The position numbers and the translations under genes are program-made. A DNA stretch of 60,476 nt, taken from Bryobacteraceae bacterium (lineage in GTDB: Bacteria; Acidobacteriota; Terriglobia; Bryobacterales; Bryobacteraceae). The notes beneath the pieces were generated by a model that made no database searches, was not told the origin of the DNA, and saw only the letters and a program-made list of their open reading frames with translations. The stretch spans positions 1 to 60,476 of the forward strand of contig JAWLGN010000001.1 in assembly GCA_041685075.1 (NCBI GenBank), in the 5' to 3' direction. Positions within the stretch are counted from its first letter, which is position 1. The number at the start of each line of letters is the position of its first letter. Positions 1-60,476 of the stretch are shown here, in pieces.

Positions 1-55
1 TGAAAGTTCTGAATACTTCCACTGGAGCCAGCAGCGGATGGCCCTTGTCAAGACC

Positions 56-538
56 CTAATTTACACTCAGGATTTTACGCGGCCGGCGCCTTCGATGTCG
101 CTCAATGAACTCGTGAATCAACAGGACCGCGGCCCTGACATTCACACTGAAGTGACGGTCGATCGTGCCTGCACTGATTTCCTCGATCGTATCTGGCGTC
201 TCGCAATGGGCAGCATTGTTGACAAGAACATCCACTCCGCCAAAAGCGCGCTCGGCGGCATCGAACAGTTGTGTGGGTGCCAACTTGTCATTCAGGTCGG
301 CGGCGACTGCAATCGCACGTCCGCCCCCCGACGTGATCTCCTCTACCAGCCGCTCGGCAGCGGCGGCACCAGGCACCTCGTGGAGCACAGTCGCGCCGAC
401 AGCGTCTGAAGCGTTGGCGAGGTAGTGCACGATGCAATATGCGCCTTGCGCCGCCAGGCGCCGGACGATAGCGGAGCCGATACCCGAGTTCCCGCCCGTA
501 ACAAGAGCCACCCGCCCATTCAGTTGAGGGTCGATCAT
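56..538 (-). CDS. SDR-family short-chain dehydrogenase/reductase, abnormally short (possible truncated remnant)
   Basis: Rossmann motif VTGGNSGIGSAI and NNAA motif are present. The ORF stops after 160 aa, before the expected catalytic Y-x3-K region, and the tail RHRRRRPRKILSVN looks off-family. Confidence 0.6.
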   Translation of the reverse strand: MIDPQLNGRVALVTGGNSGIGSAIVRRLAAQGAYCIVHYLANASDAVGATVLHEVPGAAAAERLVEEITSGGGRAIAVAADLNDKLAPTQLFDAAERAFGGVDVLVNNAAHCETPDTIEEISAGTIDRHFSVNVRAAVLLIHEFIERHRRRRPRKILSVN

Positions 539-672
539 CTCGTCAACCTACCCACAAGTCTAGCCAGACCAGCTTACACTGTCACGGCTGTATCGGCACA
601 GCCTTCTTACTGGAATGCGCGGCGAGCGATTAGCACCGACTTCGGGCGCCTCGCGCTTGATATCATTAGCCA

Positions 673-1436
673 ATGCACATTCGAGCCTCTTGTTCGAGGT
701 TACTCACAGTCGGTTTCATCGGGCTATCTCTGGCGTCCGCGGGATTCGCGATCCAGGACAATGGCGGTCCTCCTCCTGAGTTCCAGCGCGCATACAAGCT
801 GGCTGAAGATAAACGATACGCTGAGGCGCTGGAACTGCTTGATCAGATCCTGAAAAGCGGTGAGAACAGCCGCAACGCGTTGTTCAGTGGCGGCGCCATC
901 GCTATGCTTGCGGGCCAGTTCGAAAGGGCCCGCACATACCTCAACGAACTTAAGAACCTCGAACCGCGCTCCGGGCGAGTCCGAGCTGCGCTGGTGCGTG
1001 CCAGCCAGGCCGTAGGCGATCTGCCTGCCAGAGACGCCGAGAGGGCCGAGTTGATCAGGCTTCGAAACTCGGGAGAGGATCCTGAGCTGAAGACACAGGA
1101 GTACTACTTACGTGATGAATTCAAGGTTGGACCGAGGACTGTTCACGGGTTGGAATTGTTCGAACTGAAAGGCGAGTATGCCTTGCGCTACGCCTTTCTC
1201 GTGTTTCAGCCTGGTCGAGAACAGCCCGAGTCCGCATCTCCTTGGGCTCGTATACGGCTACGAATGCGGTCTGGCAAGCGACGAGGAAACCCAAACCGAA
1301 ACCCGGAGAACGTGTCTTCCACCTCGATGGCTACTTCGATGAGGGCAGGCGGCACGTGACTTTCGGTATGCACTTTCCAGAACCCAGCTATGACGCTGTG
1401 AGAGAAATGGTTGTGAAAATCGTTCAGGAGCAGTAG
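673..1436 (+). pseudogene. TPR-like secreted protein, apparently frameshifted near 1225-1245
   Basis: ORF 673..1359 reads as a sensible protein (signal-like N-terminus, TPR-like helices) up to about FLVFQPGREQPES, then becomes R/S/N-rich junk. ORF 1242..1436 in another frame continues with plausible protein (GSYTATNAVWQAT...FHLDGYFDEGRRHVTFGMHFPEPSYDAVREMVVKIVQEQ). Confidence 0.45.
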
Positions 1437-1639
1437 CCGGAGGCCATTGGCGCGAGCGGCCCGCCGAGTGTGCTTCGTTAAACCGTACGTGCTTGTTTCT
1501 TCGCCACGCCTCGTGGCCGTGTCGGCTACTCGGAAGCAATCTACTAGGGCGTACAGTCGCCTTTGCTGAGACGGGCCGGAGCGGCGTCCGGCAAGAATAC
1601 CACTCGGCCAGCCGCCGCGGAAAGTGCTGCCGCTGGAGC

Positions 1640-2923
1640 TTACTCCCTGCGCCAGACCACCTGGCCTGCCACCACAGTGGCCATCGGGCCACCGCGGAAA
1701 CTGTGGCCATCGAAGGGTGTGTTGCGGCTCTTCGAGAAGGACTGGTTTACGTCGTAGGTCCAGCGGTGTTCGGTGCTGAAGATAGTGACGTCGCCGGGCG
1801 CGCCCGGGGCCAGGGTACCGCGGTCGAGCCCCAGCACGCGCGCGGGACCGGTGGTGAACAGCTCCACCAGCCGTGGCAGCGGCAGCTTGCCCGAGTGCAC
1901 CAGCACCTCCAGCGACAGCCCCAGCGCCGTCTCCAGCCCGATGATGCCGAACGGGCAGCGCTCGAATTCCTGCATCTTTTCACTGCCCGGATGCGGCGCG
2001 TGGTCGGTGGCCACCGCGTCCACCGTGCCGGCCACGATTCCGGAGACCACAGCCGACTGATCGCAGTCAGGGCGCAGCGGCGGCTTCATGCGGTAGTTGC
2101 TGTCGTAGGGCGCCATCTCGGCACAGGTCAGCGAAAAGTGATGCGGCGTGGCTTCGCAGCTCACCTTCACGCCGCGGGAGCGCGCCCAGGCCACCATGGC
2201 CACGGCGTTGTGGGTGGAAATGTGGGCCACGTGATAACGTACGCCGGTGAGTTCGGCCAACAACAGGTCCCGCGCCACCATGACGTCCTCGGCCGCGGCG
2301 GGAATGCCGTGCAGCCCCAGCCGCACCGATTCCGGCCCCTCGTGCATGTCGCCGCCGGCGCTGAGGTTCAGATCTTCGCAGTGGTTGATCAGGGGCAGGT
2401 CGAAGGATCGCGCGTACTCCATGGCGCGCCGCATCACCCGGGAATTCATGACCGGGCGGCCGTCGTCGGAGATGGCCACCGCGCCGGCCCGCTTCATGGC
2501 CCCGATGGCGGCCAGTTCCTCCCCGGCGCTGCCCCGGGTGATGGCGCCGATAGGGAAGACGTTGGTCACGGCGGTCTGGCGCGCGCGCTCCACGATGTAG
2601 CTGGTGACGGTGGGGCTGTCGTTCACCGGCACCGTGTTGGGCATCGCGCAGATGGAAGTGAAGCCCCCGGCGGCGGCGGCGCGCGAGCCGGTCTCGATGG
2701 TCTCGGCATGTTCGATGCCCGGCTCCCGCAAATGAACGTGCATGTCGATGAAGCCGGGCGCCACGATCATGCCGCCGGCATCCAGCGTCTCGGCGCCCGG
2801 GGCGCTCAGGTCCGGGCCGACGCCCGCGATGCGCCCGTCCTCGATCAACACGTCGGCCGCCGCATCCATGCCGGAAGCGGGATCGATCACCCGGCCGTTC
2901 TTGATCAGCAGTTTCGCCATCAT
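1640..2923 (-). CDS. pyrC: dihydroorotase
   Basis: 427 aa with metal-binding [10 protein letters not shown] motif and amidohydrolase fold pattern. 4-nt overlap with pyrB upstream. Confidence 0.9.
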
Positions 2924-3828
2924 CCGATCACCCGTTCAAGCACCGCCATGCGGACGGCGACGCCGTTTTCCACCTGGTTGAGAATCACCGAACGCTGTGA
3001 ATCGGCCACCTCGCTGGACAGCTCCCGGCCGCGATTGATGGGGCCGGGATGCATCACCATGGCTTCCGGCTTGGCCAGTTCCAGGTGCTCCAGTTGCAGC
3101 CCGTAGAACTGAAAGTACTCGGCAGCCGGGAACGTGGTCTCGTGCTGGCGCTCGAGCTGCACCCGCAGCATCATGATGACGTCCGCGTCGCGGATGGCTT
3201 CCCGGATATCGGTCGTGATGCTCACGCCGGGCGCCATGCCGCTCAACTCCTGGGGCACCAGCGGAGCCGGGCCGCAGAGCACGATGTCCACCCCGAATTT
3301 CGACAGCAGATGGATGTTCGACCGTGCCACGCGGCTGTGGGCGATATCCCCGATGATGGCCACGCGCAACCCTTCAAGCGAGGGCCGGTGGTCCAGGATG
3401 GTGCGCGCATCGAGCAGCGCCTGGGTGGGGTGCTCGTGGGTGCCGTCGCCCGCGTTGATGATGGGCATGGTCAGGTGGCGCGCCAGAAAATGCGGCGCAC
3501 CCGATGCCGCGTGCCGCATCACGATGGCGTTCGGTCGCATGGCCGCCAGGGTGTTCAGGGTGTCTACCAGGGACTCGCCCTTCGACACGCTGGAGCCCTG
3601 GGCGGTAATGGAAACGGCGTCCGCTCCCAGGCGCTTGGCGGCGATCTCGAAACTCGTGCGGGTGCGCGTGGAGGCCTCATAAAAGAGGTTCACGATCATT
3701 TTGCCCCGCAGCGTATCCAGCTTCTTCAACGGCTGGGCTTGCACGGGCTGAAAGTCTTTCGCCCGCGCCAGAATGGCCTCGATTTCGCTCCGTTCGAGGC
3801 CCTCGATTCCAAGCAGTCCGGCTGCCAT
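2920..3828 (-). CDS. pyrB: aspartate carbamoyltransferase catalytic subunit
   Basis: 302 aa with carbamoyl-phosphate motif STRTRTSFE and HPTQ motif. Sits between pyrR and pyrC. Confidence 0.92.
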
Positions 3829-3831
3829 GGT

Positions 3832-4395
3832 TTATGCTGCCTCGGCTGAATTTGCTTCCACCAGGAGCACGCGTTCGGTATCGTCGATCTCCTGGAGCTT
3901 CACTTCCACCATCTCGCTCGCGGCGGTCTGGACCGTGCGGCCGACGAAGCTCGCCTCGATGGGCAGCTCGCGGTGGCCGCGGTCAATCAGCACCAGCAGG
4001 CGCACGCGCGCGGGCCGGCCATGGTCGAACAGCGCGTCCAGGGCTGCGCGCACGGTGCGGCCCGTGTAGAGCACATCGTCTACCAGGACGATGTCCTTAT
4101 CCTTGACGGAGAAGGGAATGTCGGTGCCGCTCACCACCGGCTGGGTATCGATGGTGGTGAGGTCGTCGCGATACAACCTGATGTCCAGGCTTCCCACCGG
4201 AATGCGGCGCTGTTCGAGCGGTGCGATTTTTTCCGCCAGCCGCGCGGCCAGGGGCGTGCCCCTGCGCCGGATCCCGATGAAGGCCAGGCGGTCGAGGTCG
4301 CCGGTTTTCTCGAGCACTTCGTGAGCCAGCCGCACGAGCGTGCGGTCGATCTCCGAGGCGCTCATCAACTGCCGCGTTTCACGGGTCAGGGCCAT
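3832..4395 (-). CDS. pyrR: bifunctional pyrimidine operon regulator / uracil phosphoribosyltransferase PyrR
   Basis: 187 aa with PRTase motif IVLVDDVLYTGRTVRAAL. First gene of the pyrRBC arrangement. Confidence 0.9.
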   Translation of the reverse strand: MALTRETRQLMSASEIDRTLVRLAHEVLEKTGDLDRLAFIGIRRRGTPLAARLAEKIAPLEQRRIPVGSLDIRLYRDDLTTIDTQPVVSGTDIPFSVKDKDIVLVDDVLYTGRTVRAALDALFDHGRPARVRLLVLIDRGHRELPIEASFVGRTVQTAASEMVEVKLQEIDDTERVLLVEANSAEAA

Positions 4396-4426
4396 AGGCT
4401 ATCCAGCAGATTAGCAGATAGGCGCT

Positions 4427-5602
4427 CTAGGGGCATCGGCGTGCATCGAGGAGGCCCTTCTTTTCTTCCAGCAGCCAGCAGCCGGCGCTTTCGGCCTTGC
4501 CCAGGTTGGCGCCGTTCCAGTTCAGCGCTGCGCCTACCCACTCGGCCGGGATCTCCAGCCGCATGGAGGCGATTGCGCGGCTGAGTATCTGGATTTCCTG
4601 GAGTTCCGGCAGGTAGCGGCCCTGCACCCGCGCGGTGACCACTTCCGCGCGCGGGGGCACGGTGATGCGGGTCTCGCGCCGCAGGCGCTGGTTGCCGCGC
4701 TGGATCATCACCGCCACCGGTTTCTCTTCGGTTATGGAATCCATTAGCTCGATATAGGCGGCGGCGTCGCGCACGGGCTTGCCCGCGATGGCCACGATGC
4801 GGTCCTTCAACTCGAGCGGCCCTTTATACCCGGGCGGCAGCCAATTCACCAGTACGCCCGGACCCCGGTCGTTGGGATCGAAGCCGAAGCCGCCGAGGGC
4901 GAGTTGCGCGCCGGTGCCCACGGGCGGCACGCGCGTGGAGGCCAGGGCGTCGTTACGCGCCGCGGCGTTGAAGGCAGTGATGGTGATCCAGTAACAGCGC
5001 GAAAAGTTGGTGGCGCCGGTTTCGCAGTCGGCCGTCGCGGGGTGGGGGTCGCGCCGGCGCGCCGCCAGCCACTGGAAGATCATGTTGGCGTCGGCTGTCT
5101 CTTCGAGGCGGAAGTCCAGGTTATAGCCGGCCTGTTGCATGCGGCGGGCCAGCGGCTGGTCTTCCTTGTTTCCCGAAATCCAGAGCACCGGGAGGTTGGT
5201 GGTATTGGCCCCGAAGAGGCGGTTGGAATCCACCGCGGGGCGCGCGGTGCCCCCCAGGGCCACGGCCGCGGCCCACAGGTCCGGCACGCGCGAGGCCACG
5301 TAGAAGACCGCCGCGGCGCCGCCGCCCTGTCCGGCCAGGTAGACGCGGTGCGGGTCGAATGGCGCGCGACTGCGCTCTTCGGCCAGGCGTTTCTCCAGCG
5401 CCAGAATGCGCTCGTCCAGGGGCGCGTCCTGCATGTTGGCCCACGGCGCCAGGAAGCGCCAGCCGGCCGCGGTGGACCACTGCTCCCACAGCTTCGCGTC
5501 GCCATCGAGCAGCACCACGAGCGGGCCTTCCGCGCCCGCAACCGGGGTGGCCAGCGCAGCGGCCAGCACGAGGCAGGCCCACCTAGCGGCGCAACCGCCC
5601 AC
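4427..5602 (-). CDS. secreted alpha/beta-hydrolase-like protein with PDZ domain
   Basis: The track ORF runs 4427..5731, but the first 43 aa are R/C/W-rich. A GTG at 5602 gives a signal peptide (VGGCAARWACLVLAAALATPVAGA). An esterase-like region (VYLAGQGGGAAAV) is followed by a PDZ-like segment (GVLVNWLPPGYKGPLELKDRIVAIAGKPV). Confidence 0.6.
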   Translation of the reverse strand: MGGCAARWACLVLAAALATPVAGAEGPLVVLLDGDAKLWEQWSTAAGWRFLAPWANMQDAPLDERILALEKRLAEERSRAPFDPHRVYLAGQGGGAAAVFYVASRVPDLWAAAVALGGTARPAVDSNRLFGANTTNLPVLWISGNKEDQPLARRMQQAGYNLDFRLEETADANMIFQWLAARRRDPHPATADCETGATNFSRCYWITITAFNAAARNDALASTRVPPVGTGAQLALGGFGFDPNDRGPGVLVNWLPPGYKGPLELKDRIVAIAGKPVRDAAAYIELMDSITEEKPVAVMIQRGNQRLRRETRITVPPRAEVVTARVQGRYLPELQEIQILSRAIASMRLEIPAEWVGAALNWNGANLGKAESAGCWLLEEKKGLLDARRCP

Positions 5603-5888
5603 GAATTCGTTTCGCCAGCTTCTCAATTTCCTCGGTCTTCTTGATGCTGCCGATGGACAGGACGTGGCGGCCGTTCTTCTCCAGTTCGTCGCGCAACGCC
5701 TGCGACAACTCCACCAGCTCCGCGGCGTCACGCAGGGTTTTCTCGTGCTCGGCCTTGAGAATCTCTTCGCTTTGCAACTTACCGCTGGGCAGGCGGACGG
5801 GTTTTTCCCGGTCGCTCCGCTGGCCGATACCGGCCGGCGCCAGCGCCATCGCCAGCAGCACGAGAGAAAGCCGTACTGCTTGTTTCAC
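5583..5888 (-). CDS. small secreted coiled-coil protein (hypothetical)
   Basis: The track ORF runs 5583..6023. A plausible start is the GTG at 5888, giving signal peptide VKQAVRLSLVLLAMALAPAG followed by a charged helical region. No clear SD. Overlaps the downstream hydrolase start by 20 nt. Confidence 0.4.
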   Translation of the reverse strand: MKQAVRLSLVLLAMALAPAGIGQRSDREKPVRLPSGKLQSEEILKAEHEKTLRDAAELVELSQALRDELEKNGRHVLSIGSIKKTEEIEKLAKRIRGRLRR

Positions 5889-5947
5889 CTTGAAATTATG
5901 ATAGCAACCCGGACGGACGCGCCAGCAGCCGCTCCCCGGCCGGCGAT

Positions 5948-6060
5948 CATCATCCCGGATGAACGCGCCAGCGAGGTCGACAGGCGACCGAGAACGGCCC
6001 GCCCCGGCGCTGGGAAACATCATTGCGCATGAATGCGCCCGCGAGCGTTAGACAGGCGAC
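5948..6060. repeat. two copies of a roughly 41-43 nt imperfect direct repeat (period 70 nt) in a divergent intergenic region
   Basis: Copy 1 (5948-5988) is catcatcccggatgaacgcgccagcgaggtcgacaggcgac. Copy 2 (6018-6060) is catcattgcgcatgaatgcgcccgcgagcgttagacaggcgac. Copy 2 contains the perfect palindrome GCGCAT-GA-ATGCGC at 6025-6038. Confidence 0.6.
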
Positions 6061-6130
6061 ATAGCGAAATAGACGGGTTCGCAGTCAATGCGCTATCGTA
6101 GTAGTTCGTTCCACTAGCAAGCGCCACGTC

Positions 6131-7516
6131 ATGCCTACACCCAGTTCACTTCGGGCCCCGGCGCCGGCTCCGGAGCCCGGCCCAAGCCCAGTCCGCTCGC
6201 GGCCGCTGAAGCCGCCTCCGGAGAAATCCCGAAGCGTATGGTGGTGGGGTTCCGCCATCGTGCTCATCATCATGGCGGCCGTTGTATGGTGGCAGCGCCA
6301 CGCCCTTATGCCCTCGGCCATGAAGGGTCCCGCCGGTCCGGGCTTCCGCACCACCTCCGCCCGCGCCGGGAGCCTGGAAAAAGGCCTGCGAGTGGCCGGC
6401 GTGACCGCCGCCGAGAATTTCGCCGTGCTGCGGGCGCCTCGCCTCCGCGGCCGGCGCACCGGGCGCAGCGCCATGGAGTTCAGTCTCACGATCGAACGCT
6501 TGGCCCCCGCGGGCAAATTTGTCCGGGCCGGCGAAGTAGTGGCGGAGTTCGACCGCCAGTACATGCAGTTGCGGCTGGACGACTACCTGGCCCGTGTGGA
6601 GCAGGAAGGCCGCGACGTTTCGCGGCTGAAGGCCAACCTGGCGGTCAGGCGCGCGGCCCACACCCAGCTTGTGATTCGCGCGCGGGGCGAAATGGAAAAG
6701 GCCGAGTTGGACCTCAAAAAGATCCCCATCCTCTCCGACAACGAGGCCGAACGGTACCGCCTGAACTACGGCGAGGCCGTCGAGAATTACAAGGAGGTGC
6801 GCAGCCGCACTCCGTTCGTGGAGGTCTCCGAGGGTGCCGCCGTACGCCGCGCGGAGCTGAACTACAAGGAGGCCGAACTCGAGTTGGCCCGCGCGCAGCG
6901 GCACGTGGATCAACTCGTAGCCCGCGCTCCCATCGACGGTATGGTGGTGATGCTCACGCTGCGCCGCAGCGGCGAACGAGCGCAGATCCGTGAGGGCGAC
7001 CAGATCGGCTCCGGCCAGCCGTACATGCACATCGTGGACGTGCGGGAGATGGTGATCAACGCCGACGTCAACCAGGTGGACGCCCAGCACGTGAAATTGG
7101 GGATGGAAGCGAGCGTGCGCTTCGACGCCTATCCCGATCTCGAGCTTCCCGCGCGCGTCATTGCAGTGGGCGCTTTCGCCAACCAGACCGGCTGGCGCGG
7201 CAGCTACGTGCGCAACGTCCCCATCCGCCTCAAGTTAGAGCGCACGGACCCGCGCGTAATCCCGGATCTTTCGGTGAGCGCCGACCTGGTGCTTCAGAAA
7301 GCCGAGGACGCGATCATCGTTCCGCGCGAAGCGGTCTTTGGCGACGGCGATGAGCAGTATGCCATGGTTCGCGAAGGTCCCGGCTCCTGGCAGAAGCGGC
7401 CGCTGGAAATTGTGCTGGAGAACAACGTGGAAGTCGCGGTGGCCTCCGGCGTTCAGGCCGGTGATGTTCTGGCCGCTGAATGGCCTGGCGAGAACCCCGA
7501 GGTCCTGACGAACTAA
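6131..7516 (+). CDS. HlyD-family membrane fusion / periplasmic adaptor protein
   Basis: 461 aa. Pro-rich N-terminus, one TM helix (WWWGSAIVLIIMAAVVWW), a long coiled-coil region, a lipoyl-like hairpin (ARAPIDGMVV) and a beta-barrel tail. Confidence 0.8.
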   Translation: MPTPSSLRAPAPAPEPGPSPVRSRPLKPPPEKSRSVWWWGSAIVLIIMAAVVWWQRHALMPSAMKGPAGPGFRTTSARAGSLEKGLRVAGVTAAENFAVLRAPRLRGRRTGRSAMEFSLTIERLAPAGKFVRAGEVVAEFDRQYMQLRLDDYLARVEQEGRDVSRLKANLAVRRAAHTQLVIRARGEMEKAELDLKKIPILSDNEAERYRLNYGEAVENYKEVRSRTPFVEVSEGAAVRRAELNYKEAELELARAQRHVDQLVARAPIDGMVVMLTLRRSGERAQIREGDQIGSGQPYMHIVDVREMVINADVNQVDAQHVKLGMEASVRFDAYPDLELPARVIAVGAFANQTGWRGSYVRNVPIRLKLERTDPRVIPDLSVSADLVLQKAEDAIIVPREAVFGDGDEQYAMVREGPGSWQKRPLEIVLENNVEVAVASGVQAGDVLAAEWPGENPEVLTN

Positions 7517-7553
7517 GCGCCGGGCACGCAAATCGGGCGCGCCTGCCCGCTCC

Positions 7554-8519
7554 TCAGTTGTCCGCCTGATCCGCCGCCCTCTGTGATTTCGCGGGCAGGC
7601 TGGAAAGGAGGGTCATGCCCTTCCCGGTCTGCCGCAACACTCCGAACTGTCCGACCGCCCAGAGGGTGTCGCCCACCGGCAGCACCTGGTGGATGAAGAT
7701 GCTGTCTTCCACCCGGACGAAGTTCCAGCTTTCACCGCCGTCATCGCTCGTCAGGAGGCCGTTATCGCTGCCGATCCATCCGCGGCCGGCGGTGTCGAAG
7801 ACGATCGACCGCAGCCAGGCTTGCACGGGGCTTTGCTGCTGTTTCCAGGTGACCCCGCCATCGTCGCTCTTGAGGATCAGCCCGCCGAAGCCGACCATCC
7901 ATCCATGTTGCGCATCGCGAAAATAGACGGCATCGAGCGACCAGAGCGTCTCGGAAGTGCGCACCCGCTCCCAGGTGCGGCCGCCGTCGGTGGTGCGCAG
8001 GATGGCCCCCACCCATCCGACCGCCCATCCATGCTGCGGATCGACGAAATAGATGCTCTCCAGGCCCTGCTGGATGCCGCTGTCCTGCCGTTGCCAGGTC
8101 TTGCCGCCATCCGGTGAGTGCAGGATTGCGCCCGACCATCCGGCAATCCAGCCCAGCTCGCCCACGAAGTGAATGGAAGTGAAGTTCTCGCCGGCCGGCG
8201 TTTCGACCTTGCGCCAGGATTCGCCGCCATCCGTGGTCGCCAGCAGGGTTCCGCCGTCGCCGGCGATGAAACCGCGCCGCGCATCGAGCATCGCCACGGC
8301 GCGCAGAGTCGCATCGCCCGGCACGCGCCTGACTTGCCAGGTGGCTCCCCGGTCCGGCGAAACGAATAGTTCACCTTGATCGCACAGCAGCCAGACGTGG
8401 GAATCTATGGCCGCGGCACGTTGGATGGAACAGGGCGCGTCGGCCCATAGGGCGCCCGCCTGCCAAGCCAGGCAGAGCAGAGCAACGAACACGTTTCGCA
8501 TTCTCCGATCGGCCTCCAT
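7554..8519 (-). CDS. Ycf48-like BNR/Asp-box repeat beta-propeller protein
   Basis: Repeated Asp-box-like motifs: DGGESWRKV, DGGKTWQRQ, DGGRTWERV, DGGVTWKQQ, DGGESWNFV. The signal peptide starts at M7, so an alternative start is 8501. Confidence 0.8.
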   Translation of the reverse strand: MEADRRMRNVFVALLCLAWQAGALWADAPCSIQRAAAIDSHVWLLCDQGELFVSPDRGATWQVRRVPGDATLRAVAMLDARRGFIAGDGGTLLATTDGGESWRKVETPAGENFTSIHFVGELGWIAGWSGAILHSPDGGKTWQRQDSGIQQGLESIYFVDPQHGWAVGWVGAILRTTDGGRTWERVRTSETLWSLDAVYFRDAQHGWMVGFGGLILKSDDGGVTWKQQQSPVQAWLRSIVFDTAGRGWIGSDNGLLTSDDGGESWNFVRVEDSIFIHQVLPVGDTLWAVGQFGVLRQTGKGMTLLSSLPAKSQRAADQADN

Positions 8520-8932
8520 GGGCGCCGCCGGCGCGAAAAGCGGTCCCCGCCGGAAGCGCGCCGCTCAATCGATCTTCAACTCGACGATCTTCGGCCGGCC
8601 TGCCCGCGCCTCGGAGGGTCTCGGGGCTCCCGGCCTCAATTTCATACCTATTAATGGCGCGGTAGCTCTTTCGATGGTTTCTTGCGCGTTTTCTTTTAGG
8701 CGCCGGACCGCGCCGGCGGCTCAGTGGTTGGGTTGTTGTCCGGCGAGACCGTGCTGAAAAAAGCCGGTTCTCTGGCCGAACCGATCTTAGTCTAACAAAG
8801 CCACCAATTTAGTGTCAATAAAGAAGGTAGATAATATGAGTGTGGCAAGCTCAAATAGGATGCAACCCAGATGGCATGCGCGCCGTCCCAAGCTGCGAAC
8901 GGCGTTTGACTTCTTCGAAAGAGGTTCCGATT

Positions 8933-9172
8933 ATGCTGCGTAAACTCTTGAAGTGGTTCGATATGCTGGAAGAGGCTTGGTGCCGTATGGCGCATCCCGA
9001 CGTTACCTGGCCGGTGCAGGGCAAGTATCGCTGCCAGACTTGTCTGCGCGAGTACGGCGTTGATTGGGAAGCTGTGCCGGCTGTCGGGGAATTGCAGGCA
9101 GCCACCGCTCCCGGCCGTTCGCAGGCGGGCCACGTCGGCCTGCCGCGCCTGATGCCCCCGGCGCGGGCGTAG
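8933..9172 (+). CDS. small Cys/His-containing hypothetical protein
   Basis: The ATG at 8933 is preceded by the SD-like aaagagg (8918-8924). MLRKLLKWFDMLEEAWCRMAHPDVTWPVQGKYRCQTCLREYGVDW has a C..H...CxxC zinc-ribbon-like pattern. The C-terminal half is low complexity. Confidence 0.4.
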   Translation: MLRKLLKWFDMLEEAWCRMAHPDVTWPVQGKYRCQTCLREYGVDWEAVPAVGELQAATAPGRSQAGHVGLPRLMPPARA

Positions 9173-9218
9173 TGGCTTGATGGCGGTCGATAGCGGCCAC
9201 TCCGCGCGGGATGCCATA

Positions 9219-10532
9219 ATGTCACTTATGCAACATGTCAACGTGGGGATCGTGGGGCTGGGAAACATCGGCACCGGCACCATGACCATCCTGGCGGAGA
9301 ATGCCGAACAGATTGCGCTCAAGTTGGGATTTCGGCTGAAGGTTACCGCCGTCTGCGACCTGCTGATCGACTCGAAGCAGGTGCCTGAAGCCCTGGGCCC
9401 GGTCCTTCGCACCGCCGACTGGCGCGAGGTCGTCTGCCGGCCGGATGTCGATATCGTGGTGGAACTGGTGGGCGGCACCACGGTGGCGGCGGAGATCATC
9501 AACGCCGCCATTGACAACGGCAAGTCCGTGACCACCGCCAACAAGGAATTGATGGCCGCCTGTGGTTCGGAGATCTGGGACCGCGCCATCCACGCCGGCG
9601 TGAACGTGGCGATGGAGGCCAGCGTCTGCGGCGGCATCCCCATCCATGCCGTGTTGCGCGAAGGCATTTCGGGCGACCGTATCGTGGCGGTTCTGGGCAT
9701 CCTCAACGGCACCAGCAACTACATCCTCACGGAGATGGAAAAGCACGGCACGCCGCTCGAGACCGTGCTGGCCGAGGCGCAGCGCCTGGGCTATGCGGAG
9801 GCCAATCCCAGCGCCGACGTGGACGGTTTCGACGCCCGCTCCAAGCTGGCCATTCTCTCCGCCCTGGCCTTCGGCGAGAAAATCACTCCCTCGGACATCT
9901 ACCTGGAAGGCATCCGCCGCATCACCCCCACGGACTTCGACTATGCGCGCCAGTTGGGCCACACCATCCGGCTGCTCTGCGCCGCGCGCCAGACGCGCGA
10001 CGGCCTGGTCCTGTCGGTGCGTCCGGCCCTGATTCCGCTCAGCACCATCCTGGCCGGTGTGCGCGGCTCTTACAACGCCGTGTGGGTGAAGGGGCACTAC
10101 GGCGAGGACACGTTCTACTACGGCCGCGGCGCCGGCCCTCGTCCCACGGGCGTGGCGGTGGTGAGCGACCTGATGCGCGTGGCGCGCGAAATCCGCAACG
10201 GCAGCCCGCAGCGCGTTTCGCCCTTCGCCCACGAGCGTCTGGACGAATACGAGCCGGTGCCGGTGTCCCGCCAGCGGCGACCCTACTTCCTGCGTTTCCG
10301 CGTCCAGGACCGGCCCGGCATTATCGCCACGCTGGCGGGCATCCTGGCCCAGAAGCACATCAGCCTGGAGGCCGTGCTGCAGCAGCCCTGCGAGGATAAG
10401 ACCGATCTGCCCTTCGTCATCACGGTGGAACCCACTTCCGAGCAGGCCATCCAGGAGGCGGTCCAGGAGATGGCGAAACTCGACTTCCTGACCCAGGCGC
10501 CCCTGGCGCTGCCCATGGAACCCCCGCTCTGA
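9219..10532 (+). CDS. hom: homoserine dehydrogenase
   Basis: NAD-binding VGIVGLGNIGTG, catalytic-region NGTSNYIL and ADVDGFDA motifs, and a C-terminal ACT-like domain. The track ORF starts at 9177, so the start is uncertain (9177, 9219 or 9228). Confidence 0.9.
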   Translation: MSLMQHVNVGIVGLGNIGTGTMTILAENAEQIALKLGFRLKVTAVCDLLIDSKQVPEALGPVLRTADWREVVCRPDVDIVVELVGGTTVAAEIINAAIDNGKSVTTANKELMAACGSEIWDRAIHAGVNVAMEASVCGGIPIHAVLREGISGDRIVAVLGILNGTSNYILTEMEKHGTPLETVLAEAQRLGYAEANPSADVDGFDARSKLAILSALAFGEKITPSDIYLEGIRRITPTDFDYARQLGHTIRLLCAARQTRDGLVLSVRPALIPLSTILAGVRGSYNAVWVKGHYGEDTFYYGRGAGPRPTGVAVVSDLMRVAREIRNGSPQRVSPFAHERLDEYEPVPVSRQRRPYFLRFRVQDRPGIIATLAGILAQKHISLEAVLQQPCEDKTDLPFVITVEPTSEQAIQEAVQEMAKLDFLTQAPLALPMEPPL

Positions 10533-11140
10533 TGCGCCTCCCGGCCCTGGTCGCCTGCTGGACAGCGCTGGCTTTCGCTCTGCCGGCCGCACCGGCGGAG
10601 GCGGGGCGGGGAACCGATACCCGTGCGGAACTCATACGGGCCATGGAGTTGCGGCCCGGCATGGTGGTGGCGGACGTCGGCTCCGGCTGGGGCTACATGC
10701 TGCGGCATCTCAGCCGGGCCGTGGGACCCACCGGGCGCGTGCTGGCCGAGGATGTTAGCGACAGGGCCCTGCGAGATACCCGCCGGGCCATCCGCGATAA
10801 CCAGCTCGAAAACGTGACCGTCATCCACGGCGCCTCCACCGACCCCCGGCTGCCCGCGGGCGAGGTGGACCTGGCGCTGGTGCGCGACGCCTACCACCAC
10901 TTCGACCACCCGCGCGAGATGCTGGCAGCTATCCGCAAGGCCCTGCGCCCGGAGGGACGCCTGGTGATCGTGGATTACTACAAGCGCCCCGGCGCCATGC
11001 GCGGCGCCGACGCCGTCAGCCATATCCGCGCCGATGAGCCGGAGGTGATTCAGGAAGTCGAAGCCGCCGGCTTCCGCCTCGTTCGATCGGCCGTGCACGT
11101 GGAAGGCAGCCAGTATCTGCTGATCTTCCGCAAAGAGTAG
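10532..11140 (+). CDS. class I SAM-dependent methyltransferase with N-terminal signal peptide
   Basis: Motif I VVADVGSGWGYM. Signal-like N-terminus MRLPALVACWTALAFALPAAPAEA. Start overlaps the hom stop (TGATG). Confidence 0.8.
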   Translation: MRLPALVACWTALAFALPAAPAEAGRGTDTRAELIRAMELRPGMVVADVGSGWGYMLRHLSRAVGPTGRVLAEDVSDRALRDTRRAIRDNQLENVTVIHGASTDPRLPAGEVDLALVRDAYHHFDHPREMLAAIRKALRPEGRLVIVDYYKRPGAMRGADAVSHIRADEPEVIQEVEAAGFRLVRSAVHVEGSQYLLIFRKE

Positions 11141-11141
11141 C

Positions 11142-11348
11142 TCAGTGCAGGGTGGCCGCGATGATGATGGCCACCGCCACGCACATCAGCCCTGCCAGCA
11201 CCGCCAGGGCTACGTTGCGCTGCTCCAGAACTTCTTTCCATAGATCGCCCGGCACCATCATCCGAACGATTCCGAAAGCCACGAAGAAGATCAGCACGCC
11301 CAGGGCGGCGAACAGGACGGCGTTGACGAGAGGGTAGTCGGTCATCAT
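11142..11348 (-). CDS. DUF350-like small membrane protein
   Basis: 68 aa with two TM helices and a composition typical of the DUF350/YjfL family. Confidence 0.65.
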   Translation of the reverse strand: MMTDYPLVNAVLFAALGVLIFFVAFGIVRMMVPGDLWKEVLEQRNVALAVLAGLMCVAVAIIIAATLH

Positions 11349-11434
11349 GCGGAGCGGCGGCCGAAATCGCCGCCATGGCCGGATGGTAGCACGGCAGCGC
11401 CCGCCGTTGCCCGAACGCGGTATTCTGGTCGGCT

Positions 11435-13621
11435 ATGCGACGCCGCACGTTCCTGCTGACGCCCGCGCTGCTGGCCCAATCGCGTGCGGGCGAGGCCGAG
11501 CCGCACTTCCCCGACCGCCTCCACCAGTTCGTCTGGCGCAACTGGGAACTGGCCAACATCGAGCGCATGGCCGCGGTGGCCGGCTGCGCGCCCGCGCGCC
11601 TCCTCGAGATCGGCCGCGCGCTGGGGCTGCCGGAAAAGCCCCGGCTCACCGCCGATCAACTGCGCCGTATCTACATCACGGTGATCCGCCAGAATTGGGC
11701 GCTGCTGCCGAACGGGCAGATTACCGAGCTGCTCGGCTGGACGCCGGAGCAGTTCACCTTCACCCTCAAGGAGGACGATTTCCTGGACGTGAAGCTGGGG
11801 GCCAAGCCGTCCTGCGAGCCGCTGCGCTACGCCGAGCCCACACCCGAGGCCCGCCGCCGCGCCGCTCAGATCCGCTCCACGGTGCGGGAAGCGTTCGGCA
11901 AGGAGTGGAACGAACCCGGGGAATCGCCCTTCGCCTTCGTCGAGCGGATGTCGGCTCCGGGAGCCGTGGCGCCGCCCGCCGAGCCGGCCGGGGTGCGGTG
12001 GGACCTGCGCCACGTCTACTCCTATTTCGCGCTCTACGGCGATCCCCTGGTGGAGCCGGAGATCGATCCCTTCCCGGACGGCTATCTCGAGCGCCTTCGC
12101 GCGGTGGGGATCAACGGCGTGTGGATGCAGGCGGTGCTGCGAACGCTGGCGCCCGCGCCGCAGTTTCCGGAATTCGGCGCCCGCGGCGAGGAGCGCCTGG
12201 CGAACCTGCGGAATCTGGTGGCCCGCGCGGCGCGGCACGGCATGCGGGTCTTTCTCTACATCAACGAGCCCCGCTCCATGCCGCCGGAGTTTTTCGCGCG
12301 GCGTCCCGGGATGCGCGGCGCCGAATACCGCGGCCACTACGCCATGTGCACCAGCATCCCGGAGGTGCGGGAGTGGATTTCCGGCAGCCTGGCGCATGTC
12401 TTCCGCGCAGTGCCGGAGCTGGGCGGGGTCTTCTCCATCACGATGTCGGAAAACTTCACCCACTGCCACTCGCGCCCGCGCGCCGAGACCTGCCCGCGCT
12501 GCTCGCGCCGCGCGAACTGGCAGGTGGTGGGGGAGCTGCTGGAGGCCATCCGCACGGGCGTGCGCGCCTCCAGCCGCACGGCCGAAGTCATCGCCTGGGA
12601 TTGGGGATGGCCCGGCGAGATGGCGCGCCGCGTGATTCCCCGGCTGCCGCGCGATACGCGCTTCCAGAGCGTCAGCGAATGGAGCATCCCGATCGAGCGC
12701 GGCGGTGTGAAGTCCACCGTGGGGGAGTATTCGATTTCGGTGGTGGGGCCGGGCCCGCGCGCCACGGCGCACTGGGAACTGGCGCGCAAGGCCGGAGTCC
12801 GCACCCTGGCGAAGACCCAGTTCAACAACACCTGGGAGATCTCGGCGGTGCCCTACATTCCGGTGGGCTACCTGGTGGCGCGCCATTGCGCCAACCTGCG
12901 GCAGGCCGGGGTGAGCGGGGTGCAGGCCTCCTGGACCCTGGGCGGATATCCGTCGCCCAATCTCGAAATCGCGCGCGAGTTCTATTTCGGGAAGGCGCCC
13001 ACCCCGGAGGACGCCGTGGCCGCGGTGGCGCGGCGGCGCTATGGCGAAGAGGCCGGCCCGCTGGTGGCCGGCGCGTGGAAGATCTTCAGCCGCGCCTTCG
13101 AAATGTACCCCTACGGCATCGCCATCTACACCATTCCGACGCAGCACGGCCCCGCCAACCTGCTGCGCGAGACGCCCTCGGGGGTGAAGGGATCCATGAT
13201 CCTGTTCCCCCAGGACGACTATCGCGGCTGGTGCGGGCATTATCCTCCGGAGGTGGTGCGGGACCAGTTCGCCCGCATGGCCTCGGCCTGGGAGCCGGGG
13301 CTGGCGGTGCTCGGCAAAGCCGCGGCCCTCTCGCCGGCGGCGGCCGAGGAACTGGCGGTCGCCGAAACCTGCTGGATCCATTTCAAAAGCACCGCCAACC
13401 AGCTTGCCTTCTACCTGCTGCGCGACGGAGGCGGTTCGCGCGAGGCCATGCGCGCCATCGTCTGGGACGAGATGGCGCTGGCCCGCCGGCAGTTCTCCAT
13501 CGCCCGGCGGCACTCGGTGATCGCCTTCGAGGCCAGTAACCACTACTACTACCGGCCGCTCGATCTGGCGGAGAAGATCCTCAACTGCCGCCGGCTGCTG
13601 GGGCGGCTGGCGTCGGCTTGA
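11435..13621 (+). CDS. hypothetical exported protein, possibly a TIM-barrel glycosidase-like enzyme
   Basis: 728 aa with protein-like composition, unlike the antisense 768-aa ORF. Tat/Sec-like N-terminus MRRRTFLLTPALLAQS. The central region INGVWMQAV...RHGMRVFLYINEPRSMP...ITMSENFTHC resembles (beta/alpha)8 glycosidase families. Function not established. Confidence 0.6.
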   Translation: MRRRTFLLTPALLAQSRAGEAEPHFPDRLHQFVWRNWELANIERMAAVAGCAPARLLEIGRALGLPEKPRLTADQLRRIYITVIRQNWALLPNGQITELLGWTPEQFTFTLKEDDFLDVKLGAKPSCEPLRYAEPTPEARRRAAQIRSTVREAFGKEWNEPGESPFAFVERMSAPGAVAPPAEPAGVRWDLRHVYSYFALYGDPLVEPEIDPFPDGYLERLRAVGINGVWMQAVLRTLAPAPQFPEFGARGEERLANLRNLVARAARHGMRVFLYINEPRSMPPEFFARRPGMRGAEYRGHYAMCTSIPEVREWISGSLAHVFRAVPELGGVFSITMSENFTHCHSRPRAETCPRCSRRANWQVVGELLEAIRTGVRASSRTAEVIAWDWGWPGEMARRVIPRLPRDTRFQSVSEWSIPIERGGVKSTVGEYSISVVGPGPRATAHWELARKAGVRTLAKTQFNNTWEISAVPYIPVGYLVARHCANLRQAGVSGVQASWTLGGYPSPNLEIAREFYFGKAPTPEDAVAAVARRRYGEEAGPLVAGAWKIFSRAFEMYPYGIAIYTIPTQHGPANLLRETPSGVKGSMILFPQDDYRGWCGHYPPEVVRDQFARMASAWEPGLAVLGKAAALSPAAAEELAVAETCWIHFKSTANQLAFYLLRDGGGSREAMRAIVWDEMALARRQFSIARRHSVIAFEASNHYYYRPLDLAEKILNCRRLLGRLASA

Positions 13622-13665
13622 GAGGTTGGTAGCGCCATGATACCCTTGCACACGGACGTGAACTC

Positions 13666-14709
13666 ATGATACTTCCGGAAACCTATGCCGCCACCCTGAT
13701 GCTCATGATCCTCAGCATGCTTTGTTGGGGTTCCTGGGCCAACGCGTTCAAGCTGGCCGGAAAATGGCGGTTCGAGCTGTTCTATTTCGATTACTCTTTC
13801 GGCGTGCTGCTGGCCGCCGTCATTTATGCCTTCACCGCCGGTTCGCTCGGCTTCGACGGCTTTACTTTCACCGACGACCTGATGCACTCCGGCAAACGCC
13901 AGTGGTTCTACGGCTTTTCCGGAGGCGTGGTCTTCAATCTCGCCAACATGCTGCTGGTGGCGGCCATCTCGGTGGCCGGCATGGCGGTGGCCTTCCCGGT
14001 AGGCATCGGGTTGGCGCTGATTATCGGGGTGGTATGGAACTACCTGCTGCGGCCGCAGGGTAACCCCATGCTGCTGTTCACCGGGTTGGCGGTGATCGTG
14101 GTTGCCATCGTGGTGGACGCGCTGGCCTACCGCGGCCTGGCGATGACGCGCCACGAGGAGGAAGTCAAGGCGGGCAAGGCCAGAAGCACCCGCAGGACCG
14201 TCAGCCTGAAGGGCGTAGCGCTGGCGCTCGCCGCCGGCGTCCTGATGGGCTGCTTCTTCCCCCTGGTGGTGAAGGGGCAGGAGGGCGAACTGGGGCTGGG
14301 ACCCTACGCCGTGGGCTTCGTTTTCGCCCTGGGCGTTTTCGCTTCCACCTTCGTCTTCAACCTGTTCTTCATGAACCTGCCGGTGGAAGGGCCGCCGGTG
14401 GAAATTCTGGAGTACTTCAAAGGTTCCTTCCGGCAGCACGCCCTGGGGCTGTTGGGCGGGGCGGTATGGTTCAGCGGCGCGATCGCCAACTTCGTAGCCG
14501 CCAGCGCTCCGGAGGAGGTGCACGTCGGTCCGGCCATCAGCTACGCCATCGGGCAGGGAGCCACGATGGTGAGTGCGTTATGGGGTTTGCTGGTCTGGAA
14601 GGAGTTTGCCGGGGCGGACACCCGCACCCGGGCGCTCATTACCATCACCCTGGTGCTGTTCGTCCTGGGGCTGGCCATGATTTCGGTGGCCCCGCTGTTC
14701 GTGGCATAG
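13666..14709 (+). CDS. DMT-superfamily (GRP/RhaT-like) sugar transporter
   Basis: 347 aa with about 10 TM helices in two 5-TM halves separated by a charged loop (RHEEEVKAGKARSTRR). N-terminal CWGSWANAFK pattern. Follows the glycosidase-like gene. Confidence 0.55.
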   Translation: MILPETYAATLMLMILSMLCWGSWANAFKLAGKWRFELFYFDYSFGVLLAAVIYAFTAGSLGFDGFTFTDDLMHSGKRQWFYGFSGGVVFNLANMLLVAAISVAGMAVAFPVGIGLALIIGVVWNYLLRPQGNPMLLFTGLAVIVVAIVVDALAYRGLAMTRHEEEVKAGKARSTRRTVSLKGVALALAAGVLMGCFFPLVVKGQEGELGLGPYAVGFVFALGVFASTFVFNLFFMNLPVEGPPVEILEYFKGSFRQHALGLLGGAVWFSGAIANFVAASAPEEVHVGPAISYAIGQGATMVSALWGLLVWKEFAGADTRTRALITITLVLFVLGLAMISVAPLFVA

Positions 14710-14718
14710 GATTTTGAC

Positions 14719-14747
14719 GGCGGGGCCGTTCGCAGGGCGGCCCCGCC
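14719..14747 (+). terminator. GC-rich hairpin after the transporter gene (no clear U-tract)
   Basis: ggcggggccg (14719-14728) pairs with cggccccgcc (14738-14747), 9-nt loop, 10 nt after the stop codon. Confidence 0.3.
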
Positions 14748-14897
14748 CATCGCCGAATTGAATTTTAACCGCGACCTGAATCCCGTCCCGCCGGCGCTGT
14801 TCTGTGGAGAATTCCAACGCCTCTGTTGAGAAATACAGATCGCACGGAAATCGCACCAGACGTTCAACTTGCACACGCATCCCCGGGAAACACCCGT

Positions 14898-14934
14898 TGA
14901 AATATCCCACACCTCGGCACTGATGGATTTTTCA
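14898..14934 (+). promoter_or_regulatory. candidate enhancer (UAS) inverted repeat for the sigma-54 activator
   Basis: TGAAATATCC (14898-14907) and GGATTTTTCA (14925-14934) match 9/10 as an inverted repeat. The centre lies about 75 nt upstream of the -24 GG. An ATCGCAC direct repeat also occurs at 14839-14845 and 14850-14856 (11-nt period). Confidence 0.3.
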
Positions 14935-14989
14935 GCACTCGCAGGTGCTTGAAAACTCAACAAATAAACTGCCCGAAATCACCACAGTT

Positions 14990-15005
14990 TGGCCCGTTCG
15001 GTGCA
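14990..15005 (+). promoter_or_regulatory. sigma-54 (-24/-12) promoter
   Basis: TGGCCCGTTCGGTGCA versus consensus TGGCACG-N4-TTGCA. The GG (14991-92) and GC (15003-04) have exact consensus spacing. About 29 nt upstream of ATG 15034, in an AT-rich gap. A sigma-54 activator gene is in the same cluster. Confidence 0.55.
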
Positions 15006-15033
15006 CTTATGTACACCGAAAGGAAGCAATACC

Positions 15034-15705
15034 ATGACAGTCGTTCTGGTTTTGGTCACGTTTCTGGTTTTCATCCTCCTGGACTGGGCGCTGAACCGGA
15101 AAAAAGCCGTGCAGACCGCCCCGGCTCCATCCCCCGCCACCGCTTCGCCGGCCATGGCTCCGGCATACGTGGAGGGTTTCCTGGTCCCGGAGGAGATGGC
15201 CTATCACCCTGGCCATGGCTGGGCCCTGCGGGAGCGGCGTAACCTGGTTCGGGTGGGGGTGGACGAATTCGCCGCGGCCCTGATAGGACGCGCCGAAAAG
15301 ATCGAAATCCCCAAGCCCGGGCAGTGGGTGCGGCAGGGTCAAAAGGTCTGGAGTTTCTATCGCGAGGGCGAAAAGACCGAAATGGTCTCCCCTACGGAGG
15401 GCGAGGTGGTGGAGATCAACGCCGATGTGCTGCGCGACCCCTCCCTGCTGCGAACCGATCCTTATGGAAAGGGCTGGCTGGCCACCCTGCACGTGCCGGA
15501 TGAGGAAAACACTGCCCGGAACATGGTTCCAGCGCACTCGGTCCGGAGCTGGATGCGCGAATCTGTAGAAAGACTCTATAGTCTGCAGCCGCGGCTCGCT
15601 GGCGCCGTGGCCGCCGACGGGGGTCGTCCCGCCGATGATCTGCTTGCCGGAATGCCAAACGCGGACTGGAAGAAGACCACTGCTGAATTTTTCCTCACCG
15701 CATAA
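15034..15705 (+). CDS. membrane-anchored glycine-cleavage-H-like (GcvH-fold) protein
   Basis: The ATG at 15034 has an SD (aaggaag). N-terminal TM helix MTVVLVLVTFLVFILLDWAL is followed by NRKK. The GcvH-like core is YHPGHGWA...VRVGVDEFAA...EGEKTEMVSPTEGEVVEINADV...DPYGKGWL. The track ORF starts at 14989. Confidence 0.7.
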   Translation: MTVVLVLVTFLVFILLDWALNRKKAVQTAPAPSPATASPAMAPAYVEGFLVPEEMAYHPGHGWALRERRNLVRVGVDEFAAALIGRAEKIEIPKPGQWVRQGQKVWSFYREGEKTEMVSPTEGEVVEINADVLRDPSLLRTDPYGKGWLATLHVPDEENTARNMVPAHSVRSWMRESVERLYSLQPRLAGAVAADGGRPADDLLAGMPNADWKKTTAEFFLTA

Positions 15706-15760
15706 TTTTTCAACACCCGGGGGATGAAATGCGATATAAACGGGATATGAGGGTCTAGAT

Positions 15761-16507
15761 ATGTCGAAAGCGGTGCTTTACGACAGCACCCTCTGCGTCG
15801 GCTGCAGGGCCTGCGAATCCGCCTGCTCCGAGCGCTGGGGCCTTCCGTACGACGACACCGTGGCGGCCGAAGAGCGTCTCTCTTCGCGCAAGCTCACCAC
15901 TATCACTACTCATGGCGAACGCTACAACCGCCGGCTATGCATGCATTGCGCGGAACCTACCTGTGTATCCGTCTGCCCCGTGGGCGCGTTGCAGAAGACC
16001 GCACTCGGCCCCGTCATCTACGACGCCGATAAGTGCATGGGCTGCCGCTACTGCATGACAGCCTGCCCCTTCGGCGTCCCTTCCTATGAATGGGATAAAC
16101 GGCTCCCCAAGGTCCGGAAGTGCGATATGTGCTACGACCGGCAACTGGAGGCCGCACCCACGCGGTGTTCGGAGAGCTGCCCCACCGAAGCCACCGTCAC
16201 GGGCGACCGCGAGGCCATTGTGGAGTTGGCGCGCAAGCGCATGGCCGATAGTCCCGGCCAGTACTATCCCCGCATCTACGGCCTGAAGGAAGCCGGCGGC
16301 ACCTCGGTCTTCTTCCTGTCGGCCGTGCCCTTCGAGCAGTTGGGGATGAAGACCGGGCTGCCCGGGGAGCCGTTGCCCGCGCTGACCTGGCGGGTGCTCT
16401 CCACCGTGCCGGATGTGGTGACGGTCGGGTCGGTGCTGCTCGGCGGCATCTACTGGATCACCAACCGGCGCGAAGAAGTCGCCAGAAAGGAGGGCCGCCG
16501 GAAATGA
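15761..16507 (+). CDS. 4x[4Fe-4S] ferredoxin-type subunit (HybA/FdnH/NrfC family) with C-terminal TM anchor
   Basis: Four Cys clusters: CVGCRACESAC, CMHCAEPTCVSVCP, CMGCRYCMTACP, CDMC...CSESCP. C-terminal helix VVTVGSVLLGGIYWI. No N-terminal Tat signal. Confidence 0.85.
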   Translation: MSKAVLYDSTLCVGCRACESACSERWGLPYDDTVAAEERLSSRKLTTITTHGERYNRRLCMHCAEPTCVSVCPVGALQKTALGPVIYDADKCMGCRYCMTACPFGVPSYEWDKRLPKVRKCDMCYDRQLEAAPTRCSESCPTEATVTGDREAIVELARKRMADSPGQYYPRIYGLKEAGGTSVFFLSAVPFEQLGMKTGLPGEPLPALTWRVLSTVPDVVTVGSVLLGGIYWITNRREEVARKEGRRK

Positions 16508-17673
16508 ACCGCCTTGCCGCGCGTATCACCCCCTGGCGCGCGATCTTCGCCGCCGTGGCCCTGGCGGGCCTCTATGCCACCTGGGTGCGGATCTACTACG
16601 GCCTGGGCGCCGCCACCAACCTCAGCGACGAGTTTCCCTGGGGCATCTGGATCGGCTTCGACATCCTGTGCGGTGTGGGGCTGGCGGCCGGCGGCTTCAC
16701 CCTGGTGGCCGTGGTCCACATCTTCAACATCGAGCGCTACAAGCCGATCCTGCGGCCGGCCATCCTGACGGCCTTCCTGGGTTACCTGCTGGTGATCCTG
16801 GCGCTGCTGTTCGACCTGGGCCGTCCGGACCGCGTCTGGCACCCGTTGATCCTCTGGAACCCGCGCTCGGTGATGTTCGAGGTGGGCTGGTGCGTCACGC
16901 TCTACACCACCGTGCTGTTTCTGGAGTTCGTCCCGGTGGTCTTCGAGAAGTTCGGCATGCACAAGCCGCTGGGCTGGATGCGGGCGATCTCGGTGCCCCT
17001 CATGATTGCCGGGGTGATTCTCTCCACCCTGCACCAGTCTTCGCTGGGCACCCTGTACCTGATCGTTCCCCATAAACTGTACGCCCTGTGGTACTCGCCC
17101 CTGCTGCCGGTGTTCTTTTATATCTCGGCCATCTGCGCGGGGCTGGCCATGACGATCTTTGAATCCTGGCACTCGAGCCGCGCCTTCGGCCGCGCGCTCG
17201 AATTGCCGCTGCTGGCGAGCATGGGACGCGTGCTGGCGGTACTGCTCTCCGTCTATCTGGCGATGCGCTACCTGGATCTTTCGCGCCGCGGCGCGCTGCC
17301 GCTGCTGCTAGAGAACCGTACCGAGACCTGGCTGTTCGGCCTGGAGATCGCGCTCATGCTGGTGCCCATGGTGCTGCTCTACAGGCGGAGCGTGCGGTGG
17401 CGGCCCGGGGCGCTCTACGGCTGCGCCGTGATGGTGCTGTTCGGCTTCATTGCCAACCGCCTGAACGTTTCCATCACCGGGATGGAGGCCGGCTCCGGCG
17501 TCTCCTACGTGCCCAAGTGGACCGAGGTGGCGGTGACCCTGGCCATCGTGGCCCTGGGGTTCGCCATCTTCCGGGTGATGGCGCAGTACTTCCCGGTATT
17601 TGAAGAGCCGCGCGAGGCGGCGACCGCGGCGGTCGAGGTCGAGCCGGCCGCTGTTCCGGTGGAGGTGAGATAG
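16504..17673 (+). CDS. NrfD/HybB/PsrC-family integral membrane quinone-interacting subunit
   Basis: 389 aa with about 10 TM helices and the family-typical FPWGIWIGFDI segment. ATGA overlap with the FeS gene. Confidence 0.85.
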   Translation: MNRLAARITPWRAIFAAVALAGLYATWVRIYYGLGAATNLSDEFPWGIWIGFDILCGVGLAAGGFTLVAVVHIFNIERYKPILRPAILTAFLGYLLVILALLFDLGRPDRVWHPLILWNPRSVMFEVGWCVTLYTTVLFLEFVPVVFEKFGMHKPLGWMRAISVPLMIAGVILSTLHQSSLGTLYLIVPHKLYALWYSPLLPVFFYISAICAGLAMTIFESWHSSRAFGRALELPLLASMGRVLAVLLSVYLAMRYLDLSRRGALPLLLENRTETWLFGLEIALMLVPMVLLYRRSVRWRPGALYGCAVMVLFGFIANRLNVSITGMEAGSGVSYVPKWTEVAVTLAIVALGFAIFRVMAQYFPVFEEPREAATAAVEVEPAAVPVEVR

Positions 17674-17685
17674 CGCAAGCCATAT

Positions 17686-19329
17686 ATGACGGTTGCGCCA
17701 CAATCCGGTCCCGGTCAAGCCGCGCGGGATCGTGCGCCCGCGGAAAGGCGCCTCCGTCTGGGTCTGGCCGCCAAGCTCGCCATCTGTCTGGTGGCGAGCA
17801 CGGCGGCCTTTTTCGCGCTGTTCGGCTATCTGATCATCCGGGAGCAGCGGGCCCACTCCGAAGAACTGATCCTGCACGAAGCCGAGCGCGTCAGCGACGT
17901 GATCCTCCGCAGCACCCGCTACGAGATGCTGCACAACGACCGCGACGCTCTCTACAACACCATCCGGGAGATCGGCGCCGAGCCGGGCATCCGCAGCATC
18001 CGCATTCTGAATAAAGAAGGGCGCATCACCTACTCGAGCGACGCCGCCGAGGTCGATACCCTGGTAGACCGCCGCATCGAGGCCTGCTACGGCTGCCACG
18101 CGCAGTCGGAGCCGCTCGAGCGGCTGCCCCGGCCCGACCGCGCGCGCATCTACCGCGACGCACAGGGCGAGCGCGTGCTGGGCGTCATCCGCCCCATCGA
18201 GAACCAGCCCGTCTGTTCGAACGCCGCCTGCCACGCGCATCCGCCGGACCGGCGCGTGCTGGGTGTCATCGACGCCAATGTCTCGCTGGCCGGCGTCGAC
18301 CGCCAGATCTCTGAGTTTCAAACTCACCTGGTGTGGGTCGTGGTGGCGGCGGTGCTGCTGATTTCGATCGTCAGCGCGGCCTTCATCTGGGGCTTCGTCT
18401 ACAGGCCCGTAAAGGAATTGATGGACGGCACCCGGCGCGTGGCCGGCGGCGATCTGGACTACCGGCTGCCGGTGCACTCCTCCGATGAGTTGGGCGACCT
18501 GGCCGCCTCCTTCAACAAGATGACCGAGGAGGTGGCCGGCGTGCAGGCCGAGATCGAGGAGCGCGTGCGCATTAAGACCGCCGAGGTCGAGCGCGCCCAC
18601 AAGGCCGTGCTCAACAGCGAGAAGCTGGCCTCCATCGGGAAGCTCGCCGCCACCGTGGCGCACGAGATCAATAACCCGCTGTTCGGCATCCTCACCTACG
18701 CGCGGCTCATCCAGCGCGACGTGGAGCGCAGCGATCTCCCGGACAAGGAAGAGGTGGCCGAGCAACTCCGCACCATCGAGCGTGAAAGCCGCCGTTGCGG
18801 CGACCTGGTGAAGAACCTCTTGACCTTCGCGCGCCAGGCTCCCAGCCACCGCGAGGCCACCAACCCCCGCACCCTGGTGGAACGCGCCATTACGCTGGTG
18901 CGCCACAAGCTGGAGCTGCAGAGCATCGAGCTGGCCGAGAGCTATCCCGACGACGTGCCTCCGGTGATGTGCGACGGCGCCCAGATTCAGCAAGTGGTGC
19001 TGGTGCTGCTGGTGAACGCGGCCGATGCCATGCCGCAGGGCGGCCGCCTGGAGGTGGCCATCGAAATCGATCCCAGCGGCGACTGTGTGTTGATTCGCGT
19101 CCGCGATACCGGCATGGGAATCCCCGCCGAGGTGCTGCCCCAGATCTTCGATCCGTTCTTCACGACCAAGGAGGACCAGCAGCGTACCGGGCTGGGCCTG
19201 GCCGTGGCACGGAGCATCGTCGAGCAGCACGGCGGCGACATCGCCGCGCGCTCCACGCCCGGCGAAGGTACCGAGTTTGTAATCTCCCTGCCGGTGGCGG
19301 TGCTGGCCGCCGCCGGGGTGGTGAAGTGA
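17686..19329 (+). CDS. sensor histidine kinase with periplasmic CXXCH-containing domain, HAMP, HisKA, HATPase_c
   Basis: TM1 (LAICLVASTAAFFALFGYLII), a periplasmic loop of about 180 aa containing CYGCH and CSNAACH, TM2, HAMP, H-box VAHEINNPL, N/G boxes (LLVNAADAM, DTGMGI, GLGLAV). Confidence 0.9.
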   Translation: MTVAPQSGPGQAARDRAPAERRLRLGLAAKLAICLVASTAAFFALFGYLIIREQRAHSEELILHEAERVSDVILRSTRYEMLHNDRDALYNTIREIGAEPGIRSIRILNKEGRITYSSDAAEVDTLVDRRIEACYGCHAQSEPLERLPRPDRARIYRDAQGERVLGVIRPIENQPVCSNAACHAHPPDRRVLGVIDANVSLAGVDRQISEFQTHLVWVVVAAVLLISIVSAAFIWGFVYRPVKELMDGTRRVAGGDLDYRLPVHSSDELGDLAASFNKMTEEVAGVQAEIEERVRIKTAEVERAHKAVLNSEKLASIGKLAATVAHEINNPLFGILTYARLIQRDVERSDLPDKEEVAEQLRTIERESRRCGDLVKNLLTFARQAPSHREATNPRTLVERAITLVRHKLELQSIELAESYPDDVPPVMCDGAQIQQVVLVLLVNAADAMPQGGRLEVAIEIDPSGDCVLIRVRDTGMGIPAEVLPQIFDPFFTTKEDQQRTGLGLAVARSIVEQHGGDIAARSTPGEGTEFVISLPVAVLAAAGVVK

Positions 19330-19378
19330 ATGGAATGCGGCGCCCGGTGCGCCGCCGTGTGTGAGAAGGAGGTTTGAG

Positions 19379-20737
19379 GTGAGTGCAAATCCGCAGGCAG
19401 CCGTAAGGAGCAGGGGACGGATCCTGATCGTCGACGACGAGTTGGTGGTCCGCGATTCGCTGGGCAAGTGGTTCGCCAGCGAGGGCTACCAGGCCATGCC
19501 CGTCGCCGGCGCCCGCGAGGCCCTGGAGGCCATCCAGCAGCTCGAATACGATATTGCCCTGATCGATATCAAGATGCCCGGCATGGATGGGATGGAACTG
19601 CAGAGCCGGCTGCGCGAGGCCGACCCCGACCTCACCGTCATCATCATGACCGGCTACGCCAGCGTGGAGACGGCCGTGCAGGCGCTCAAGCGCGGCGCCT
19701 ACGACTACATCACCAAGCCCGTGGACCCGGACGAGCTGTCGCACCTGGTGGGCAAGGCGCTCGAACACCGCCGCGCCCGCCGCGAGGTGGCCCGGCTGCG
19801 CGAGAACCTGCAGGAGATCTTCCCCTCCACCGAACTCATCGGCAAGAGCGCCGCCATGAAGAAAGTGCAGGAGCTGATCGAGATGGTGGCCCCCACCGAC
19901 GCCACCGTGCTCATCACCGGGGAGAGCGGCACCGGGAAGGAAGTGGTGGCGCGCGCCATTCACGCCGCCAGCCCCCGCCGCTACATGCCCATGGTGACCA
20001 TCCATTGCGGCGCCCTTACGGAAACGCTGCTGGAAAGCGAGTTGTTCGGCCACGAGCGCGGCGCTTTCACCGGCGCGCAGTACCGCAAGAAGGGCAAGTT
20101 CGAGGTGGCCGACGGCGGCACCGTCTTCCTGGACGAGATCAGCGACATCAGCCTGAAGACCCAGAGCGACCTGCTGCGGGTGCTCCAGGAGAAGGAAATC
20201 GTGCGGGTAGGCGGCAACCAGCCCATCAAGGTGGACTTCCGCTGCATCGCGGCCACCAACAAGAACCTGGAGGGGCTGGTGAAGGGCGGCACCTTCCGCC
20301 CGGACCTCTACTACCGGCTGCACGTCTTCTGCATCGACCTGCCGCCGCTGCGCGACCGCCGCGAAGATATCCCGCTGCTGGTGAACCACTTCCTCAACAA
20401 GTTCTGCATGGCCACCAGCCGGCCCATCCCGCAGGTGAGCCAGGACGCCATGGAGCTGCTCATGAGCCACGAGTGGCCCGGCAACGTTCGGGAGCTGGAG
20501 AACGCCGTGGAGCGCGCCCTGGTGGTGGGCCGCGGCCAGGAAATCAAGGCTGCCGATTTCTCGTTCCGCTTCCAGGCCGAACCGATGCCCGCCGGCCGCA
20601 CCCTCAGCGACGTCGAGCGCGCCCACATCGAACGCATCCTGCGGGAGACCGACAACAACCTGTCGAAGGCGGCGCGCATTCTCGACATCGACCGGACCAC
20701 GTTGTATAACAAACTGCGGCGCTACGGTCTGCGGTGA
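19379..20737 (+). CDS. sigma-54-dependent response regulator (NtrC family: REC + AAA+ + Fis-type HTH)
   Basis: REC domain (ILIVDDE...DIKMPGMDG), Walker A GESGTGKE, sigma-54 contact loop ERGAFTGA, C-terminal HTH (NLSKAARILDIDRTTLYNKL). A GTG at 19379 with AAGGAGG 6 nt upstream is the likely start. The track ORF starts at 19361. Confidence 0.9.
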   Translation: MSANPQAAVRSRGRILIVDDELVVRDSLGKWFASEGYQAMPVAGAREALEAIQQLEYDIALIDIKMPGMDGMELQSRLREADPDLTVIIMTGYASVETAVQALKRGAYDYITKPVDPDELSHLVGKALEHRRARREVARLRENLQEIFPSTELIGKSAAMKKVQELIEMVAPTDATVLITGESGTGKEVVARAIHAASPRRYMPMVTIHCGALTETLLESELFGHERGAFTGAQYRKKGKFEVADGGTVFLDEISDISLKTQSDLLRVLQEKEIVRVGGNQPIKVDFRCIAATNKNLEGLVKGGTFRPDLYYRLHVFCIDLPPLRDRREDIPLLVNHFLNKFCMATSRPIPQVSQDAMELLMSHEWPGNVRELENAVERALVVGRGQEIKAADFSFRFQAEPMPAGRTLSDVERAHIERILRETDNNLSKAARILDIDRTTLYNKLRRYGLR

Positions 20738-21303
20738 GGGCCATCCGGCTGGCGACAGTGGGGCCGGCCGGCGGCCACGCCCCTCCGGCGATGGTGGACG
20801 CGCTCGAGCGCGAGCTGCGCCGCATCTTCCGCCTCCCCTGCGAGCGCCACCCAGGTTCAATCGACGTGGAGGCGGCGTGGAACCCCGGACGCGGCCAGTA
20901 CTACTCCACGGAAATTCTCAGCCGGCTGGTCGAAGCCGCCCCCGCCGACGTGCGGATGCTGGGGGTGACCGGGCTGGACCTCTACGTCCCGGTGTTGACC
21001 TTCGTTTTCGGCGAAGCGCAACTGGAGGGCAACTGCGCGCTGGTATCGTTTCACCGCCTGCGCGAGGAGTTCTACGGACTGCCGCCGAACGAGAGGCTGC
21101 TGGCGGAAAGGCTCGTCAAGGAAGCGGTTCACGAACTGGGCCACACCTTCGGGCTGCGCCACTGCGACAACTGGCGCTGCGTGATGGCATCGAGCCACGG
21201 CGTCGAACTGCTGGATGTAAAAGGCGCCGAGTTCTGCCCCGCCTGCGCGCGGGTGGTGAGGGGGGAGGGCGTCGGCCCGCGCGGGGCTTTCCACTCCAAG
21301 TGA
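20734..21303 (+). CDS. archaemetzincin-family zinc metalloprotease
   Basis: Signature HELGHTFGLRHCDNWRCVM...CPAC (HExxHxxGx3Cx4CxM...CxxC). GTGA start/stop overlap with the response regulator gene. Confidence 0.85.
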   Translation: MRAIRLATVGPAGGHAPPAMVDALERELRRIFRLPCERHPGSIDVEAAWNPGRGQYYSTEILSRLVEAAPADVRMLGVTGLDLYVPVLTFVFGEAQLEGNCALVSFHRLREEFYGLPPNERLLAERLVKEAVHELGHTFGLRHCDNWRCVMASSHGVELLDVKGAEFCPACARVVRGEGVGPRGAFHSK

Positions 21304-21358
21304 CAGCAGTTCGGCCCCTGAATCCGCTCTGCTATCATGAGAACAAAGCTCCAGGAAC

Positions 21359-22471
21359 ATGATCGTGCAGGCAAACTCGGTGCGCTTTCCGTCGCTCGAT
21401 CTGGACAATGGTGCGCGGCTGGCGCCCGTGGATGTGGCCTATACCACCTACGGTACGCTCAACCAGGCGCGGTCCAACGCCATTCTCATACTACATGCGT
21501 TCTCGGGCGATGCCCACGTGGCCGGCATTAGTCCCCAGACCGGAAAACCCGGCTGGTGGGATAACATGGTGGGGCCCGGGAAGGCTTTCGATACGAACAA
21601 GTACTTCATCATCTGCTCGAACGTGCTGGGCGGATGCAGCGGCACCACCGGCCCGTCTTCCAACAACCCGGAAACCGGCTGCCCCTACGCCATGTCCTTC
21701 CCGGTGATCACCATCCGGGACATGGTGCGGCTGCAGAAGATGCTTATCGATCACCTGGGCATTCCGCGCCTGCTCTCGGTCGCCGGCGGCTCGATGGGCG
21801 GCATGCAGGCGCTCCAATGGGCCGCCGATTACCCGGAAGCGGTGGTTTCGGCCATCCCGATCGCCGCCACCGCGCGGCACTCCGCGCAGCAGATCGCCTT
21901 TAACGAGGTGGGCCGCCAGGCGATCATGTCCGATCCGGACTGGAACGGCGGCAACTACTACGGCGGCAAGCTCCCGGCGCGCGGTCTCGCGGTGGCCCGC
22001 ATGGTCGGCCACATCACCTACATGAGCGACGACTCCATGCGGGAGAAGTTCGGCCGCCGCCTCCGCGGGCGCGAAAATTTCGGCTTCGGCTTCGATATCG
22101 ATTTCGAGGTGGAGAGCTACCTGCGCTATCGCGGCAGCGAGTTCGTCAACCGCTTCGACGCCAACTCCTACCTCTACATTACGAAAGCCATGGACTACTT
22201 CGACCTCACCAACGGCTCGCAGTCGCTGGTGGCGGCGCTTGAGAAGGTCACTTCGCGGTTCCTGGTGATCAGCTTCACTTCAGACTGGCTATATCCCAGC
22301 TATCAATCGCAGGAGATCGTGCGCGCGCTGCGCGCCCGCGCGGTGGACGTGGCCTACTGCGAACTGACGTCCAACTACGGGCACGACGCCTTCCTGGTGG
22401 ATGTCGCCGAGCAGACCGACCTGATCCGTGGCTTCCTGGCCAGTACTTATCGCGAAAGGTGTCACGCGTGA
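21359..22471 (+). CDS. metX: homoserine O-acetyltransferase
   Basis: 370 aa, alpha/beta hydrolase with the [12 protein letters not shown] nucleophile elbow and typical MetX N-terminus. Followed by metW. Confidence 0.9.
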
Positions 22472-23097
22472 CCACAGCCGCTCAGACCAGGCGCGCGCCG
22501 TTCGTGCGCGAACTGTTGGGGCGCAGCGACTACGCCATCATCTCGGAGATCGTCGAGCCCGGCGCCCGCGTCCTGGACCTGGGCTGCGGGGAAGGGGAAC
22601 TGCTGGCCTGGCTGGTCGAAAACAAAGGGGTGGAAGCGCGCGGGGTGGAGATTTCGGGCGCCCGCGTGCAGCGCGCCATCGCCCGGGGCGTCTCGGTCTA
22701 CCAGGGCGACATCGAGGAGAGCCTGGCGGATTACCCCGACCAGTCCTTCGATTACGTCATTCTGAGCCAGACGCTGCAGGAGACCCTCCGCCCGCGGCGC
22801 GTCATCCGGGAGATCCTGCGGGTGGGCCGCCGCGCCATCGTGGCCTTCCCGAACTTCGCCCACTGGTCCATGCGGCTTTCCATGCTGCGCACGGGCCAGG
22901 CGCCCAAAACCCGCCTGTTCCCATACGAGTGGTACGATTCCCCCAATATCCACTTCGTCACGGTGCACGATTTCGAAGGTTTGATCCACATGGACCACTT
23001 CGTCATCGAGCGCCGCTACTTCCTTGCCGGCGCCCGGAAAGTGACCTTCATGCCCAACCTGTTCGCCGAAGTGGCCGTCTACCTGGTGCGCAAGTAG
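22459..23097 (+). CDS. metW: methionine biosynthesis protein MetW
   Basis: 212 aa with [16 protein letters not shown] and FPNFAHW...[13 protein letters not shown] segments typical of MetW. Overlaps the metX end. Confidence 0.9.
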
Positions 23098-23201
23098 CGC
23101 CGGGCCGCCGCAATTCTTTCATTCTGAACGCAACCCTCCGCCCAGGCGGCGCCGCCGGACTATACTGGCTACATCAAGATGAACGGACAAGGGTGGCTAT
23201 T

Positions 23202-24536
23202 ATGACTGGCACGAGCCGAACGGTGTCTCGCAGGCGCTTTCTGGCCGCCGCCCCCGCGGCGAGCCTCGCCCCGGCCGCATTCGCGGCCTCCAACGACAAA
23301 CCCGCCCTGCTGGGAGGCAGCAAGGTCCGCAGCGCCCCATTCCCCTCGTGGCCGGTGTTGGACCAGACCGAGGAAAAGGCTCTCCTCGAGGTGCTGCGCA
23401 GCCGGCACTGGGGCCGCGGCAACGGCAAAGTGGTGGCGCGGTTCGAGGAGCAGTACGCCGCCCTGACCGGCGCCAAGGCGTGCCTGGCCACGGCTAACGG
23501 CACCAGCGCGCTGCTCACATCGCTGGGAGCGCTGGGCGTGGGCGCGGGCGACGAGGTGATCATCCCGCCCTACACCTTCGTCGCCACCGTCAACGTGGTG
23601 CTGGCGATGAACGCCCTGCCGGTCTTTGTCGATACCGACGTCGAGACCTTCCAGATCGATCACCGCAAGATCGAAGCCGCCATCACGGACCGCACCGCTG
23701 CCATCATCCCGGTACACCTGGGCGGCGCGGCGGCGGAGATGGACGCCATCATGGCGCTGGCCAACCGGCGCAAGATCCCCGTCATCGAGGACGCCTGCCA
23801 GGCGCACCTCGGCGAGTGGCGCGGCCGCAAGGTGGGGAGCATCGGGGCTACCGGGTGCTTCAGCTTCCAGGCTTCGAAAAACCTCAACTCCGGCGAAGGC
23901 GGGGCTGTGCTCTCCAGCGATCCGGATCTGATCGAAAAATGCTTCGCCTATCACAACAACAGCCGCGGGCGCCGCACCTCGGGCTATGATTTCTCCTACG
24001 TTTCACGCGGCCTCAACCTGCGGATGACCGAGTTCCAGGGCGCCATGCTGCTGGCCCAGATGACGCGCCTCGAACGGCAGTCCAAAACGCGCGAGCAGAA
24101 CGCGGCCTACCTTTCCGGCATGCTGCGCGAGATCCCGGGCATCCAGCCCGCGCGCCTGTACGAGGGCTGCACGCGCAACGCCTACCACCTCTACATGTTC
24201 CGCTACGATGCGGAGAAGTTCGCCGGTCTGCCGCGCGCGAAGTTCCTCAAGGCGCTGGCGGCGGAAGGCATCCCCGCTTCCGGCGGCTACTCGCAGTTGA
24301 ACAAGGAGCCCTTCCTGAAGAACACCATCCAGTCGAAGGGCTATCAGCGCATCTTCCCGAAGGAGCGGCTGTCCCGCTGGGAGGAGCAGAACGAGTGCCC
24401 GCAAAACGCACGCCTCTGCGGTGAAGCCGTCTGGCTGACCCAGAACATGCTGCTGGGACCGCGCGGCGATATGGACCAGGTTGCCGCGGCCGTGCGGAAG
24501 ATCCACAGCCACGCCGCGGAACTCGCGCGGGCATAG
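23202..24536 (+). CDS. DegT/DnrJ/EryC1/StrS-family PLP-dependent aminotransferase with twin-arginine signal
   Basis: ATG at 23202 within the 702-aa track ORF. Tat motif [20 protein letters not shown]. The family core is [26 protein letters not shown] (PLP lysine region). Confidence 0.8.
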
Positions 24537-25388
24537 GTGAGGCCGGTGCTTACGCGACCGGCGCTGCTCGTGGCGCTGGCCGCTGCACTCTCCGCCGCGG
24601 CGCCGCGCATTGCGGTGCACGGGCATCGCGGCGCCCGGGCGGTGCTGCCCGAAAATACGCTGCCTGCGTTCGAATACGCCATTCGGGCGGGCGTGGACGC
24701 GGTGGAACTCGACGTGGTCGCCACCCGGGACAACGTCCTGGTGGTATCGCACGACCAGGCCCTCAACCCGTCCATCTGCAAGGCGCCGGGGGGCAGCCGC
24801 CTGATTCGTGAACTCTCGCTCGAGCAGGTGCGGCGATGGGACTGCGGCTCCCTGCGGCATCCGCAGTTTCCAAAGCAGAGGCCCGTACCGGGAGCGCGCA
24901 TTCCCACTCTCGACCAGGTGCTGGCGCTCGCCGGCCAGGGCGATTTCCGGTTCACCATCGAACCGAAGAGCTTTCCCCGGCGGCCGCGGAACGCTCCGCC
25001 GCTGGGCGAGTTCGCGCGCCTGCTGGTGGATGCCGTACGCCGCCGCGGGCTGGAGGCGCGGGTCACGGTGATGTGTTCGGATCTGGCGCTGCTGCGCGCC
25101 GTGAAGCGTCTCGATCCGTCGCTGCGGCTGGCGGCCATCTGCACCCGCTGGCCCAACGAGTTCGTCGAGAAGTGCCGCCAGGCCGGCGCGCAGGTGGTGG
25201 CGCTGAATCAACGGCTCATCACCCCGGAGGTCGTGCGGACCGCCCACGATGCCGGTCTTACGGTCCTCTCCTGGACCAGCAACGAGCCCGCTGAATGGGA
25301 GCGCCTGATCGAAGCCGGGGTGGACGAGATCGGCAGCGACGATCCCGCCGCCCTGATCGACTTCCTCAAGTCTCGCGGGCTGCGTTGA
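24537..25388 (+). CDS. glycerophosphodiester phosphodiesterase (exported)
   Basis: GDPD motifs HGHRGARAVLPENTLPAF and VELDV. Signal-like N-terminus. GTG start directly after the previous stop. Confidence 0.85.
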   Translation: MRPVLTRPALLVALAAALSAAAPRIAVHGHRGARAVLPENTLPAFEYAIRAGVDAVELDVVATRDNVLVVSHDQALNPSICKAPGGSRLIRELSLEQVRRWDCGSLRHPQFPKQRPVPGARIPTLDQVLALAGQGDFRFTIEPKSFPRRPRNAPPLGEFARLLVDAVRRRGLEARVTVMCSDLALLRAVKRLDPSLRLAAICTRWPNEFVEKCRQAGAQVVALNQRLITPEVVRTAHDAGLTVLSWTSNEPAEWERLIEAGVDEIGSDDPAALIDFLKSRGLR

Positions 25389-25390
25389 CG

Positions 25391-28300
25391 TCAGGCCGCG
25401 CTGAGGATCGGCTGCGCGATCAACACGTCGGCCGGATCGATTTGCAGTTCGTCCGGGAAGCCGAGCGGCGGGAATGGCGCGCCGTCCCGCAGTACCCGGA
25501 CTTCCAGCCTCGCCGCCGGGCGCACAGCGCCTAAGGGCGAGTGTAGGGCGCGGGATACTTCCAGAAAGACCATCAACCCCAGGTTGCGCAGGAGTTGCGG
25601 TGCATCGGGAGCATCGAAGAGGCTGGTCAGGCGCTTGTTGAAGGTCTCCACGATGCGGGCACCAAAGCGGTCGAGCGCTTCGATGGCCTGCTCGTCGTTG
25701 CGAGACTGCCGGAAGCGCGCGATGCTAAGGCCGGCGTCGACCGCGCCTTTTATAACTTCAGCCTCCACGAACAACAGGCTGTCGCGCAACAGCATACGAC
25801 CCACGCCGGTGCTGCCCGCGAGCTTGACGTCGCTGAACTCGCCCGGAGAGTAGAAACCGGCGTGCGATTTCAGCCCAGGCGTGTTAGCGAGCAGCTCATG
25901 CGCTTCGTCCATGCGCAGCACGAGAGCGTTGTCGGTGAGGCGGTTGCCGATCATGAGGGTGAGGTCGCCTTCGGGACGCTCGTCGAGGAAGTTCCAGTAG
26001 TAGGACTTTCCGGTGTCGAACCGAACCTGGCCGTTTTCCACCTGCACGGAGTTAGCGGGCGGAAGCGAGCTGTAGAGCATCACCGCGCAAGCGGCCGCGT
26101 TCTGTCCCTTGTACCGATCGAGGTCCTGAAAGTAGACGTACGGCACCAGCCGCCGCAAGGCCTGCTGGATGTTTTTCGAGAGAGCGCGCCAGGCGGGGTC
26201 CTTCGAGTCGGCGGGCGCGTTCCACCATCCGGCCAGCACGCGGCCGGGCATGCTCACGTCGAGCGAGAGCAGGGCGTTCCCGATCAGGCCGGTGCCGTTG
26301 TTTTCCACGGCATCGGCGAGTTTATCCAGGTCCCACACCCACTCCGCCAGGGTTGCCTTCTCATCGCCGAACTCTCCCGGCAGATAGGTCTCGACGATGG
26401 GGCGCAACTGGCGCTCCAGTTGCACCGTGCGCAACGCCTTCCGTGCGATGTGGAAGCTGTAGGATATGGCCATCCCGTCCTCGAGTTCCTCCCGGTCCGC
26501 GAAGCGGTGCACGCCCTGCCGAGCGGCGGCGGGAATGTCCATCATGAGCGCCAGGCGGCCCGCCCAGCGACCCCGGCGGAAGATCTCGTTGGAGCTGTCC
26601 AGGGTGATGCGGCTGCCCTCGGCCCGCACCTCGAACGCGGCCAGCGATTGGGTGATGCTGCCGGTGTCGCTGCGGAAGTAGGGAAGGTTGATCTCCACCG
26701 AGGACCGGCGGGTGATCCCGTGGGTGAGGCGGCCTTCGTGCAGGGTGACGCCGTCGATGGGGCGGGTGAAGAGACCGTCGCTGGCGAAGTCGCCCGCGAT
26801 GGCGTTGCGGAGTACCGGTCCGAGGTCGGGGTTGCGGCCAAAATCGAAACTTACGTCCACCAGCGCCTCCTTGGGCGTGGCGCTCTGGTAGTTGTAGAGG
26901 AAGCTGGCCTCGTAGCGCCGGCTGCCGGCTTCGCGAATGGCTGCGTAAATGTCGTCCGCCTTCGCCAGAACGGCGCGCAAGGCGGCGCGAAGTTCCTCGA
27001 GCGAACTGCGGTCGATCACGCGCCCCAGAAACGCGCTAAGCCGCTCCTTCAGGCGCTTATCGAGTTCGTCGAAATCCGTTTCCAGGATTTGCCGGATACC
27101 GAACCGCTCGACGGCGTAGTCGACCAGCTCATTCAGCACCTTGCCATCCAGGATGTCGAGAGCGTTTTGCGCGGCGCCCCGGATGCGCTCGATATCGGCG
27201 ATGCGATCGATGGCGGCCAGCGCGTTCATGGGGGTTACGGCTTCCAGGAAGCCGCGGGCCGGGCCCGGAACGGCTTCGGCCCTCGCAAGCACGCCTCGGA
27301 TGATGGTCCGGATGGCTTCGGCATCGCCTGCCGCCAGAGCCCGCAGGGTGGGTTCGAGTTCTGCCAGTTCCTCCCGGCGGCCGATCAGGGACCACAGCAG
27401 GGTGGCCGCGCGGTGCCCGAGTTGCGGACTGGTCCATCGGTCGAGAAACTCCAGGATTTTCGCCTGCGCCCTGCCGTAGGCCTCCTGCGGGCTGCTCCGG
27501 AACGTCTCGGCGAACTGCTTCTTGGCCAGTTCGACGAGGAAATCCCCGGCCAGCGTGTTCAGGGGCGTCTGCGGATCGGTCCAGCGGCGGATTTCGCCCA
27601 GGTACTCGACAATCTGCGCCCCGTGAACCCCGAGTATGGCGGATAGGAATTCCTCCATGCTCTCCGGCAGCAGGCCGTCTGTCCTGGGCTCGAGGCCGGC
27701 AGCGGCGTGCAAGGCGAAGTTCCAGCCCTTCTTGGCGAGCTTGTGCAGCCGCAGGCGAACGACCCGGGTATTGGGGTCGAGGGACTCGCGGGAGACCATC
27801 AGGGCGTACTTCCCGGCGGCTTCGAATCCCAGAGTGGCCTCCACGGCGGCCTGGATGCGCAGCCCCAGGACGCCGGAAAGCTCGTTCAGCCGCGTGGCGC
27901 GAACCCAACTGTAGTCCAGCCCCACGGTGGCGCCCAGGCTGGCCTTGAAGCCGCCATCCACCTCGGCCACGATCCAGGTTCCGGCAGGGATATCCGCCGG
28001 GCCGCCAATCCGGGAGGGCAAAGTCCACGCGTCGATCAGGCCCTGCACGCCGTCCCTGGCGTTGGGATCAGTCTCAAAACGCCGGATCGTGATGAACTTG
28101 CCGGCGCTGGATCCCTCCATGCCGAACTTCACGGCCACGTGCCCGAGCGCCAGGGCGCCGGCGGCTGCGCCGTTAACATCATAGTGCCATCGGAGAGCCA
28201 GGTAACGGTCCGTGCCGGAGTCGGGGAAGGCGATGGCGTTGTTGACGATGCCGTCTTCGCTCCCGACATCTTCCACCAGGTCGGCGGAGGTGGAGTACAC

Positions 28301-28567
28301 GCCTAAAGCCCCGCCGCCCTGTGCCGATCCGCGGAACGTTACGGCCTGTCCGTTGAGAGCCGCGAGCTTCAACTCGCCGCCGCCCGCCACGGATGCCGCT
28401 ATCGAGCCCAGCCGGATGGCGCCCGGCGGAAAGGGGCGGTTTTCCACCAGGGCACGCGCGACCTCGAGCGAATCGAGGCCCCGCACCTCCAGCGTGGCGT
28501 CCGCGAGATCCGCCAGCAACTTGCCGTCTTTTCGAAATAGGGGAACTGCAACACCCGGGGTGGCCAT
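25391..28567 (-). CDS. large hypothetical protein (1058 aa), no recognisable domain
   Basis: Balanced protein-like composition over 3.2 kb, unlike the antisense ORFs. The ATG at 28567 is preceded by AGGAGA with a 6-nt spacer. The track ORF starts at 28594. By eye there is no signal peptide, TM helix, canonical Walker A or HExxH. Confidence 0.8.
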   Translation of the reverse strand: MATPGVAVPLFRKDGKLLADLADATLEVRGLDSLEVARALVENRPFPPGAIRLGSIAASVAGGGELKLAALNGQAVTFRGSAQGGGALGVYSTSADLVEDVGSEDGIVNNAIAFPDSGTDRYLALRWHYDVNGAAAGALALGHVAVKFGMEGSSAGKFITIRRFETDPNARDGVQGLIDAWTLPSRIGGPADIPAGTWIVAEVDGGFKASLGATVGLDYSWVRATRLNELSGVLGLRIQAAVEATLGFEAAGKYALMVSRESLDPNTRVVRLRLHKLAKKGWNFALHAAAGLEPRTDGLLPESMEEFLSAILGVHGAQIVEYLGEIRRWTDPQTPLNTLAGDFLVELAKKQFAETFRSSPQEAYGRAQAKILEFLDRWTSPQLGHRAATLLWSLIGRREELAELEPTLRALAAGDAEAIRTIIRGVLARAEAVPGPARGFLEAVTPMNALAAIDRIADIERIRGAAQNALDILDGKVLNELVDYAVERFGIRQILETDFDELDKRLKERLSAFLGRVIDRSSLEELRAALRAVLAKADDIYAAIREAGSRRYEASFLYNYQSATPKEALVDVSFDFGRNPDLGPVLRNAIAGDFASDGLFTRPIDGVTLHEGRLTHGITRRSSVEINLPYFRSDTGSITQSLAAFEVRAEGSRITLDSSNEIFRRGRWAGRLALMMDIPAAARQGVHRFADREELEDGMAISYSFHIARKALRTVQLERQLRPIVETYLPGEFGDEKATLAEWVWDLDKLADAVENNGTGLIGNALLSLDVSMPGRVLAGWWNAPADSKDPAWRALSKNIQQALRRLVPYVYFQDLDRYKGQNAAACAVMLYSSLPPANSVQVENGQVRFDTGKSYYWNFLDERPEGDLTLMIGNRLTDNALVLRMDEAHELLANTPGLKSHAGFYSPGEFSDVKLAGSTGVGRMLLRDSLLFVEAEVIKGAVDAGLSIARFRQSRNDEQAIEALDRFGARIVETFNKRLTSLFDAPDAPQLLRNLGLMVFLEVSRALHSPLGAVRPAARLEVRVLRDGAPFPPLGFPDELQIDPADVLIAQPILSAA

Positions 28568-28612
28568 AAATACTCTCCTGGTAGGAGAGACCATATCCCG
28601 GAGACAGGCAGT

Positions 28613-28638
28613 CCGACAACAGAATTTTCTGTCGTCGG
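28613..28638 (-). other. hairpin between rpoD and the large orphan gene
   Basis: ccgacaacag / ctgtcgtcgg form a 10-position stem with one mismatch and a 6-nt loop (aatttt). No U-tract on either strand. Confidence 0.3.
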
Positions 28639-28685
28639 GAAAGCGCTTTGTATGGGTGGCTACAGGCTGAGGGGGCGGCGCGCGA

Positions 28686-30212
28686 TTACCGCGCCGCCAT
28701 GAGTGCGCGAAGCCGGCGGGCGCGCTCGGGCGCGCGGAGCTGCCGGAGGGCCTTGGCTTCGATCTGCCGGATCCGTTCCCGGGTCACGTCGAACTCCTGG
28801 CCGATCTCCTCGAGCGTGTGCTCGCGCTCGCAGCCGATGCCGAACCGCATCCGGATCACCTTCTCTTCCTTCGGGGAGAGGGTCTTCAGGATGCCGGCGG
28901 TCTCATCCCGCACGTTGGCCTCGATCACCGCATCCACCGGCGACCCCACCCAGCGGTCCTCGATCAGGTCGCCCAGGGCGGACTCGCCGTCGCGGCCCAC
29001 AGGAGTCTCCAGCGACACCGGGTCGCGGGAAATCGTCTTGAGCTTCTGCACTTTTTCGACCGGGATGTCCATCCGGCGGCCGATTTCGTCATTTGTCGGA
29101 GCACGGCCCAGTTCCTTCTCCAGCTCCCTCGATGCACGTAGGAACTTGTTCATGGACTCGTTCATGTGCACGGGGATGCGGATGGTGCGGGACTGGTCTG
29201 CGATGGCGCGGGTGATGGCCTGCCGGATCCACCAGGTGGCGTAGGTCGAAAACTTATAGCCGCGGCGGTATTCAAACTTGTCGGCGGCGCGCATCAGCCC
29301 GATATTGCCCTCCTGGATGAGGTCCAGCAGGTGCAGGCCGCGGTTGACGTACTTCTTGGCCACCGAAACCACCAGCCGGAGGTTGGCTTCCACCAGGTCC
29401 TTCTTGGCGCGCTCGGCTTCCTGCTCGCCGTGGCGGATCACCGTGAGGGTGTGCTTGAGTTCCGTAAGCGACGCCACCGCCGAGGCCTCACGCCGGCGGA
29501 TCTCGCGCTTGAGTTCACGCAGCCGCTGCTGCTGCACGGGCCCCGATCGCGGGTCGATCTTGCGCGCCTCGTTGTCCAGGTGGCTCAACTCCTCCACGGC
29601 ACGCTCGATTTCCCGGGAGAACTCCTTCCATTTCACGGGTTTGAAGGGGATGCGGCGGATCGCCGTGGAGGTCTCGACGCGCGCCCGGTTGAGCTTGCCG
29701 CAAAGCCTCTTGCGGGACCGCTTGTTGGTCAGCGGGGCGGCATCCAGCTTTTCAATGAGCTGTTGCAGCCGGCGGTGGGCGCTCACCGTATCCATGAACA
29801 ACTTCATCAACTCGGCGCGTTTCTTGAAGTCGGCCGGGGTGCCCTCCTCCACGTCGCCGATTTCCACCAGCCCGTCCAGTTCGAGCGCGCCCTTTTTGAG
29901 TTGCTCGGCCAGCTCCACCACCGCCTGCTGAACCAGGGGCGACCGGCTGATGGCCTTCTGCATCCGCAGTTTGCCTCGTTCCATCCGGCGCGCCAGGTCC
30001 ACCTCGCCCTCCCTGGTCAACAAAGGAACGGCGCCCATCTCGCGCAGGTACACTCGAACCGGATCGTCCGTATAGATGGACTCCTCCGCCACTGGGGTGT
30101 GCAGGAAGTCCTCGTGCGCGGCCTCCGGGTCGAAAAACTTGCCCTCTTCCTCGAAACTCAGACCAAGGGATTTGGGAGTGTCGGCAAGGTATTGATCTTC
30201 GAAATGATCCAC
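28686..30212 (-). CDS. rpoD: primary RNA polymerase sigma factor (sigma-70)
   Basis: 508 aa. Region 2 [19 protein letters not shown], region 3 and region 4 ([18 protein letters not shown]). GTG start with a GGGGGAGGTGA SD. Confidence 0.95.
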
Positions 30213-30364
30213 TAAGGCTCACCTCCCCCTCGGACAAGCGCAATCAGTCGAACCGTGCTGCCGGCTTGCTCTTGGGGTGTCAGTTGAACGTTTTTCGAAT
30301 TGCTGGCCCAGCCGGAAAGACAAGGAAAGCAACCTTAGGGTTCCTTTTCCGGGCGCTTCGACTG

Positions 30365-30393
30365 ATCATAACACCAATCCCGGAGAAAGTTAA
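30365..30393 (-). promoter_or_regulatory. candidate sigma-70 promoter for rpoD (extended -10)
   Basis: The minus strand reads TTAACT-17 nt-TATGAT with a TG upstream (TGTTATGAT). It lies in the AT-richer 324-nt gap, about 150 nt upstream of the rpoD start. Confidence 0.3.
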
Positions 30394-30536
30394 GTCCCAA
30401 TTCTAAAGATGTTTCAGAACTTTTCGTGGTTACAGGGAATGCCCACTGAAGGCCATATTCGGGATTCCGCCCTGTCCGCGCGGAACCCCGCGTGAGTGTT
30501 GAAGATCACATCGGCAGCTTCTTCGGATGTTGCGAA

Positions 30537-31001
30537 TCACATCACCGGCTTCTGCGGCGCCAGCTTCCGAATCTCGTTGACGAAGGCTTGCTCGTCCTGG
30601 AAATCACGGTAAACGGAGGCGAAACGTACATAGGCGATTTTGTCCAGGTTTCGGAGCTGCTCCATGAGGAATTCTCCTATTTCCGTAGTAGAAAGTTCGC
30701 GATCCGGCGAGTCCGCCACCTTGCTTTCCACTTCGTCCACGATCTCGGACAGCCGTCCCATGCCGATGGGCCGCTTTTCGCAGGCTTTCAGCAATCCGGT
30801 GAGCACTTTCTGGCGGTCGAATTTCTCGCGGCGGCCGTCCTTCTTGATCACCATGTACGGTACTTCGTCGATGCGCTCGTAGGTGGTAAAACGCCGCTCA
30901 CAGGCCAGGCACTGCCGGCGGCGCCGGATGGCATCTCCCTCCTTGCTTTCCCGCGAATCCACGACGCGATCCTGGATGTGCGAGCAAAACGGGCACTTCA
31001 C
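30537..31001 (-). CDS. nrdR: transcriptional repressor NrdR
   Basis: 154 aa starting at GTG 31001. Zinc ribbon (V)KCPFC...CLAC and an ATP-cone (VIKKDGRREKFDRQKV...). It is the 3' part of the 515-aa track ORF. Confidence 0.92.
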   Translation of the reverse strand: MKCPFCSHIQDRVVDSRESKEGDAIRRRRQCLACERRFTTYERIDEVPYMVIKKDGRREKFDRQKVLTGLLKACEKRPIGMGRLSEIVDEVESKVADSPDRELSTTEIGEFLMEQLRNLDKIAYVRFASVYRDFQDEQAFVNEIRKLAPQKPVM

Positions 31002-32098
31002 CGCTGCACCTCCTGCTCCAACTGCTTCAACTTGCTCCAATTCAGGCCTTCGGCCAGAGCCGATATCAAGCCGACCGGCACCACTACTACAAACGTAATC
31101 ACCCACAGAACCATGGCCACGCTGGTGGCCGCTTCGAGCGGGATGCGGAACAGTTCCGTCAGCACCAGCACCGAGACCACCTGCACGCCGCCGCCGATAC
31201 CGGGTATCTGGATAACCGCCCCGAACGCCAGGAACCCCATGAAAATAAAGACGTCTACCAGCCCGAAGGGGAGTACGGAGCCGTAGGCCCGCACGGCCGT
31301 CATGATGCTGCCCGCGATCAGGATCCATTCCAGGACGGTGTAGGAGGTCAGCAGCACCAGCGCCTGCCGGCTGCGGGTGGATTCCACCCCCTGTACGAAG
31401 GCGTTCACCAGTTGCTCGGCGCGCGCAAAGCGCTTCTCCGGCAGAAAGCGCAAGGCCGCCAGCAGGCGGTCGCGCATGGGGGTGGCGAAGTTGCGGATCA
31501 GCACCAGCACCACCAGGCAGATCACCCCGATGGCGCCCGCCGCCCATCCTCCGGTGGCCAGCACCCAGCTCAGCGCCGGGCCCGCCTGGACCTCCGAATA
31601 CCGCACCCGGCTCAGAGCGAAACCGAACAGCACCAGGGCCATCATCAGGTCGTAGATACGCTCCAGCAGCAGGGCGGCAAGCTGCGAGGATAGCGGCACC
31701 CGCTCCTTGGCCGAGATCAGGTAGGGCCTCACGAACTCGCCGGGACGCCCGAATACCGTGATCGCCGCAAAGCCGATCATGGTCGCGGAGGTGATCCCCC
31801 AGAAGCTGGGGTCCGCCTTCACCGGCTGCATCAGCACCCGCCAGCGCAGGGCCCTGCCCAGGTAGGTGGAGAGCGCCAGCGCGACCGAAGCGGCCACCCA
31901 ACCCCACCGCAGTTCCCTCAAGGTAGACCAGAAGACGGCCCAGTCGAAACCTCGCTCGCGAACTCCCCACCAAGCCAGCAGGACGACTGCGGCGGCGACC
32001 GCGATCACGGCGGCCCACTTCCAGTGCTTGGCGATCAGGCTCTCCTCCAGGGGGGGGCGGTACACCCAGGGGTGTGGCACCCACGAAGAATTGAACAT
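30998..32098 (-). CDS. lysylphosphatidylglycerol-synthase-TM-like (UPF0104) flippase-like membrane protein
   Basis: 366 aa from ATG 32098, about 8 TM helices. RALRWRVLM and GEFVRPYL segments are typical of the family. GTGA overlap with nrdR. Confidence 0.7.
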   Translation of the reverse strand: MFNSSWVPHPWVYRPPLEESLIAKHWKWAAVIAVAAAVVLLAWWGVRERGFDWAVFWSTLRELRWGWVAASVALALSTYLGRALRWRVLMQPVKADPSFWGITSATMIGFAAITVFGRPGEFVRPYLISAKERVPLSSQLAALLLERIYDLMMALVLFGFALSRVRYSEVQAGPALSWVLATGGWAAGAIGVICLVVLVLIRNFATPMRDRLLAALRFLPEKRFARAEQLVNAFVQGVESTRSRQALVLLTSYTVLEWILIAGSIMTAVRAYGSVLPFGLVDVFIFMGFLAFGAVIQIPGIGGGVQVVSVLVLTELFRIPLEAATSVAMVLWVITFVVVVPVGLISALAEGLNWSKLKQLEQEVQR

Positions 32099-32174
32099 AT
32101 CATGATAAAGCCTCGTTTCTTCAATGTGAGAGGCGGATTTGACGATCCGCCCCCGCTGCACGGAGGAGCGAGCG

Positions 32175-32840
32175 ATGGCAAGCGCAACCATGGTCCTGGA
32201 GCCCGGCGCCGCCCGGCAAGCTCGAGGCCTGGTTGCTTCGGGGTGGTGCGGAAGCAAGAATTTGCAGCCTGGTTCGGATCTGGACACAAACCTGGTGGCT
32301 CGCTGTTTGAACGGCGATGAAGCCGCCTGGGAAGACCTCGTGCGGGCGCACACCCGCCGCGTCTACGGTCTCTGTTATCGCTTCACCGGCCGCGATACCG
32401 AGGCGCAGGACCTTACCCAGGAGGTCTTCCTTCGGGTGTTTCGCAGCCTGAAGACGTTCCGGGCCAACGAGGGTGTCTTTGCCACCTGGCTGGCCCGCCT
32501 CACGCGCAACCTGCTCATCGATCATTACCGGCGCACGCGCCAGGATCGAGTTACCGACTCTATCGAGGAGCGCCTTGTGTTGCTCGAACAGAGTTCGGAA
32601 ACCGTTGCCCGGCCGGATCGCGCGCTGGCGGGCAGGGAAGCCGGCGAGGTGCTTCAGGCGGCATTGCAGAAGCTCTCCCCGGATTTGCGGGAGGCGGTGA
32701 TTTTGCGCGATTTGCAGGATATGGAATATCGCGAAATCGCGATGATTTTGAATGTTCCGGTAGGGACCGTGAAGTCGCGGCTGAACCGGGGGCGGGCGGA
32801 ACTGGCCCGCATCCTGAGAAAGCACAAGCTGCTGGTATGA
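32175..32840 (+). CDS. ECF (group 4) RNA polymerase sigma factor
   Basis: Region 2 (DLTQEVFLRVF...WLARLTRNLLIDHYR) and region 4 (REAVILRDLQDMEYREIAMILNVPVGTVKSRLNRGR). ATG 32175 is preceded by GGAGGAG. The track ORF starts at TTG 32139, inside an inverted repeat. Confidence 0.85.
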   Translation: MASATMVLEPGAARQARGLVASGWCGSKNLQPGSDLDTNLVARCLNGDEAAWEDLVRAHTRRVYGLCYRFTGRDTEAQDLTQEVFLRVFRSLKTFRANEGVFATWLARLTRNLLIDHYRRTRQDRVTDSIEERLVLLEQSSETVARPDRALAGREAGEVLQAALQKLSPDLREAVILRDLQDMEYREIAMILNVPVGTVKSRLNRGRAELARILRKHKLLV

Positions 32841-33469
32841 ACTGCGCGGAAGCGGAAGTCTACATCTGCGACCTGGTGGACGGCACGCTTGATCCGGCGG
32901 CCGGGGCGGCGCTGGAAGCGCACCTGGCCGGATGTCCGGGCTGCGCGGAACTGGCCCGGGATGCTGCGGCGGGCCACTCTTTCATCGCCCGTGCCGCTGC
33001 CGTCGAGCCGCCGCCGGAACTGGTGACCCGCATCCTCTTCGATCCGCCCTGGGCGCGGGCTCATGCGGGCGCGGGAGCGGGACTGCGCAGCCGCCTGCGC
33101 GCCCTCTGGCACCCGCTGCTGCAGCCGCGCCTGGCCATGGGGATGGCGATGACCATCCTGTCGCTGGCCATGCTGGCCAAGTTCGTCAAACCGGTGCGGC
33201 AGTTGAGTCCCCGGGACCTCAGCCCCACCGCGGTGTGGGCCGCGCTGGACGACCGCGTCTACGACGCCTGGCAGCGCACCGTGAAGTACTACGAGAGTTT
33301 ACGGCTGGTCTATCAAATACAGGCCACGGTACGTGAGTGGCGGCAGCAGGAGCAGGAAGCCGCCGAGTACCCGGAGGAGCCGCCGCCCGACGAGCGCCGC
33401 CTTCCGGTGAACGAGCCAGCCGGCAGGGACGGCGGTAGAACCATGAAGAACGAGGGGAATACGCAATGA
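32837..33469 (+). CDS. zf-HC2 anti-sigma factor, single-pass membrane protein
   Basis: N-terminal H-x3-C-x2-C motif (EAHLAGCPGC), TM helix LAMGMAMTILSLAMLAKFV. ATGA overlap with the sigma gene. Confidence 0.75.
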   Translation: MNCAEAEVYICDLVDGTLDPAAGAALEAHLAGCPGCAELARDAAAGHSFIARAAAVEPPPELVTRILFDPPWARAHAGAGAGLRSRLRALWHPLLQPRLAMGMAMTILSLAMLAKFVKPVRQLSPRDLSPTAVWAALDDRVYDAWQRTVKYYESLRLVYQIQATVREWRQQEQEAAEYPEEPPPDERRLPVNEPAGRDGGRTMKNEGNTQ

Positions 33470-34128
33470 ACTGCATCAATCATCCGGAAACACCCGCCGC
33501 GGCGTATTGCCGCATCTGCGGCCGGCCGCTCTGTGCCGAGTGCCAGCGCCCGCGTGAAGGGGTGATCTACTGTGAAGAGCACGCGCCCGCTATCGGCCGG
33601 GCGGCGGGCCAGACCGCCCGCGCCGCGCTGCCGCCCTCCGGCTCGCCGCAGGACGTCTCCCCGGGGCTGGCCTGCATGCTGGGTTTTATCCCCGGGGTGG
33701 GCGCCATCTACAACGGCCAGTATGCCAAGGGCCTGGTGCACGCGGTCATTTTCGGCCTGCTGGTGAGTATTTTGGATTCCGGCGCCAACGGCCTGGAGCC
33801 GGTCTTCGGCATGCTGCTGGTGGCCTGGATCTTCTACATGGCCCTGGAGGCCTATCACACGGCCAAGAAGCGGCGGGCCGGCGAACCGGTGGACGAGTTT
33901 TCCAGCCTCGTCAACCTGCACGGGCGGCACGCCGGAGGTTTCCCCACCGGCGCGGTTGTGCTCATCGTGCTGGGCGTTCTGCTGCTGCTCAACACCCTGG
34001 ACATCCTCCATTTCCGCCACCTGGTGCGCTATTGGCCGGTGCTCCTGATTCTGGCCGGGGTGTGGATGCTCTATGCGCGCCTGGGCCCCCAGGAGCCGGA
34101 AAGGGAAGTGAGCCATGAGGGCCGCTGA
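33466..34128 (+). CDS. B-box-type zinc-finger protein fused to multi-pass membrane domain
   Basis: CINHPETPAAAYCRICGRPLCAECQRPREGVIYCEEH (B-box-like C/H pattern) followed by about 4 TM helices. ATGA overlap with the anti-sigma gene. Confidence 0.65.
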   Translation: MNCINHPETPAAAYCRICGRPLCAECQRPREGVIYCEEHAPAIGRAAGQTARAALPPSGSPQDVSPGLACMLGFIPGVGAIYNGQYAKGLVHAVIFGLLVSILDSGANGLEPVFGMLLVAWIFYMALEAYHTAKKRRAGEPVDEFSSLVNLHGRHAGGFPTGAVVLIVLGVLLLLNTLDILHFRHLVRYWPVLLILAGVWMLYARLGPQEPEREVSHEGR

Positions 34129-34333
34129 ACTGATCCGCGCTCTGCGCGGGCCGGTGACCCTGGTTACGGTCGGTGTGCTGTTCGCCGCCGACCACTTCAC
34201 CCGCTCTTCCTTCGGCCAGACCTGGCCCGTGCTGTTGATTGTGTTCGGCGTGATGACGCTGCTGGGGCGCGAGACGCGGCCGCAGTACGAGCCGCCCCCG
34301 CCCGGCCCGCCCCTGGGCAGCGATTCACGCTAG
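34115..34333 (+). CDS. small two-TM membrane protein (LiaF/PspC-neighbourhood-like)
   Basis: 72 aa, two hydrophobic helices and a Pro-rich tail. Overlaps the previous gene by 14 nt. Confidence 0.45.
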   Translation: MRAAELIRALRGPVTLVTVGVLFAADHFTRSSFGQTWPVLLIVFGVMTLLGRETRPQYEPPPPGPPLGSDSR

Positions 34334-34346
34334 GAGAACCCGTACC

Positions 34347-35705
34347 ATGAGACGCCGATCGATCGCCGGACCGCTGATCCTCATCCTGCTGGGCGTGTTG
34401 TTCCTGATCTACAACCTGCGCCCGCAGCTCCCGCTAGCGGAGCTGATCGCGGTCTACTGGCCTTTTCTACTGATTGCCTGGGGAGCTATTCGCATCGTGG
34501 AGGTGGTGGTCTCCTATCTGCGCGGCACGCCGCAGCGCGGCGGGCTCAGCGGAGGAGAGGTGGTGCTGATCGTCTTCATATGCCTGGCCGGCTCCGCGAT
34601 CTACTCGGCGCACCGGCACGGCTTCGGTTTCGCCCTGCGCGGAGTGCGGGTGTTCGGCCAGCCGTACGATTTCCCCATCTCGGCCACACGGGATGTCGCC
34701 AATGTCCGCCGGGTGGTCTTTGAGAACCGGAGGGGCAACCTGCGGGTTACCGGGTCGGACGTGAACCAGGTCCGGGCGGAGGGCCACAAGACCGTGCGCG
34801 CGCTCACCCGCGCCGACGCCAACCGCGCCCACCGCAACACGCCGCTTGAAATCGCCATCGAGGGAGACAGCGCTTTTGTGCGCACCAACCAGGAACGCGT
34901 CGCCGAGGATCTGCGGATGTCGGTGGATCTGGAGGTCACGGTGCCGCGTGGCGTGCGCGTGGAGATGCGCGGTCGCGGCGGCGACTACGAATTGACCGAC
35001 CTGGACGGCGACGTCGAGATCACGGCCGACCGCGCCGACGTCCGGCTCTACCGTATCGGCGGCAACGCGCGCGTCGAGCTGCGCCGCAGCAACCTGGTGA
35101 GAGCCGTGGATCTCAAGGGCAACCTGGACCTCGAAAGCGGGCGCGGAAACGACATCGAGCTGGAGAACATCCTCGGCCAGGTAGTCATCAGCGGCGCTTA
35201 CGGCGGCGCGTTGGAATTCAAGAACCTCGCCAAGCCGTTGCGCTTCGAATCCCGCAACACGGAGCTGCGGGTGGAGGCCCTGCCCGGACACATCAGCATG
35301 AACCTGAGCGGCTTCAAGGCCAGCAACCTGGTGGGACCTGTGCGGCTCACCACCACCTCGCGCGACGTCAGCATCGAGGAATTCACCCAGGCGCTGGAAC
35401 TCGAAACCGAACGCGGCGACATCGAACTGCGGCCCGGCCGCCTGCCGCTCGCGCGCATCGAGGCCCGTTCGCGCTCCGGCCGCATCGAGCTGACGCTGCC
35501 TTCAAAAGCGGCCTTCCAGTTGACCGCATCCACCGAGCAGGGCGAAGCCATCAACGACTTCGGACCGCCGCTCGAGAAGGAAACCGAGGGACGCTCCGCT
35601 ACATTGAAGGGGAAAGTCGGGGAGGGACCGTCCATTCATCTGGCCACCGGCCGAGGGAACGTTACGGTGCGGAAGGCGGGGGTGGGAACTACCACTCAGC
35701 TTTAA
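34347..35705 (+). CDS. DUF4097-family (YvlB-like) beta-helical repeat protein with N-terminal TM region
   Basis: N-terminal TM helices, then repeated approximately 20-aa strands (GNLRVTG, GDVEITADRADVRLYRIGGNARVEL, GNLDLESGRGNDIELENI...). Confidence 0.75.
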   Translation: MRRRSIAGPLILILLGVLFLIYNLRPQLPLAELIAVYWPFLLIAWGAIRIVEVVVSYLRGTPQRGGLSGGEVVLIVFICLAGSAIYSAHRHGFGFALRGVRVFGQPYDFPISATRDVANVRRVVFENRRGNLRVTGSDVNQVRAEGHKTVRALTRADANRAHRNTPLEIAIEGDSAFVRTNQERVAEDLRMSVDLEVTVPRGVRVEMRGRGGDYELTDLDGDVEITADRADVRLYRIGGNARVELRRSNLVRAVDLKGNLDLESGRGNDIELENILGQVVISGAYGGALEFKNLAKPLRFESRNTELRVEALPGHISMNLSGFKASNLVGPVRLTTTSRDVSIEEFTQALELETERGDIELRPGRLPLARIEARSRSGRIELTLPSKAAFQLTASTEQGEAINDFGPPLEKETEGRSATLKGKVGEGPSIHLATGRGNVTVRKAGVGTTTQL

Positions 35706-35711
35706 ACGGTT

Positions 35712-35745
35712 CCGGGGGGAGCGCCCGAGACACCGCTCCCCCCGG
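35712..35745. terminator. perfect 12-bp GC hairpin between convergent genes
   Basis: ccggggggagcg (35712-35723) pairs with cgctccccccgg (35734-35745), 10-nt loop. Lies between the stop at 35705 (+) and the stop at 35760 (-). No canonical U-tract. Confidence 0.5.
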
Positions 35746-35759
35746 CTGCCGAATGAGTG

Positions 35760-36263
35760 CTACCGCGTTTTTGCCACCAGCACCGATTTGCCTGCCGGCA
35801 GGGCGGGCTTGCGCTCCTGCTCAACGCGCTGTTTCCGGCCGGGCTCCGGCTGCTTCTGGTGGTGCGGCGTGGTCTCGCGGCGGGAGGGTGTCCCGTCGAG
35901 CCGCTCGCCCTCACCCTGGTTCCACCAGATCACGCTCTCGGCGCAATACAGGCTCAGGGTATCGAGCAGCCGGTGCAGGGAGGCGGCCTCTTCCTTGGTA
36001 AATCCGCGCTTCTCGTTGGCGAAGGACATCACTGCGTCGTCGGGAGTGATCTCGTACCGGTCCGACTGCTTGACGACGAACTGACCATTGTTCTCCGTGC
36101 CCCGCTGCACGACCCATGTAAGCTTGTGGTTGGTCAGATCCCAGGTCACCGATTCCAGGCGTTTCTTCTCTTTGGCGCTGCTTTCAGCCCGATTTTCGGC
36201 TTTTTTGTCCTGCGCGCAGGAGATTGCCGCCATGGAAAGCATAAGAACGACCGCAGTCTTCAT
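35760..36263 (-). CDS. hypothetical lipoprotein
   Basis: Signal peptide with lipobox-like AISC (MKTAVVLMLSMAAISCAQ). GAGGAGG SD upstream. Charged, low-complexity C-terminal tail. Confidence 0.6.
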   Translation of the reverse strand: MKTAVVLMLSMAAISCAQDKKAENRAESSAKEKKRLESVTWDLTNHKLTWVVQRGTENNGQFVVKQSDRYEITPDDAVMSFANEKRGFTKEEAASLHRLLDTLSLYCAESVIWWNQGEGERLDGTPSRRETTPHHQKQPEPGRKQRVEQERKPALPAGKSVLVAKTR

Positions 36264-36517
36264 GATTCCTCCTCGTCTGAGATTCGTTCATGGCGAACCC
36301 GCGTAGAGGACTCCATCCCGAATCTTGCAGTCTCCCTGTGCAAGTTGGATGCCGGGCGCGAGCGCGCGGGTGCAGGTTTGTGCTGTAGCGCATGGCATGG
36401 CCGTGTAGCACCAGGGAGTGTCATCTATGCGACACCCCGTTGTACCGCAAACTCGCGCCCTGCTGCCAGGAGGGATTAGCCTGGAATCAGTGTGCATGGA
36501 CGGAATCCGATGGTGGA

Positions 36518-37897
36518 ATGCAGACGGCGCGCAGCGGCGCCGCCCGCGGAGCTGAGATGCGCTTGCCGGTAGCCTTCCGCTCCCTGCGCTATCGCAACTA
36601 CCGGCTCTTCGCCGGGGGGCAGCTCATCACCCTGACCGGCACCTGGATGCAGAACGTGGCGCAGGCCTGGCTGGTCTACCGGCTTACCGGGTCGGCGGTG
36701 CTGCTGGGCGCCATCGGGTTCACCCAGCAGATCCCCGTATTTTTGTTGGGACCCGCGGGCGGCATTATAGCGGACCACTTCCATCGCCACCGCGTAGTGA
36801 TCGCCACCCAGTCGGCCTCCATGCTGCTGGCCGGCACGCTGGCGGCCCTGACGCTCTCCGGGGTGGTCGCAGTCTGGCACCTGTTCGTCATCGCCGCGCT
36901 GCTCGGTTGTGTCAACGCCGTCGACATCCCTTCACGGCAAGCCTTTGTTGTGGACATGGTATCGCGCGCCGATTTGGTGAACGCGATCGCACTGAACTCC
37001 TCGATGTTCAACAGCGCTCGCGTAGTGGGGCCGTCGGTGGCGGGTCTGCTGGTGGCCTGGTTCGGGGAGGGGTGGTGTTTCCTGATCAACGCGCTGTCCT
37101 ACAGCGGGGTATTGACGGGCCTTCTCATGATGAACGTCCGCGCACCGGTACGGCGGCCTCCTGAGGGTCCCGCCCTGGAGCACGCCGTCGCGGGATTTCG
37201 CTTCGTGGCGCAAAATCCGCCCATCCTGGCCCTGTTGCTCCTGCTGGGAACCATCAGCATCACCGCCATGCCTTATATCGTGCTGATGCCCATCTTCGCC
37301 GACGAAGTGCTGGGCCGGGGTCCGGCCGGGCTGGGCATCCTGATGGGCGCGAGCGGCGTAGGGGCGGTGGCCGGCGCGCTGCTGCTGGCCGCGCGGCAGG
37401 AGGTCCACGGGCTCGGCACCGTGGTGGCGCTGGCGGCGGCCGGTTTCGGAGCCCTCCTGATGGCCTTCTCCGCATCCCGCAACTTCTGGTTCTCGGTGGC
37501 GCTGCTGGTGCCGGTGGGCTTCTGCCAGATGCTCCAGATGGGATCCTCCAATACGCTCGTGCAGAGCATGTCGCCGGATCGCCTGCGCGGGCGCGTGATG
37601 GCGGCCTACTCCATGATGTTCATGGGGATGGCGCCCATGGGATCGCTGCTCGCCGGTCTATTGGCGGCGCGGTTCGGTGCGCCAATCACGGTGGCCCTGG
37701 GTGGCGCCGTGGCCCTGGCTGCGGCCGGCCTGTTTGCGCTGAATCTGCCCGCGCTCCGCGTTGCGGGGTGGCGCCTCATCGTGGCCCAGGAGATGGCCGG
37801 CGGCGACCCCGCGCAGGAGATTACCGGCGGCGGCCTGGCGCTCGACCCACAACCGGGGAATCCCGGCCCCGATCCCTCCATACCGCGCCCGAACTAG
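36518..37897 (+). CDS. MFS transporter (EntS/MFS_3-like)
   Basis: About 12 TM helices. N-terminal FRSLRYRNYRLFAGGQLITLTGTWMQNVAQAWLVY is typical of this MFS subfamily. The start at 36518 lies within the longer track ORF. Confidence 0.85.
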   Translation: MQTARSGAARGAEMRLPVAFRSLRYRNYRLFAGGQLITLTGTWMQNVAQAWLVYRLTGSAVLLGAIGFTQQIPVFLLGPAGGIIADHFHRHRVVIATQSASMLLAGTLAALTLSGVVAVWHLFVIAALLGCVNAVDIPSRQAFVVDMVSRADLVNAIALNSSMFNSARVVGPSVAGLLVAWFGEGWCFLINALSYSGVLTGLLMMNVRAPVRRPPEGPALEHAVAGFRFVAQNPPILALLLLLGTISITAMPYIVLMPIFADEVLGRGPAGLGILMGASGVGAVAGALLLAARQEVHGLGTVVALAAAGFGALLMAFSASRNFWFSVALLVPVGFCQMLQMGSSNTLVQSMSPDRLRGRVMAAYSMMFMGMAPMGSLLAGLLAARFGAPITVALGGAVALAAAGLFALNLPALRVAGWRLIVAQEMAGGDPAQEITGGGLALDPQPGNPGPDPSIPRPN

Positions 37898-38033
37898 CGC
37901 GCCGAACCCGGTGGTGCGCGTCGCCCTCGAGCGGCGCGCGCGAACCGCGGCGATTCCGTGTGGCGCATCTCGGGATAACCCCCATGGCGCCAGCCGCTAT
38001 GATGCTAAACTAGCGTTTCTTCTGGTGGTACTC

Positions 38034-38945
38034 ATGAGGTCTAATTTTTTCATCGTGTTGTGCGCCGGCCTCCTGCTCCTCGCGGGCGGGCCGGCGGCTT
38101 CCGCGGACGACGCTCAGGCCCCCGCCGGCCAGGCCGTCCAGCAACCCGCGCCGCCAACTGCTCCGAAGCCGCAGGCCGATCCTACCGAGGGACGGCCGTA
38201 TACCAGCGACGGCGCGGGATCGATCGCCCTCCAGTACTGGCTCACTCCGGCGCAACCCAAGCTGCGTAACGGCGATGCCGTACCCCAGGGCGGCAACGCT
38301 AACCTCGATTTCGCCCGCAACAACCGGCAGGCGGTCCCCGGAGTGACTCTGAGCCTGCCCGCCGGCAGTAACCATACTCTGCGCTTCTCCTACTTCCGCA
38401 CCCAGGGGCAGGGAAACACCACCTCGCCCGGCGACCTCGCCATATTCGATACGGTTTACGAGCCGGGCGACTACCTCTCCACCGGGTACACGCTCCAGAA
38501 CGCCAAGATCTCGTTCGACTATCTCTCCTGGCCGTTCCCCGTGAACTTCCGCAGCATCCGTATCAAAACATTGTGGGAGATGCAGTTCACCACCATCCGC
38601 TACACCCTGAACGCACCGCTGAAACCTACCGAGGACGATAAGGGCAATTTCATCAACAACGTGGCGGAAGGCTCCCACACGTTTGTCTATCCTACGTTCG
38701 GGTTGGGGGTGGAGAAATTCCTGTCGCGCAAGTGGCGCGTGGAGGCCAAGGCCAGCGGCTTCGCTCTGCCCAACCGGCCCGCGGTGCTCGACGCGGACGC
38801 CTTCGTGGCCTACTGCGGCGGTTCTTACGAGTTCATGGTGGGGGCGCGCGGCTTCCACTTCCGCACCTCGCCCCGGGAAGAGCACTTCATGCGGGGCACC
38901 TTCACCGGAGCTTACGTCGGGCTGCGCTGGTATCCCGGTCGTTGA
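38034..38945 (+). CDS. hypothetical exported protein, outer-membrane beta-barrel-like
   Basis: ATG 38034 gives signal peptide MRSNFFIVLCAGLLLLAGGPAASA. Pro/Ala linker, then alternating-pattern beta strands rich in Y/F/W. Confidence 0.5.
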   Translation: MRSNFFIVLCAGLLLLAGGPAASADDAQAPAGQAVQQPAPPTAPKPQADPTEGRPYTSDGAGSIALQYWLTPAQPKLRNGDAVPQGGNANLDFARNNRQAVPGVTLSLPAGSNHTLRFSYFRTQGQGNTTSPGDLAIFDTVYEPGDYLSTGYTLQNAKISFDYLSWPFPVNFRSIRIKTLWEMQFTTIRYTLNAPLKPTEDDKGNFINNVAEGSHTFVYPTFGLGVEKFLSRKWRVEAKASGFALPNRPAVLDADAFVAYCGGSYEFMVGARGFHFRTSPREEHFMRGTFTGAYVGLRWYPGR

Positions 38946-38979
38946 AGACGGTGGCCATCGGCTTGCACCGGACAGGCCG

Positions 38980-39657
38980 ATGACCAAGGGATTCGTCTTC
39001 GACGTGGACGGTACGCTGGTGGACTCGGTGGACCTGCACGCTCGCGCGTGGCAGGAAACCCTGCGCCGTTTCGGCCGGGAAGTCTCCTTCGAGGAGGTGC
39101 GCGCTCAGATCGGCAAGGGCGGCGATCAACTCATGCCCGTCTTCCTGCCGCCGGAGCAAGTGGAGCGCCGCGGCGAGGAGATCTCCGAATATCGCGACAA
39201 CCTCTTCCGCCGGGAGTACCTGGGCCGCGTGCGCCCGTTCCCCAAGGTGAAGGAACTGTTCGAGCGCGCCCGGTTCAACGGTCTGCGCATCGCGCTGGCC
39301 TCCTCCTCGCCGGAGGACGAGGTGGAGCACTACATCGACCTACTCGACGTTGGCAGCCTGATCCATGCCTACACCTCTGCCGACGATGCGGCCCGGAGCA
39401 AACCCTTCCCCGATATCTTCCGCGCGGCCATCTCGAGGCTGGAACTGCGCCCGCAAGAGCTGGTGATATTCGGCGATTCACCGTACGATGCCGAAGCCGC
39501 CGTGCGGCTGGGGTCTCCCGTGATCGGGCTGCGCTGCGGCGGCTTTGCGGAGTCGGACCTGCGGGCCGCCGGGTGCGTAGCCGTCTACGACGACCCGGCG
39601 GACCTGTTGCGGGATTACACGGCGCTGGAGGCGCTGGCGGTGCGGCCCGCCGCGTAG
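38980..39657 (+). CDS. HAD-superfamily hydrolase (subfamily IA)
   Basis: Motif I FVFDVDGTLVDS, motif II LASSS, motif III/IV K...GDSPYD. Confidence 0.85.
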   Translation: MTKGFVFDVDGTLVDSVDLHARAWQETLRRFGREVSFEEVRAQIGKGGDQLMPVFLPPEQVERRGEEISEYRDNLFRREYLGRVRPFPKVKELFERARFNGLRIALASSSPEDEVEHYIDLLDVGSLIHAYTSADDAARSKPFPDIFRAAISRLELRPQELVIFGDSPYDAEAAVRLGSPVIGLRCGGFAESDLRAAGCVAVYDDPADLLRDYTALEALAVRPAA

Positions 39658-39662
39658 CACGC

Positions 39663-40391
39663 CTACCGGCGCGGCGGCCGGCGGTCGCGGTCCAGGGTGC
39701 GATCTACGTCCTCGGTGAGGCTGTCCCGCGGGCGTGTCTCGGTGGTGTGGGTTTCCGTGGTATGAATCTCCGCCGGGTGCTCCTCGACGCCCGGCTCCCC
39801 GGTTGCCAGCGGATCGCTTCTACCCGCCGTGCGGGTGCGCGGCACGGGTTTCTCGGAGGCGGCAAAATCGGCGCGTGCCTCGCCGGCCGAGGAGATGTCC
39901 TCCGCACCGGTCTGCCGCAGCACGTCTTTTGCGCGCCGCACCCAGTCGCTGTTGTCACAGTGCACCGAGAGCAGCAGCCCGCCCTGGCGGATGCGTCCTT
40001 CGTACCGCTTGGCCTCGTACTCCGGCAGTCCCATGCCGGCCAGGGCGCCGACGACGCCGCCGGTGATCCCCAGGGCGCCGGCGCCGGCCAGCGCCGCCAC
40101 GATGGGGCCGGCGGCGATGAACGGCCCCACTCCCGGAATGGCCAGCGCGCCGATGCCCGCCAGCCAGCCCAGCACGCCCCCGGTAGCCGCGCCCACCACG
40201 CCGCCTGTAGTGGCGCCTTCAGGCGCCTTGCTGGATTTGCGGTGCCCGAGATCCTTGCTGCCCGTGTTGTCCGGCAGCAGCACCGAAATATCGGTCTGGC
40301 GGAATCCGGCCGCGCGGAGTGTGTCGACGGCTTCCTCGATCCCCTCCCGGTCGCGGTAGATCCCAAAGACGGCTGTATTTTTGCCTGCCAT
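39663..40391 (-). CDS. general-stress-like protein with glycine-zipper membrane segment
   Basis: Soluble N-terminal domain (VFGIYRDREGIEEAVDTLRAAGF), a Gly/Ala-rich zipper (GGVVGAATGGVLGWLAGIGALAIPGVGPFIAAGPIVAALAGAGALG), a second soluble domain, and an acidic tail with an HTTET HTTET repeat. AAGGAG SD. Confidence 0.6.
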   Translation of the reverse strand: MAGKNTAVFGIYRDREGIEEAVDTLRAAGFRQTDISVLLPDNTGSKDLGHRKSSKAPEGATTGGVVGAATGGVLGWLAGIGALAIPGVGPFIAAGPIVAALAGAGALGITGGVVGALAGMGLPEYEAKRYEGRIRQGGLLLSVHCDNSDWVRRAKDVLRQTGAEDISSAGEARADFAASEKPVPRTRTAGRSDPLATGEPGVEEHPAEIHTTETHTTETRPRDSLTEDVDRTLDRDRRPPRR

Positions 40392-40559
40392 AAATGGCGC
40401 TCCTTATACTCCGGACGGAGTAACCGGGCGGCTGCCCGGTCCCGTCCCTGGAGTTGTATTGCATTGCGCGGGCCACAGCGAAAATGCGCACGCCGAAGCG
40501 CCCGTCAAACGGATAGAATTGAGGTTTACCGTCCACCTCAACCAAGGAGTGTAGAAGCG

Positions 40560-41408
40560 ATGAGTATGGAGACCAGCCGCCGCGGCTTCCTGGCCGGCGC
40601 CGGGGCCATGGGCATGAGTATGGGGCTGAGCGCGGGGGCCGCCGGTGCCGCCGTCGAGAACGACACCCTGGGATTCAAGCTGGGGGTGGCCACCTATTCC
40701 TTGCGCGAGTTCCAGCGCGGGCTGGCCATTCGTATGATCCGGCAGTTGCAGACTCCCTACGTCAGTATCAAGGAGTTCCACCTGTGGATCTCGGCTGCGC
40801 CTTCCGAATGGCAGCGGGGCCGCAGAGACTTCGAAAAAGCCGGGCTGCGGATTATGAGCGGCGGCAACATCAGCTTCCCCACCACCGACGAAGCCGACAT
40901 TCGCCGCAAGTTCGAATACGCCAAGACCACCGGGATGCCGATGATGGTCTGCGCCCCCACCCACGAGAGCTTGCCCGTGGTGGAGAAGTTCGTCAAGGAG
41001 TACAACATCAAGATCGCCATCCACAACCATGGGCCGGAGGACAAGCACTTCCCCACGCCGCAATCGGTGCTCAAAGCCGTAAAGAACATGGACCCGCGCT
41101 GCGGCCTGTGCATCGACCTGGGCCACTCCGCGCGCACCGGTGTGGACCTGGTGGAAAGCCTGGTGGAGGCCGGCAACCGGCTCTTCGACGTCCACATCAA
41201 GGACCTGCGCTCCCTCTCCGACAAGGCCAGCCAGTGCGACGTGGGCGACGGCGCCATGCCGGTGGTGGCTATCTTCAAGCAGTTGCACAAGATGGGCTAC
41301 ACGGGATGCGTCAACCTGGAGTACGAAATCAACGGCAGCGATCCTTTGCCCGGGATGCTGAAATCGTTCTCCTACATGCGGGGCGTTCTGGCGGGGTTGA
41401 AGGGCTGA
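40560..41408 (+). CDS. Tat-exported sugar phosphate isomerase/epimerase (xylose-isomerase-like TIM barrel)
   Basis: Tat motif SRRGFLAGAGAMG. TIM-barrel family segments IAIHNH, DLGH, NLEYE. AAGGAG SD before ATG 40560. Confidence 0.85.
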   Translation: MSMETSRRGFLAGAGAMGMSMGLSAGAAGAAVENDTLGFKLGVATYSLREFQRGLAIRMIRQLQTPYVSIKEFHLWISAAPSEWQRGRRDFEKAGLRIMSGGNISFPTTDEADIRRKFEYAKTTGMPMMVCAPTHESLPVVEKFVKEYNIKIAIHNHGPEDKHFPTPQSVLKAVKNMDPRCGLCIDLGHSARTGVDLVESLVEAGNRLFDVHIKDLRSLSDKASQCDVGDGAMPVVAIFKQLHKMGYTGCVNLEYEINGSDPLPGMLKSFSYMRGVLAGLKG

Positions 41409-42032
41409 TTGAGCAGCGCGGTTCGGCACCTCTGGGGCTGGGTATTGGTCTTCCTGGGCCTGCTCGGACTCATTATGCCCATTATGCCCGGCTGGGTGTT
41501 TCTGATCCCGGGGCTGGTGATCCTGTCCGATCACTTTCCCTCCGTGCGCCGGCTGGTGGAATGGGCCAAACGCAAGGCGCAGCTCGACCGCCTGCGCGAC
41601 CACATGCGGGGGAGAAAGCAGGCTATGGCAGAGATTCCAATCGGAACCATACATGAAGAGGGCTTCCTGGTTACCAGCGAGGTGGCGGTGGATTTCCTGG
41701 GGGTAGAGGACGCCCGCGTGCTGGCCACCCCCAGGTTGATCGGCGGCCTGGAGCGCACCTGCCGCAACGCCGTGCTGCCTTTTCTCGAGCCGGGGAACGA
41801 CACCGTGGGCACCCACGTGAACGTTTACCACCTCTCCGCCACCCCCATCGGGATGCGGGTGAGCTTCCGCGCCGAGGTGGTTTCAGTAGAGGAGCGCCGC
41901 GTGAATTTCAAGGTGGAGGCCTTCGACGAGGCCGGAAAAATCGCGGAGGGCACCCATCAGAGGGCGGTGGTCAACGTGGAGCGCTTCGCCGGGCGCGTGC
42001 GGAAAAAGCGCGAGGAGCACGCCCCCGGCTGA
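41409..42032 (+). CDS. PGPGW-type membrane segment fused to hotdog-fold thioesterase
   Basis: N-terminal WVLVFLGLLGLIMPIMPGWVFLIPGLVILS (PGPGW-like), then a fluoroacetyl-CoA-thioesterase-like core (VLATPRLIGGLERTCRNAV...GTHVNVYHLSATPIG...EGTHQRAVV). TTG start abuts the previous stop. An internal start (MAEIPIG) is possible. Confidence 0.55.
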   Translation: MSSAVRHLWGWVLVFLGLLGLIMPIMPGWVFLIPGLVILSDHFPSVRRLVEWAKRKAQLDRLRDHMRGRKQAMAEIPIGTIHEEGFLVTSEVAVDFLGVEDARVLATPRLIGGLERTCRNAVLPFLEPGNDTVGTHVNVYHLSATPIGMRVSFRAEVVSVEERRVNFKVEAFDEAGKIAEGTHQRAVVNVERFAGRVRKKREEHAPG

Positions 42033-42078
42033 CGCCTTTTTTCGGTACCCTTTCACCTATGCTTCGTCCAACTGAGCG

Positions 42079-42696
42079 ATGGCCCGGGATGGAGCCGCAG
42101 CGGCAGGCGCCCTCGTGAGCCCGAAACTTGACGAAGCAACCCTGATCCGGGCGGTCCAGCACGGTGACCGGGACGCCTTCGAGCAGCTTGTGCGGGCCTA
42201 CGACCGGGATGTGCTGCGCCTGGCCATGAACCTGCTGCGGTCGCCCGAAGATGCCCGGGATGTCTATCAGGAGGCATTTTTGCGGGTCTACCGCAATATC
42301 GGTTCGTTTCGGTTCGATTGCAGTTTCCATACCTGGCTCTACAGAATCGTCACCAACATTTGCCTGGATCACCTGAGGAAGCGAAAGGTGCGTAAAGAAG
42401 AGCAGACGGTAGTGGAGACCGCCGCGGGCACGGTGGACCGCGGGGAGTTGGTCCAGGAACGCGGCCCCGCGGCCGATCCCGAGCGGAGCTGCATGAACCG
42501 TGAGTTGGCGGCGCGCATCGATGCCGCCCTGCGGGATCTCACCCCGCGCGAGCGCATGGTCTTCGAGTTGCGCCATTACCAGGGACTGCGCCTGCGCCAG
42601 ATCGGCGAAACGCTGGGCACCAGCGAGGAAGCCGCCAAGAACTGCCTGTTCCGGGCCACCCAGAAGATGCGTGTCATGCTGGGGGAGTTTGTATGA
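42079..42696 (+). CDS. ECF (group 4) RNA polymerase sigma factor
   Basis: Region 2 (DVYQEAFLRVYRNIGSF...WLYRIVTNICLDHLR) and region 4 (RERMVFELRHYQGLRLRQIGETLGTSEEAAKNCLFRA). Confidence 0.88.
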   Translation: MARDGAAAAGALVSPKLDEATLIRAVQHGDRDAFEQLVRAYDRDVLRLAMNLLRSPEDARDVYQEAFLRVYRNIGSFRFDCSFHTWLYRIVTNICLDHLRKRKVRKEEQTVVETAAGTVDRGELVQERGPAADPERSCMNRELAARIDAALRDLTPRERMVFELRHYQGLRLRQIGETLGTSEEAAKNCLFRATQKMRVMLGEFV

Positions 42697-43616
42697 GCTG
42701 CGAGAGATTGCATCCGTTGATTCCGCTGTATCACTACGGCGAACTGCCGCCGGAGGAAGAGGAGCGGCTCGAGCAGCACCTGGAAAGCTGCGAGAGCTGC
42801 CGGAGCGAAGTGGAGCGGCAAAAGCGGCTGGCCGCGGCGCTGGATGCCCGCGAGATGCCGCTGCCGGACGGGCTGCTGGCCGAGTGCCGCCACGAACTGA
42901 TGCGCGCGGTCTACCGCGGCGAGGCGCCGGCCCTCCCTCGTCGCGCGGGCGTGTGGCCGGCCTTCCGCGAGGGCTTTGCGGCCCTGTTCGCCTCGCTTTC
43001 CAGGGTGAGGGTGCCGGCCGGCGCGGTGGCTCTTATCGCGCTGGGCTGGTTCGCCGCACGCCTGACCATGCCCACCGAGCGCATCCCGGTGGAACCCGCC
43101 GACGTGGTCTACTCCACCATCCGGTCCATCCGGCCGGCCGCGGCCGGGCGCGTGGAGATCGCGGTGGACGAGACGCGCCGCCGGGTGGTTTCGGGACCGC
43201 TCGAAGACGGCGATATCCGCCGGCTGCTGCTGGCCGCGGCGCGGGAGCAGGAAAACCCCGCCGTGCGAGTGGAATCGGTAGGGTTGTTGAAGGACCAGCC
43301 CATCACCCCGATGGTGCGGGAGGTGCTGCTTACCGCCGCCCAGAACGATCCCAACCCCGCGGTGCGCCTGAAGGCCGTGGAGGCGCTCAAGCCTGTGGCG
43401 GCGGATACGGCGGTTCGTGATGTTCTGGCCCAGGTGCTGCTGACGGATGAAAATCCGGGTGTGCGGATTCGCTCGATCGACCTGCTGGTAGAGCACCGCG
43501 ACGGCTCCATGGTGGGGCTGTTGCAGCGAGTGGTGCAGCGCGACAGCAACAGCTACATCCGGCTGAAGAGCGAGCGCGCGCTGCGCGAGATGAACGCCTC
43601 GATCGGGACCTTCTAG
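42693..43616 (+). CDS. zf-HC2 anti-sigma factor with extracytoplasmic HEAT-like repeats
   Basis: H-x3-C-x2-C (EQHLESCESC), TM helix (AGAVALIALGWFAARL), C-terminal repeats NPAVRVESVGLL / NPAVRLKAVEALK / NPGVRIRSIDLL. ATGA overlap with the sigma gene. Confidence 0.7.
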   Translation: MSCERLHPLIPLYHYGELPPEEEERLEQHLESCESCRSEVERQKRLAAALDAREMPLPDGLLAECRHELMRAVYRGEAPALPRRAGVWPAFREGFAALFASLSRVRVPAGAVALIALGWFAARLTMPTERIPVEPADVVYSTIRSIRPAAAGRVEIAVDETRRRVVSGPLEDGDIRRLLLAAAREQENPAVRVESVGLLKDQPITPMVREVLLTAAQNDPNPAVRLKAVEALKPVAADTAVRDVLAQVLLTDENPGVRIRSIDLLVEHRDGSMVGLLQRVVQRDSNSYIRLKSERALREMNASIGTF

Positions 43617-43618
43617 CC

Positions 43619-44770
43619 ATGCGGAAGCTGTGCATTCTGGCCTGTCTGGCGGCGCTTCCCGCGGCTGCCCAGAGCGCCGTTACCCGTGAAGACGACTACT
43701 GGGTCCGGACCCTGACGGGCGTCGAAGCACTGCCGCCGGAGGCGCGCCTGCAAGTCGTTTCTGAAGGCGCCGTAGTGGTGACCGGGGCCGATGAAGCCAG
43801 GCTGCGATGGCAACTGAAGGCCCGCACCCGGGCGGAGGGAGAGGCCGAGGCGCGCCGCCGCCTGGAATCCGTATCCGTCAAGTTCTCGAAGACCGCGGGC
43901 AAGCACCTCCTGGCCGTTCATCGCGGCGGAGCCGCGGATGCCGGACTGAAGCTCGTGGTTCCCCGCAGCCTCCCGGCGCTCGCGGTGATCACCCGGGAGG
44001 GCAGCGTGAATGCCTCCGGGCTGGCATCGGACAGCATCACCCTGGCGAGCGGCGCGGGCGCCATCCATGCAGGCCGCCTGGAGGGCAACCTGGTGGCCCG
44101 CACGGCCGGCGGAGCGATCGATCTCGGCGAAATTCGCGGCTCGGCGCGCTGCTCCACCGCGGGCGGTAATATCACTGCCCGGCACATCGGCGGCAACGCA
44201 GTGCTCGAAACCGGCGGCGGCGATGTGGACGTGAACGAAATCGGCGGTGACGCCCGGGCCGAGTCGGGCGGCGGCCGCGTGCGCATCGGGCGCGCCGGCG
44301 CCCAGTTGGTGGTGAGCACCGGAGGCGGCCGCATCGAAATCGGAGAGGCGCGCGGCATGCTGGTGCTGCGGAGCGCGGCCGGAGCCGTGCACGTGGGCGC
44401 CGCTCCCCACGGAGTGCGCTGCGAAACCGCCGGCGGCCCCATTCATCTCTCGAAGGTGGCGGGCAGCCTCCGCGCTTCCACTACCATCGGCAACATCGTG
44501 GCCCAACTGCTCGCCAACCGGCCGCTTGAAGACTCCTTCCTGAGCACCGCCCGAGGTGACATTACCGTTCTCATCCCGTCTAACTTGAGTGTGAAGATCC
44601 ACGCCGCCAACGAGTTGTCCGGCGGAAGCCGCCGCATCGTTTCCGACTTCGCCGAGATTACCACCCAGGTGCGCGGCGCCCAGGTCGTCGCGGAAGGCGT
44701 TCTCAACGGCGGCGGTCCGCTGCTGCGCATCATCGGCACGGGCGGAACCATCTTCATCAAACGCCAGTAG
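43619..44770 (+). CDS. DUF4097-family (YvlB-like) beta-helical repeat protein, secreted
   Basis: Signal peptide MRKLCILACLAALPAAAQS. Repeats GGAIDLGEIRGSARCSTAGGNITARHIGGNAVLETGGGDVDVNEIGGDARAESGGGRVRIG... Confidence 0.75.
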   Translation: MRKLCILACLAALPAAAQSAVTREDDYWVRTLTGVEALPPEARLQVVSEGAVVVTGADEARLRWQLKARTRAEGEAEARRRLESVSVKFSKTAGKHLLAVHRGGAADAGLKLVVPRSLPALAVITREGSVNASGLASDSITLASGAGAIHAGRLEGNLVARTAGGAIDLGEIRGSARCSTAGGNITARHIGGNAVLETGGGDVDVNEIGGDARAESGGGRVRIGRAGAQLVVSTGGGRIEIGEARGMLVLRSAAGAVHVGAAPHGVRCETAGGPIHLSKVAGSLRASTTIGNIVAQLLANRPLEDSFLSTARGDITVLIPSNLSVKIHAANELSGGSRRIVSDFAEITTQVRGAQVVAEGVLNGGGPLLRIIGTGGTIFIKRQ

Positions 44771-44785
44771 AGCAGGGAACTTACA

Positions 44786-45664
44786 ATGAGAAGCGCATTT
44801 CTAACTGTCATCGCTATCATTTCGGCGGGAACGCTGTTGGCGCAACAGCCCAAGCCGCCGGATCCCCCCAACCCGCCCCGTCCGGCGCCGCGCAGCATCT
44901 ACGTGAGAGGCGGCAGCGGCCCCTATCTGGGGATCGGGGTGGCCGACGTTAATACCGAACGCGCTAAAGAGCTGAAGCTGCCCGAGGAGCGCGGCGTGGA
45001 GGTGAAGAGCGTCACGCCGGACGGCCCCGCAGCCAAGGCGGGTATTCAGGAAGGCGACGTGGTGCTGGAATACAACGGGCAGCGCGTGGAGGGGAGGGAA
45101 TCGCTGCTTCGCATGGTGCGGGAAACGCCAGCCGGCCGCCAGGTCAGGCTAGAGGTCTGGCGCAACGGTGCCTCCCAGACCCTCACCGCCACGCTCGGCA
45201 AGCGGCCGCGCGGTGTCATCTACGGCCAGGATGGCCGGGAGTGGACCATCGACATACCGGAGATGCCCAACATCGTCATCCCCCGTATTCCGGATGCGCC
45301 GCGCCCCACGCTCTCCTGGCGCAGCAGCATGCTGGGGGTTGAGAGCGAGTCGCTGAACTCGCAATTAGCGGAGTACTTCGGGGTGAAAGAAGGGGTGCTG
45401 GTGCGCTCGGTAGTGCGGGACTCGCCGGCCGAGAAGGCGGGCATCAAGGCCGGGGACGTCATCGTCAAGCTCGACGGCACGGCCGTAACCAGCCCGCGCG
45501 AGATCTCGAGCGTGCTGCGTTCGCTGCGCGGCGCCAAGCGCACGGTGCCGGTCATCATCGTGCGGGAGCGCAAGGAACGGACCCTGATGGTCACCCTGGA
45601 GGAACCCGCCCCACGCGCGCCGGCACGCATCCGCACCGTAGGCTTTGAGGTAGCCGCCTGCTGA
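44786..45664 (+). CDS. secreted protein with two PDZ domains
   Basis: Signal peptide. Two PDZ-like units (GVEVKSVTPDGPAAKAGIQEGDVVLEYNG and GVLVRSVVRDSPAEKAGIKAGDVIVKLDG). Confidence 0.75.
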   Translation: MRSAFLTVIAIISAGTLLAQQPKPPDPPNPPRPAPRSIYVRGGSGPYLGIGVADVNTERAKELKLPEERGVEVKSVTPDGPAAKAGIQEGDVVLEYNGQRVEGRESLLRMVRETPAGRQVRLEVWRNGASQTLTATLGKRPRGVIYGQDGREWTIDIPEMPNIVIPRIPDAPRPTLSWRSSMLGVESESLNSQLAEYFGVKEGVLVRSVVRDSPAEKAGIKAGDVIVKLDGTAVTSPREISSVLRSLRGAKRTVPVIIVRERKERTLMVTLEEPAPRAPARIRTVGFEVAAC

Positions 45665-45670
45665 ACGGCG

Positions 45671-46708
45671 TTACTCGAGCGAGGCAGTCCTGGCGATCTC
45701 CTCCCAACCGTACACGAGAAAATTCCGCGGCCCGCTGTTCATCGCCACCAGGAGACCTTTCGGGAAACGCGGCCCGAGAGGCGCCGAGACCACCTCGATG
45801 CCGTCCGTCGAGTCGGCGCCGCCGCGAATGATGGCCACGAGTTCCGGCGCGCCTTCTCTGCGGTAGATGTGATAACGGCTGGCGCCGTCGAGTTGATCGG
45901 TGCAGACGATGTAGCCCGTTCCGTCGGGACGCGCGTAGATCCCGATGCCTTCGCGGTCGCCCGAAAAGCCCGTTTTGCCGAAGTGGGACAGTTCCCGGGC
46001 CGCCTGCGGGTGATCGGGATCGGCAGGATACTTGTGAATGCCGTCCGCCTCGTCTGCGTAGTAGACATGGCCGAGCGCGTCATCCACGGCTACCGCTTCA
46101 ATCTCCCCGCCGCCGCTGAAGCGGCCGAAGCGGCGCACCAGGGAGACGCCCACGCGGCCGTTTCCGTCGTCCTCCAGCCGGTACTGGGCGAGGTAGCCTT
46201 CGCGCGGCCCCGTCTTGGGACTCACGATGGCGAAGACCGCGCCATCCCGGGGCCGGCGGTAGAGCGCGATGCCCATGGGGGCGGCGGCTTCGCCGCTCTC
46301 TCCCGCGAAGACCCGGGAGCGATGGTGCGAAGTGATGTCGGAGACGCCGCCGTCCACGATGCGGAAAATCCGCAGCCGCTGCTTATAGCGCTCCGTGACC
46401 ACCGCGATATCGATGGCCTCGCCGCCGAGCCGGAAGCCATACTCCACATCGACGTTGTTGGGACGGTCGATCCCGGGCACCTTCTGGCGAATTTTGCCGT
46501 CCAGCCCGAAGACGTACAAAGCGCCCTGCGGTGCGGCGGCCTTGTCCGTGCCCAGAATCAGACTCTGCTGCGGATCGGCCGGGTGAACCCAGACGGCGGG
46601 GTCGTCGGGATCTTCTCCCACCGGCTCGGTCGAAAGCGCCGGGCGCACGTCCACTGCCGCCGGTTGCCAGAAAAAGGCGATTGCCAGTGCGGTCAAAAAG
46701 TATCTCAT
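45671..46708 (-). CDS. beta-propeller phytase (3-phytase family)
   Basis: ATG 46708 gives the signal peptide MRYFLTALAIAFFW. Family N-terminal signature DPDDPAVWVHP...LILGTDK...LYVFGLDG. Confidence 0.8.
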   Translation of the reverse strand: MRYFLTALAIAFFWQPAAVDVRPALSTEPVGEDPDDPAVWVHPADPQQSLILGTDKAAAPQGALYVFGLDGKIRQKVPGIDRPNNVDVEYGFRLGGEAIDIAVVTERYKQRLRIFRIVDGGVSDITSHHRSRVFAGESGEAAAPMGIALYRRPRDGAVFAIVSPKTGPREGYLAQYRLEDDGNGRVGVSLVRRFGRFSGGGEIEAVAVDDALGHVYYADEADGIHKYPADPDHPQAARELSHFGKTGFSGDREGIGIYARPDGTGYIVCTDQLDGASRYHIYRREGAPELVAIIRGGADSTDGIEVVSAPLGPRFPKGLLVAMNSGPRNFLVYGWEEIARTASLE

Positions 46709-46715
46709 GAGTGGC

Positions 46716-47855
46716 TCAGTCCACCGTCGTCCGTTTGGCCTGGCCCGCCTTCTGCGGCTGCCGGCTCCAGCCGAAGGCATCGAGCATGATGCGGAAAATT
46801 TCGGTATTGGGAAACACGCCGCGCACCCGCTCCGCCCCGGGTCCCTGAGCCGCCACGAGCACTTCCTCGGCGGTGTGATCGTCGTCCCGGCGCACGGTTT
46901 TCAAACGAATGGTATCCACGTCGTCGGTCTGGACGGCCCTGTCGGAGCTGTCCAGCAGCGGTCTGCCTTTGCGTCCGTCGTGTATGCGGAGATCGTAGGA
47001 GTGATCGGCCGTGAACAGGATCAGGGTGCCGGTGCCTTGCATCCTCTCGACGGTCCGCCGGATGGACTTGTCGAACGCCACGGTACGGTCCAGGCCCCTG
47101 ATGAGATCTTCGGTGTGCAGGTTGGATTCGACCATCAGAAAGAAGCCCTTCTCGTTGCGGGAGAGGATATCGATGGCGCGCTGCGTCGCCTGGTCGAGGT
47201 CGAACTCCCCGTCGAAGAGCACGGTAGCGCGGCGGGCCTGCGGCGGGACCGAATCGAGCGTGTCGTACCACGTCAACCCGGCATTGTCGAGTGCGGCCCG
47301 GGCGCCGCGTCGGGCCTCGAGCACATCGTCGCGTCCGGCCCCGATCACGACATCGATCCCATCGCCGAACCGTGGCGCCAGCAGGTTCCGGAAGACAGCA
47401 GCCGTGTCCTTGCGATCGTTGACGTGCGCGTAGCAGGCGGCCGGCGTGGCCGAGAGCACGGAGCTGTTGGAGACCACGCCCGTGGACAGTCCGCGCTCCT
47501 CGGCGTACTCGAGAATGGTCTTGAGCGGTTCACCGTCCTTCTTGCCGCGGAGTGCGGCCGCGGATTGGGAAAGAACGCCATTATGCGTCTTCTCCCCCGT
47601 GACGATGGCGGTCATGCCGGCTGCCGAGTCGGTCACCCACTGCGAAGCCGCCGACGTCTCGGAAAGCGCGATGTGGGGCATCCGGTAGATGAACAACCGC
47701 CCCGGTTCGTTGTAGCCGTGAATACTGGCGGCGTTGAGGGTCGGAATGCCGGCCGCGTCCCCGAGGAACAGGATGATATTCTTCGCGCCGCCTGCCGCGG
47801 TGAGCGGCGCAGCCAGCGCGATCAGCAGAATGGCACTCCGCCTTCCGTTGGTCAT
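46716..47855 (-). CDS. alkaline phosphatase (PhoA family)
   Basis: Active-site region VTDSAAGMTAIVTG, metal ligands (FLMVESNLHTED, FTADHS). ATG 47855 has a GGAGG SD. 7-nt gap to the phytase gene. Confidence 0.85.
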   Translation of the reverse strand: MTNGRRSAILLIALAAPLTAAGGAKNIILFLGDAAGIPTLNAASIHGYNEPGRLFIYRMPHIALSETSAASQWVTDSAAGMTAIVTGEKTHNGVLSQSAAALRGKKDGEPLKTILEYAEERGLSTGVVSNSSVLSATPAACYAHVNDRKDTAAVFRNLLAPRFGDGIDVVIGAGRDDVLEARRGARAALDNAGLTWYDTLDSVPPQARRATVLFDGEFDLDQATQRAIDILSRNEKGFFLMVESNLHTEDLIRGLDRTVAFDKSIRRTVERMQGTGTLILFTADHSYDLRIHDGRKGRPLLDSSDRAVQTDDVDTIRLKTVRRDDDHTAEEVLVAAQGPGAERVRGVFPNTEIFRIMLDAFGWSRQPQKAGQAKRTTVD

Positions 47856-47879
47856 CGGCGGTCCCCTCCGTAACGGCTC

Positions 47880-47908
47880 CACTGAAACTATATAACAGCT
47901 TCACTGAA
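47880..47908 (-). promoter_or_regulatory. TTCAGTG direct repeat (22-nt period) flanking TATATA upstream of the phosphatase-phytase operon
   Basis: The minus strand reads TTCAGTGaagctgttatatagtTTCAGTG and ends about 25 nt before ATG 47855. Candidate phosphate-responsive operator/promoter. Confidence 0.3.
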
Positions 47909-47970
47909 GCCACGGACGTGCCGCCGCGGTCCGGAAGACCCTGCAGCGTCGGGGCGCGGAGTTCGGTGAG

Positions 47971-49548
47971 TTAGGGTACAACGGCCGAGGCGAGCCTCTG
48001 CCGCATGTCCGTGACGAAGCCGCGGATCTCCCCGGCCGAGGCGGGCGGCAGCTTGCCGATGCGGGGGTCGCCTTCGCTCACTTCCGCCTGCCGCTCCAGC
48101 GCCTGTAGGGCGCGCTCCACGCGTCCTTTCAATCCGGGAACCTTGTGGCCGCCTTGCAGTACCTTGTAGCCGAAGAACGCCTCGGCGTGCAGCCGCCAGA
48201 TCACGGCCGTTCGCTCGAGCAGCGCCAGCCGCCAGTAGAGATCGCCATACCGGGCGGCAGCGAGGTGCGGGCGGGCGTTCTCCAGGTGCCGGAGGGCGCG
48301 ATGGGCCAGCGCCACGGCCGCGTCCTTCTCGGCCAGGACCTCCTCCAGCATGGCCGCATCCGGATGTCGCAGCCGCATCTCCAATTCTTTGAATTGCGGG
48401 TCGTCGGGGTACCACTTGGCCGTAGAGAACCCTCGCAGGTGGCCGTCGGCGTAGCCGAACGCGGGCAGGCGCGAGTGATTCGTCACCCAGAACTTCAGCG
48501 CGAAGAACGACGCGTTCACGATATCGAAGGTTGGCTTGAGCGCGCGTTCGATCTCTTCGGCCGCCGCGGCGCCGTAACGCTTCACGGTCCACTCGCGCCA
48601 GACGTCCGCGCCCGTGATACCGGCATCCTGGGTGAAGCGGAACATGGCATAGATGTTGATCTCGTTGGGTGTGTTGACGGCATCGTAGCCGCCGTGGTCC
48701 AGCCGCACGTTATAGCCCGCCACGCCCTTCCGTGAGAGGGCATAGCGCCAGCGGCGCTCGAAGTACTCGGGTTGGGTGTAGGGAATGCGATTGCGGCCGG
48801 TGTACTCGGAGGAGCCGTCGAACTCCACGATCTGCTGCCGGTCCGGGAAGGCGCCGATCAACGGATGGTTCGGATAGAAGGGATGCCAGTCGTGCGGCTC
48901 GCACTTGGTCTGGATCATGACGTGGGGCGCGGTTTTGGCATAACCTTCGCGAAACCACTCCAGCTCCCGCGGCTCGTAGAGGAAGGAGCGCACGATGAAG
49001 TCCTTGTTGCGGCGCCTGCAGACCTCCCCGATGGTGTTGATCATCTTGGTGAACCGCTCCGGCATGGAGAGCGACGATGCCACCTGGTCCGGGCGGAAGA
49101 TCTTGTACTCGGTCTCGTGGAAGGTCAGGATCAGGCCGTCGAACTCGGGGTATTCGGTGAAGACCCGCTCATAGCGCGCCGCCAGCCACTCCCATAATCC
49201 CGGGCGGTCGAGTTGCACGACTTTGCCGTCGCGGAAGCGTTCCGGAACATTTTGGAGTTCCCGCACCCAGATCCACACCCGCAGATTCCGGCTGTGGGCC
49301 TCCTGCGCCAGCCGGCGCAACCTGGCGCCGCGGTCGCTGCCGTCGAACAGTTGCGAAGCATACCCGATCATGCCGTGCGAGAACACCACGGTGTTCACGT
49401 CGTAGTCTCGCGCCAGCTTCATGGTGGCGGAGACATACGCCGGATCGAGTTTATGGAACTGCCATGCGCGGTAGGGGACGAGCGGCGCCGCTGTAGCGGC
49501 AGCGCAAACAGCCCATAGCAGGCAGGCTTTTTTCAATCCACCATGCAT
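47971..49548 (-). CDS. hypothetical secreted protein (glycosidase-like TIM-barrel suspected)
   Basis: 525 aa, signal peptide, protein-like composition rich in W/Y/F. Segments VVFSHGMIGY...RNLRVWIWV...LILTFHETE resemble a (beta/alpha)8 enzyme. No firm family assignment. Confidence 0.55.
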   Translation of the reverse strand: MHGGLKKACLLWAVCAAATAAPLVPYRAWQFHKLDPAYVSATMKLARDYDVNTVVFSHGMIGYASQLFDGSDRGARLRRLAQEAHSRNLRVWIWVRELQNVPERFRDGKVVQLDRPGLWEWLAARYERVFTEYPEFDGLILTFHETEYKIFRPDQVASSLSMPERFTKMINTIGEVCRRRNKDFIVRSFLYEPRELEWFREGYAKTAPHVMIQTKCEPHDWHPFYPNHPLIGAFPDRQQIVEFDGSSEYTGRNRIPYTQPEYFERRWRYALSRKGVAGYNVRLDHGGYDAVNTPNEINIYAMFRFTQDAGITGADVWREWTVKRYGAAAAEEIERALKPTFDIVNASFFALKFWVTNHSRLPAFGYADGHLRGFSTAKWYPDDPQFKELEMRLRHPDAAMLEEVLAEKDAAVALAHRALRHLENARPHLAAARYGDLYWRLALLERTAVIWRLHAEAFFGYKVLQGGHKVPGLKGRVERALQALERQAEVSEGDPRIGKLPPASAGEIRGFVTDMRQRLASAVVP

Positions 49549-49597
49549 CGTAGCGAAACCCGTGCTTGCGTTGACATATCAGATATTAGCATGGGGA

Positions 49598-49651
49598 GCT
49601 GCGGGTCCCGCGGCGATGGCGCGTGAGGCTGCGGGTCTCGTGGCGACGGCG
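49598..49651. repeat. two tandem 24-nt imperfect repeats (30-nt period) in an intergenic region
   Basis: gctgcgggtcccgcggcgatggcg (49598-49621) versus gctgcgggtctcgtggcgacggcg (49628-49651), 21/24 identical. Confidence 0.6.
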
Positions 49652-49683
49652 ACACACGCGAACTCGTTGGGCCGGGGTGTGTC

Positions 49684-49711
49684 GCGGCCCACGGCGGGAA
49701 CCGTGGGCCGC
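49684..49711 (-). terminator. perfect 11-bp GC hairpin downstream of the small zinc-ribbon gene
   Basis: gcggcccacgg (49684-49694) pairs with ccgtgggccgc (49701-49711), 6-nt loop. About 100 nt after the stop at 49809 on the minus strand. No U-tract. Confidence 0.35.
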
Positions 49712-49808
49712 ACCCCAGGAGGGCCACGCCAGCACGGCATTGCCCTTCGCACACAAACCTACAATTGCAACAGGCGGGCCACTCCCGCCACTCTCGGTAC
49801 CGCCGCGG

Positions 49809-49985
49809 TCAGCCCCGCGCCGGGTTGCTCTCCGGATGCGCCTGCACCAGTTCCCAACGGCCCCGGCCGCACATGTTCCTGCACGGCGGGAATGGCTGGC
49901 CGGCAGTGAAGTTCTCCGGCGTCTTGCAGACCGTGCACCAGTAGGTGCCGGTGGTGGGGACGGTGGTGCCAGGTTGATGACTCAT
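49809..49985 (-). CDS. small zinc-ribbon protein (58 aa)
   Basis: MSHQPGTTVPTTGTYWCTVCKTPENFTAGQPFPPCRNMCGRGRWE has a CxxC-x16-C-x3-C pattern. The ATG at 49985 overlaps the upstream gene stop as ATGA. Confidence 0.55.
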   Translation of the reverse strand: MSHQPGTTVPTTGTYWCTVCKTPENFTAGQPFPPCRNMCGRGRWELVQAHPESNPARG

Positions 49986-50647
49986 AACTTTGCCCCGCTG
50001 CGCTGCGCGATGACCCATTCGGCGGCTTCTTCGATGCGGTCCACCAGCAGGTCGGGCGCGGCATCGGCCAGCGATTCGGGCTGGAAACCATAGGTTACCC
50101 CGCAGGACATCACCCCGGCGTTGCGGGCGGTCAGAATATCCACCGCGCTGTCCCCTACCATGAGGGTCTTCTCGCGCGCCGCGCCGCACTCTCCCAGCAG
50201 GGTCTCGACCCCGATGGGGTGCGGTTTCTTGAAATCGAAACTGTTGCCGCCGTAGACCTGCCGGAAGTAGGGACCCATCCCCAATCCCGCCACGATCTCG
50301 CGGCTGATGCGCACGGGCTTGTTGGTGAGGACCGCCATGGCGACGCCGGCGTCCTGCAGGCGCTCGAGCGACTCCCGCACGCCGGGATAGGGCGCCGTGT
50401 AGTCCAGCTTGTGGTCGCGATAGTACTCCAGGAAGAACTCCAGCGCCTCCTGCACCTGCTCCTGAGTGGCCTGCTCGCCCAGCACGCGGCGGATCAGCAT
50501 CGGCGCGCCGTCGCCTACGTAGGAATAAACGCGCTCGTGTTCGAGCGGCGGCATGCCCATGTGACGGCGCGCGGCGTTCACCGCGTGCGCCAGGTCGAGC
50601 TTGGAGTCGATCAGGGTTCCGTCGAGGTCGAAGATCACCAGGTCCAT
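49982..50647 (-). CDS. gph: HAD-IA phosphatase, phosphoglycolate-phosphatase-like
   Basis: Motif I VIFDLDGTLIDS, motif II LTNK, motif IV MVGDSAVD. Confidence 0.75.
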   Translation of the reverse strand: MDLVIFDLDGTLIDSKLDLAHAVNAARRHMGMPPLEHERVYSYVGDGAPMLIRRVLGEQATQEQVQEALEFFLEYYRDHKLDYTAPYPGVRESLERLQDAGVAMAVLTNKPVRISREIVAGLGMGPYFRQVYGGNSFDFKKPHPIGVETLLGECGAAREKTLMVGDSAVDILTARNAGVMSCGVTYGFQPESLADAAPDLLVDRIEEAAEWVIAQRSGAKL

Positions 50648-50690
50648 AGGTTTGGGGGAATGCGGCTGTCGTTATGATAGCAGGCTGCGC

Positions 50691-50951
50691 CTAACTGGCC
50701 CGGGCTTTGCGCCGGCGGCCGTTGACCGCGGCGGGAGGTTTGCGCCGCACTTCGCCCAACTGGTATTCGAGCAGTTTCCGCTGCAGCGTGTTGCGATGGA
50801 TACCGAGACGCTTGGCAGCCGCCGACCGGTTTCCGTTCGCCTCTTCCAGCGCGCGGGCAATGAGCGTCCTCTCCAGGATCTCCACCGCCTCTTCGAGGAA
50901 GAACCCGTTCCCCATGAGGTGCTCTACCAGGCTTTCGAATCCTTGTTTCAT
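50691..50951 (-). CDS. small Fis-type helix-turn-helix protein
   Basis: 86 aa from ATG 50951. C-terminal NRSAAAKRLGIHRNTLQRKL is a Fis/NtrC-type HTH. ATGA overlap with cvpA. The rest of the 237-aa track ORF is junk. Confidence 0.7.
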   Translation of the reverse strand: MKQGFESLVEHLMGNGFFLEEAVEILERTLIARALEEANGNRSAAAKRLGIHRNTLQRKLLEYQLGEVRRKPPAAVNGRRRKARAS

Positions 50952-51529
50952 TTTGAGCCTTCGATCTCCGGACGGGGCAGTTTGGACAGACCCTTCTTCA
51001 CCTTTTCGTGCCAGAACGCCTTCACCTGCTTGTGGCTGCTGCGGAAGCCCTCCTTCAGCTCGAAAGGAGCCATGGAAGCGCAGATGCCGGCGGCATCCAC
51101 CACGTAGGGCGAAAAGCGGGAGTCGAGCACCGCCCGCGGCGCCCGGCGGTCCGGCGAAAAGGCCATCATCGCCATCACGAACACAACCGCCAGCAGCACG
51201 CCGCGCACCAGGCCGAAACACGCGCCCAGCAGGCGGTCGAACGCCGACAGCCCAACCGTTTTCATGAACCGCTGCATCACCCGGCCCGCCAGGCTTCCCA
51301 CCAGCAGGACGCCGCAGAACACCAGGATGAAGCCGATAAAATTCGCCACCGCGCGCGAACTGAGATACGGCAGCAGGAACGACCCCGCCGTACCGTAGAA
51401 CCACAGGCCCAGCAGCAGCCCCACGATCACCGCGCCGACACCCACCAGTTCCCGCGAAAATCCCTTGCAGAAAGCGGAAATGGCCGATCCCGCGACCAGG
51501 ATCAGCAGCACAACGTCCAGCCAGTTCAT
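50948..51529 (-). CDS. cvpA: CvpA-family membrane protein
   Basis: 193 aa. MNWLDVVLLILVAGSAISAFCKGFSRELV is a typical CvpA N-terminus. 4 TM helices. Downstream of purC with a 4-nt overlap. Confidence 0.85.
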   Translation of the reverse strand: MNWLDVVLLILVAGSAISAFCKGFSRELVGVGAVIVGLLLGLWFYGTAGSFLLPYLSSRAVANFIGFILVFCGVLLVGSLAGRVMQRFMKTVGLSAFDRLLGACFGLVRGVLLAVVFVMAMMAFSPDRRAPRAVLDSRFSPYVVDAAGICASMAPFELKEGFRSSHKQVKAFWHEKVKKGLSKLPRPEIEGSK

Positions 51530-52449
51530 AGCTCGCGGCCGGTAAGCGCGCGGTATGCCTGCCTGTATTTCTCGCCGGTCTTGAGCGCCACCTCGCCGGG
51601 CAGCGCGGGTGCGGGCGGCTGCTTGTTCCAGCGGATCGACTCCAGGTAGTCGCGCACGTACTGCTTATCGTAGGAAAGTTGCGGTCCGCCGGGGCGATAG
51701 CTGTCCGCCGGCCAGAACCGCGAGGAATCCGGCGTCAACACTTCGTCGCCCAGCACCAGGCGACCGTCCACAAAACCGAATTCAAACTTGGTATCGGCGA
51801 TCAACACGCCGCGCCCGGATGCGTACTCGGCCGCGCGGCGGTAGATCTCCAGCGTCAGGTCGCGCAGGCGCGCGGCCAGGTCCTCGCCCACCAGCGAAGC
51901 CGCGCGCTCGAAGGAGATGTTCTCGTCGTGCCCCGTTTGCGCCTTGATGGCCGGGGTGAAGATCGGCTCCGGCAGCTTATCGCTTTCCCGCAAGCCCGCA
52001 GGCAGCCGGATGCCGCACACGGTCCCCTGCTCGCGGTACTCTTTCCACCCGGAGCCCGCCAGGTAACCGCGCGCCACGCACTCGATTTCCACCATCCGGG
52101 CGCGGCGCACCAGCATGGAGCGGCCTTCCAGTTGGTCGCGATGCGCGCGCAGCGCTTCGGGATAGCGGTCCACGTCCGCGGTGATGAAGTGTGTAGGGGT
52201 GACGTCCCGCAGAAAATCGAACCAGAAGATCGAAAGCTGCGTGAGTACTCTTCCCTTGTCGGGAATACCGGTCGGGAGGATATAGTCGAAAGCGGAGATG
52301 CGATCGGTGGCGACAATCAGCAGTTCGCCGTCCAGGCGATAGACATCGCGGACCTTGCCTCGCGCATGCCGTTCGAAGCCGGGAAGGTCTGTTTCGAGAA
52401 TGATGTTGTTCGAGGAGGTCACGTTGTTTCGGGCGATCGGGGGAGTCAA
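51526..52449 (-). CDS. purC: phosphoribosylaminoimidazole-succinocarboxamide (SAICAR) synthase
   Basis: 307 aa with GKVRDVY and LIVATDRISAFD motifs. Confidence 0.93.
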   Translation of the reverse strand: MTPPIARNNVTSSNNIILETDLPGFERHARGKVRDVYRLDGELLIVATDRISAFDYILPTGIPDKGRVLTQLSIFWFDFLRDVTPTHFITADVDRYPEALRAHRDQLEGRSMLVRRARMVEIECVARGYLAGSGWKEYREQGTVCGIRLPAGLRESDKLPEPIFTPAIKAQTGHDENISFERAASLVGEDLAARLRDLTLEIYRRAAEYASGRGVLIADTKFEFGFVDGRLVLGDEVLTPDSSRFWPADSYRPGGPQLSYDKQYVRDYLESIRWNKQPPAPALPGEVALKTGEKYRQAYRALTGREL

Positions 52450-52557
52450 AACCGATCATAACCCGTCGGCGTGAATTGTCAAACCCGAAAATTCCTCATA
52501 GGCCGCGGTCGCATCGGGCGTGGTGCCATCGCATCGGCCGTGATATCGTTGATGCCT

Positions 52558-53607
52558 ATGAAAAGGCGCGCGCTGCTTCTGCTCCTGGCTGCAACTTCCG
52601 GTTTCAGCGCCGCCGGCGATCTGCCGGTGCGCGGCATTCACTTCATGGCGCCCCGGCCCGCCGAGGTGCCGGCGGCAGTTCGGCTCTTCTCCGAGACTTT
52701 GCCCAGGCACGGCATCAACGTGGTGGTGCTGGAGGTGAACTACAACTACCGCTACAGCAAACGGCCGGAGGTGGCCGAACCCAACGGCCTGTCGCGCGAT
52801 GACGCGGCCCGACTCGCCGCGGCGTGCCGCAAGGCCGGCATCCGCCTGATCCCCATGATCAACCTGCTGGGCCACCAGTCGTGGGCGAAGAACACTCACG
52901 CGCTGCTGCGGTCCCACCCCGAGTTCGACGAGACTCCCGGTCTCTATCCCGGCAACGAAGGCATCTATTGCCGCTCCTACTGTCCCCGGCACCCCAAGGT
53001 TCACGAGGTGGTCTTCGATCTCATCGACGAACTCGTGGAGGCATTCCAGGCCGATGCCTTCCACGCCGGCATGGACGAGGTCTTCCTCATCGGCGAGGAC
53101 GCCTGCCCGCGCTGCCGCGGCAGGAGCAAGGCCGACCTGTTCGCCGGCGAAGTCCGCGCCGTGCACGCCCACCTGGCGAAATCCGGGCTCCAGATGTGGA
53201 TGTGGGGCGACCGCCTGATCGACGGCGAAACCACCGGCATAGGCCGCTGGGAAGCCAGCACCGATTTCACTCACCAGGCCATCCGGCAGATTCCCCGCGA
53301 TATCGTCATCTCGGACTGGCACTACGAAAAACCGCACCCGACCGCCGCGTGGTTCGCCATTGAGGGTTTCCCGGTGGTCTCCTGTCCCTGGCGCAAACCT
53401 GAAGTGGCCCTGGGACAACTGGAATTGATGCGGGCCGTCCGCGCCGGCGCAAGCAAGCAGGTGGCCGCGCGTATGCTGGGCATGATGCAGACTACCTGGG
53501 GCAGTTTCGGCAACTTCCTGAAGGCCTACAACGGGGAGCCGGACGCGCCGGCCAACATGCTGGAAGTGGTGACCTGCCTGAGGAAGCTGTTCCCCGTCAC
53601 CCCTTGA
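52558..53607 (+). CDS. secreted GH20-like glycoside hydrolase family protein
   Basis: ATG 52558 gives the signal peptide MKRRALLLLLAATSGFSAAG. TIM-barrel pattern with NLLGHQSW and FHAGMDEV (resembles the GH20 H-x-G-x-D-E catalytic segment). Confidence 0.6.
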   Translation: MKRRALLLLLAATSGFSAAGDLPVRGIHFMAPRPAEVPAAVRLFSETLPRHGINVVVLEVNYNYRYSKRPEVAEPNGLSRDDAARLAAACRKAGIRLIPMINLLGHQSWAKNTHALLRSHPEFDETPGLYPGNEGIYCRSYCPRHPKVHEVVFDLIDELVEAFQADAFHAGMDEVFLIGEDACPRCRGRSKADLFAGEVRAVHAHLAKSGLQMWMWGDRLIDGETTGIGRWEASTDFTHQAIRQIPRDIVISDWHYEKPHPTAAWFAIEGFPVVSCPWRKPEVALGQLELMRAVRAGASKQVAARMLGMMQTTWGSFGNFLKAYNGEPDAPANMLEVVTCLRKLFPVTP

Positions 53608-55042
53608 TGACGCCCATGGGCCGCAGGCGCGCCACCTTGCGCGCCAGGCCGGCCCGGTGCACCACTTCGATCACCTCGTCGACATCCTTGTAGGCCTCGG
53701 GCAGCTCCTCGAGGATGCCGTCCCGGGTTTCGCTGCGCACCAGGATTCCGGCCTCTTCCAGCTTGCGGGTTTCCGTGCGCGCGTCGCGGCCGCGGCGGAC
53801 GGCGGTGCGGGACAACAGCCGCCCGGCGCCGTGGCAGACGCTGCCGAAGGTCTCCTCCATGGCGCCCTGCGCGCCGGCCAGTACCCAGGAGGCCGTTCCC
53901 ATGCTGCCGGGAACGAAAACAGGCTGGCCCACCTCGCGATACTCGGCGGGCATTTCGCGGTGGCCCGGAGGAAAGGCGCGGGTGGCGCCCTTGCGGTGCA
54001 CCACCACCTCGCGCCGGCGGCCTTCCACTTCGTAGCGCTCGCGCTTGGCGATGTTGTGGCAGACGTCGTAAATGAGGCTGAGCCGCGCGCCGTCTCCGAA
54101 AATGCGCCGCACGGCGCCGCGGAGGAAGTGCATGATGGCCTGCCGGTTGGCCCAGGCGAAGTTGGCCGCCGCCGCCATGGCCCCCAGGTAGGAGCGGCCC
54201 TCCGGCGAGCGGATGGGCGCGCAGGCAAGCTGCCGGTCGGGCAGCCGGATGCCGTAGTGGGGCATCACCTGGTTCATGATCGCCACGTAGTCGGTACAGA
54301 CCTGGTGCCCCAGGCCGCGGGAGCCGGAATGGATCAGCACCACGACCTGTCCCTCGTGAAGCCCGAAAGCCCCCGCCACGCGCTCGTCGTAGATCCCTTC
54401 CACGTACTGGATTTCGAGGAAGTGATTGCCGCTGCCCAGCGTGCCGAGTTGCGGCAGGCCGCGCTGCTTGGCGCGATCGGAGACGGCCGCGGGGTCGGCT
54501 TCTTCCAGCGCCCCGCCGGCTTCGGCGAAATGCGCATCGTGCTCCTCGCCGTAGCCGTTCTCCACCATCCAGACCGCCCCGCGCTCCAGCACGCGGTCCA
54601 GTTGCTTCCGATCGATCTTGATGAAGCCCGATCCGCCCGTACCGGCGGGCACGTCGCGAAAGACCTGGTTCACCAGCTCCTGCAGGCGCGGCCGCACGTC
54701 CGGCTCTTCCAGGTTGGTGCGGACCAGCCGCACCCCGCAGTTGATGTCGAACCCCACGCCGCCCGGCGAGATCACCCCGCCTTCGTTTTCGTCCATGGCC
54801 GCCACGCCGCCGATGGGGAAGCCGTAGCCCTGGTGGATGTCGGGCATCGCCAGGCTCGGCCCCACGATGCCCGGAAGCGTGGCTACGTTCATGGCCTGTT
54901 CGAGCGAAAGGTCGCGGCGGATCTGCTCCATCAGAGGCGCGCTCGCGTAGACCATCACGTGGGTGCGCATACCGCGGCTTTCGTCGCGCGGGATGCGGTA
55001 GCGATACTCGTCGATACGTTCCAGGAGAATTTCGGCCGTCAT
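53597..55042 (-). CDS. rtcB: RNA-splicing ligase RtcB
   Basis: RtcB motifs DIHQGYGFPIGGV, GVGFDINCGVR, HSGSRGLGHQV, HNIA and C-terminal GVIKG. ATG 55042 lies 4 nt after the archease stop. Confidence 0.92.
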   Translation of the reverse strand: MTAEILLERIDEYRYRIPRDESRGMRTHVMVYASAPLMEQIRRDLSLEQAMNVATLPGIVGPSLAMPDIHQGYGFPIGGVAAMDENEGGVISPGGVGFDINCGVRLVRTNLEEPDVRPRLQELVNQVFRDVPAGTGGSGFIKIDRKQLDRVLERGAVWMVENGYGEEHDAHFAEAGGALEEADPAAVSDRAKQRGLPQLGTLGSGNHFLEIQYVEGIYDERVAGAFGLHEGQVVVLIHSGSRGLGHQVCTDYVAIMNQVMPHYGIRLPDRQLACAPIRSPEGRSYLGAMAAAANFAWANRQAIMHFLRGAVRRIFGDGARLSLIYDVCHNIAKRERYEVEGRRREVVVHRKGATRAFPPGHREMPAEYREVGQPVFVPGSMGTASWVLAGAQGAMEETFGSVCHGAGRLLSRTAVRRGRDARTETRKLEEAGILVRSETRDGILEELPEAYKDVDEVIEVVHRAGLARKVARLRPMGVIKG

Positions 55043-55046
55043 GGCG

Positions 55047-55565
55047 TCAGATATCCAGGTAGACTTGGGCCACCCACCCTGCGGGCGTTTCTTCAACCTT
55101 CAACTGGTGCCAGGTGACGGCCTTTACGTCCAGTAGGGCGGGGTGGCGCTTCGGGTCGCGGGGTTCTCCCAAGGCGGTGGCGGCAATGGCGTGCGGCGTG
55201 ATCGAGTGTACGCGGAAGTGGTTCACCGCCACGCCCCGACCGTCGTACAGGTAGAGCACCTCGCTCAGCCACGCCACCAGCAGGGATTCGTAGTCGGATC
55301 CTTCGGCCGAGAGTTCGTATTCCTGACGGGGCTCCGTCTGATCGAGCACCGCGGCGATGGACAGCATCGCCATCGCCGCGTTGCCGAACAGTTCCGCCGG
55401 CGTGTTGCCGAAGGTGCGAAAGCCGATATCGGCGGGATGTTCCAGCAGTTCGAACTGGAATTCGGCGGAACGCCGGTCTAGCCGACGGCCTTCCAGGTGC
55501 GCTCCTTGCCGCTGTAGATGGCCTCCCGGGCCATAATCGCCGTCAAAGTGCTTTCCACCGCCCAT
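55047..55565 (-). CDS. archease (RtcB activator); start codon uncertain
   Basis: The conserved core starts at about 55457 (FELLEHPADIGFRTFG ... VKAVTWHQLKVE...VYLDI). No ATG/GTG/TTG lies near it. The nearest in-frame ATG (55565) would overlap the upstream gene by 88 nt. CTG codons occur at 55448 and 55445. Confidence 0.7.
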   Translation of the reverse strand: MGGGKHFDGDYGPGGHLQRQGAHLEGRRLDRRSAEFQFELLEHPADIGFRTFGNTPAELFGNAAMAMLSIAAVLDQTEPRQEYELSAEGSDYESLLVAWLSEVLYLYDGRGVAVNHFRVHSITPHAIAATALGEPRDPKRHPALLDVKAVTWHQLKVEETPAGWVAQVYLDI

Positions 55566-56590
55566 GGAGCGCTGTTTTCGACCTGGCCCGTGCGCGCGCC
55601 CGCGATGAACTCGTTCACCGCGTCTTCGGTGATGTCGTATCTGGTCGCCACGCGAACCGGCTGTTTCCCATTGTAGAGTGTGTAGCCCTGGCGGGAAGTG
55701 GTGATGGACCCCTTCTCGCACAGGAACGTCTCGGAGACGTCCCGGAAGCCACCGGCGGAGAACTGGTTGGCGCTGTAAGAGAACACCAGGCCGTCGGGGA
55801 AGGTGAACGTGACCGCCAAATTGTCCAAAATGTTGCCGATGTCCTTGCGCACGGCGCGCCCGCCGTAGCCGGAGACCTTCACCGGGTGGGAGCCTGTGAA
55901 CCAGTTCACCACGTCCAGGTTATGGCAGTCCTGCTCGACGATGATGTCGCCGCCCAGTTCGCGGTAGAAGAGCCAGTTGCGCATCTTCTCTTCGCTGGAG
56001 GGGTGGCCCTTGCGGACCGGCAGGCCGCCGCCCAGCCAAGCGGCGCGCACCATCTTGATGGCGCCCAGCTCGCCGGACTTGACGATCTCGTAGGCCTTCC
56101 GGTAATCCTTGCCGTAGCGCTGCTGGTAATCCATGCTGATGCGCTTGGTGGGGTCGGCCTTCTTCGACGCGGCCAGCACCCGCTTGCATCCGGCCGGATC
56201 CACCGCGGCGGGTTTTTCCATGAAGATGTGCTTGCGGGCTTTGACGGCCGCTTCGAAGTGCTCCGGGTGGAGATAGGGCGGGGTGGCGATGTAGACGGCA
56301 TCCACGTCGCTGGCCAGGAGTTCCTGGTAGTTCTTGAAGCGGCGTGCACCGGAGAATTTCTCAGCGGCGGCGTCGAGCTGGTCGTCGTAGATATCGCAGA
56401 TGGCGGCGATCCTGGCGTGCTCGTTGCGAGCGAAGATGCCGCTGATGGCGACGCCGCGCCGGCCGCTGCCGATCAACCCGACCGACAGCGCGGAGTTGGC
56501 CTGGGATCCGCGCACCGCCTCCGGTTTCACGATGGCGATGCCAAGGGTTGCGGCCGCAACAAAGTCGCGGCGTGTGCTGTTGGCGCTCAT
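55478..56590 (-). CDS. Tat-exported Gfo/Idh/MocA-family oxidoreductase
   Basis: Tat motif TRRDFVAAATLG, Rossmann VGLIGSGRRG, family EKP motif (FMEKPAA). Confidence 0.88.
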   Translation of the reverse strand: MSANSTRRDFVAAATLGIAIVKPEAVRGSQANSALSVGLIGSGRRGVAISGIFARNEHARIAAICDIYDDQLDAAAEKFSGARRFKNYQELLASDVDAVYIATPPYLHPEHFEAAVKARKHIFMEKPAAVDPAGCKRVLAASKKADPTKRISMDYQQRYGKDYRKAYEIVKSGELGAIKMVRAAWLGGGLPVRKGHPSSEEKMRNWLFYRELGGDIIVEQDCHNLDVVNWFTGSHPVKVSGYGGRAVRKDIGNILDNLAVTFTFPDGLVFSYSANQFSAGGFRDVSETFLCEKGSITTSRQGYTLYNGKQPVRVATRYDITEDAVNEFIAGARTGQVENSAPWAVESTLTAIMAREAIYSGKERTWKAVG

Positions 56591-56744
56591 AGCTCTCCTC
56601 TGTGGAATTTCCCCTCCAGTTTACCGCGCGCCACTCGGGCCCGCAGCCGGCCTTCAGGAAGGCCTGCCGGGTGGGCGGTTTTGGGGTTGCCGCCAACCAG
56701 AGGGCCGCCCTCGAGCGGCACCGTGTACTACACTGGGAATTCCT

Positions 56745-57581
56745 ATGGGTTACTCATTCCGCCATGCCATGTGCAACGAGGCTTTCGATAAGCGGCCCTT
56801 CGCCGAGGCCTGCAAGGCCATTCGTCGGGCCGGCTACACGGGCATCGAAATCGCTCCCTTCACCCTGGCGGAGGACCCCGCCACCATCTCTCCCGCCCAG
56901 CGGCGCGAGTACCGCTCCATCATGGAAGGCGAGGGCCTGACCTTCGCCGGCCTGCACTGGCTGATGGTGACTCCCAAAGGACTGCACGTCACCACGCCGG
57001 ACAAGGCCCTGCGCGAACGGAGCTGGAAGCATATCCGCAACTTGATCGACCTCTGCGCCGATCTGGGGCCGGACGGCGTGATGATCTTCGGCTCTCCCAA
57101 GCAGCGCGAGACCACCGGCGGGCTCAGCCGCGAAGAGGCCACCCGCAACTTCACCGAGGGTCTGGCCGGGGTGGCGCCGCATGCCGGCGAACGCGGCGTG
57201 ACGGTCCTGATCGAAGCGCTGCCGGCCGGCCAATGCGACGTGGTCCTCACGCTCGACGAGGCCGCCTCGCTCGTCCGCCAGATCAACCATCCCGCCATCC
57301 AGACCATGTTCGACACGCACAACGCGGTGGACGAAACCGAGCCGCACGAGTGCCTCGTGGACCGGCACTTCGACCTCATCCGCCACGTGCACGTCAACGA
57401 GATGGACGGCCGCCACTGCGGAACCGGCAACTACGATTTCAAGCCGGTGCTTCGCGTGCTGCGGCGCCGCAACTACACGGGATGGATCTCGCTCGAGGCA
57501 TTCGACTTCACCCCCGGCGCGGAGATCATCGCCAACGAATCGCTGCGCTACCTGGAATCGGAAATCGCTCAACTCGACTGA
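56745..57581 (+). CDS. sugar phosphate isomerase/epimerase (xylose-isomerase-like TIM barrel), cytoplasmic
   Basis: ATG 56745 within the longer track ORF. Family segments GYTGIEIAPF, LIEALP, HVHVNE, SLEAF. Confidence 0.85.
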   Translation: MGYSFRHAMCNEAFDKRPFAEACKAIRRAGYTGIEIAPFTLAEDPATISPAQRREYRSIMEGEGLTFAGLHWLMVTPKGLHVTTPDKALRERSWKHIRNLIDLCADLGPDGVMIFGSPKQRETTGGLSREEATRNFTEGLAGVAPHAGERGVTVLIEALPAGQCDVVLTLDEAASLVRQINHPAIQTMFDTHNAVDETEPHECLVDRHFDLIRHVHVNEMDGRHCGTGNYDFKPVLRVLRRRNYTGWISLEAFDFTPGAEIIANESLRYLESEIAQLD

Positions 57582-57587
57582 CAACCT

Positions 57588-58531
<944 letters not shown>

Positions 58532-58535
<4 letters not shown>

Positions 58536-60052
58536 AGACTGCCGTAGACCATTTCATCGCCGCGCTCCAGGCCCACGGCGTCTCCTGGATGGCCACTCTT
58601 TGCGGCCACGGCCTGGACCCCCTGTTCCACGCCGCCAGGAAGGCCGGCATGCGCCTGGTGGATGCGCGCAACGAGCAGACCGCCGGCTACATGGCGGAGG
58701 CCTACGGAAAGCTCACCCGTACCCCCGGCGTGTGCGCGGTTTCGAGCGGCGTGGCCCACGTCAACGCGCTGAGCGGCGTGGCCAACGCCTGGTTCGACGG
58801 CGCCCCCATGCTGCTCATCAGCGGCGCGGGGGACCTGGCGACCGCCGGGATGGGCCACTTCCAGGACATGGACCAGCCGGCCGTGGCGCGCCCCCTCACC
58901 AGGTTTTCCCGCACCATCGACGTGCCGGAGCGGGCGGTCGAAATTCTGGAGGATGCCCTGATGGCCGCCGCCGCGCCGTCGCCCGGCCCCGTGCATCTGA
59001 CCTTCCCCATGGACGTGCAGCGCTCCCCGGTGAAGCAACCCGTGCGCCGTCCCCCGGTGGGGTGGTCCGCCTGGCCTCTCCGGACCGACGACGAGGTGCA
59101 CCTGGCGCGTTATGAACGCCCCCTCATCGTGGCCGGCAGCGGCGTCTGGTACTCCGGCGAAGGCGCCGAACTGGTGCGCTTTTCCGAGCAGTTCGCCATC
59201 CCCATCGTGGTGCCCATCTGGGACCGCGGCGTGGTGAACCGGCCCGTCGCCACGTTTATGGGGGTGGTGGGGGCAGCCAGCGGCGGCCCGGGCCTGTTAG
59301 GCCACGCCGATTGCATCCTGATGGCCGGCGCCGTACCGGACTACCGCGTGGGCTTCCTGCAACCCGGCCGCATCCGCGAGGACGCCCGCGTGGTCTGGGG
59401 CTGGAAAGCCGCCTGGGGCGGGGAGCCGCACACCCTGTGGCTGAAGCAGGCCGCCAAATTGCGCGACGAGTTCCGCGCCGGCATCGAAGGCCTCGCCGCC
59501 CGGCAGGCGCAGGCCGGAACCCACGCCCTGCACATCGTCAACGCCCTGCGGGATGTGATGGACGAGAATACCGTGCTGCTCATCGACGGCGGCAGCATCG
59601 GGCAGTGGACACACCAGTTGCTCACCGACCGCTATCCCGACCACTGGCTCACCTGCGGGCGCAGCGGCGTGGTGGGGTGGGGTATCGGCGGCGCCATGGG
59701 CGCGCGCATGGCTTACCCGGACCGCCCCGTCATTCTCCTCTCCGGCGATGGATCGTTCACCTTCACGGTGGCGGAACTGGAGTGCGCCGTGCGCCAGAAG
59801 CTGCACTTCGTCGCCATCGTGGCCGATGATCAGGGATGGGGCATCACCCGAACGGGCCACCTGCGGCAGTTCGGCGAGGCCATCTCGAGCGGCCTGGGGT
59901 CGATCGATTTCTGCCGCCTGGCGGAGGCGTTGGGCGCGCGCAGCGTGCGGGCGGCCGCGCCCGGCGAGATCACGCCCGCCCTCGAGCACGCCCTGGCCGA
60001 GCCGGCCGTGACCGTCATCCACGTCCCCATCGTCGGCGGTTATCCCGCCTGA
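58532..60052 (+). CDS. thiamine-pyrophosphate-dependent enzyme (acetolactate-synthase-like)
   Basis: N-terminal TPP-pyrimidine domain (RNEQTAGYMAEAYGKLT), C-terminal TPP motif GDGSFTF...N. ATGA overlap with the epimerase gene. Confidence 0.85.
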
Positions 60053-60061
60053 CGCGGCGGC

Positions 60062-60476
60062 TCAGGCGAGCTTGGCGTCGAGCGTAATCTCGGCTTTCAA
60101 CAGCTTCGAGATGGGGCAGCCTGCCTTGGCGTTTTCGGCGGCGGTCTTGAATTTCTCCGGGTCCGCGCCGGGGATGCGCGCCGTCAGATCCAGATGGCTC
60201 TTGGTGACGGCCCAGCCGCCGTCGCTCTTTTCCATGGTCACGGTGGCGGTCACATCCAGGCGCTCCGGCGTGATGCCAGCGCCTTCCAGTTGGGCCGACA
60301 GCGCCATCGCGAAGCACCCGGCGTGCGCCGCGGCCACCAGTTCCTCGGGGTTGGTGCCGGGCGCGTCCTCGAAGCGCATCCTGAAGGAATACGGTGTCTC
60401 TTTCAGTGTTCCGCTGGCGGTGTTCAGCGTGCCGGTTCCGTTCTTGAGGCCACCCTGCCAGATGGCCGAAGCTTTT
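60062..60476 (-). CDS. osmC: OsmC-family peroxiredoxin (5' end runs off the window)
   Basis: Conserved Cys regions AAHAGCFAMALS and GCPISK. The reading frame stays open upstream of M at 60379 (..ASAIWQGGLKNGTGTLNTASGTLKETPYSFRMRFE), which matches an OsmC N-terminus. Confidence 0.85.
   Translation of the reverse strand, partial: KASAIWQGGLKNGTGTLNTASGTLKETPYSFRMRFEDAPGTNPEELVAAAHAGCFAMALSAQLEGAGITPERLDVTATVTMEKSDGGWAVTKSHLDLTARIPGADPEKFKTAAENAKAGCPISKLLKAEITLDAKLA

What the first reader, a model, noticed from the sequence alone, without database searches (positions are those of the whole stretch)
14990..20737. Sigma-54-driven membrane redox module without a catalytic subunit, wired to its own heme-motif kinase and NtrC-type activator
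Behind a near-consensus -24/-12 element lie five tightly spaced co-directional genes (gaps of 55 nt or less, or start/stop overlap): a TM-anchored GcvH-fold protein, an FdnH/HybA-type 4x[4Fe-4S] protein with a C-terminal anchor, an NrfD/HybB-type membrane subunit, a histidine kinase and a sigma-54 activator. FeS plus NrfD pairs (Psr, Nrf, Hyb, Dms, Ttr, Fdn families) normally serve a molybdopterin, NiFe or multiheme catalytic subunit. None is encoded here, and the only candidate partner is the GcvH-fold protein. The FeS protein has no Tat signal. The GcvH-like protein has NRKK right after its TM helix. Together these suggest a cytoplasm-facing assembly. The cluster's own kinase/activator genes, together with the upstream sigma-54 promoter, suggest an autoregulated redox- or quinone-linked sensory or electron-transfer unit. 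I cannot assign it to a described complex.
Basis: partly seen in the sequence, partly recalled or inferred. Interest (0 to 1): 0.8.

Follow-up and report, generated by a model that had tools for sequence, protein, structure and literature searches.

The report
Sigma-54-controlled Hmc-like quinone redox module
This soil acidobacterium carries a six-gene operon for a small membrane electron-transfer unit (iron-sulfur protein, quinone-binding membrane protein and an odd membrane-anchored "H-protein-like" subunit) switched on by its own heme-containing sensor; the same uncharacterised gene set recurs in at least three to four other bacterial phyla.

Summary
The unit is a six-gene operon. A conserved Peptidase_M54 gene (20734-21303) overlaps the activator's stop codon, and the first gene starts at ATG 15034.

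The -24/-12 element is unremarkable as a motif, with 7 loose matches in the window against 3.2 expected. It is, however, conserved at a fixed distance upstream of the GcvH-like gene in about 80 acidobacterial species. It sits behind 2-3 GTTG-N7-CAAC enhancer repeats that also recur in other phyla.

The FeS and NrfD proteins fall in the HmcB/HybA and HmcC/HybB clades, below the equivalog cut-offs. The kinase has a Cache-type periplasmic domain with two conserved heme-c motifs.

Outside Acidobacteriota the cluster reads GcvH-like 1, FeS with a Tat signal, NrfD, GcvH-like 2, kinase, activator, M54. GcvH-like 2 has an HmcD-type N-terminal helix. Some loci add cytochrome c3 or a fused tetraheme domain. 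The relatives' module therefore faces the periplasm and the GcvH-fold domain faces the cytoplasm.

All acidobacterial FeS orthologues do lack the Tat signal, and this is unexplained.

The GcvH-fold domain has no conserved lipoyl lysine. No literature found describes the system as a whole.

Verdict: a new variant of a known kind, of moderately high interest.

The parts
14804..14818 (+). Candidate enhancer (UAS) site GTGGAGAATTCCAAC, of the form GTTG-N7-CAAC with 1 mismatch
   Evidence: The motif averages 1.8-2.0 sites per 300 nt upstream of GcvH-like genes, against 0.16 upstream of other genes. It is also present upstream of the first GcvH-like gene in L084, L085, L086, L088 and L089.
14825..14839 (+). 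Weaker second UAS-like repeat GTTGAGAAATACAGA (2 mismatches)
   Evidence: It aligns with a conserved GT[CT]G-N7-[CT]AAC block in the upstream alignment of 15 Bryobacterales loci.
14896..14910 (+). Candidate UAS site GTTGAAATATCCCAC (1 mismatch), about 88 bp upstream of the -24 element
14949..14969 (+). Conserved A/T-rich block TTGAAAACTCAACAAATAAAC between the UAS sites and the promoter; possibly a DNA-bending (IHF-like) site
   Evidence: It is conserved as TTGAAA-CACAACAGATAAAGAGG across Bryobacterales loci. The proposed function is inferred only.
14990..15005 (+). Sigma-54-type -24/-12 element TGGCCCGTTCGGTGCA, 44 nt upstream of the ATG
   Evidence: A GG-N10-GC site scoring at least 8 of 11 lies 41-93 nt upstream of the GcvH-like ATG in 51 of 80 loci, against 55 of 978 other upstream regions. 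It aligns column for column.
15034..15705 (+). Membrane-anchored GcvH-fold protein (223 aa): N-terminal TM helix, Pro/Ala linker, GcvH barrel, and a helical C-terminal extension with an invariant D195-G196-G197 loop
   Evidence: - Pfam GCV_H at 65.9 bits.
- AlphaFold pLDDT 86.9; Foldseek TM-score 0.82-0.90 to GcvH structures.
- Family alignments.
- No conserved lipoyl Lys.
15761..16507 (+). Tail-anchored 4x[4Fe-4S] ferredoxin of the HmcB/HybA clade, without a Tat signal
16504..17673 (+). NrfD-family 10-TM quinone-interacting subunit of the HmcC/HybB clade
17686..19329 (+). Sensor histidine kinase: TM helix, periplasmic single-Cache/PDC domain with CXXCH (CYGCH) and CX4CH (CSNAACH), TM helix, HAMP, HisKA, HATPase
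   Evidence: - Domain assignments.
- Both heme motifs are conserved in 46 of 47 orthologues, including other phyla.
- The PF21563 match is weak.
19361..20737 (+). NtrC-type response regulator and sigma-54 enhancer-binding protein (REC, AAA+ with GAFTGA, HTH_8)
20734..21303 (+). Cytoplasmic Peptidase_M54 (archaemetzincin-type) gene that overlaps the activator's stop codon; part of the conserved cluster
   Evidence: 86.8 bits. Conserved after the activator gene.

Best explanation
This is the reduced, acidobacterial form of a widespread but uncharacterised gene cluster. The cluster encodes an Hmc/Hyb-type quinone-linked electron-transfer module under the control of its own sigma-54 two-component system.

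**Regulation**
1. The kinase reads periplasmic redox state through two c-type hemes on a Cache-type domain. This step is inferred from conserved motifs.
2. The kinase phosphorylates the NtrC-type activator.
3. The activator binds 2-3 GTTG-N7-CAAC repeats. This step is inferred from phylogenetic footprinting.
4. The bound activator opens the sigma-54 promoter in front of the GcvH-like gene.
5. In this genome the transcript runs on through FeS, NrfD, kinase, activator and the M54 peptidase, so the system also induces itself.

**The module**
- The tail-anchored 4x[4Fe-4S] protein and the NrfD subunit shuttle electrons between periplasmic carriers and the menaquinone pool. HybA-HybB, HmcB-HmcC and QrcC-QrcD work the same way.
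- No catalytic subunit is needed in cis. In relatives the input is a cytochrome c3 or a tetraheme domain fused to a GcvH-like protein.
- The GcvH-fold protein is a non-lipoylated accessory subunit. Its TM helix sits with NrfD, and in sister copies this helix is HmcD-like. Its barrel and invariant DGG loop lie on the cytoplasmic face. Its role is unknown and is probably structural or regulatory rather than redox.

**The acidobacterial difference**
- The FeS subunit has lost its Tat signal.
- The most likely reading is that it is still periplasmic and is exported by hitch-hiking on an unlinked Tat substrate. This is not shown.
For: **Gene content and families**
-.

**Conservation of the gene set**
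- The six-gene order holds across Bryobacterales.
- In Terriglobales the FeS-NrfD-kinase-activator-M54 block is adjacent to, and divergent from, the GcvH-like gene.
- The same gene set occurs in a Melioribacteraceae MAG, a Planctomycetota MAG, an NCBI assembly not named in the tool output, and unnamed metagenome contigs. These versions carry a second GcvH-like gene whose N-terminus hits Pfam DVU_0533.
- DVU_0533 is the fourth gene of the D. vulgaris hmc operon, i.e. HmcD, judging from the flanking-gene numbering.

**Orientation in relatives**
- All non-acidobacterial FeS orthologues have Tat signals.
- Cytochrome c3 genes occur in the cluster.
- P0243 is a Sec-signal tetraheme domain, then an HmcD-like TM helix, then a GcvH-like domain.

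**Regulation**
- The sigma-54 element is conserved.
- The UAS repeats are enriched about 11-fold. Two or more sites occur in 40 of 78 upstream regions against 17 of 958 controls. They are shared across phyla.
- Heme motifs are conserved in 46 of 47 kinases. The sensor has a Cache fold.

**GcvH-like protein**
- It has the GcvH fold.
- It has no conserved lipoyl Lys.

**Topology**

**Literature**
- Tat-less tail-anchored ferredoxin-NrfD pairs that hitch-hike on a Tat substrate: 10.1101/2023.11.02.564894.
- 'NrfCD' pairs without a catalytic subunit, read as quinol:cytochrome modules: PMC3534657.
Against: - No experiment exists. Electron flow, the quinone site, heme attachment, phosphotransfer and sigma-54 dependence are all inferred.
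- No cytochrome or Tat-bearing partner lies in this 60-kb window or next to any of the 80 acidobacterial loci. Both the periplasmic electron donor and the export route of the Tat-less FeS protein are therefore unknown here.
- The NrfD charge bias is weaker in Acidobacteriota (about 16 vs 10) than in Tat-positive relatives (about 20 vs 7).
- In about 29 acidobacterial species the GcvH-like gene, with its promoter and UAS, sits alone with no FeS/NrfD within 9 kb. The GcvH-like protein may therefore not be an obligate subunit of the FeS-NrfD pair.
- Scores to HmcB/C and HybA/B are below NCBIfam cut-offs.
Confidence: 0.5

Rival explanations
1. Quinone-pool sensor. FeS-NrfD is not a bulk electron-transfer enzyme. 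It is the input device of the kinase, equilibrating the kinase's periplasmic hemes with the quinone pool. The real regulated output is the GcvH-fold protein.
For: - In Terriglobales, FeS-NrfD is co-transcribed with kinase-activator-M54 from a region with no sigma-54 site. The sigma-54 promoter and UAS sit only in front of the divergent GcvH-like gene.
- In about 29 species the GcvH-like gene keeps the promoter and a triple UAS array while unlinked from everything else.
- The kinase hemes are conserved.
Against: - In Ignavibacteriota-type loci, G1-FeS-NrfD-G2 forms the sigma-54 operon. A hairpin followed by a T-run separates it from kinase-activator-M54. There, FeS-NrfD is output rather than sensor.
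- Four [4Fe-4S] clusters and a full NrfD subunit are heavy machinery for a sensor.
- Extra cytochromes in the cluster suggest electron throughput.
Confidence: 0.2
2. Beta/gamma subunits of an unlinked enzyme. The Tat-less FeS protein is the hitch-hiking small subunit of a Tat-exported catalytic protein encoded elsewhere in the genome, such as a hydrogenase or a molybdoenzyme. On this reading a catalytic subunit exists but is not in the window.
For: - Loss of the Tat signal in all acidobacterial orthologues, while the C-tail anchor and its inside-positive tail are retained.
- Precedents are FdnH with FdnG, and the Tat-less ferredoxin-NrfD pair next to a Tat-bearing FeFe hydrogenase.
Against: - No candidate partner is adjacent in any of about 50 linked acidobacterial loci.
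- Relatives with their own Tat signal also lack a catalytic gene.
- The rest of the genome could not be examined.
Confidence: 0.2
3. The whole assembly faces the cytoplasm, and the GcvH-fold protein is the substrate or carrier partner of the FeS protein.
For: - The FeS protein has no Tat signal.
- The GcvH-fold domain is cytoplasmic.
- The NrfD positive-inside bias is weaker in Acidobacteriota.
- A cytoplasm-facing NrfD-family complex (SoeABC) is listed among known families. That SoeABC faces the cytoplasm is from my own knowledge.
- One fusion joins GcvH-like domains to an FAD oxidase and an HdrD-like CCG protein.
Against: - Orthologues in other phyla are Tat-exported.
- An 18-residue tail carrying +7/-3 charges after the FeS TM helix would have to cross the membrane.
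- NrfD still shows an N-in bias. Its periplasmic loop NLS(D/Q)EFPWG is conserved between Tat-positive and Tat-negative clades.
- The GcvH-fold domain has no conserved Lys or Cys to carry a cofactor.
Confidence: 0.1

Closest known systems
Hmc complex (HmcABCDEF) of Desulfovibrio vulgaris
   Same: - The best NCBIfam models for the FeS and NrfD proteins are HmcB and HmcC.
- The FeS protein is a tail-anchored ferredoxin paired with an NrfD-type subunit.
- In sister clusters the second GcvH-like protein starts with an HmcD-type helix (Pfam DVU_0533).
   Different: - There is no HmcA cytochrome, no HmcE cytochrome b and no HmcF CCG protein.
- Scores are below the equivalog cut-offs (247 vs 420; 319 vs 550).
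- The window's FeS protein has no Tat signal.
- A GcvH-fold domain is attached to the small TM subunit.
- Regulation is by a sigma-54 two-component system rather than Rrf1/Rrf2.
HybA-HybB electron-transfer pair of E. coli hydrogenase 2
   Same: - These are the second-best models (HybA 9e-57, HybB 1e-85).
- The FeS protein has the same four-cluster, C-tail-anchored architecture.
- The membrane subunit is a cofactor-less 10-TM quinone subunit.
   Different: - No hydrogenase genes are nearby.
- Scores are below cut-offs (193 vs 263; 288 vs 450).
- HybA has its own Tat signal, whereas the window's protein has none.
Stand-alone tail-anchored ferredoxin + NrfD/HybB 'quinol oxidase' modules (Palmer-lab survey, 10.1101/2023.11.02.564894) and the 'NrfCD' pair of Melioribacter roseus (PMC3534657)
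   Same: - These are FeS + NrfD pairs without a catalytic subunit.
- They have been read as quinol:periplasmic-cytochrome modules.
- One described variant also lacks a signal peptide.
   Different: - Those modules sit beside c-type cytochromes or an FeFe hydrogenase.
- Neither paper's retrieved text mentions GcvH-fold subunits, a di-heme kinase, a sigma-54 activator or an M54 peptidase.
- Orthology of Mros1571/1572 to this cluster was not tested.
Glycine-cleavage H protein, and lipoate-binding GcvH-like carriers such as LbpA of sHdr systems (the LbpA comparison is from my own knowledge)
   Same: - The fold is the same, with TM-score 0.82-0.90, rmsd about 1.9 A and about 25% identity.
- The N-terminal H-x-W motif is retained.
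   Different: - The protein is membrane-anchored.
- It has a 55-residue C-terminal extension with an invariant DGG loop.
- The hairpin lysine is not conserved.
- Its score is far below the GcvH equivalog cut-off (61.5 vs 115.9).
Periplasmic heme-c PAS/Cache sensor domains of Geobacter chemoreceptors (Pfam Mcp40H-20_sensor)
   Same: - It is a periplasmic Cache/PAS-like sensor with c-type heme-binding motifs.
- There is a weak PF21563 match, and some orthologues reach the cut-off.
   Different: - There are two motifs (CXXCH and CX4CH).
- The window's protein scores 17 bits against a cut-off of 27.
- The output is a histidine kinase feeding a sigma-54 activator, not a chemoreceptor.

Membership tests
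NrfD family (Pfam PF03916) | Score above the Pfam gathering threshold; polytopic cofactor-less membrane subunit | tested here: met
   86.0 bits against a cut-off of 25.8. Ten predicted TM helices with N-in charge bias.
HmcC / HybB equivalogs (NCBIfam NF045714 / NF008133) | Score at or above the curated equivalog cut-off | tested here: not met
   319 against 550 for HmcC, and 288 against 450 for HybB. The protein falls in the same clade but is not an orthologue by NCBI's criterion.
HmcB / HybA equivalogs (NF045715 / NF008134) | Score at or above the cut-off | tested here: not met
   247 against 420, and 192.6 against 263. The alignment starts at model positions 36-40, so the signal-peptide region is missing.
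Four-cluster CISM-type ferredoxin subunit | Four Cys motifs for 4x[4Fe-4S] | tested here: met
   There are 16 Cys: C12/15/18/22, C60/63/68/72, C92/95/98/102 and C121/124/136/140, read from the translation. Fer4_11 scores 71.4 bits. FdnH 1kqf_B matches at 4.6e-26.
Tat substrates | N-terminal twin-arginine signal (S/T-R-R-x-F-L-K) | tested here: not met
   - The window's FeS protein starts MSKAVLYDSTLCVGC.
- In 50 acidobacterial loci the in-frame upstream stretch (0-68 aa to the nearest stop) carries no twin-arginine motif, and every gene starts at the same conserved M-x-K/R-x-I/L-L-Y/F-D-S/A-T motif.
- Relatives L084-L089 carry MDRR(G/N/A)F(I/M/L)K.
Hmc complex | HmcA multiheme cytochrome, HmcE cytochrome b and HmcF CCG protein encoded with HmcBCD | tested here: not met
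   None of these occurs in the 60-kb window or in the 80 acidobacterial loci.
Hmc complex | HmcD-type small TM subunit (Pfam PF28260, DVU_0533) | not testable with these tools
   - PF28260 is absent from the local Pfam copy.
- Precomputed hits list it for the second GcvH-like protein of relatives.
- It is not listed for the window's family.
Hydrogenase 2 (Hyb) | NiFe large and small subunit genes adjacent | tested here: not met
Glycine cleavage H protein | GcvH fold and Pfam domain | tested here: met
   65.9 bits against a cut-off of 22.2. Foldseek E-value 1.8e-12 with TM-score up to 0.90.
Glycine cleavage H protein | Strictly conserved lipoyl-lysine at the hairpin tip; equivalog score | tested here: not met
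   - Lys is at shifted positions, or absent, in about 15% of acidobacterial and sister-family members.
- TIGR00527 scores 61.5 against 115.85.
Sigma-54 promoter with bacterial enhancer-binding protein | GG at -24 and GC at -12 with correct spacing, conserved upstream of the target; upstream activator sites; EBP with AAA+ GAFTGA loop and an HTH | tested here: met
   - The site is at 14990-15005.
- It is conserved in 51 of 80 loci against 5.6% background.
- GAFTGA is present in the translation.
- Actual sigma-54 dependence is not testable here.
Heme-c periplasmic sensor domains (PF21563-like) | Pfam score above cut-off; CXXCH motifs | tested here: inconclusive
   - 17.3 bits against a cut-off of 27 for the window; orthologue P0411 scores 28.0.
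- CXXCH and CX4CH are conserved in 46 of 47 kinases.
- The fold is single Cache/PDC.
- Covalent heme attachment is not testable.

The most novel reading that the evidence does not exclude
The conserved set is GcvH-fold TM proteins, FeS, NrfD, a di-heme kinase, a sigma-54 activator and an M54 peptidase. On the most novel reading this set is a new kind of transmembrane redox-coupling or signalling device.
- The cofactor-less NrfD subunit would relay the periplasmic or quinone redox state by conformational change to the cytoplasmic GcvH-fold domains.
- The invariant DGG loop of those domains, also found on small TMADGG peptides in relatives, would be read or cleaved by the co-conserved M54 metallopeptidase.
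- The GcvH fold would then be repurposed as a signalling module rather than a lipoyl carrier. REC-GcvH-like fusions fit this reading.
Probability: 0.15. Interest if true: 0.85.

Novelty: new variant of a known kind. Interest (0 to 1): 0.6.

Why it matters
NrfD-type subunits are suspected ion-translocating modules whose cytoplasmic partners are mostly unknown, and the small Hmc subunit HmcD has no assigned role.

This cluster ties an HmcBC-like pair to cytoplasmic GcvH-fold domains, a dedicated heme-based redox sensor and a sigma-54 activator with a recognisable binding motif. It occurs in more than 500 species-level genomes, which makes it a tractable and widespread system:
- The regulatory motif gives an immediate handle for defining the regulon.
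- The Tat-less acidobacterial variant poses a clean question about how a tail-anchored FeS protein reaches its side of the membrane.

Acidobacteriota are dominant soil bacteria whose anaerobic and micro-oxic electron-transport options are poorly known.

Tried and rejected
**Hypotheses tested and rejected**
- Lipoylation of the GcvH-like protein. The hairpin Lys is not conserved.
- An upstream extension or a small upstream ORF supplying a Tat signal. The in-frame upstream stretches hold no twin-arginine motif, and the longer GcvH-FeS gaps in nine loci hold no such ORF.
- A catalytic subunit nearby. Pfam scans of essentially all credible ORFs in the window found none.

**Searches that gave nothing**
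- PDB sequence searches for the NrfD subunit and the kinase sensor returned no hits.
- Rfam on the conserved leader upstream of FeS in Terriglobales loci returned no hits.
- Literature searches found no description of the system. I combined NrfD with GcvH, glycine cleavage and sigma-54, and archaemetzincin with sigma-54. I also checked the D. vulgaris sigma-54 regulome and a cross-phylum sigma-54 regulon survey.

**Technical failures**
- The first genome scan, with a 41-sequence alignment, failed for lack of a conserved stretch. It was repeated with 11 sequences.
- My first promoter pattern had the wrong spacing and was corrected.
- The sigma-70 and terminator scan of the operon was uninformative.
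- PF28260 could not be run locally.

**Not done**
- AlphaFold-Multimer of the subunits was not possible with the tools.

Full report
**1. What is in the sequence**

The region holds six tightly packed co-directional genes, not five:
- a GcvH-like protein, 15034-15705;
- a four-cluster ferredoxin, 15761-16507;
- an NrfD-family membrane protein, 16504-17673;
- a histidine kinase, 17686-19329;
- a REC/AAA+/HTH_8 sigma-54 activator, 19361-20737;
- a Peptidase_M54 gene, 20734-21303, which overlaps the activator's stop codon.

The mechanical ORF for the first gene opens at 14989. All homologues start at the ATG at 15034, which follows a GGAAG ribosome-binding site.

The closest homologues are from Bryobacteraceae MAGs at 77-88% identity. 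The window is therefore from Acidobacteriota, order Bryobacterales.

Pfam scans of essentially every credible ORF in the 60-kb window found only housekeeping and unrelated genes. There is no molybdopterin enzyme, no hydrogenase and no multiheme cytochrome.

**2. The proteins**

*FeS protein*
- It has 16 cysteines in four [4Fe-4S] motifs and a C-terminal TM helix.
- Its best curated models are HmcB (247 bits) and HybA (193 bits), both below the equivalog cut-offs. Both alignments start at about model position 36-40, so the signal peptide is missing.

*NrfD protein*
- Its best models are HmcC (319 bits) and HybB (288 bits), again below cut-off.
- It has 10 predicted TM helices.

*GcvH-like protein*
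- It has an N-terminal TM helix, a Pro/Ala linker, and a barrel that AlphaFold models with pLDDT 87.
- Foldseek matches the barrel to GcvH crystal structures with TM-score 0.82-0.90.
- A helical C-terminal extension of about 55 residues has no structural match.
- Residues invariant across a divergent family are H58, G60, H61, W63 and a D195-G196-G197 loop. The loop has lower model confidence.
- The hairpin lysine that carries lipoate in true H proteins is shifted or absent in about 15% of members. There are no conserved cysteines. The protein is therefore not a lipoyl or thiol carrier.

*Kinase*
- Its periplasmic domain models as a single Cache/PDC fold similar to WalK, DctB and CitA.
- It carries CXXCH and CX4CH motifs, conserved in 46 of 47 orthologues including those from other phyla.
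- It has a weak, partly sub-threshold match to the Mcp40H-20 sensor family.

**3. Regulation**

The element TGGCCCGTTCGGTGCA (14990-15005) is not significant as a motif within the window. TGGC-N8-TGCA occurs 7 times against 3.2 expected.

The comparative evidence is strong.
- In 80 acidobacterial species-level loci, a GG-N10-GC site matching at least 8 of 11 consensus positions lies 41-93 nt upstream of the GcvH-like ATG in 51 cases. The figure for other genes' upstream regions is 55 of 978.
- The site aligns column for column among Bryobacterales.
- The same alignment shows a conserved A/T-rich block and two to three inverted repeats of the form GTTG-N7-CAAC.
- These repeats average 1.8-2.0 per 300 nt upstream of GcvH-like genes, against 0.16 elsewhere. 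Two or more sites occur in 40 of 78 regions against 17 of 958.
- They also occur upstream of the first GcvH-like gene in loci from a Melioribacteraceae MAG, a Planctomycetota MAG and unnamed assemblies and metagenome contigs.

Together this is the anatomy of an enhancer-dependent sigma-54 promoter with a dedicated activator. Actual sigma-54 dependence remains an inference.

**4. Gene-neighbourhood survey**

The GcvH-like family is large. There were 4469 hits at E no greater than 1e-3 among 50%-identity representatives. There were more than 533 confirmed loci among GTDB species genomes.

Acidobacterial loci fall into three arrangements:
1. **Bryobacterales, as here.** GcvH-like, FeS, NrfD, kinase, activator and M54 are co-directional.
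2. **Terriglobales, including Ca. Sulfotelmatobacter.** The block FeS-NrfD-kinase-activator-M54 is transcribed divergently from the GcvH-like gene. Unrelated genes follow the GcvH-like gene.
3. **About 29 species, e.g. Korobacteraceae.** The GcvH-like gene stands alone, with no FeS or NrfD within 9 kb. It still has the sigma-54 site and a neat triple UAS array.

The GcvH-like gene is therefore the constant target of the regulatory motif. The M54 gene always follows the activator.

**5. Relatives in other phyla**

A second homologue search and contig look-ups show a fuller version: GcvH-like 1, FeS, NrfD, GcvH-like 2, kinase, activator, M54.
- GcvH-like 2 begins with a TM segment that hits Pfam DVU_0533.
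- From the gene numbering in the Palmer-lab preprint (hmc flanked by DVU_0538 and DVU_0528, with rrf1 and rrf2), DVU_0533 is the fourth hmc gene, HmcD.
- One locus also has a free 49-aa DVU_0533 peptide in front of a second FeS-NrfD-multiheme set.
- Every non-acidobacterial FeS orthologue examined has a textbook twin-arginine signal, MDRR(G/N/A)F(I/M/L)K.
- Some clusters add a cytochrome c3 gene.
- In Planctomycetota, GcvH-like 2 is fused to an N-terminal Sec-signal tetraheme cytochrome ahead of the HmcD-like helix.
- Other fusions are REC with GcvH-like, and three GcvH-like domains joined to an FAD oxidase and an HdrD-like CCG protein.
- In the Ignavibacteriota-type loci a hairpin with a T-run separates GcvH2 from the kinase gene. 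There G1-FeS-NrfD-G2 is the sigma-54-driven output operon.

These data fix the topology of the relatives' module:
- cytochrome and FeS domains face the periplasm;
- NrfD and the small helices sit in the membrane;
- the GcvH-fold domains face the cytoplasm.

**6. The acidobacterial peculiarity**

All 50 acidobacterial FeS orthologues examined start at M-(S/P/A)-K-A-(I/L)-L-Y-D-S-T. None has room or sequence for a signal peptide. No small Tat-signal ORF occurs in the longer intergenic gaps. These loci have also lost the second GcvH-like gene.

The evidence on orientation points mostly one way.
- The FeS tail after the TM helix is conserved and strongly positive (WITNRR.EV..EG.., about +6 to +8 against -3). 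This is more positive than in Tat-positive relatives.
- NrfD keeps an N-in charge bias, though a weaker one (about 16:10 against about 20:7).
- By the positive-inside rule the FeS domain should still be periplasmic.

The literature precedent for this state is hitch-hiking on a Tat-bearing partner. Examples are FdnH with FdnG, and a Tat-less ferredoxin-NrfD pair beside an FeFe hydrogenase. No such partner is linked here.

I regard the orientation as unresolved, leaning periplasmic. That is the weakest part of the interpretation.

**7. Most likely mechanism**

1. A periplasmic redox signal is read by the di-heme Cache domain of the kinase.
2. The activator is phosphorylated, binds the GTTG-N7-CAAC repeats and opens the sigma-54 promoter.
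3. In this genome the whole six-gene operon is induced, including its own regulators.
4. The FeS-NrfD pair connects periplasmic electron carriers to the menaquinone pool, in the manner of HybAB, HmcBC and QrcCD.

Such pairs without a catalytic subunit have been noted before. One example is the 'NrfCD' pair of Melioribacter roseus, interpreted as a quinol:cytochrome module. Its orthology to this cluster was not tested.

The GcvH-fold protein is most simply an accessory subunit on the cytoplasmic face. Its function, and that of the M54 peptidase, is unknown.

Shown here:
- gene content and protein families;
- conservation of the cluster across phyla;
- conserved promoter and UAS motifs;
- presence or absence of Tat signals;
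- the GcvH and Cache folds.

Inferred:
- every functional step.

**8. Rivals**

- A quinone-pool sensor model. FeS-NrfD would feed the kinase and the GcvH-like protein would be the output. Arrangements 2 and 3 favour it. The Ignavibacteriota operon structure argues against it.
- An unlinked Tat-exported catalytic partner. This would explain the lost signal peptide.

**9. Novelty**

The parts are known families, and an FeS-NrfD pair without a catalytic subunit is a known kind. The following are not described in any paper I could find:
- the conserved association with GcvH-fold, HmcD-related membrane proteins, a di-heme Cache kinase, a sigma-54 activator with a defined motif and an M54 peptidase;
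- the Tat-less, single-GcvH acidobacterial form.

The literature search covers open-access papers and bioRxiv only.

I classify the finding as a new variant of a known kind, with interest 0.6.

Noticed in passing
L054-L083 (e.g. L079 8380-8640, minus strand), upstream of the FeS gene in Terriglobales loci: A leader of about 200 nt is conserved. It contains TTGAC..GTCAC-N8-GTGA-N6-GTCACGG and a block CTGTCTGAAGCTGCTGAATTTCGCGACAGCCTCCGATCTGATGAGGTAAGCAG with stem potential. It has no sigma-54 site and no Rfam match.
   Followed up: partly
L086 8673-8939 and 9937-10152; L087 5292-5522: Small single-TM proteins (71-88 aa) ending in [LF]TMADGG lie next to GcvH-like genes. The same DGG motif is invariant in the C-terminal extension of all GcvH-like proteins. 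This suggests a shared docking or cleavage motif.
   Followed up: partly
L085 about 6717-6815; L088, in the GcvH1-FeS gap: In L085 the GcvH1-FeS gap holds a roughly 30-aa single-TM mini-ORF resembling the N-terminal helix of GcvH-like 1 (translated). In L088 a similar mini-ORF was read by eye from the gap sequence. The one translation attempt was in the wrong frame, so it is unconfirmed.
   Followed up: no
window 40460-40475 (-), 38952-38967 (+), 49766-49781 (-): These are further TGGC-N8-TGCA sites. The one at 40460 lies about 70 nt upstream of 39663-40391 (-), a protein with weak ActD (alternative complex III) and YflT matches.
   Followed up: no
L090 4028-7437: In one relative the cluster includes methylene-tetrahydrofolate reductase (MTHFR), a DUF5981 protein, a small ferredoxin and cytochrome c3, between the GcvH-like genes and the M54/activator genes. 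This hints at different electron inputs in different lineages.
   Followed up: no
L087 10996-14004: DsrE-like, TusA, NarI-type cytochrome b and CCG (HdrD/HmcF-like) genes lie downstream of the GcvH-FeS-NrfD-GcvH set. A second set, HmcD-peptide, FeS, NrfD and multiheme cytochrome, lies upstream.
   Followed up: no
window 11435-13621 (+) and 25391-28594 (-): Two large ORFs (728 aa and 1067 aa) have no Pfam match.
   Followed up: no
L086 7740-8669; L087 5600-6433; L090 3186-4001: In these relatives the first GcvH-like protein lacks a TM helix. Instead it carries an N-terminal Cys-rich domain with repeated C-x-C/C-P motifs, possibly metal- or cluster-binding.
   Followed up: no

Follow-up and report, generated by a model that had tools for sequence, protein, structure and literature searches.

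A large unannotated protein family of Acidobacteriota linked to leaderless lytic enzymes

A 1058-aa protein of a Bryobacteraceae bacterium, here called X, represents a large and unannotated protein family with no detected match among solved or viral structures. X is the product of the open reading frame at positions 25391-28567 of the 60,476-nucleotide stretch of DNA that was analysed (the window). Across the family, X is linked both statistically and operonically to leaderless lytic enzymes that are swapped between close orthologues, and this linkage suggests a role in breaching the cell envelope. As a tentative best explanation, we infer that X may breach membranes, either by itself or so that leaderless lytic enzymes can reach the envelope. 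The wider proposal that X forms the core of an unrecognised, Acidobacteriota-wide envelope-breaching system, in which hairpins of a new fold would make a pore or translocon, alone or as a gate for enzymes, we consider somewhat unlikely.

Acidobacteriota belong to the most abundant bacteria of soils, and experimental work has covered few of their proteins. X and its lytic cassette provide a concrete, testable hypothesis of a new form of bacterial membrane permeabilisation. If the hypothesis is correct, X would amount to a proteinaceous counterpart of holins or gasdermins that is unrelated to either, with uses in programmed lysis, particle or toxin release, or antagonism; the repertoire of pore-formers and translocators would gain a new fold, and bacterial conflict systems a new module. 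Were the hypothesis refuted, the family would still be a large structural novelty.

X is a real gene in a large family

The gene and its family are both real. Translation of X starts at the ATG at 28567, 5 nt after an AGGAGAG Shine-Dalgarno sequence (28579-28573), and ends at the stop codon 25391-25393. An alternative in-frame ATG at 28594 would extend the protein to 1067 aa; the start at 28567 is favoured because of the N-termini of the homologues and because the Shine-Dalgarno sequence is conserved in an orthologue with 77% identity. Codon-position GC contents of 0.69/0.46/0.83 resemble those of the adjacent genes and are typical of real genes here, and dN/dS relative to the 77% orthologue is 0.225. 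Together with homologues in at least 661 clusters (50% identity), almost all of them close to 1050 aa long, these data confirm the original prediction, made from the DNA letters, of a clearly coding gene with a Shine-Dalgarno-preceded ATG. That prediction also called X an orphan, which holds in the sense that the family is unannotated but not in the sense that X lacks relatives.

Members of the family come almost entirely from Acidobacteriota, and almost only from soil Acidobacteria. We aligned 28 full-length homologues and read the pattern of conservation across 149; the architecture is uniform rather than polymorphic. Searches of phage records (50,697), plasmids (72,556) and IMG/VR gave no homologues, and we rejected a mobile-element origin of X; re-searching an index of 5.8 billion proteins with a profile of the family alignment revealed nothing new. 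A single-motif scan of GTDB genomes recovered 31 X loci. The distribution is patchy, the protein tree is incongruent with taxonomy, and one contig carries a pair of paralogues that are 93% identical. X accumulates non-synonymous change 2-3 times faster than its housekeeping neighbours, yet evolves under purifying selection.

X has a size of about 115 kDa and is leaderless. As originally read, it contains no signal peptide (the N-terminus of the family consensus lacks a hydrophobic stretch), no transmembrane helix (maximum 19-residue hydropathy of 1.33), neither a P-loop nor an HExxH motif, and a single Cys residue, C827. NTPase, repeat-sensor and nucleotide-cyclase motifs are likewise absent. 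The absence of any recognisable motif extends to profile searches: X matched zero families in Pfam, NCBIfam and PADLOC at E <= 1 and zero in PHROGs at E <= 0.01, and phmmer and profile searches of PDB sequences with full-length X and with the N-terminal domain (N-domain) returned no match. A scan of the 28 family members at E <= 5 produced scattered sub-threshold noise (zf-HC2, PqqD; best E = 0.013). A literature search on Acidobacteria in connection with pore formation, gasdermins, defence or contractile injection yielded nothing relevant.

Predicted architecture and conserved regions

The AlphaFold2 (AF2) model of full-length X (pLDDT 78.5, pTM 0.75) predicts the overall architecture with confidence and contains about 16 strictly amphipathic beta-strands of great length in two blocks, with a helical insert between the blocks and a helical C-terminal domain after them (Table 1). 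In the first block, nine antiparallel strands are predicted with lengths that rise from 8 to 31 residues. Hydrophobic positions alternate with polar or Gly positions along the strands, a pattern conserved across the 149 homologues, and the beta-rich, amphipathic N-terminal region of the original prediction is thereby corroborated. Its remaining layout has to be revised: the helical block, put at about 350 aa, spans about 250 aa in the model, and the C-terminal 400 aa, described as mixed, are a beta block of long strands followed by a helical domain. AF2 confidence within the helical insert is low for residues 313-365 and 490-516. Comparison of sub-blocks by hhalign gave no sign of internal repeats (best probability 12%).

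Table 1. Positions of X, its predicted parts and neighbouring features in the window
Feature	Positions	Strand	Basis
Complete CDS of X	25391..28567	minus	ORF list, homologues, dN/dS, codon-position GC
Beta block I, residues 10-295	27683..28540	minus	AF2 full-length and N-domain-only models; 149 homologues
Most conserved family region, residues 181-295 (beta7-beta9)	27683..28027	minus	Conservation analyses
Linker, residues 296-330, motif FGxHGAQIV	27578..27682	minus	Conservation; low-confidence part of model
Helical insert, residues 300-550, between beta9 and beta10	26918..27670	minus	AF2 secondary structure
Beta block II, residues 552-773, seven more long strands	26249..26914	minus	AF2, conservation
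C-terminal helical domain, residues 776-1010, and two terminal strands, 1018-1056	25394..26242	minus	AF2, conservation
Hairpin, 7 bp, CTCTCCT-ACC-AGGAGAG	28573..28589	minus	Terminator-like scan, RNA fold, orthologue conservation
rpoD	28686..30212	minus	Four Sigma70 Pfam domains
GDPD (glycerophosphodiester phosphodiesterase), convergent neighbour	24537..25388	plus	Pfam GDPD, E = 1.8e-42

The region spanning beta7-beta9 carries a GTWIVAEVDG motif and the near-invariant residues G216, R223, G235, G252, R260, R271 and G281, and conservation across the whole family peaks at residues 211-240, the tip of the longest hairpin. The conserved glycines of X are located mid-strand. Within the linker motif, 91% of homologues have G313 and 99% have Q318. 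Further conserved positions are the polar residues D571, D575, H616, R620, R653, S670 and Y703 in beta block II, and W781, S797, Q801, W858 and E935 in the C-terminal domain. On a reading without membrane activity, the conserved charged residues (E202, R260, R271, D571, D575, H616 and R620) might indicate a catalytic site or a ligand site. When the rest of X is removed, in the isolated N-domain model, residues 215-242 at the hairpin tip drop below a pLDDT of 50; this loss of confidence fits a hairpin that would be held in place by the other domains. The alternating hydrophobicity is equally expected of a soluble sheet packed on helices.

We also compared the models with known structures using Foldseek: both were run against PDB, the full-length one additionally against BFVD. 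Nothing significant was found: no match reached E <= 0.001, and the best values were 3.6e-3 (full-length) and 0.03 (N-domain), with TM scores of 0.06-0.29. Neither sequence profiles nor Foldseek detected similarity of X to the known families tested. The top matches were outer-membrane barrels (FhuA/SusC, SprA, LptD, FadL), which share with X a barrel-wall-like meander of long strands and a helical or globular part; FhuA and SusC gave the best TM scores (0.28-0.29). X lacks a signal peptide, a TonB box and any Plug or barrel Pfam signature, and it has no Pfam match to the TonB-dependent, Omp85, FadL or LptD families. The lists also include ssRNA-phage maturation proteins and barrel proteins with TM scores below 0.3, and the modelled resemblance of X to barrel walls and pore-state toxins is generic.

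Like X, beta-barrel toxins in their pore state and bacterial gasdermins have long amphipathic antiparallel beta-hairpins. X is without transmembrane helices, and a latent soluble form of it is plausible, in which the helical or C-terminal parts would cover the hairpins. Scores for individual families are poor: leukocidin and CytK matched the N-domain at E = 0.14-0.7 with TM scores of 0.08-0.14 and without a Pfam or PDB sequence match, and MAC, perforin and perforin-2 at E = 0.17-0.7 with TM scores of at most 0.16 and without a Pfam MACPF match. Toxins of the aerolysin/ETX-MTX2 and haemolysin/leukocidin types carry a secretion signal and act outside the cell, whereas X has no signal peptide. 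Gasdermins do not occur among the top 50 Foldseek matches listed with either model of X, nor is there a Pfam match to them. X is 3-4 times larger than gasdermins, with some 16 strands in a single meander and two additional helical domains, and it lacks both the N-terminal palmitoylated Cys and the activating protease of the bacterial gasdermins. Neither a protease nor another obvious activator is conserved next to X; Peptidase_S8 accounts for only 2 of 134 genes, a set made up of second neighbours and of selected genes nearby. The fold check proposed in the original prediction, as performed on the full-length and N-domain models, produced no pore-forming family.

Leaderless lytic enzymes are enriched beside X

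Following a suggestion in the original prediction, we looked for conserved neighbours of the homologues. None is universal, on clustering over 38 and then 123 loci; lytic enzymes are enriched. In 93 independent loci (locus groups), the Pfam families best represented among the 143 genes directly next to X were PG_binding_1 and Patatin, with five members each, which outranked ubiquitous families; VanY (three), Tle1-like (two) and LysM (two) were also present. BLAST identified patatins near X in eight groups, peptidoglycan (PG) hydrolases in eight and Tle1-like/DUF2235 proteins in three. Lytic enzymes make up 19 of 338 genes within 2.5 kb of X, as against 1 of 468 at 2.5-10 kb (odds ratio 28, p = 6e-7, a value that carries some bias because the BLAST seeds were chosen among near neighbours). 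Such an enzyme lies within 2.5 kb of X in 19 of the 93 locus groups, and about 80% of groups have none. Not one of the X-linked patatin, Tle1-like and PG hydrolase enzymes has a signal-peptide-like N-terminus. Several junctions between X and an enzyme gene are operonic, with an ATGA overlap in locus L092 and gaps of 10-18 nt in L003, L050 and L028. Where no lytic enzyme is present, X resides in housekeeping contexts that include rpoD, metXW, DegT, MatE and haem biosynthesis genes. The recurrent neighbour clusters L018, L113 and L058 gave no useful PDB sequence match.

Close orthologues of X differ in the enzymes beside them. Orthologues with 86% identity are found next to either a Tle1-like gene or MBL and patatin genes, and orthologues with 68% identity next to either a patatin-like gene or a PG_binding_1 hydrolase, making X the constant partner of a swappable lytic cassette. 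This arrangement is reminiscent of holin-endolysin cassettes, including those of type 10 secretion and tailocin lysis, which also place a signal-less PG hydrolase in an operon and need a second protein to let the hydrolase cross the inner membrane, as proposed here for X. A signal-less PG hydrolase is encoded next to X in 8 of the 93 locus groups, in some of them as an operon; most X loci, the window among them, have no hydrolase gene close by. Holins themselves are small proteins with 1-4 transmembrane helices, in contrast to X with its 1058 aa and none, and X has no phage or PHROG relatives.

Varied effectors beside a constant gene and a patchy phyletic pattern are equally features of CBASS, with its patatin CapV and its TIR and HNH effectors. 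X might be the sensor or scaffold of an abortive-infection-type defence that responds to a cue of infection or stress by activating a variable adjacent effector (patatin, Tle1-like, PG hydrolase, occasionally TIR or HNH), by a logic like that of CBASS or Avs in which a conserved core has swapped effectors. The exchange of effector genes between close orthologues, the operonic link to lytic enzymes, the patchy distribution with a tree incongruent with taxonomy, the rapid evolution relative to housekeeping neighbours and the TIR, PIN toxin-antitoxin, HNH and TPR-S-patatin genes in several X neighbourhoods all agree with such a function. We nevertheless judge it unlikely: four-fifths of the loci lack an adjacent effector, which an obligate pair should always have, TIR genes are no more frequent near X than far from it, and many X contexts are plainly housekeeping. 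PADLOC recognises nothing in X, which is also devoid of NTPase, cyclase and repeat-sensor motifs.

A third comparison is with effector islands of T6SS and contractile-injection systems, where swappable Tle lipases or Tae/Tge wall hydrolases sit beside a conserved vgrG-type gene; around the large, conserved X gene, leaderless Tle1-like, patatin and PG-hydrolase genes are exchanged in a similar way. Locus L058 is an island with a patatin fragment, a TIR gene, a pair of Tle1-like genes and one sheath-like gene; in L090, where a PG hydrolase accompanies X, sheath and tube genes of a contractile tail lie 1-1.6 kb from X. X could itself be an exported or injected toxin, one of several cargoes in such islands that use a contractile injection system, T6SS or an unknown route, and would then hit the membranes of competitors or eukaryotic grazers. 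The genes around it encode typical effectors without leaders (Tle1-like/DUF2235, patatin, and PG_binding_1 muramidase- or GH46-like proteins), and the lack of a signal peptide is usual for such cargo. This reading appears improbable, as sheath genes occur near X in only 2 of 93 groups, no T6SS core families recur near X, and VgrG, Hcp and PAAR are absent from the top-25 lists (families with two or more members) of both neighbour censuses. X itself contains no VgrG, Hcp, PAAR or Rhs domain, its architecture is uniform rather than polymorphic, and its gene often sits in a stable housekeeping context. Immunity genes are not evident, and in the window there is no room for an immunity-like gene between rpoD, X and GDPD. 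This speaks against an antibacterial toxin dependent on immunity and favours a self-contained protein that is latent in the cytoplasm.

Membrane breaching remains our preferred, if tentative, explanation, and a link to signal-less PG hydrolases and phospholipases suits a membrane-permeabilising role of X. Further points in its favour are the mid-strand glycines, the strongly conserved hairpin tip, and the nature of the weak structural neighbours, which are walls of membrane beta-barrels and the pore-state proteins leukocidin, CytK, MAC and perforin-2. The rapid non-synonymous evolution under purifying selection, the incongruent tree, the paralogue pair and the L090 locus also agree with it. 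In the proposed mechanism, X would wait in the cytoplasm as an inactive pore-former or translocator, its conserved beta7-beta8 hairpin locked down by the helical and C-terminal domains in an autoinhibited state. X could act alone and, in about a fifth of loci, would also open the envelope to the co-encoded PG hydrolases and phospholipases. Such a holin- or gasdermin-like step might serve self-lysis, either in abortive infection or for particle or toxin release, or attack; particles with contractile tails are released by lysis. Membrane activity, autoinhibition and the direction of the functional link are conjectural. The original prediction had advanced a membrane-active N-domain held by a large helical region. 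The long amphipathic hairpins and the helical domains elsewhere in X support this idea in part; X matched no pore-forming family, and the accompanying layout was inaccurate. The case for membrane breaching is weakened because X has no sequence or fold homology to pore-forming, holin or gasdermin families and because about 80% of loci have no lytic enzyme nearby; among these is the window, where no lytic enzyme gene lies near X.

Surroundings of X in the window

The convergent GDPD gene downstream of X is separated from it by 2 nt, and its product has a signal-peptide-like N-terminus. GDPD genes occur within 5 kb of X in four related locus groups, a recurrence confined to the clade of the window, and it is uncertain whether GDPD is part of the X feature. 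The gene bears on another possibility, that X is a housekeeping protein of envelope or lipid handling whose large amphipathic sheet would bind or transfer lipids, as large lipid-transfer proteins do, in concert with enzymes of phospholipid turnover and wall remodelling. Beyond the adjoining GDPD, patatin and Tle1-like lipases are frequent neighbours, weak Foldseek matches include microsomal triglyceride transfer protein and ApoB100, and X shows native codon usage and synteny in a close relative. We find this doubtful as well. The GDPDs are of the ordinary, signal-peptide-bearing GlpQ type and linked to X only within one clade, the matches to the triglyceride transfer protein and ApoB100 are insignificant (E of at least 0.1, TM of at most 0.19), and leaderless PG hydrolases, confined to the cytoplasm, have no means of remodelling the wall. 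Few GTDB genomes (31 loci), swapped partners and an incongruent tree would also be unusual for a core function.

On its other side, X follows rpoD, as originally stated; the two genes are 118 nt apart, and their pairing is confined to the window and the 77% orthologue. The adjacency is incidental. Sigma70 domains are found in 3 of the 143 immediate neighbours of X, as expected given how common ECF sigma factors are in Acidobacteria. An anti-sigma link between X and rpoD was rejected because the zf-HC2 and PqqD matches among the 28 members are noise (E of about 0.01).

The leader of X contains a hairpin whose 3' arm is the Shine-Dalgarno sequence of the gene, and the RNA fold of the leader has a z-score of -3.15. 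The hairpin sequence is kept in the 77% orthologue, whereas the flanking intergenic DNA has diverged. The hairpin may act as a translational brake on X.

Coding status and homologues of X

The gene for the 1058-aa protein X starts with an ATG at 28567, 5 nt downstream of an AGGAGAG. An alternative in-frame ATG 27 nt upstream, at 28594, is a possible start, but 28567 is favoured because of the alignment of homologue N-termini and the Shine-Dalgarno (SD) sequence conserved in a 77% identical orthologue (locus L038). Codon-position GC (0.69/0.46/0.83) is like that of neighbouring genes, and dN/dS against the orthologue is 0.225; the corresponding values are 0.07-0.12 for metX, metW and DegT and 0.25 for the GDPD gene. 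As originally predicted, X is a real gene, and it is under constraint. Long antisense ORFs opposite real genes, such as one of 683 aa opposite X at 25595-27646 (+), are shadow artefacts of the 66% GC content and not genes.

A 7-bp hairpin (CTCTCCT-ACC-AGGAGAG, window 28573-28589, minus) sequesters the SD of X. Together with about 10 nt upstream it is kept in the orthologue (5 of 7 bases in the 3' arm) and may exert translational control of X, while the remaining rpoD-X intergenic DNA has diverged between the two loci. Immediately past the rpoD stop codon, an 11-bp stem-loop without a U-tract (CCGACGACAG..CTGTTGTCGG, window 28613-28638, minus), which L038 does not conserve, may be an rpoD terminator or processing site.

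X has no match in Pfam, NCBIfam, PADLOC, PHROGs or PDB sequences, permissive thresholds included, and its relatives, where sources name them, are labelled hypothetical protein. Its description as an orphan nevertheless has to be abandoned: a word-indexed search returned 28 full-length relatives, and exhaustive phmmer against 1.84 billion representatives gave 661 clusters at E <= 1e-3, 291 of them at E <= 1e-30. Of the 150 best among the 661 clusters, nearly all are 1000-1090 aa long and align with X over their whole length. Scanning GTDB species genomes with one motif located 31 loci, from Acidobacteriota (Bryobacterales, Vicinamibacterales, Blastocatellia/Pyrinomonadaceae, Thermoanaerobaculia and Granulicella) with few exceptions; these are a Longimicrobiales genome, a MAG tagged only 'uncultured bacterium' and a 'Heliomicrobium' MAG, which is probably mis-binned. 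A metagenome scan added a further 106 contigs, and phage, plasmid and IMG/VR collections held no relatives. The family is large and restricted to one phylum, and its tree is incongruent with taxonomy.

Two paralogues, 93% identical and on the same strand, lie about 11 kb apart on contig Ga0306926_10001867 (L046 9842-13036 and L051 1127-4087), which looks like a recent duplication. Between them are two genes. One, of 1004 aa, groups with the protein-kinase neighbour cluster and has an N-terminus like a zinc ribbon; the other encodes a 1588-aa protein whose N-terminus is hydrophobic and signal-peptide-like.

Predicted architecture and fold comparison

Scanning of X agrees with the original prediction in finding no signal peptide, P-loop or HExxH, a single Cys and no transmembrane segment (maximum 19-residue hydropathy 1.33). 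An AlphaFold2 model of full-length X based on a 28-sequence alignment (mean pLDDT 78.5, pTM 0.75) bears out the long amphipathic beta-hairpins that had been proposed. The proposed layout of beta-rich, helical and mixed segments is not reproduced; the model instead places a second run of long strands between two helical regions (see table). Along the strands, hydrophobic residues alternate almost perfectly with polar residues or Gly in 149 full-length homologues, and the mid-strand glycines G216, G235, G252 and G281 are conserved. Polar residues are conserved at E202, R260, R271, Q318, D571, D575, H616, R620, R653, S670, Y703, S797, Q801 and E935, of which E202, R260, R271, D571 and D575 would lie at one sheet edge, judging from predicted strand order and direction. 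The most conserved 100 residues form strands beta7-beta9, above all the hairpin tip 211-240. A separate model of residues 1-300 has the same nine strands, but pLDDT of the tip (215-242) falls below 50, suggesting that other domains hold the tip in place in full-length X. A search for internal repeats gave none.

Foldseek, which had been named as a check together with AlphaFold, revealed no related fold. For the full model, nothing in the PDB reached E <= 1e-3, the best matches being the SprA, SusC, TbpA, LptD and FadL barrels (query-normalised TM <= 0.13), and a single BFVD match fell below 1e-3 (TM 0.05). With the N-domain against the PDB, FhuA ranked first (E 0.03, TM 0.28), ahead of microsomal triglyceride transfer protein, leukocidin/CytK, MAC, perforin-2 and OmpT, all at TM < 0.3. 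The likeness to membrane barrels and pore-state toxins is that of generic long antiparallel hairpins, and a family relationship is not demonstrated. X differs from beta-pore-forming toxins, MACPF/CDC proteins, gasdermins, T6SS/eCIS components, outer-membrane barrels and PADLOC defence systems in every membership test run, and from holins in its size and in having no transmembrane helix; a signal-less peptidoglycan hydrolase, as expected beside a holin, is encoded near X in 8 of 93 groups, to which the window does not belong. In function X may resemble a pore-former or holin, although by sequence, fold and defining accessory features it is no member of such families; family and predicted fold fall outside every known kind compared, the structures compared being those of the PDB and BFVD.

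Coordinates of genes, recurrent neighbours and predicted segments of X
Feature	Location	Strand	Remarks
X gene	window 25391-28567	minus	ORF, 1058 aa
rpoD	window 28686-30212	same as X	four Sigma70 Pfam domains; ends 118 nt upstream of X
Recurrent Pfam-less neighbours	L018 8654-9973; L077 1680-2666; L081 900-1886
Recurrent Pfam-less neighbours	L113 48-1103; L096 4615-5685
Short N-terminal hairpin	start of X		AlphaFold2 model
Beta-hairpins	residues 51-91, 121-164, 197-295		AlphaFold2; strands growing from 17 to 21 to 31 residues
Helical insert	residues 300-550		AlphaFold2; 250 residues, confidence partly low
Second series of long strands	residues 552-773		AlphaFold2
Helical domain	residues 776-1010		AlphaFold2
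Two terminal strands	after residue 1010		AlphaFold2

Genomic neighbourhood and leaderless lytic partners

X does lie downstream of rpoD, as first described. The strand of X is corrected to minus, the same as that of rpoD, and the linkage is incidental, being common only to the window and L038. The order rpoD-X-GDPD-DegT-metW-metX is kept in L038 save for two genes inserted after X (3392-5143; apiosidase-like and DUF5060), where the window has a 2-nt gap (25389-25390) before a convergent GDPD gene with a signal peptide. This difference in spacing marks the 3' flank of X as a point of insertion or deletion. Elsewhere in the window, a sigma-54 response regulator and metX flank a gene for an archaemetzincin-like Peptidase_M54 (20734-21303, +), a family linked by name to archaea and possibly uncommon in bacteria.

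The original prediction had also named distribution and conserved neighbours as a check; almost all homologues are from Acidobacteriota, and no universal neighbour emerged among 123 loci in 93 independent groups. Among 143 immediate neighbours, the top Pfam families are PG_binding_1 (5) and Patatin (5), with VanY (3), Tle1-like (2), GDPD (2) and LysM (2) also outranking ubiquitous families. Many loci are housekeeping contexts. A lipid or envelope housekeeping function of X seems improbable to us. Two families without a Pfam match recur next to X, one in 3 and the other in 4 independent groups (see table); one of them weakly matches a PDB chain annotated as SodC, and these neighbours could be further partner enzymes.

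Individual scans identified neighbours in which PG_binding_1 is fused to muramidase, VanY or GH46-like domains, as well as LysM with M15 peptidase, patatin and T6SS_Tle1-like/DUF2235. In BLAST searches seeded with partner enzymes, with distance from X as internal control, lytic genes made up 19 of 338 genes within 2.5 kb versus 1 of 468 at 2.5-10 kb (one-sided Fisher test, p = 6e-7; odds ratio 28; somewhat favourably biased by seeds from near neighbours), and the 19 are spread over 19 of the 93 groups. None of the partner enzymes has a signal-peptide-like N-terminus; by contrast, the GDPDs do. Several junctions with X are operonic, with an ATGA overlap in L092 and gaps of 10-18 nt and a separate SD in L003, L050 and L028. 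Partners are also exchanged between similar X proteins: at 86% identity, L058 and L059 carry Tle1-like genes and L061 MBL+patatin; at 68%, L021 carries a patatin-like gene and L092 and L034 a PG_binding_1 hydrolase. The association with leaderless envelope-degrading enzymes is significant, operonic and cassette-like, in about 20% of loci, and this context favours an envelope-breaching role; the window itself contains no patatin, Tle1, peptidoglycan-hydrolase, TIR or sheath homologue.

An MBL-fold (Lactamase_B) gene and then patatin directly precede X in L028 (3983-9399), where a 970-aa subtilase lies ahead of them, and in L061 (135-2209). Downstream of X in L092 (13009-17517), an operon encodes a PG_binding_1 protein, a 355-aa protein without known function, a DUF4432-like protein and an Acyl_transf_3 acyltransferase. 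Some Acyl_transf_3 members O-acetylate peptidoglycan and so block lysozymes; the L092 gene might provide self-protection.

Possible roles of X

The simplest model, which we put forward tentatively and at less than an even chance, makes X a latent protein that would permeabilise membranes in the manner of a holin or gasdermin. In most genomes X would work by itself, in others jointly with lytic enzymes; cytoplasmic peptidoglycan hydrolases can get to the wall only once the inner membrane is breached. The original idea of a membrane-active N-domain held by a large helical regulatory region is supported in part, by the modelled hairpins and the genomic context, and membrane activity of X would be a prediction. 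The model combines this need for a breach with X as the constant partner, the long amphipathic hairpins and the seemingly clamped conserved element. A constant X with exchangeable partners might also be a sensor or scaffold controlling variable effectors, which we consider rather unlikely.

A further alternative is that X is an exported or injected toxin in effector islands, which we rate as quite doubtful. The many housekeeping contexts and the lack of a fold match do not decide between these readings and the housekeeping one, and part of the probability falls to none of the four. Other conflict-type genes lie near X sporadically: TIR genes in three groups, with no enrichment by distance, and PIN toxin-antitoxin pairs, HNH and TPR-S-patatin. 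Contractile-tail genes are present at two X loci, L090 (sheath and tube) and L058 (sheath-like). L090 (536-7888) has the order leaderless PG_binding_1/GH46-like hydrolase, X, 135-aa ORF, faced on the opposite strand by contractile tail tube (phrog_4542) and sheath (Phage_sheath_1) genes, and could represent a tailocin or CIS fragment beside a putative lysis pair. In L058 (1-19912), X is surrounded by an island with two Tle1-like/DUF2235 genes, the sheath-like gene, a patatin-like fragment, a TIR protein and a 522-aa protein that weakly matches a phage-tail PHROG.
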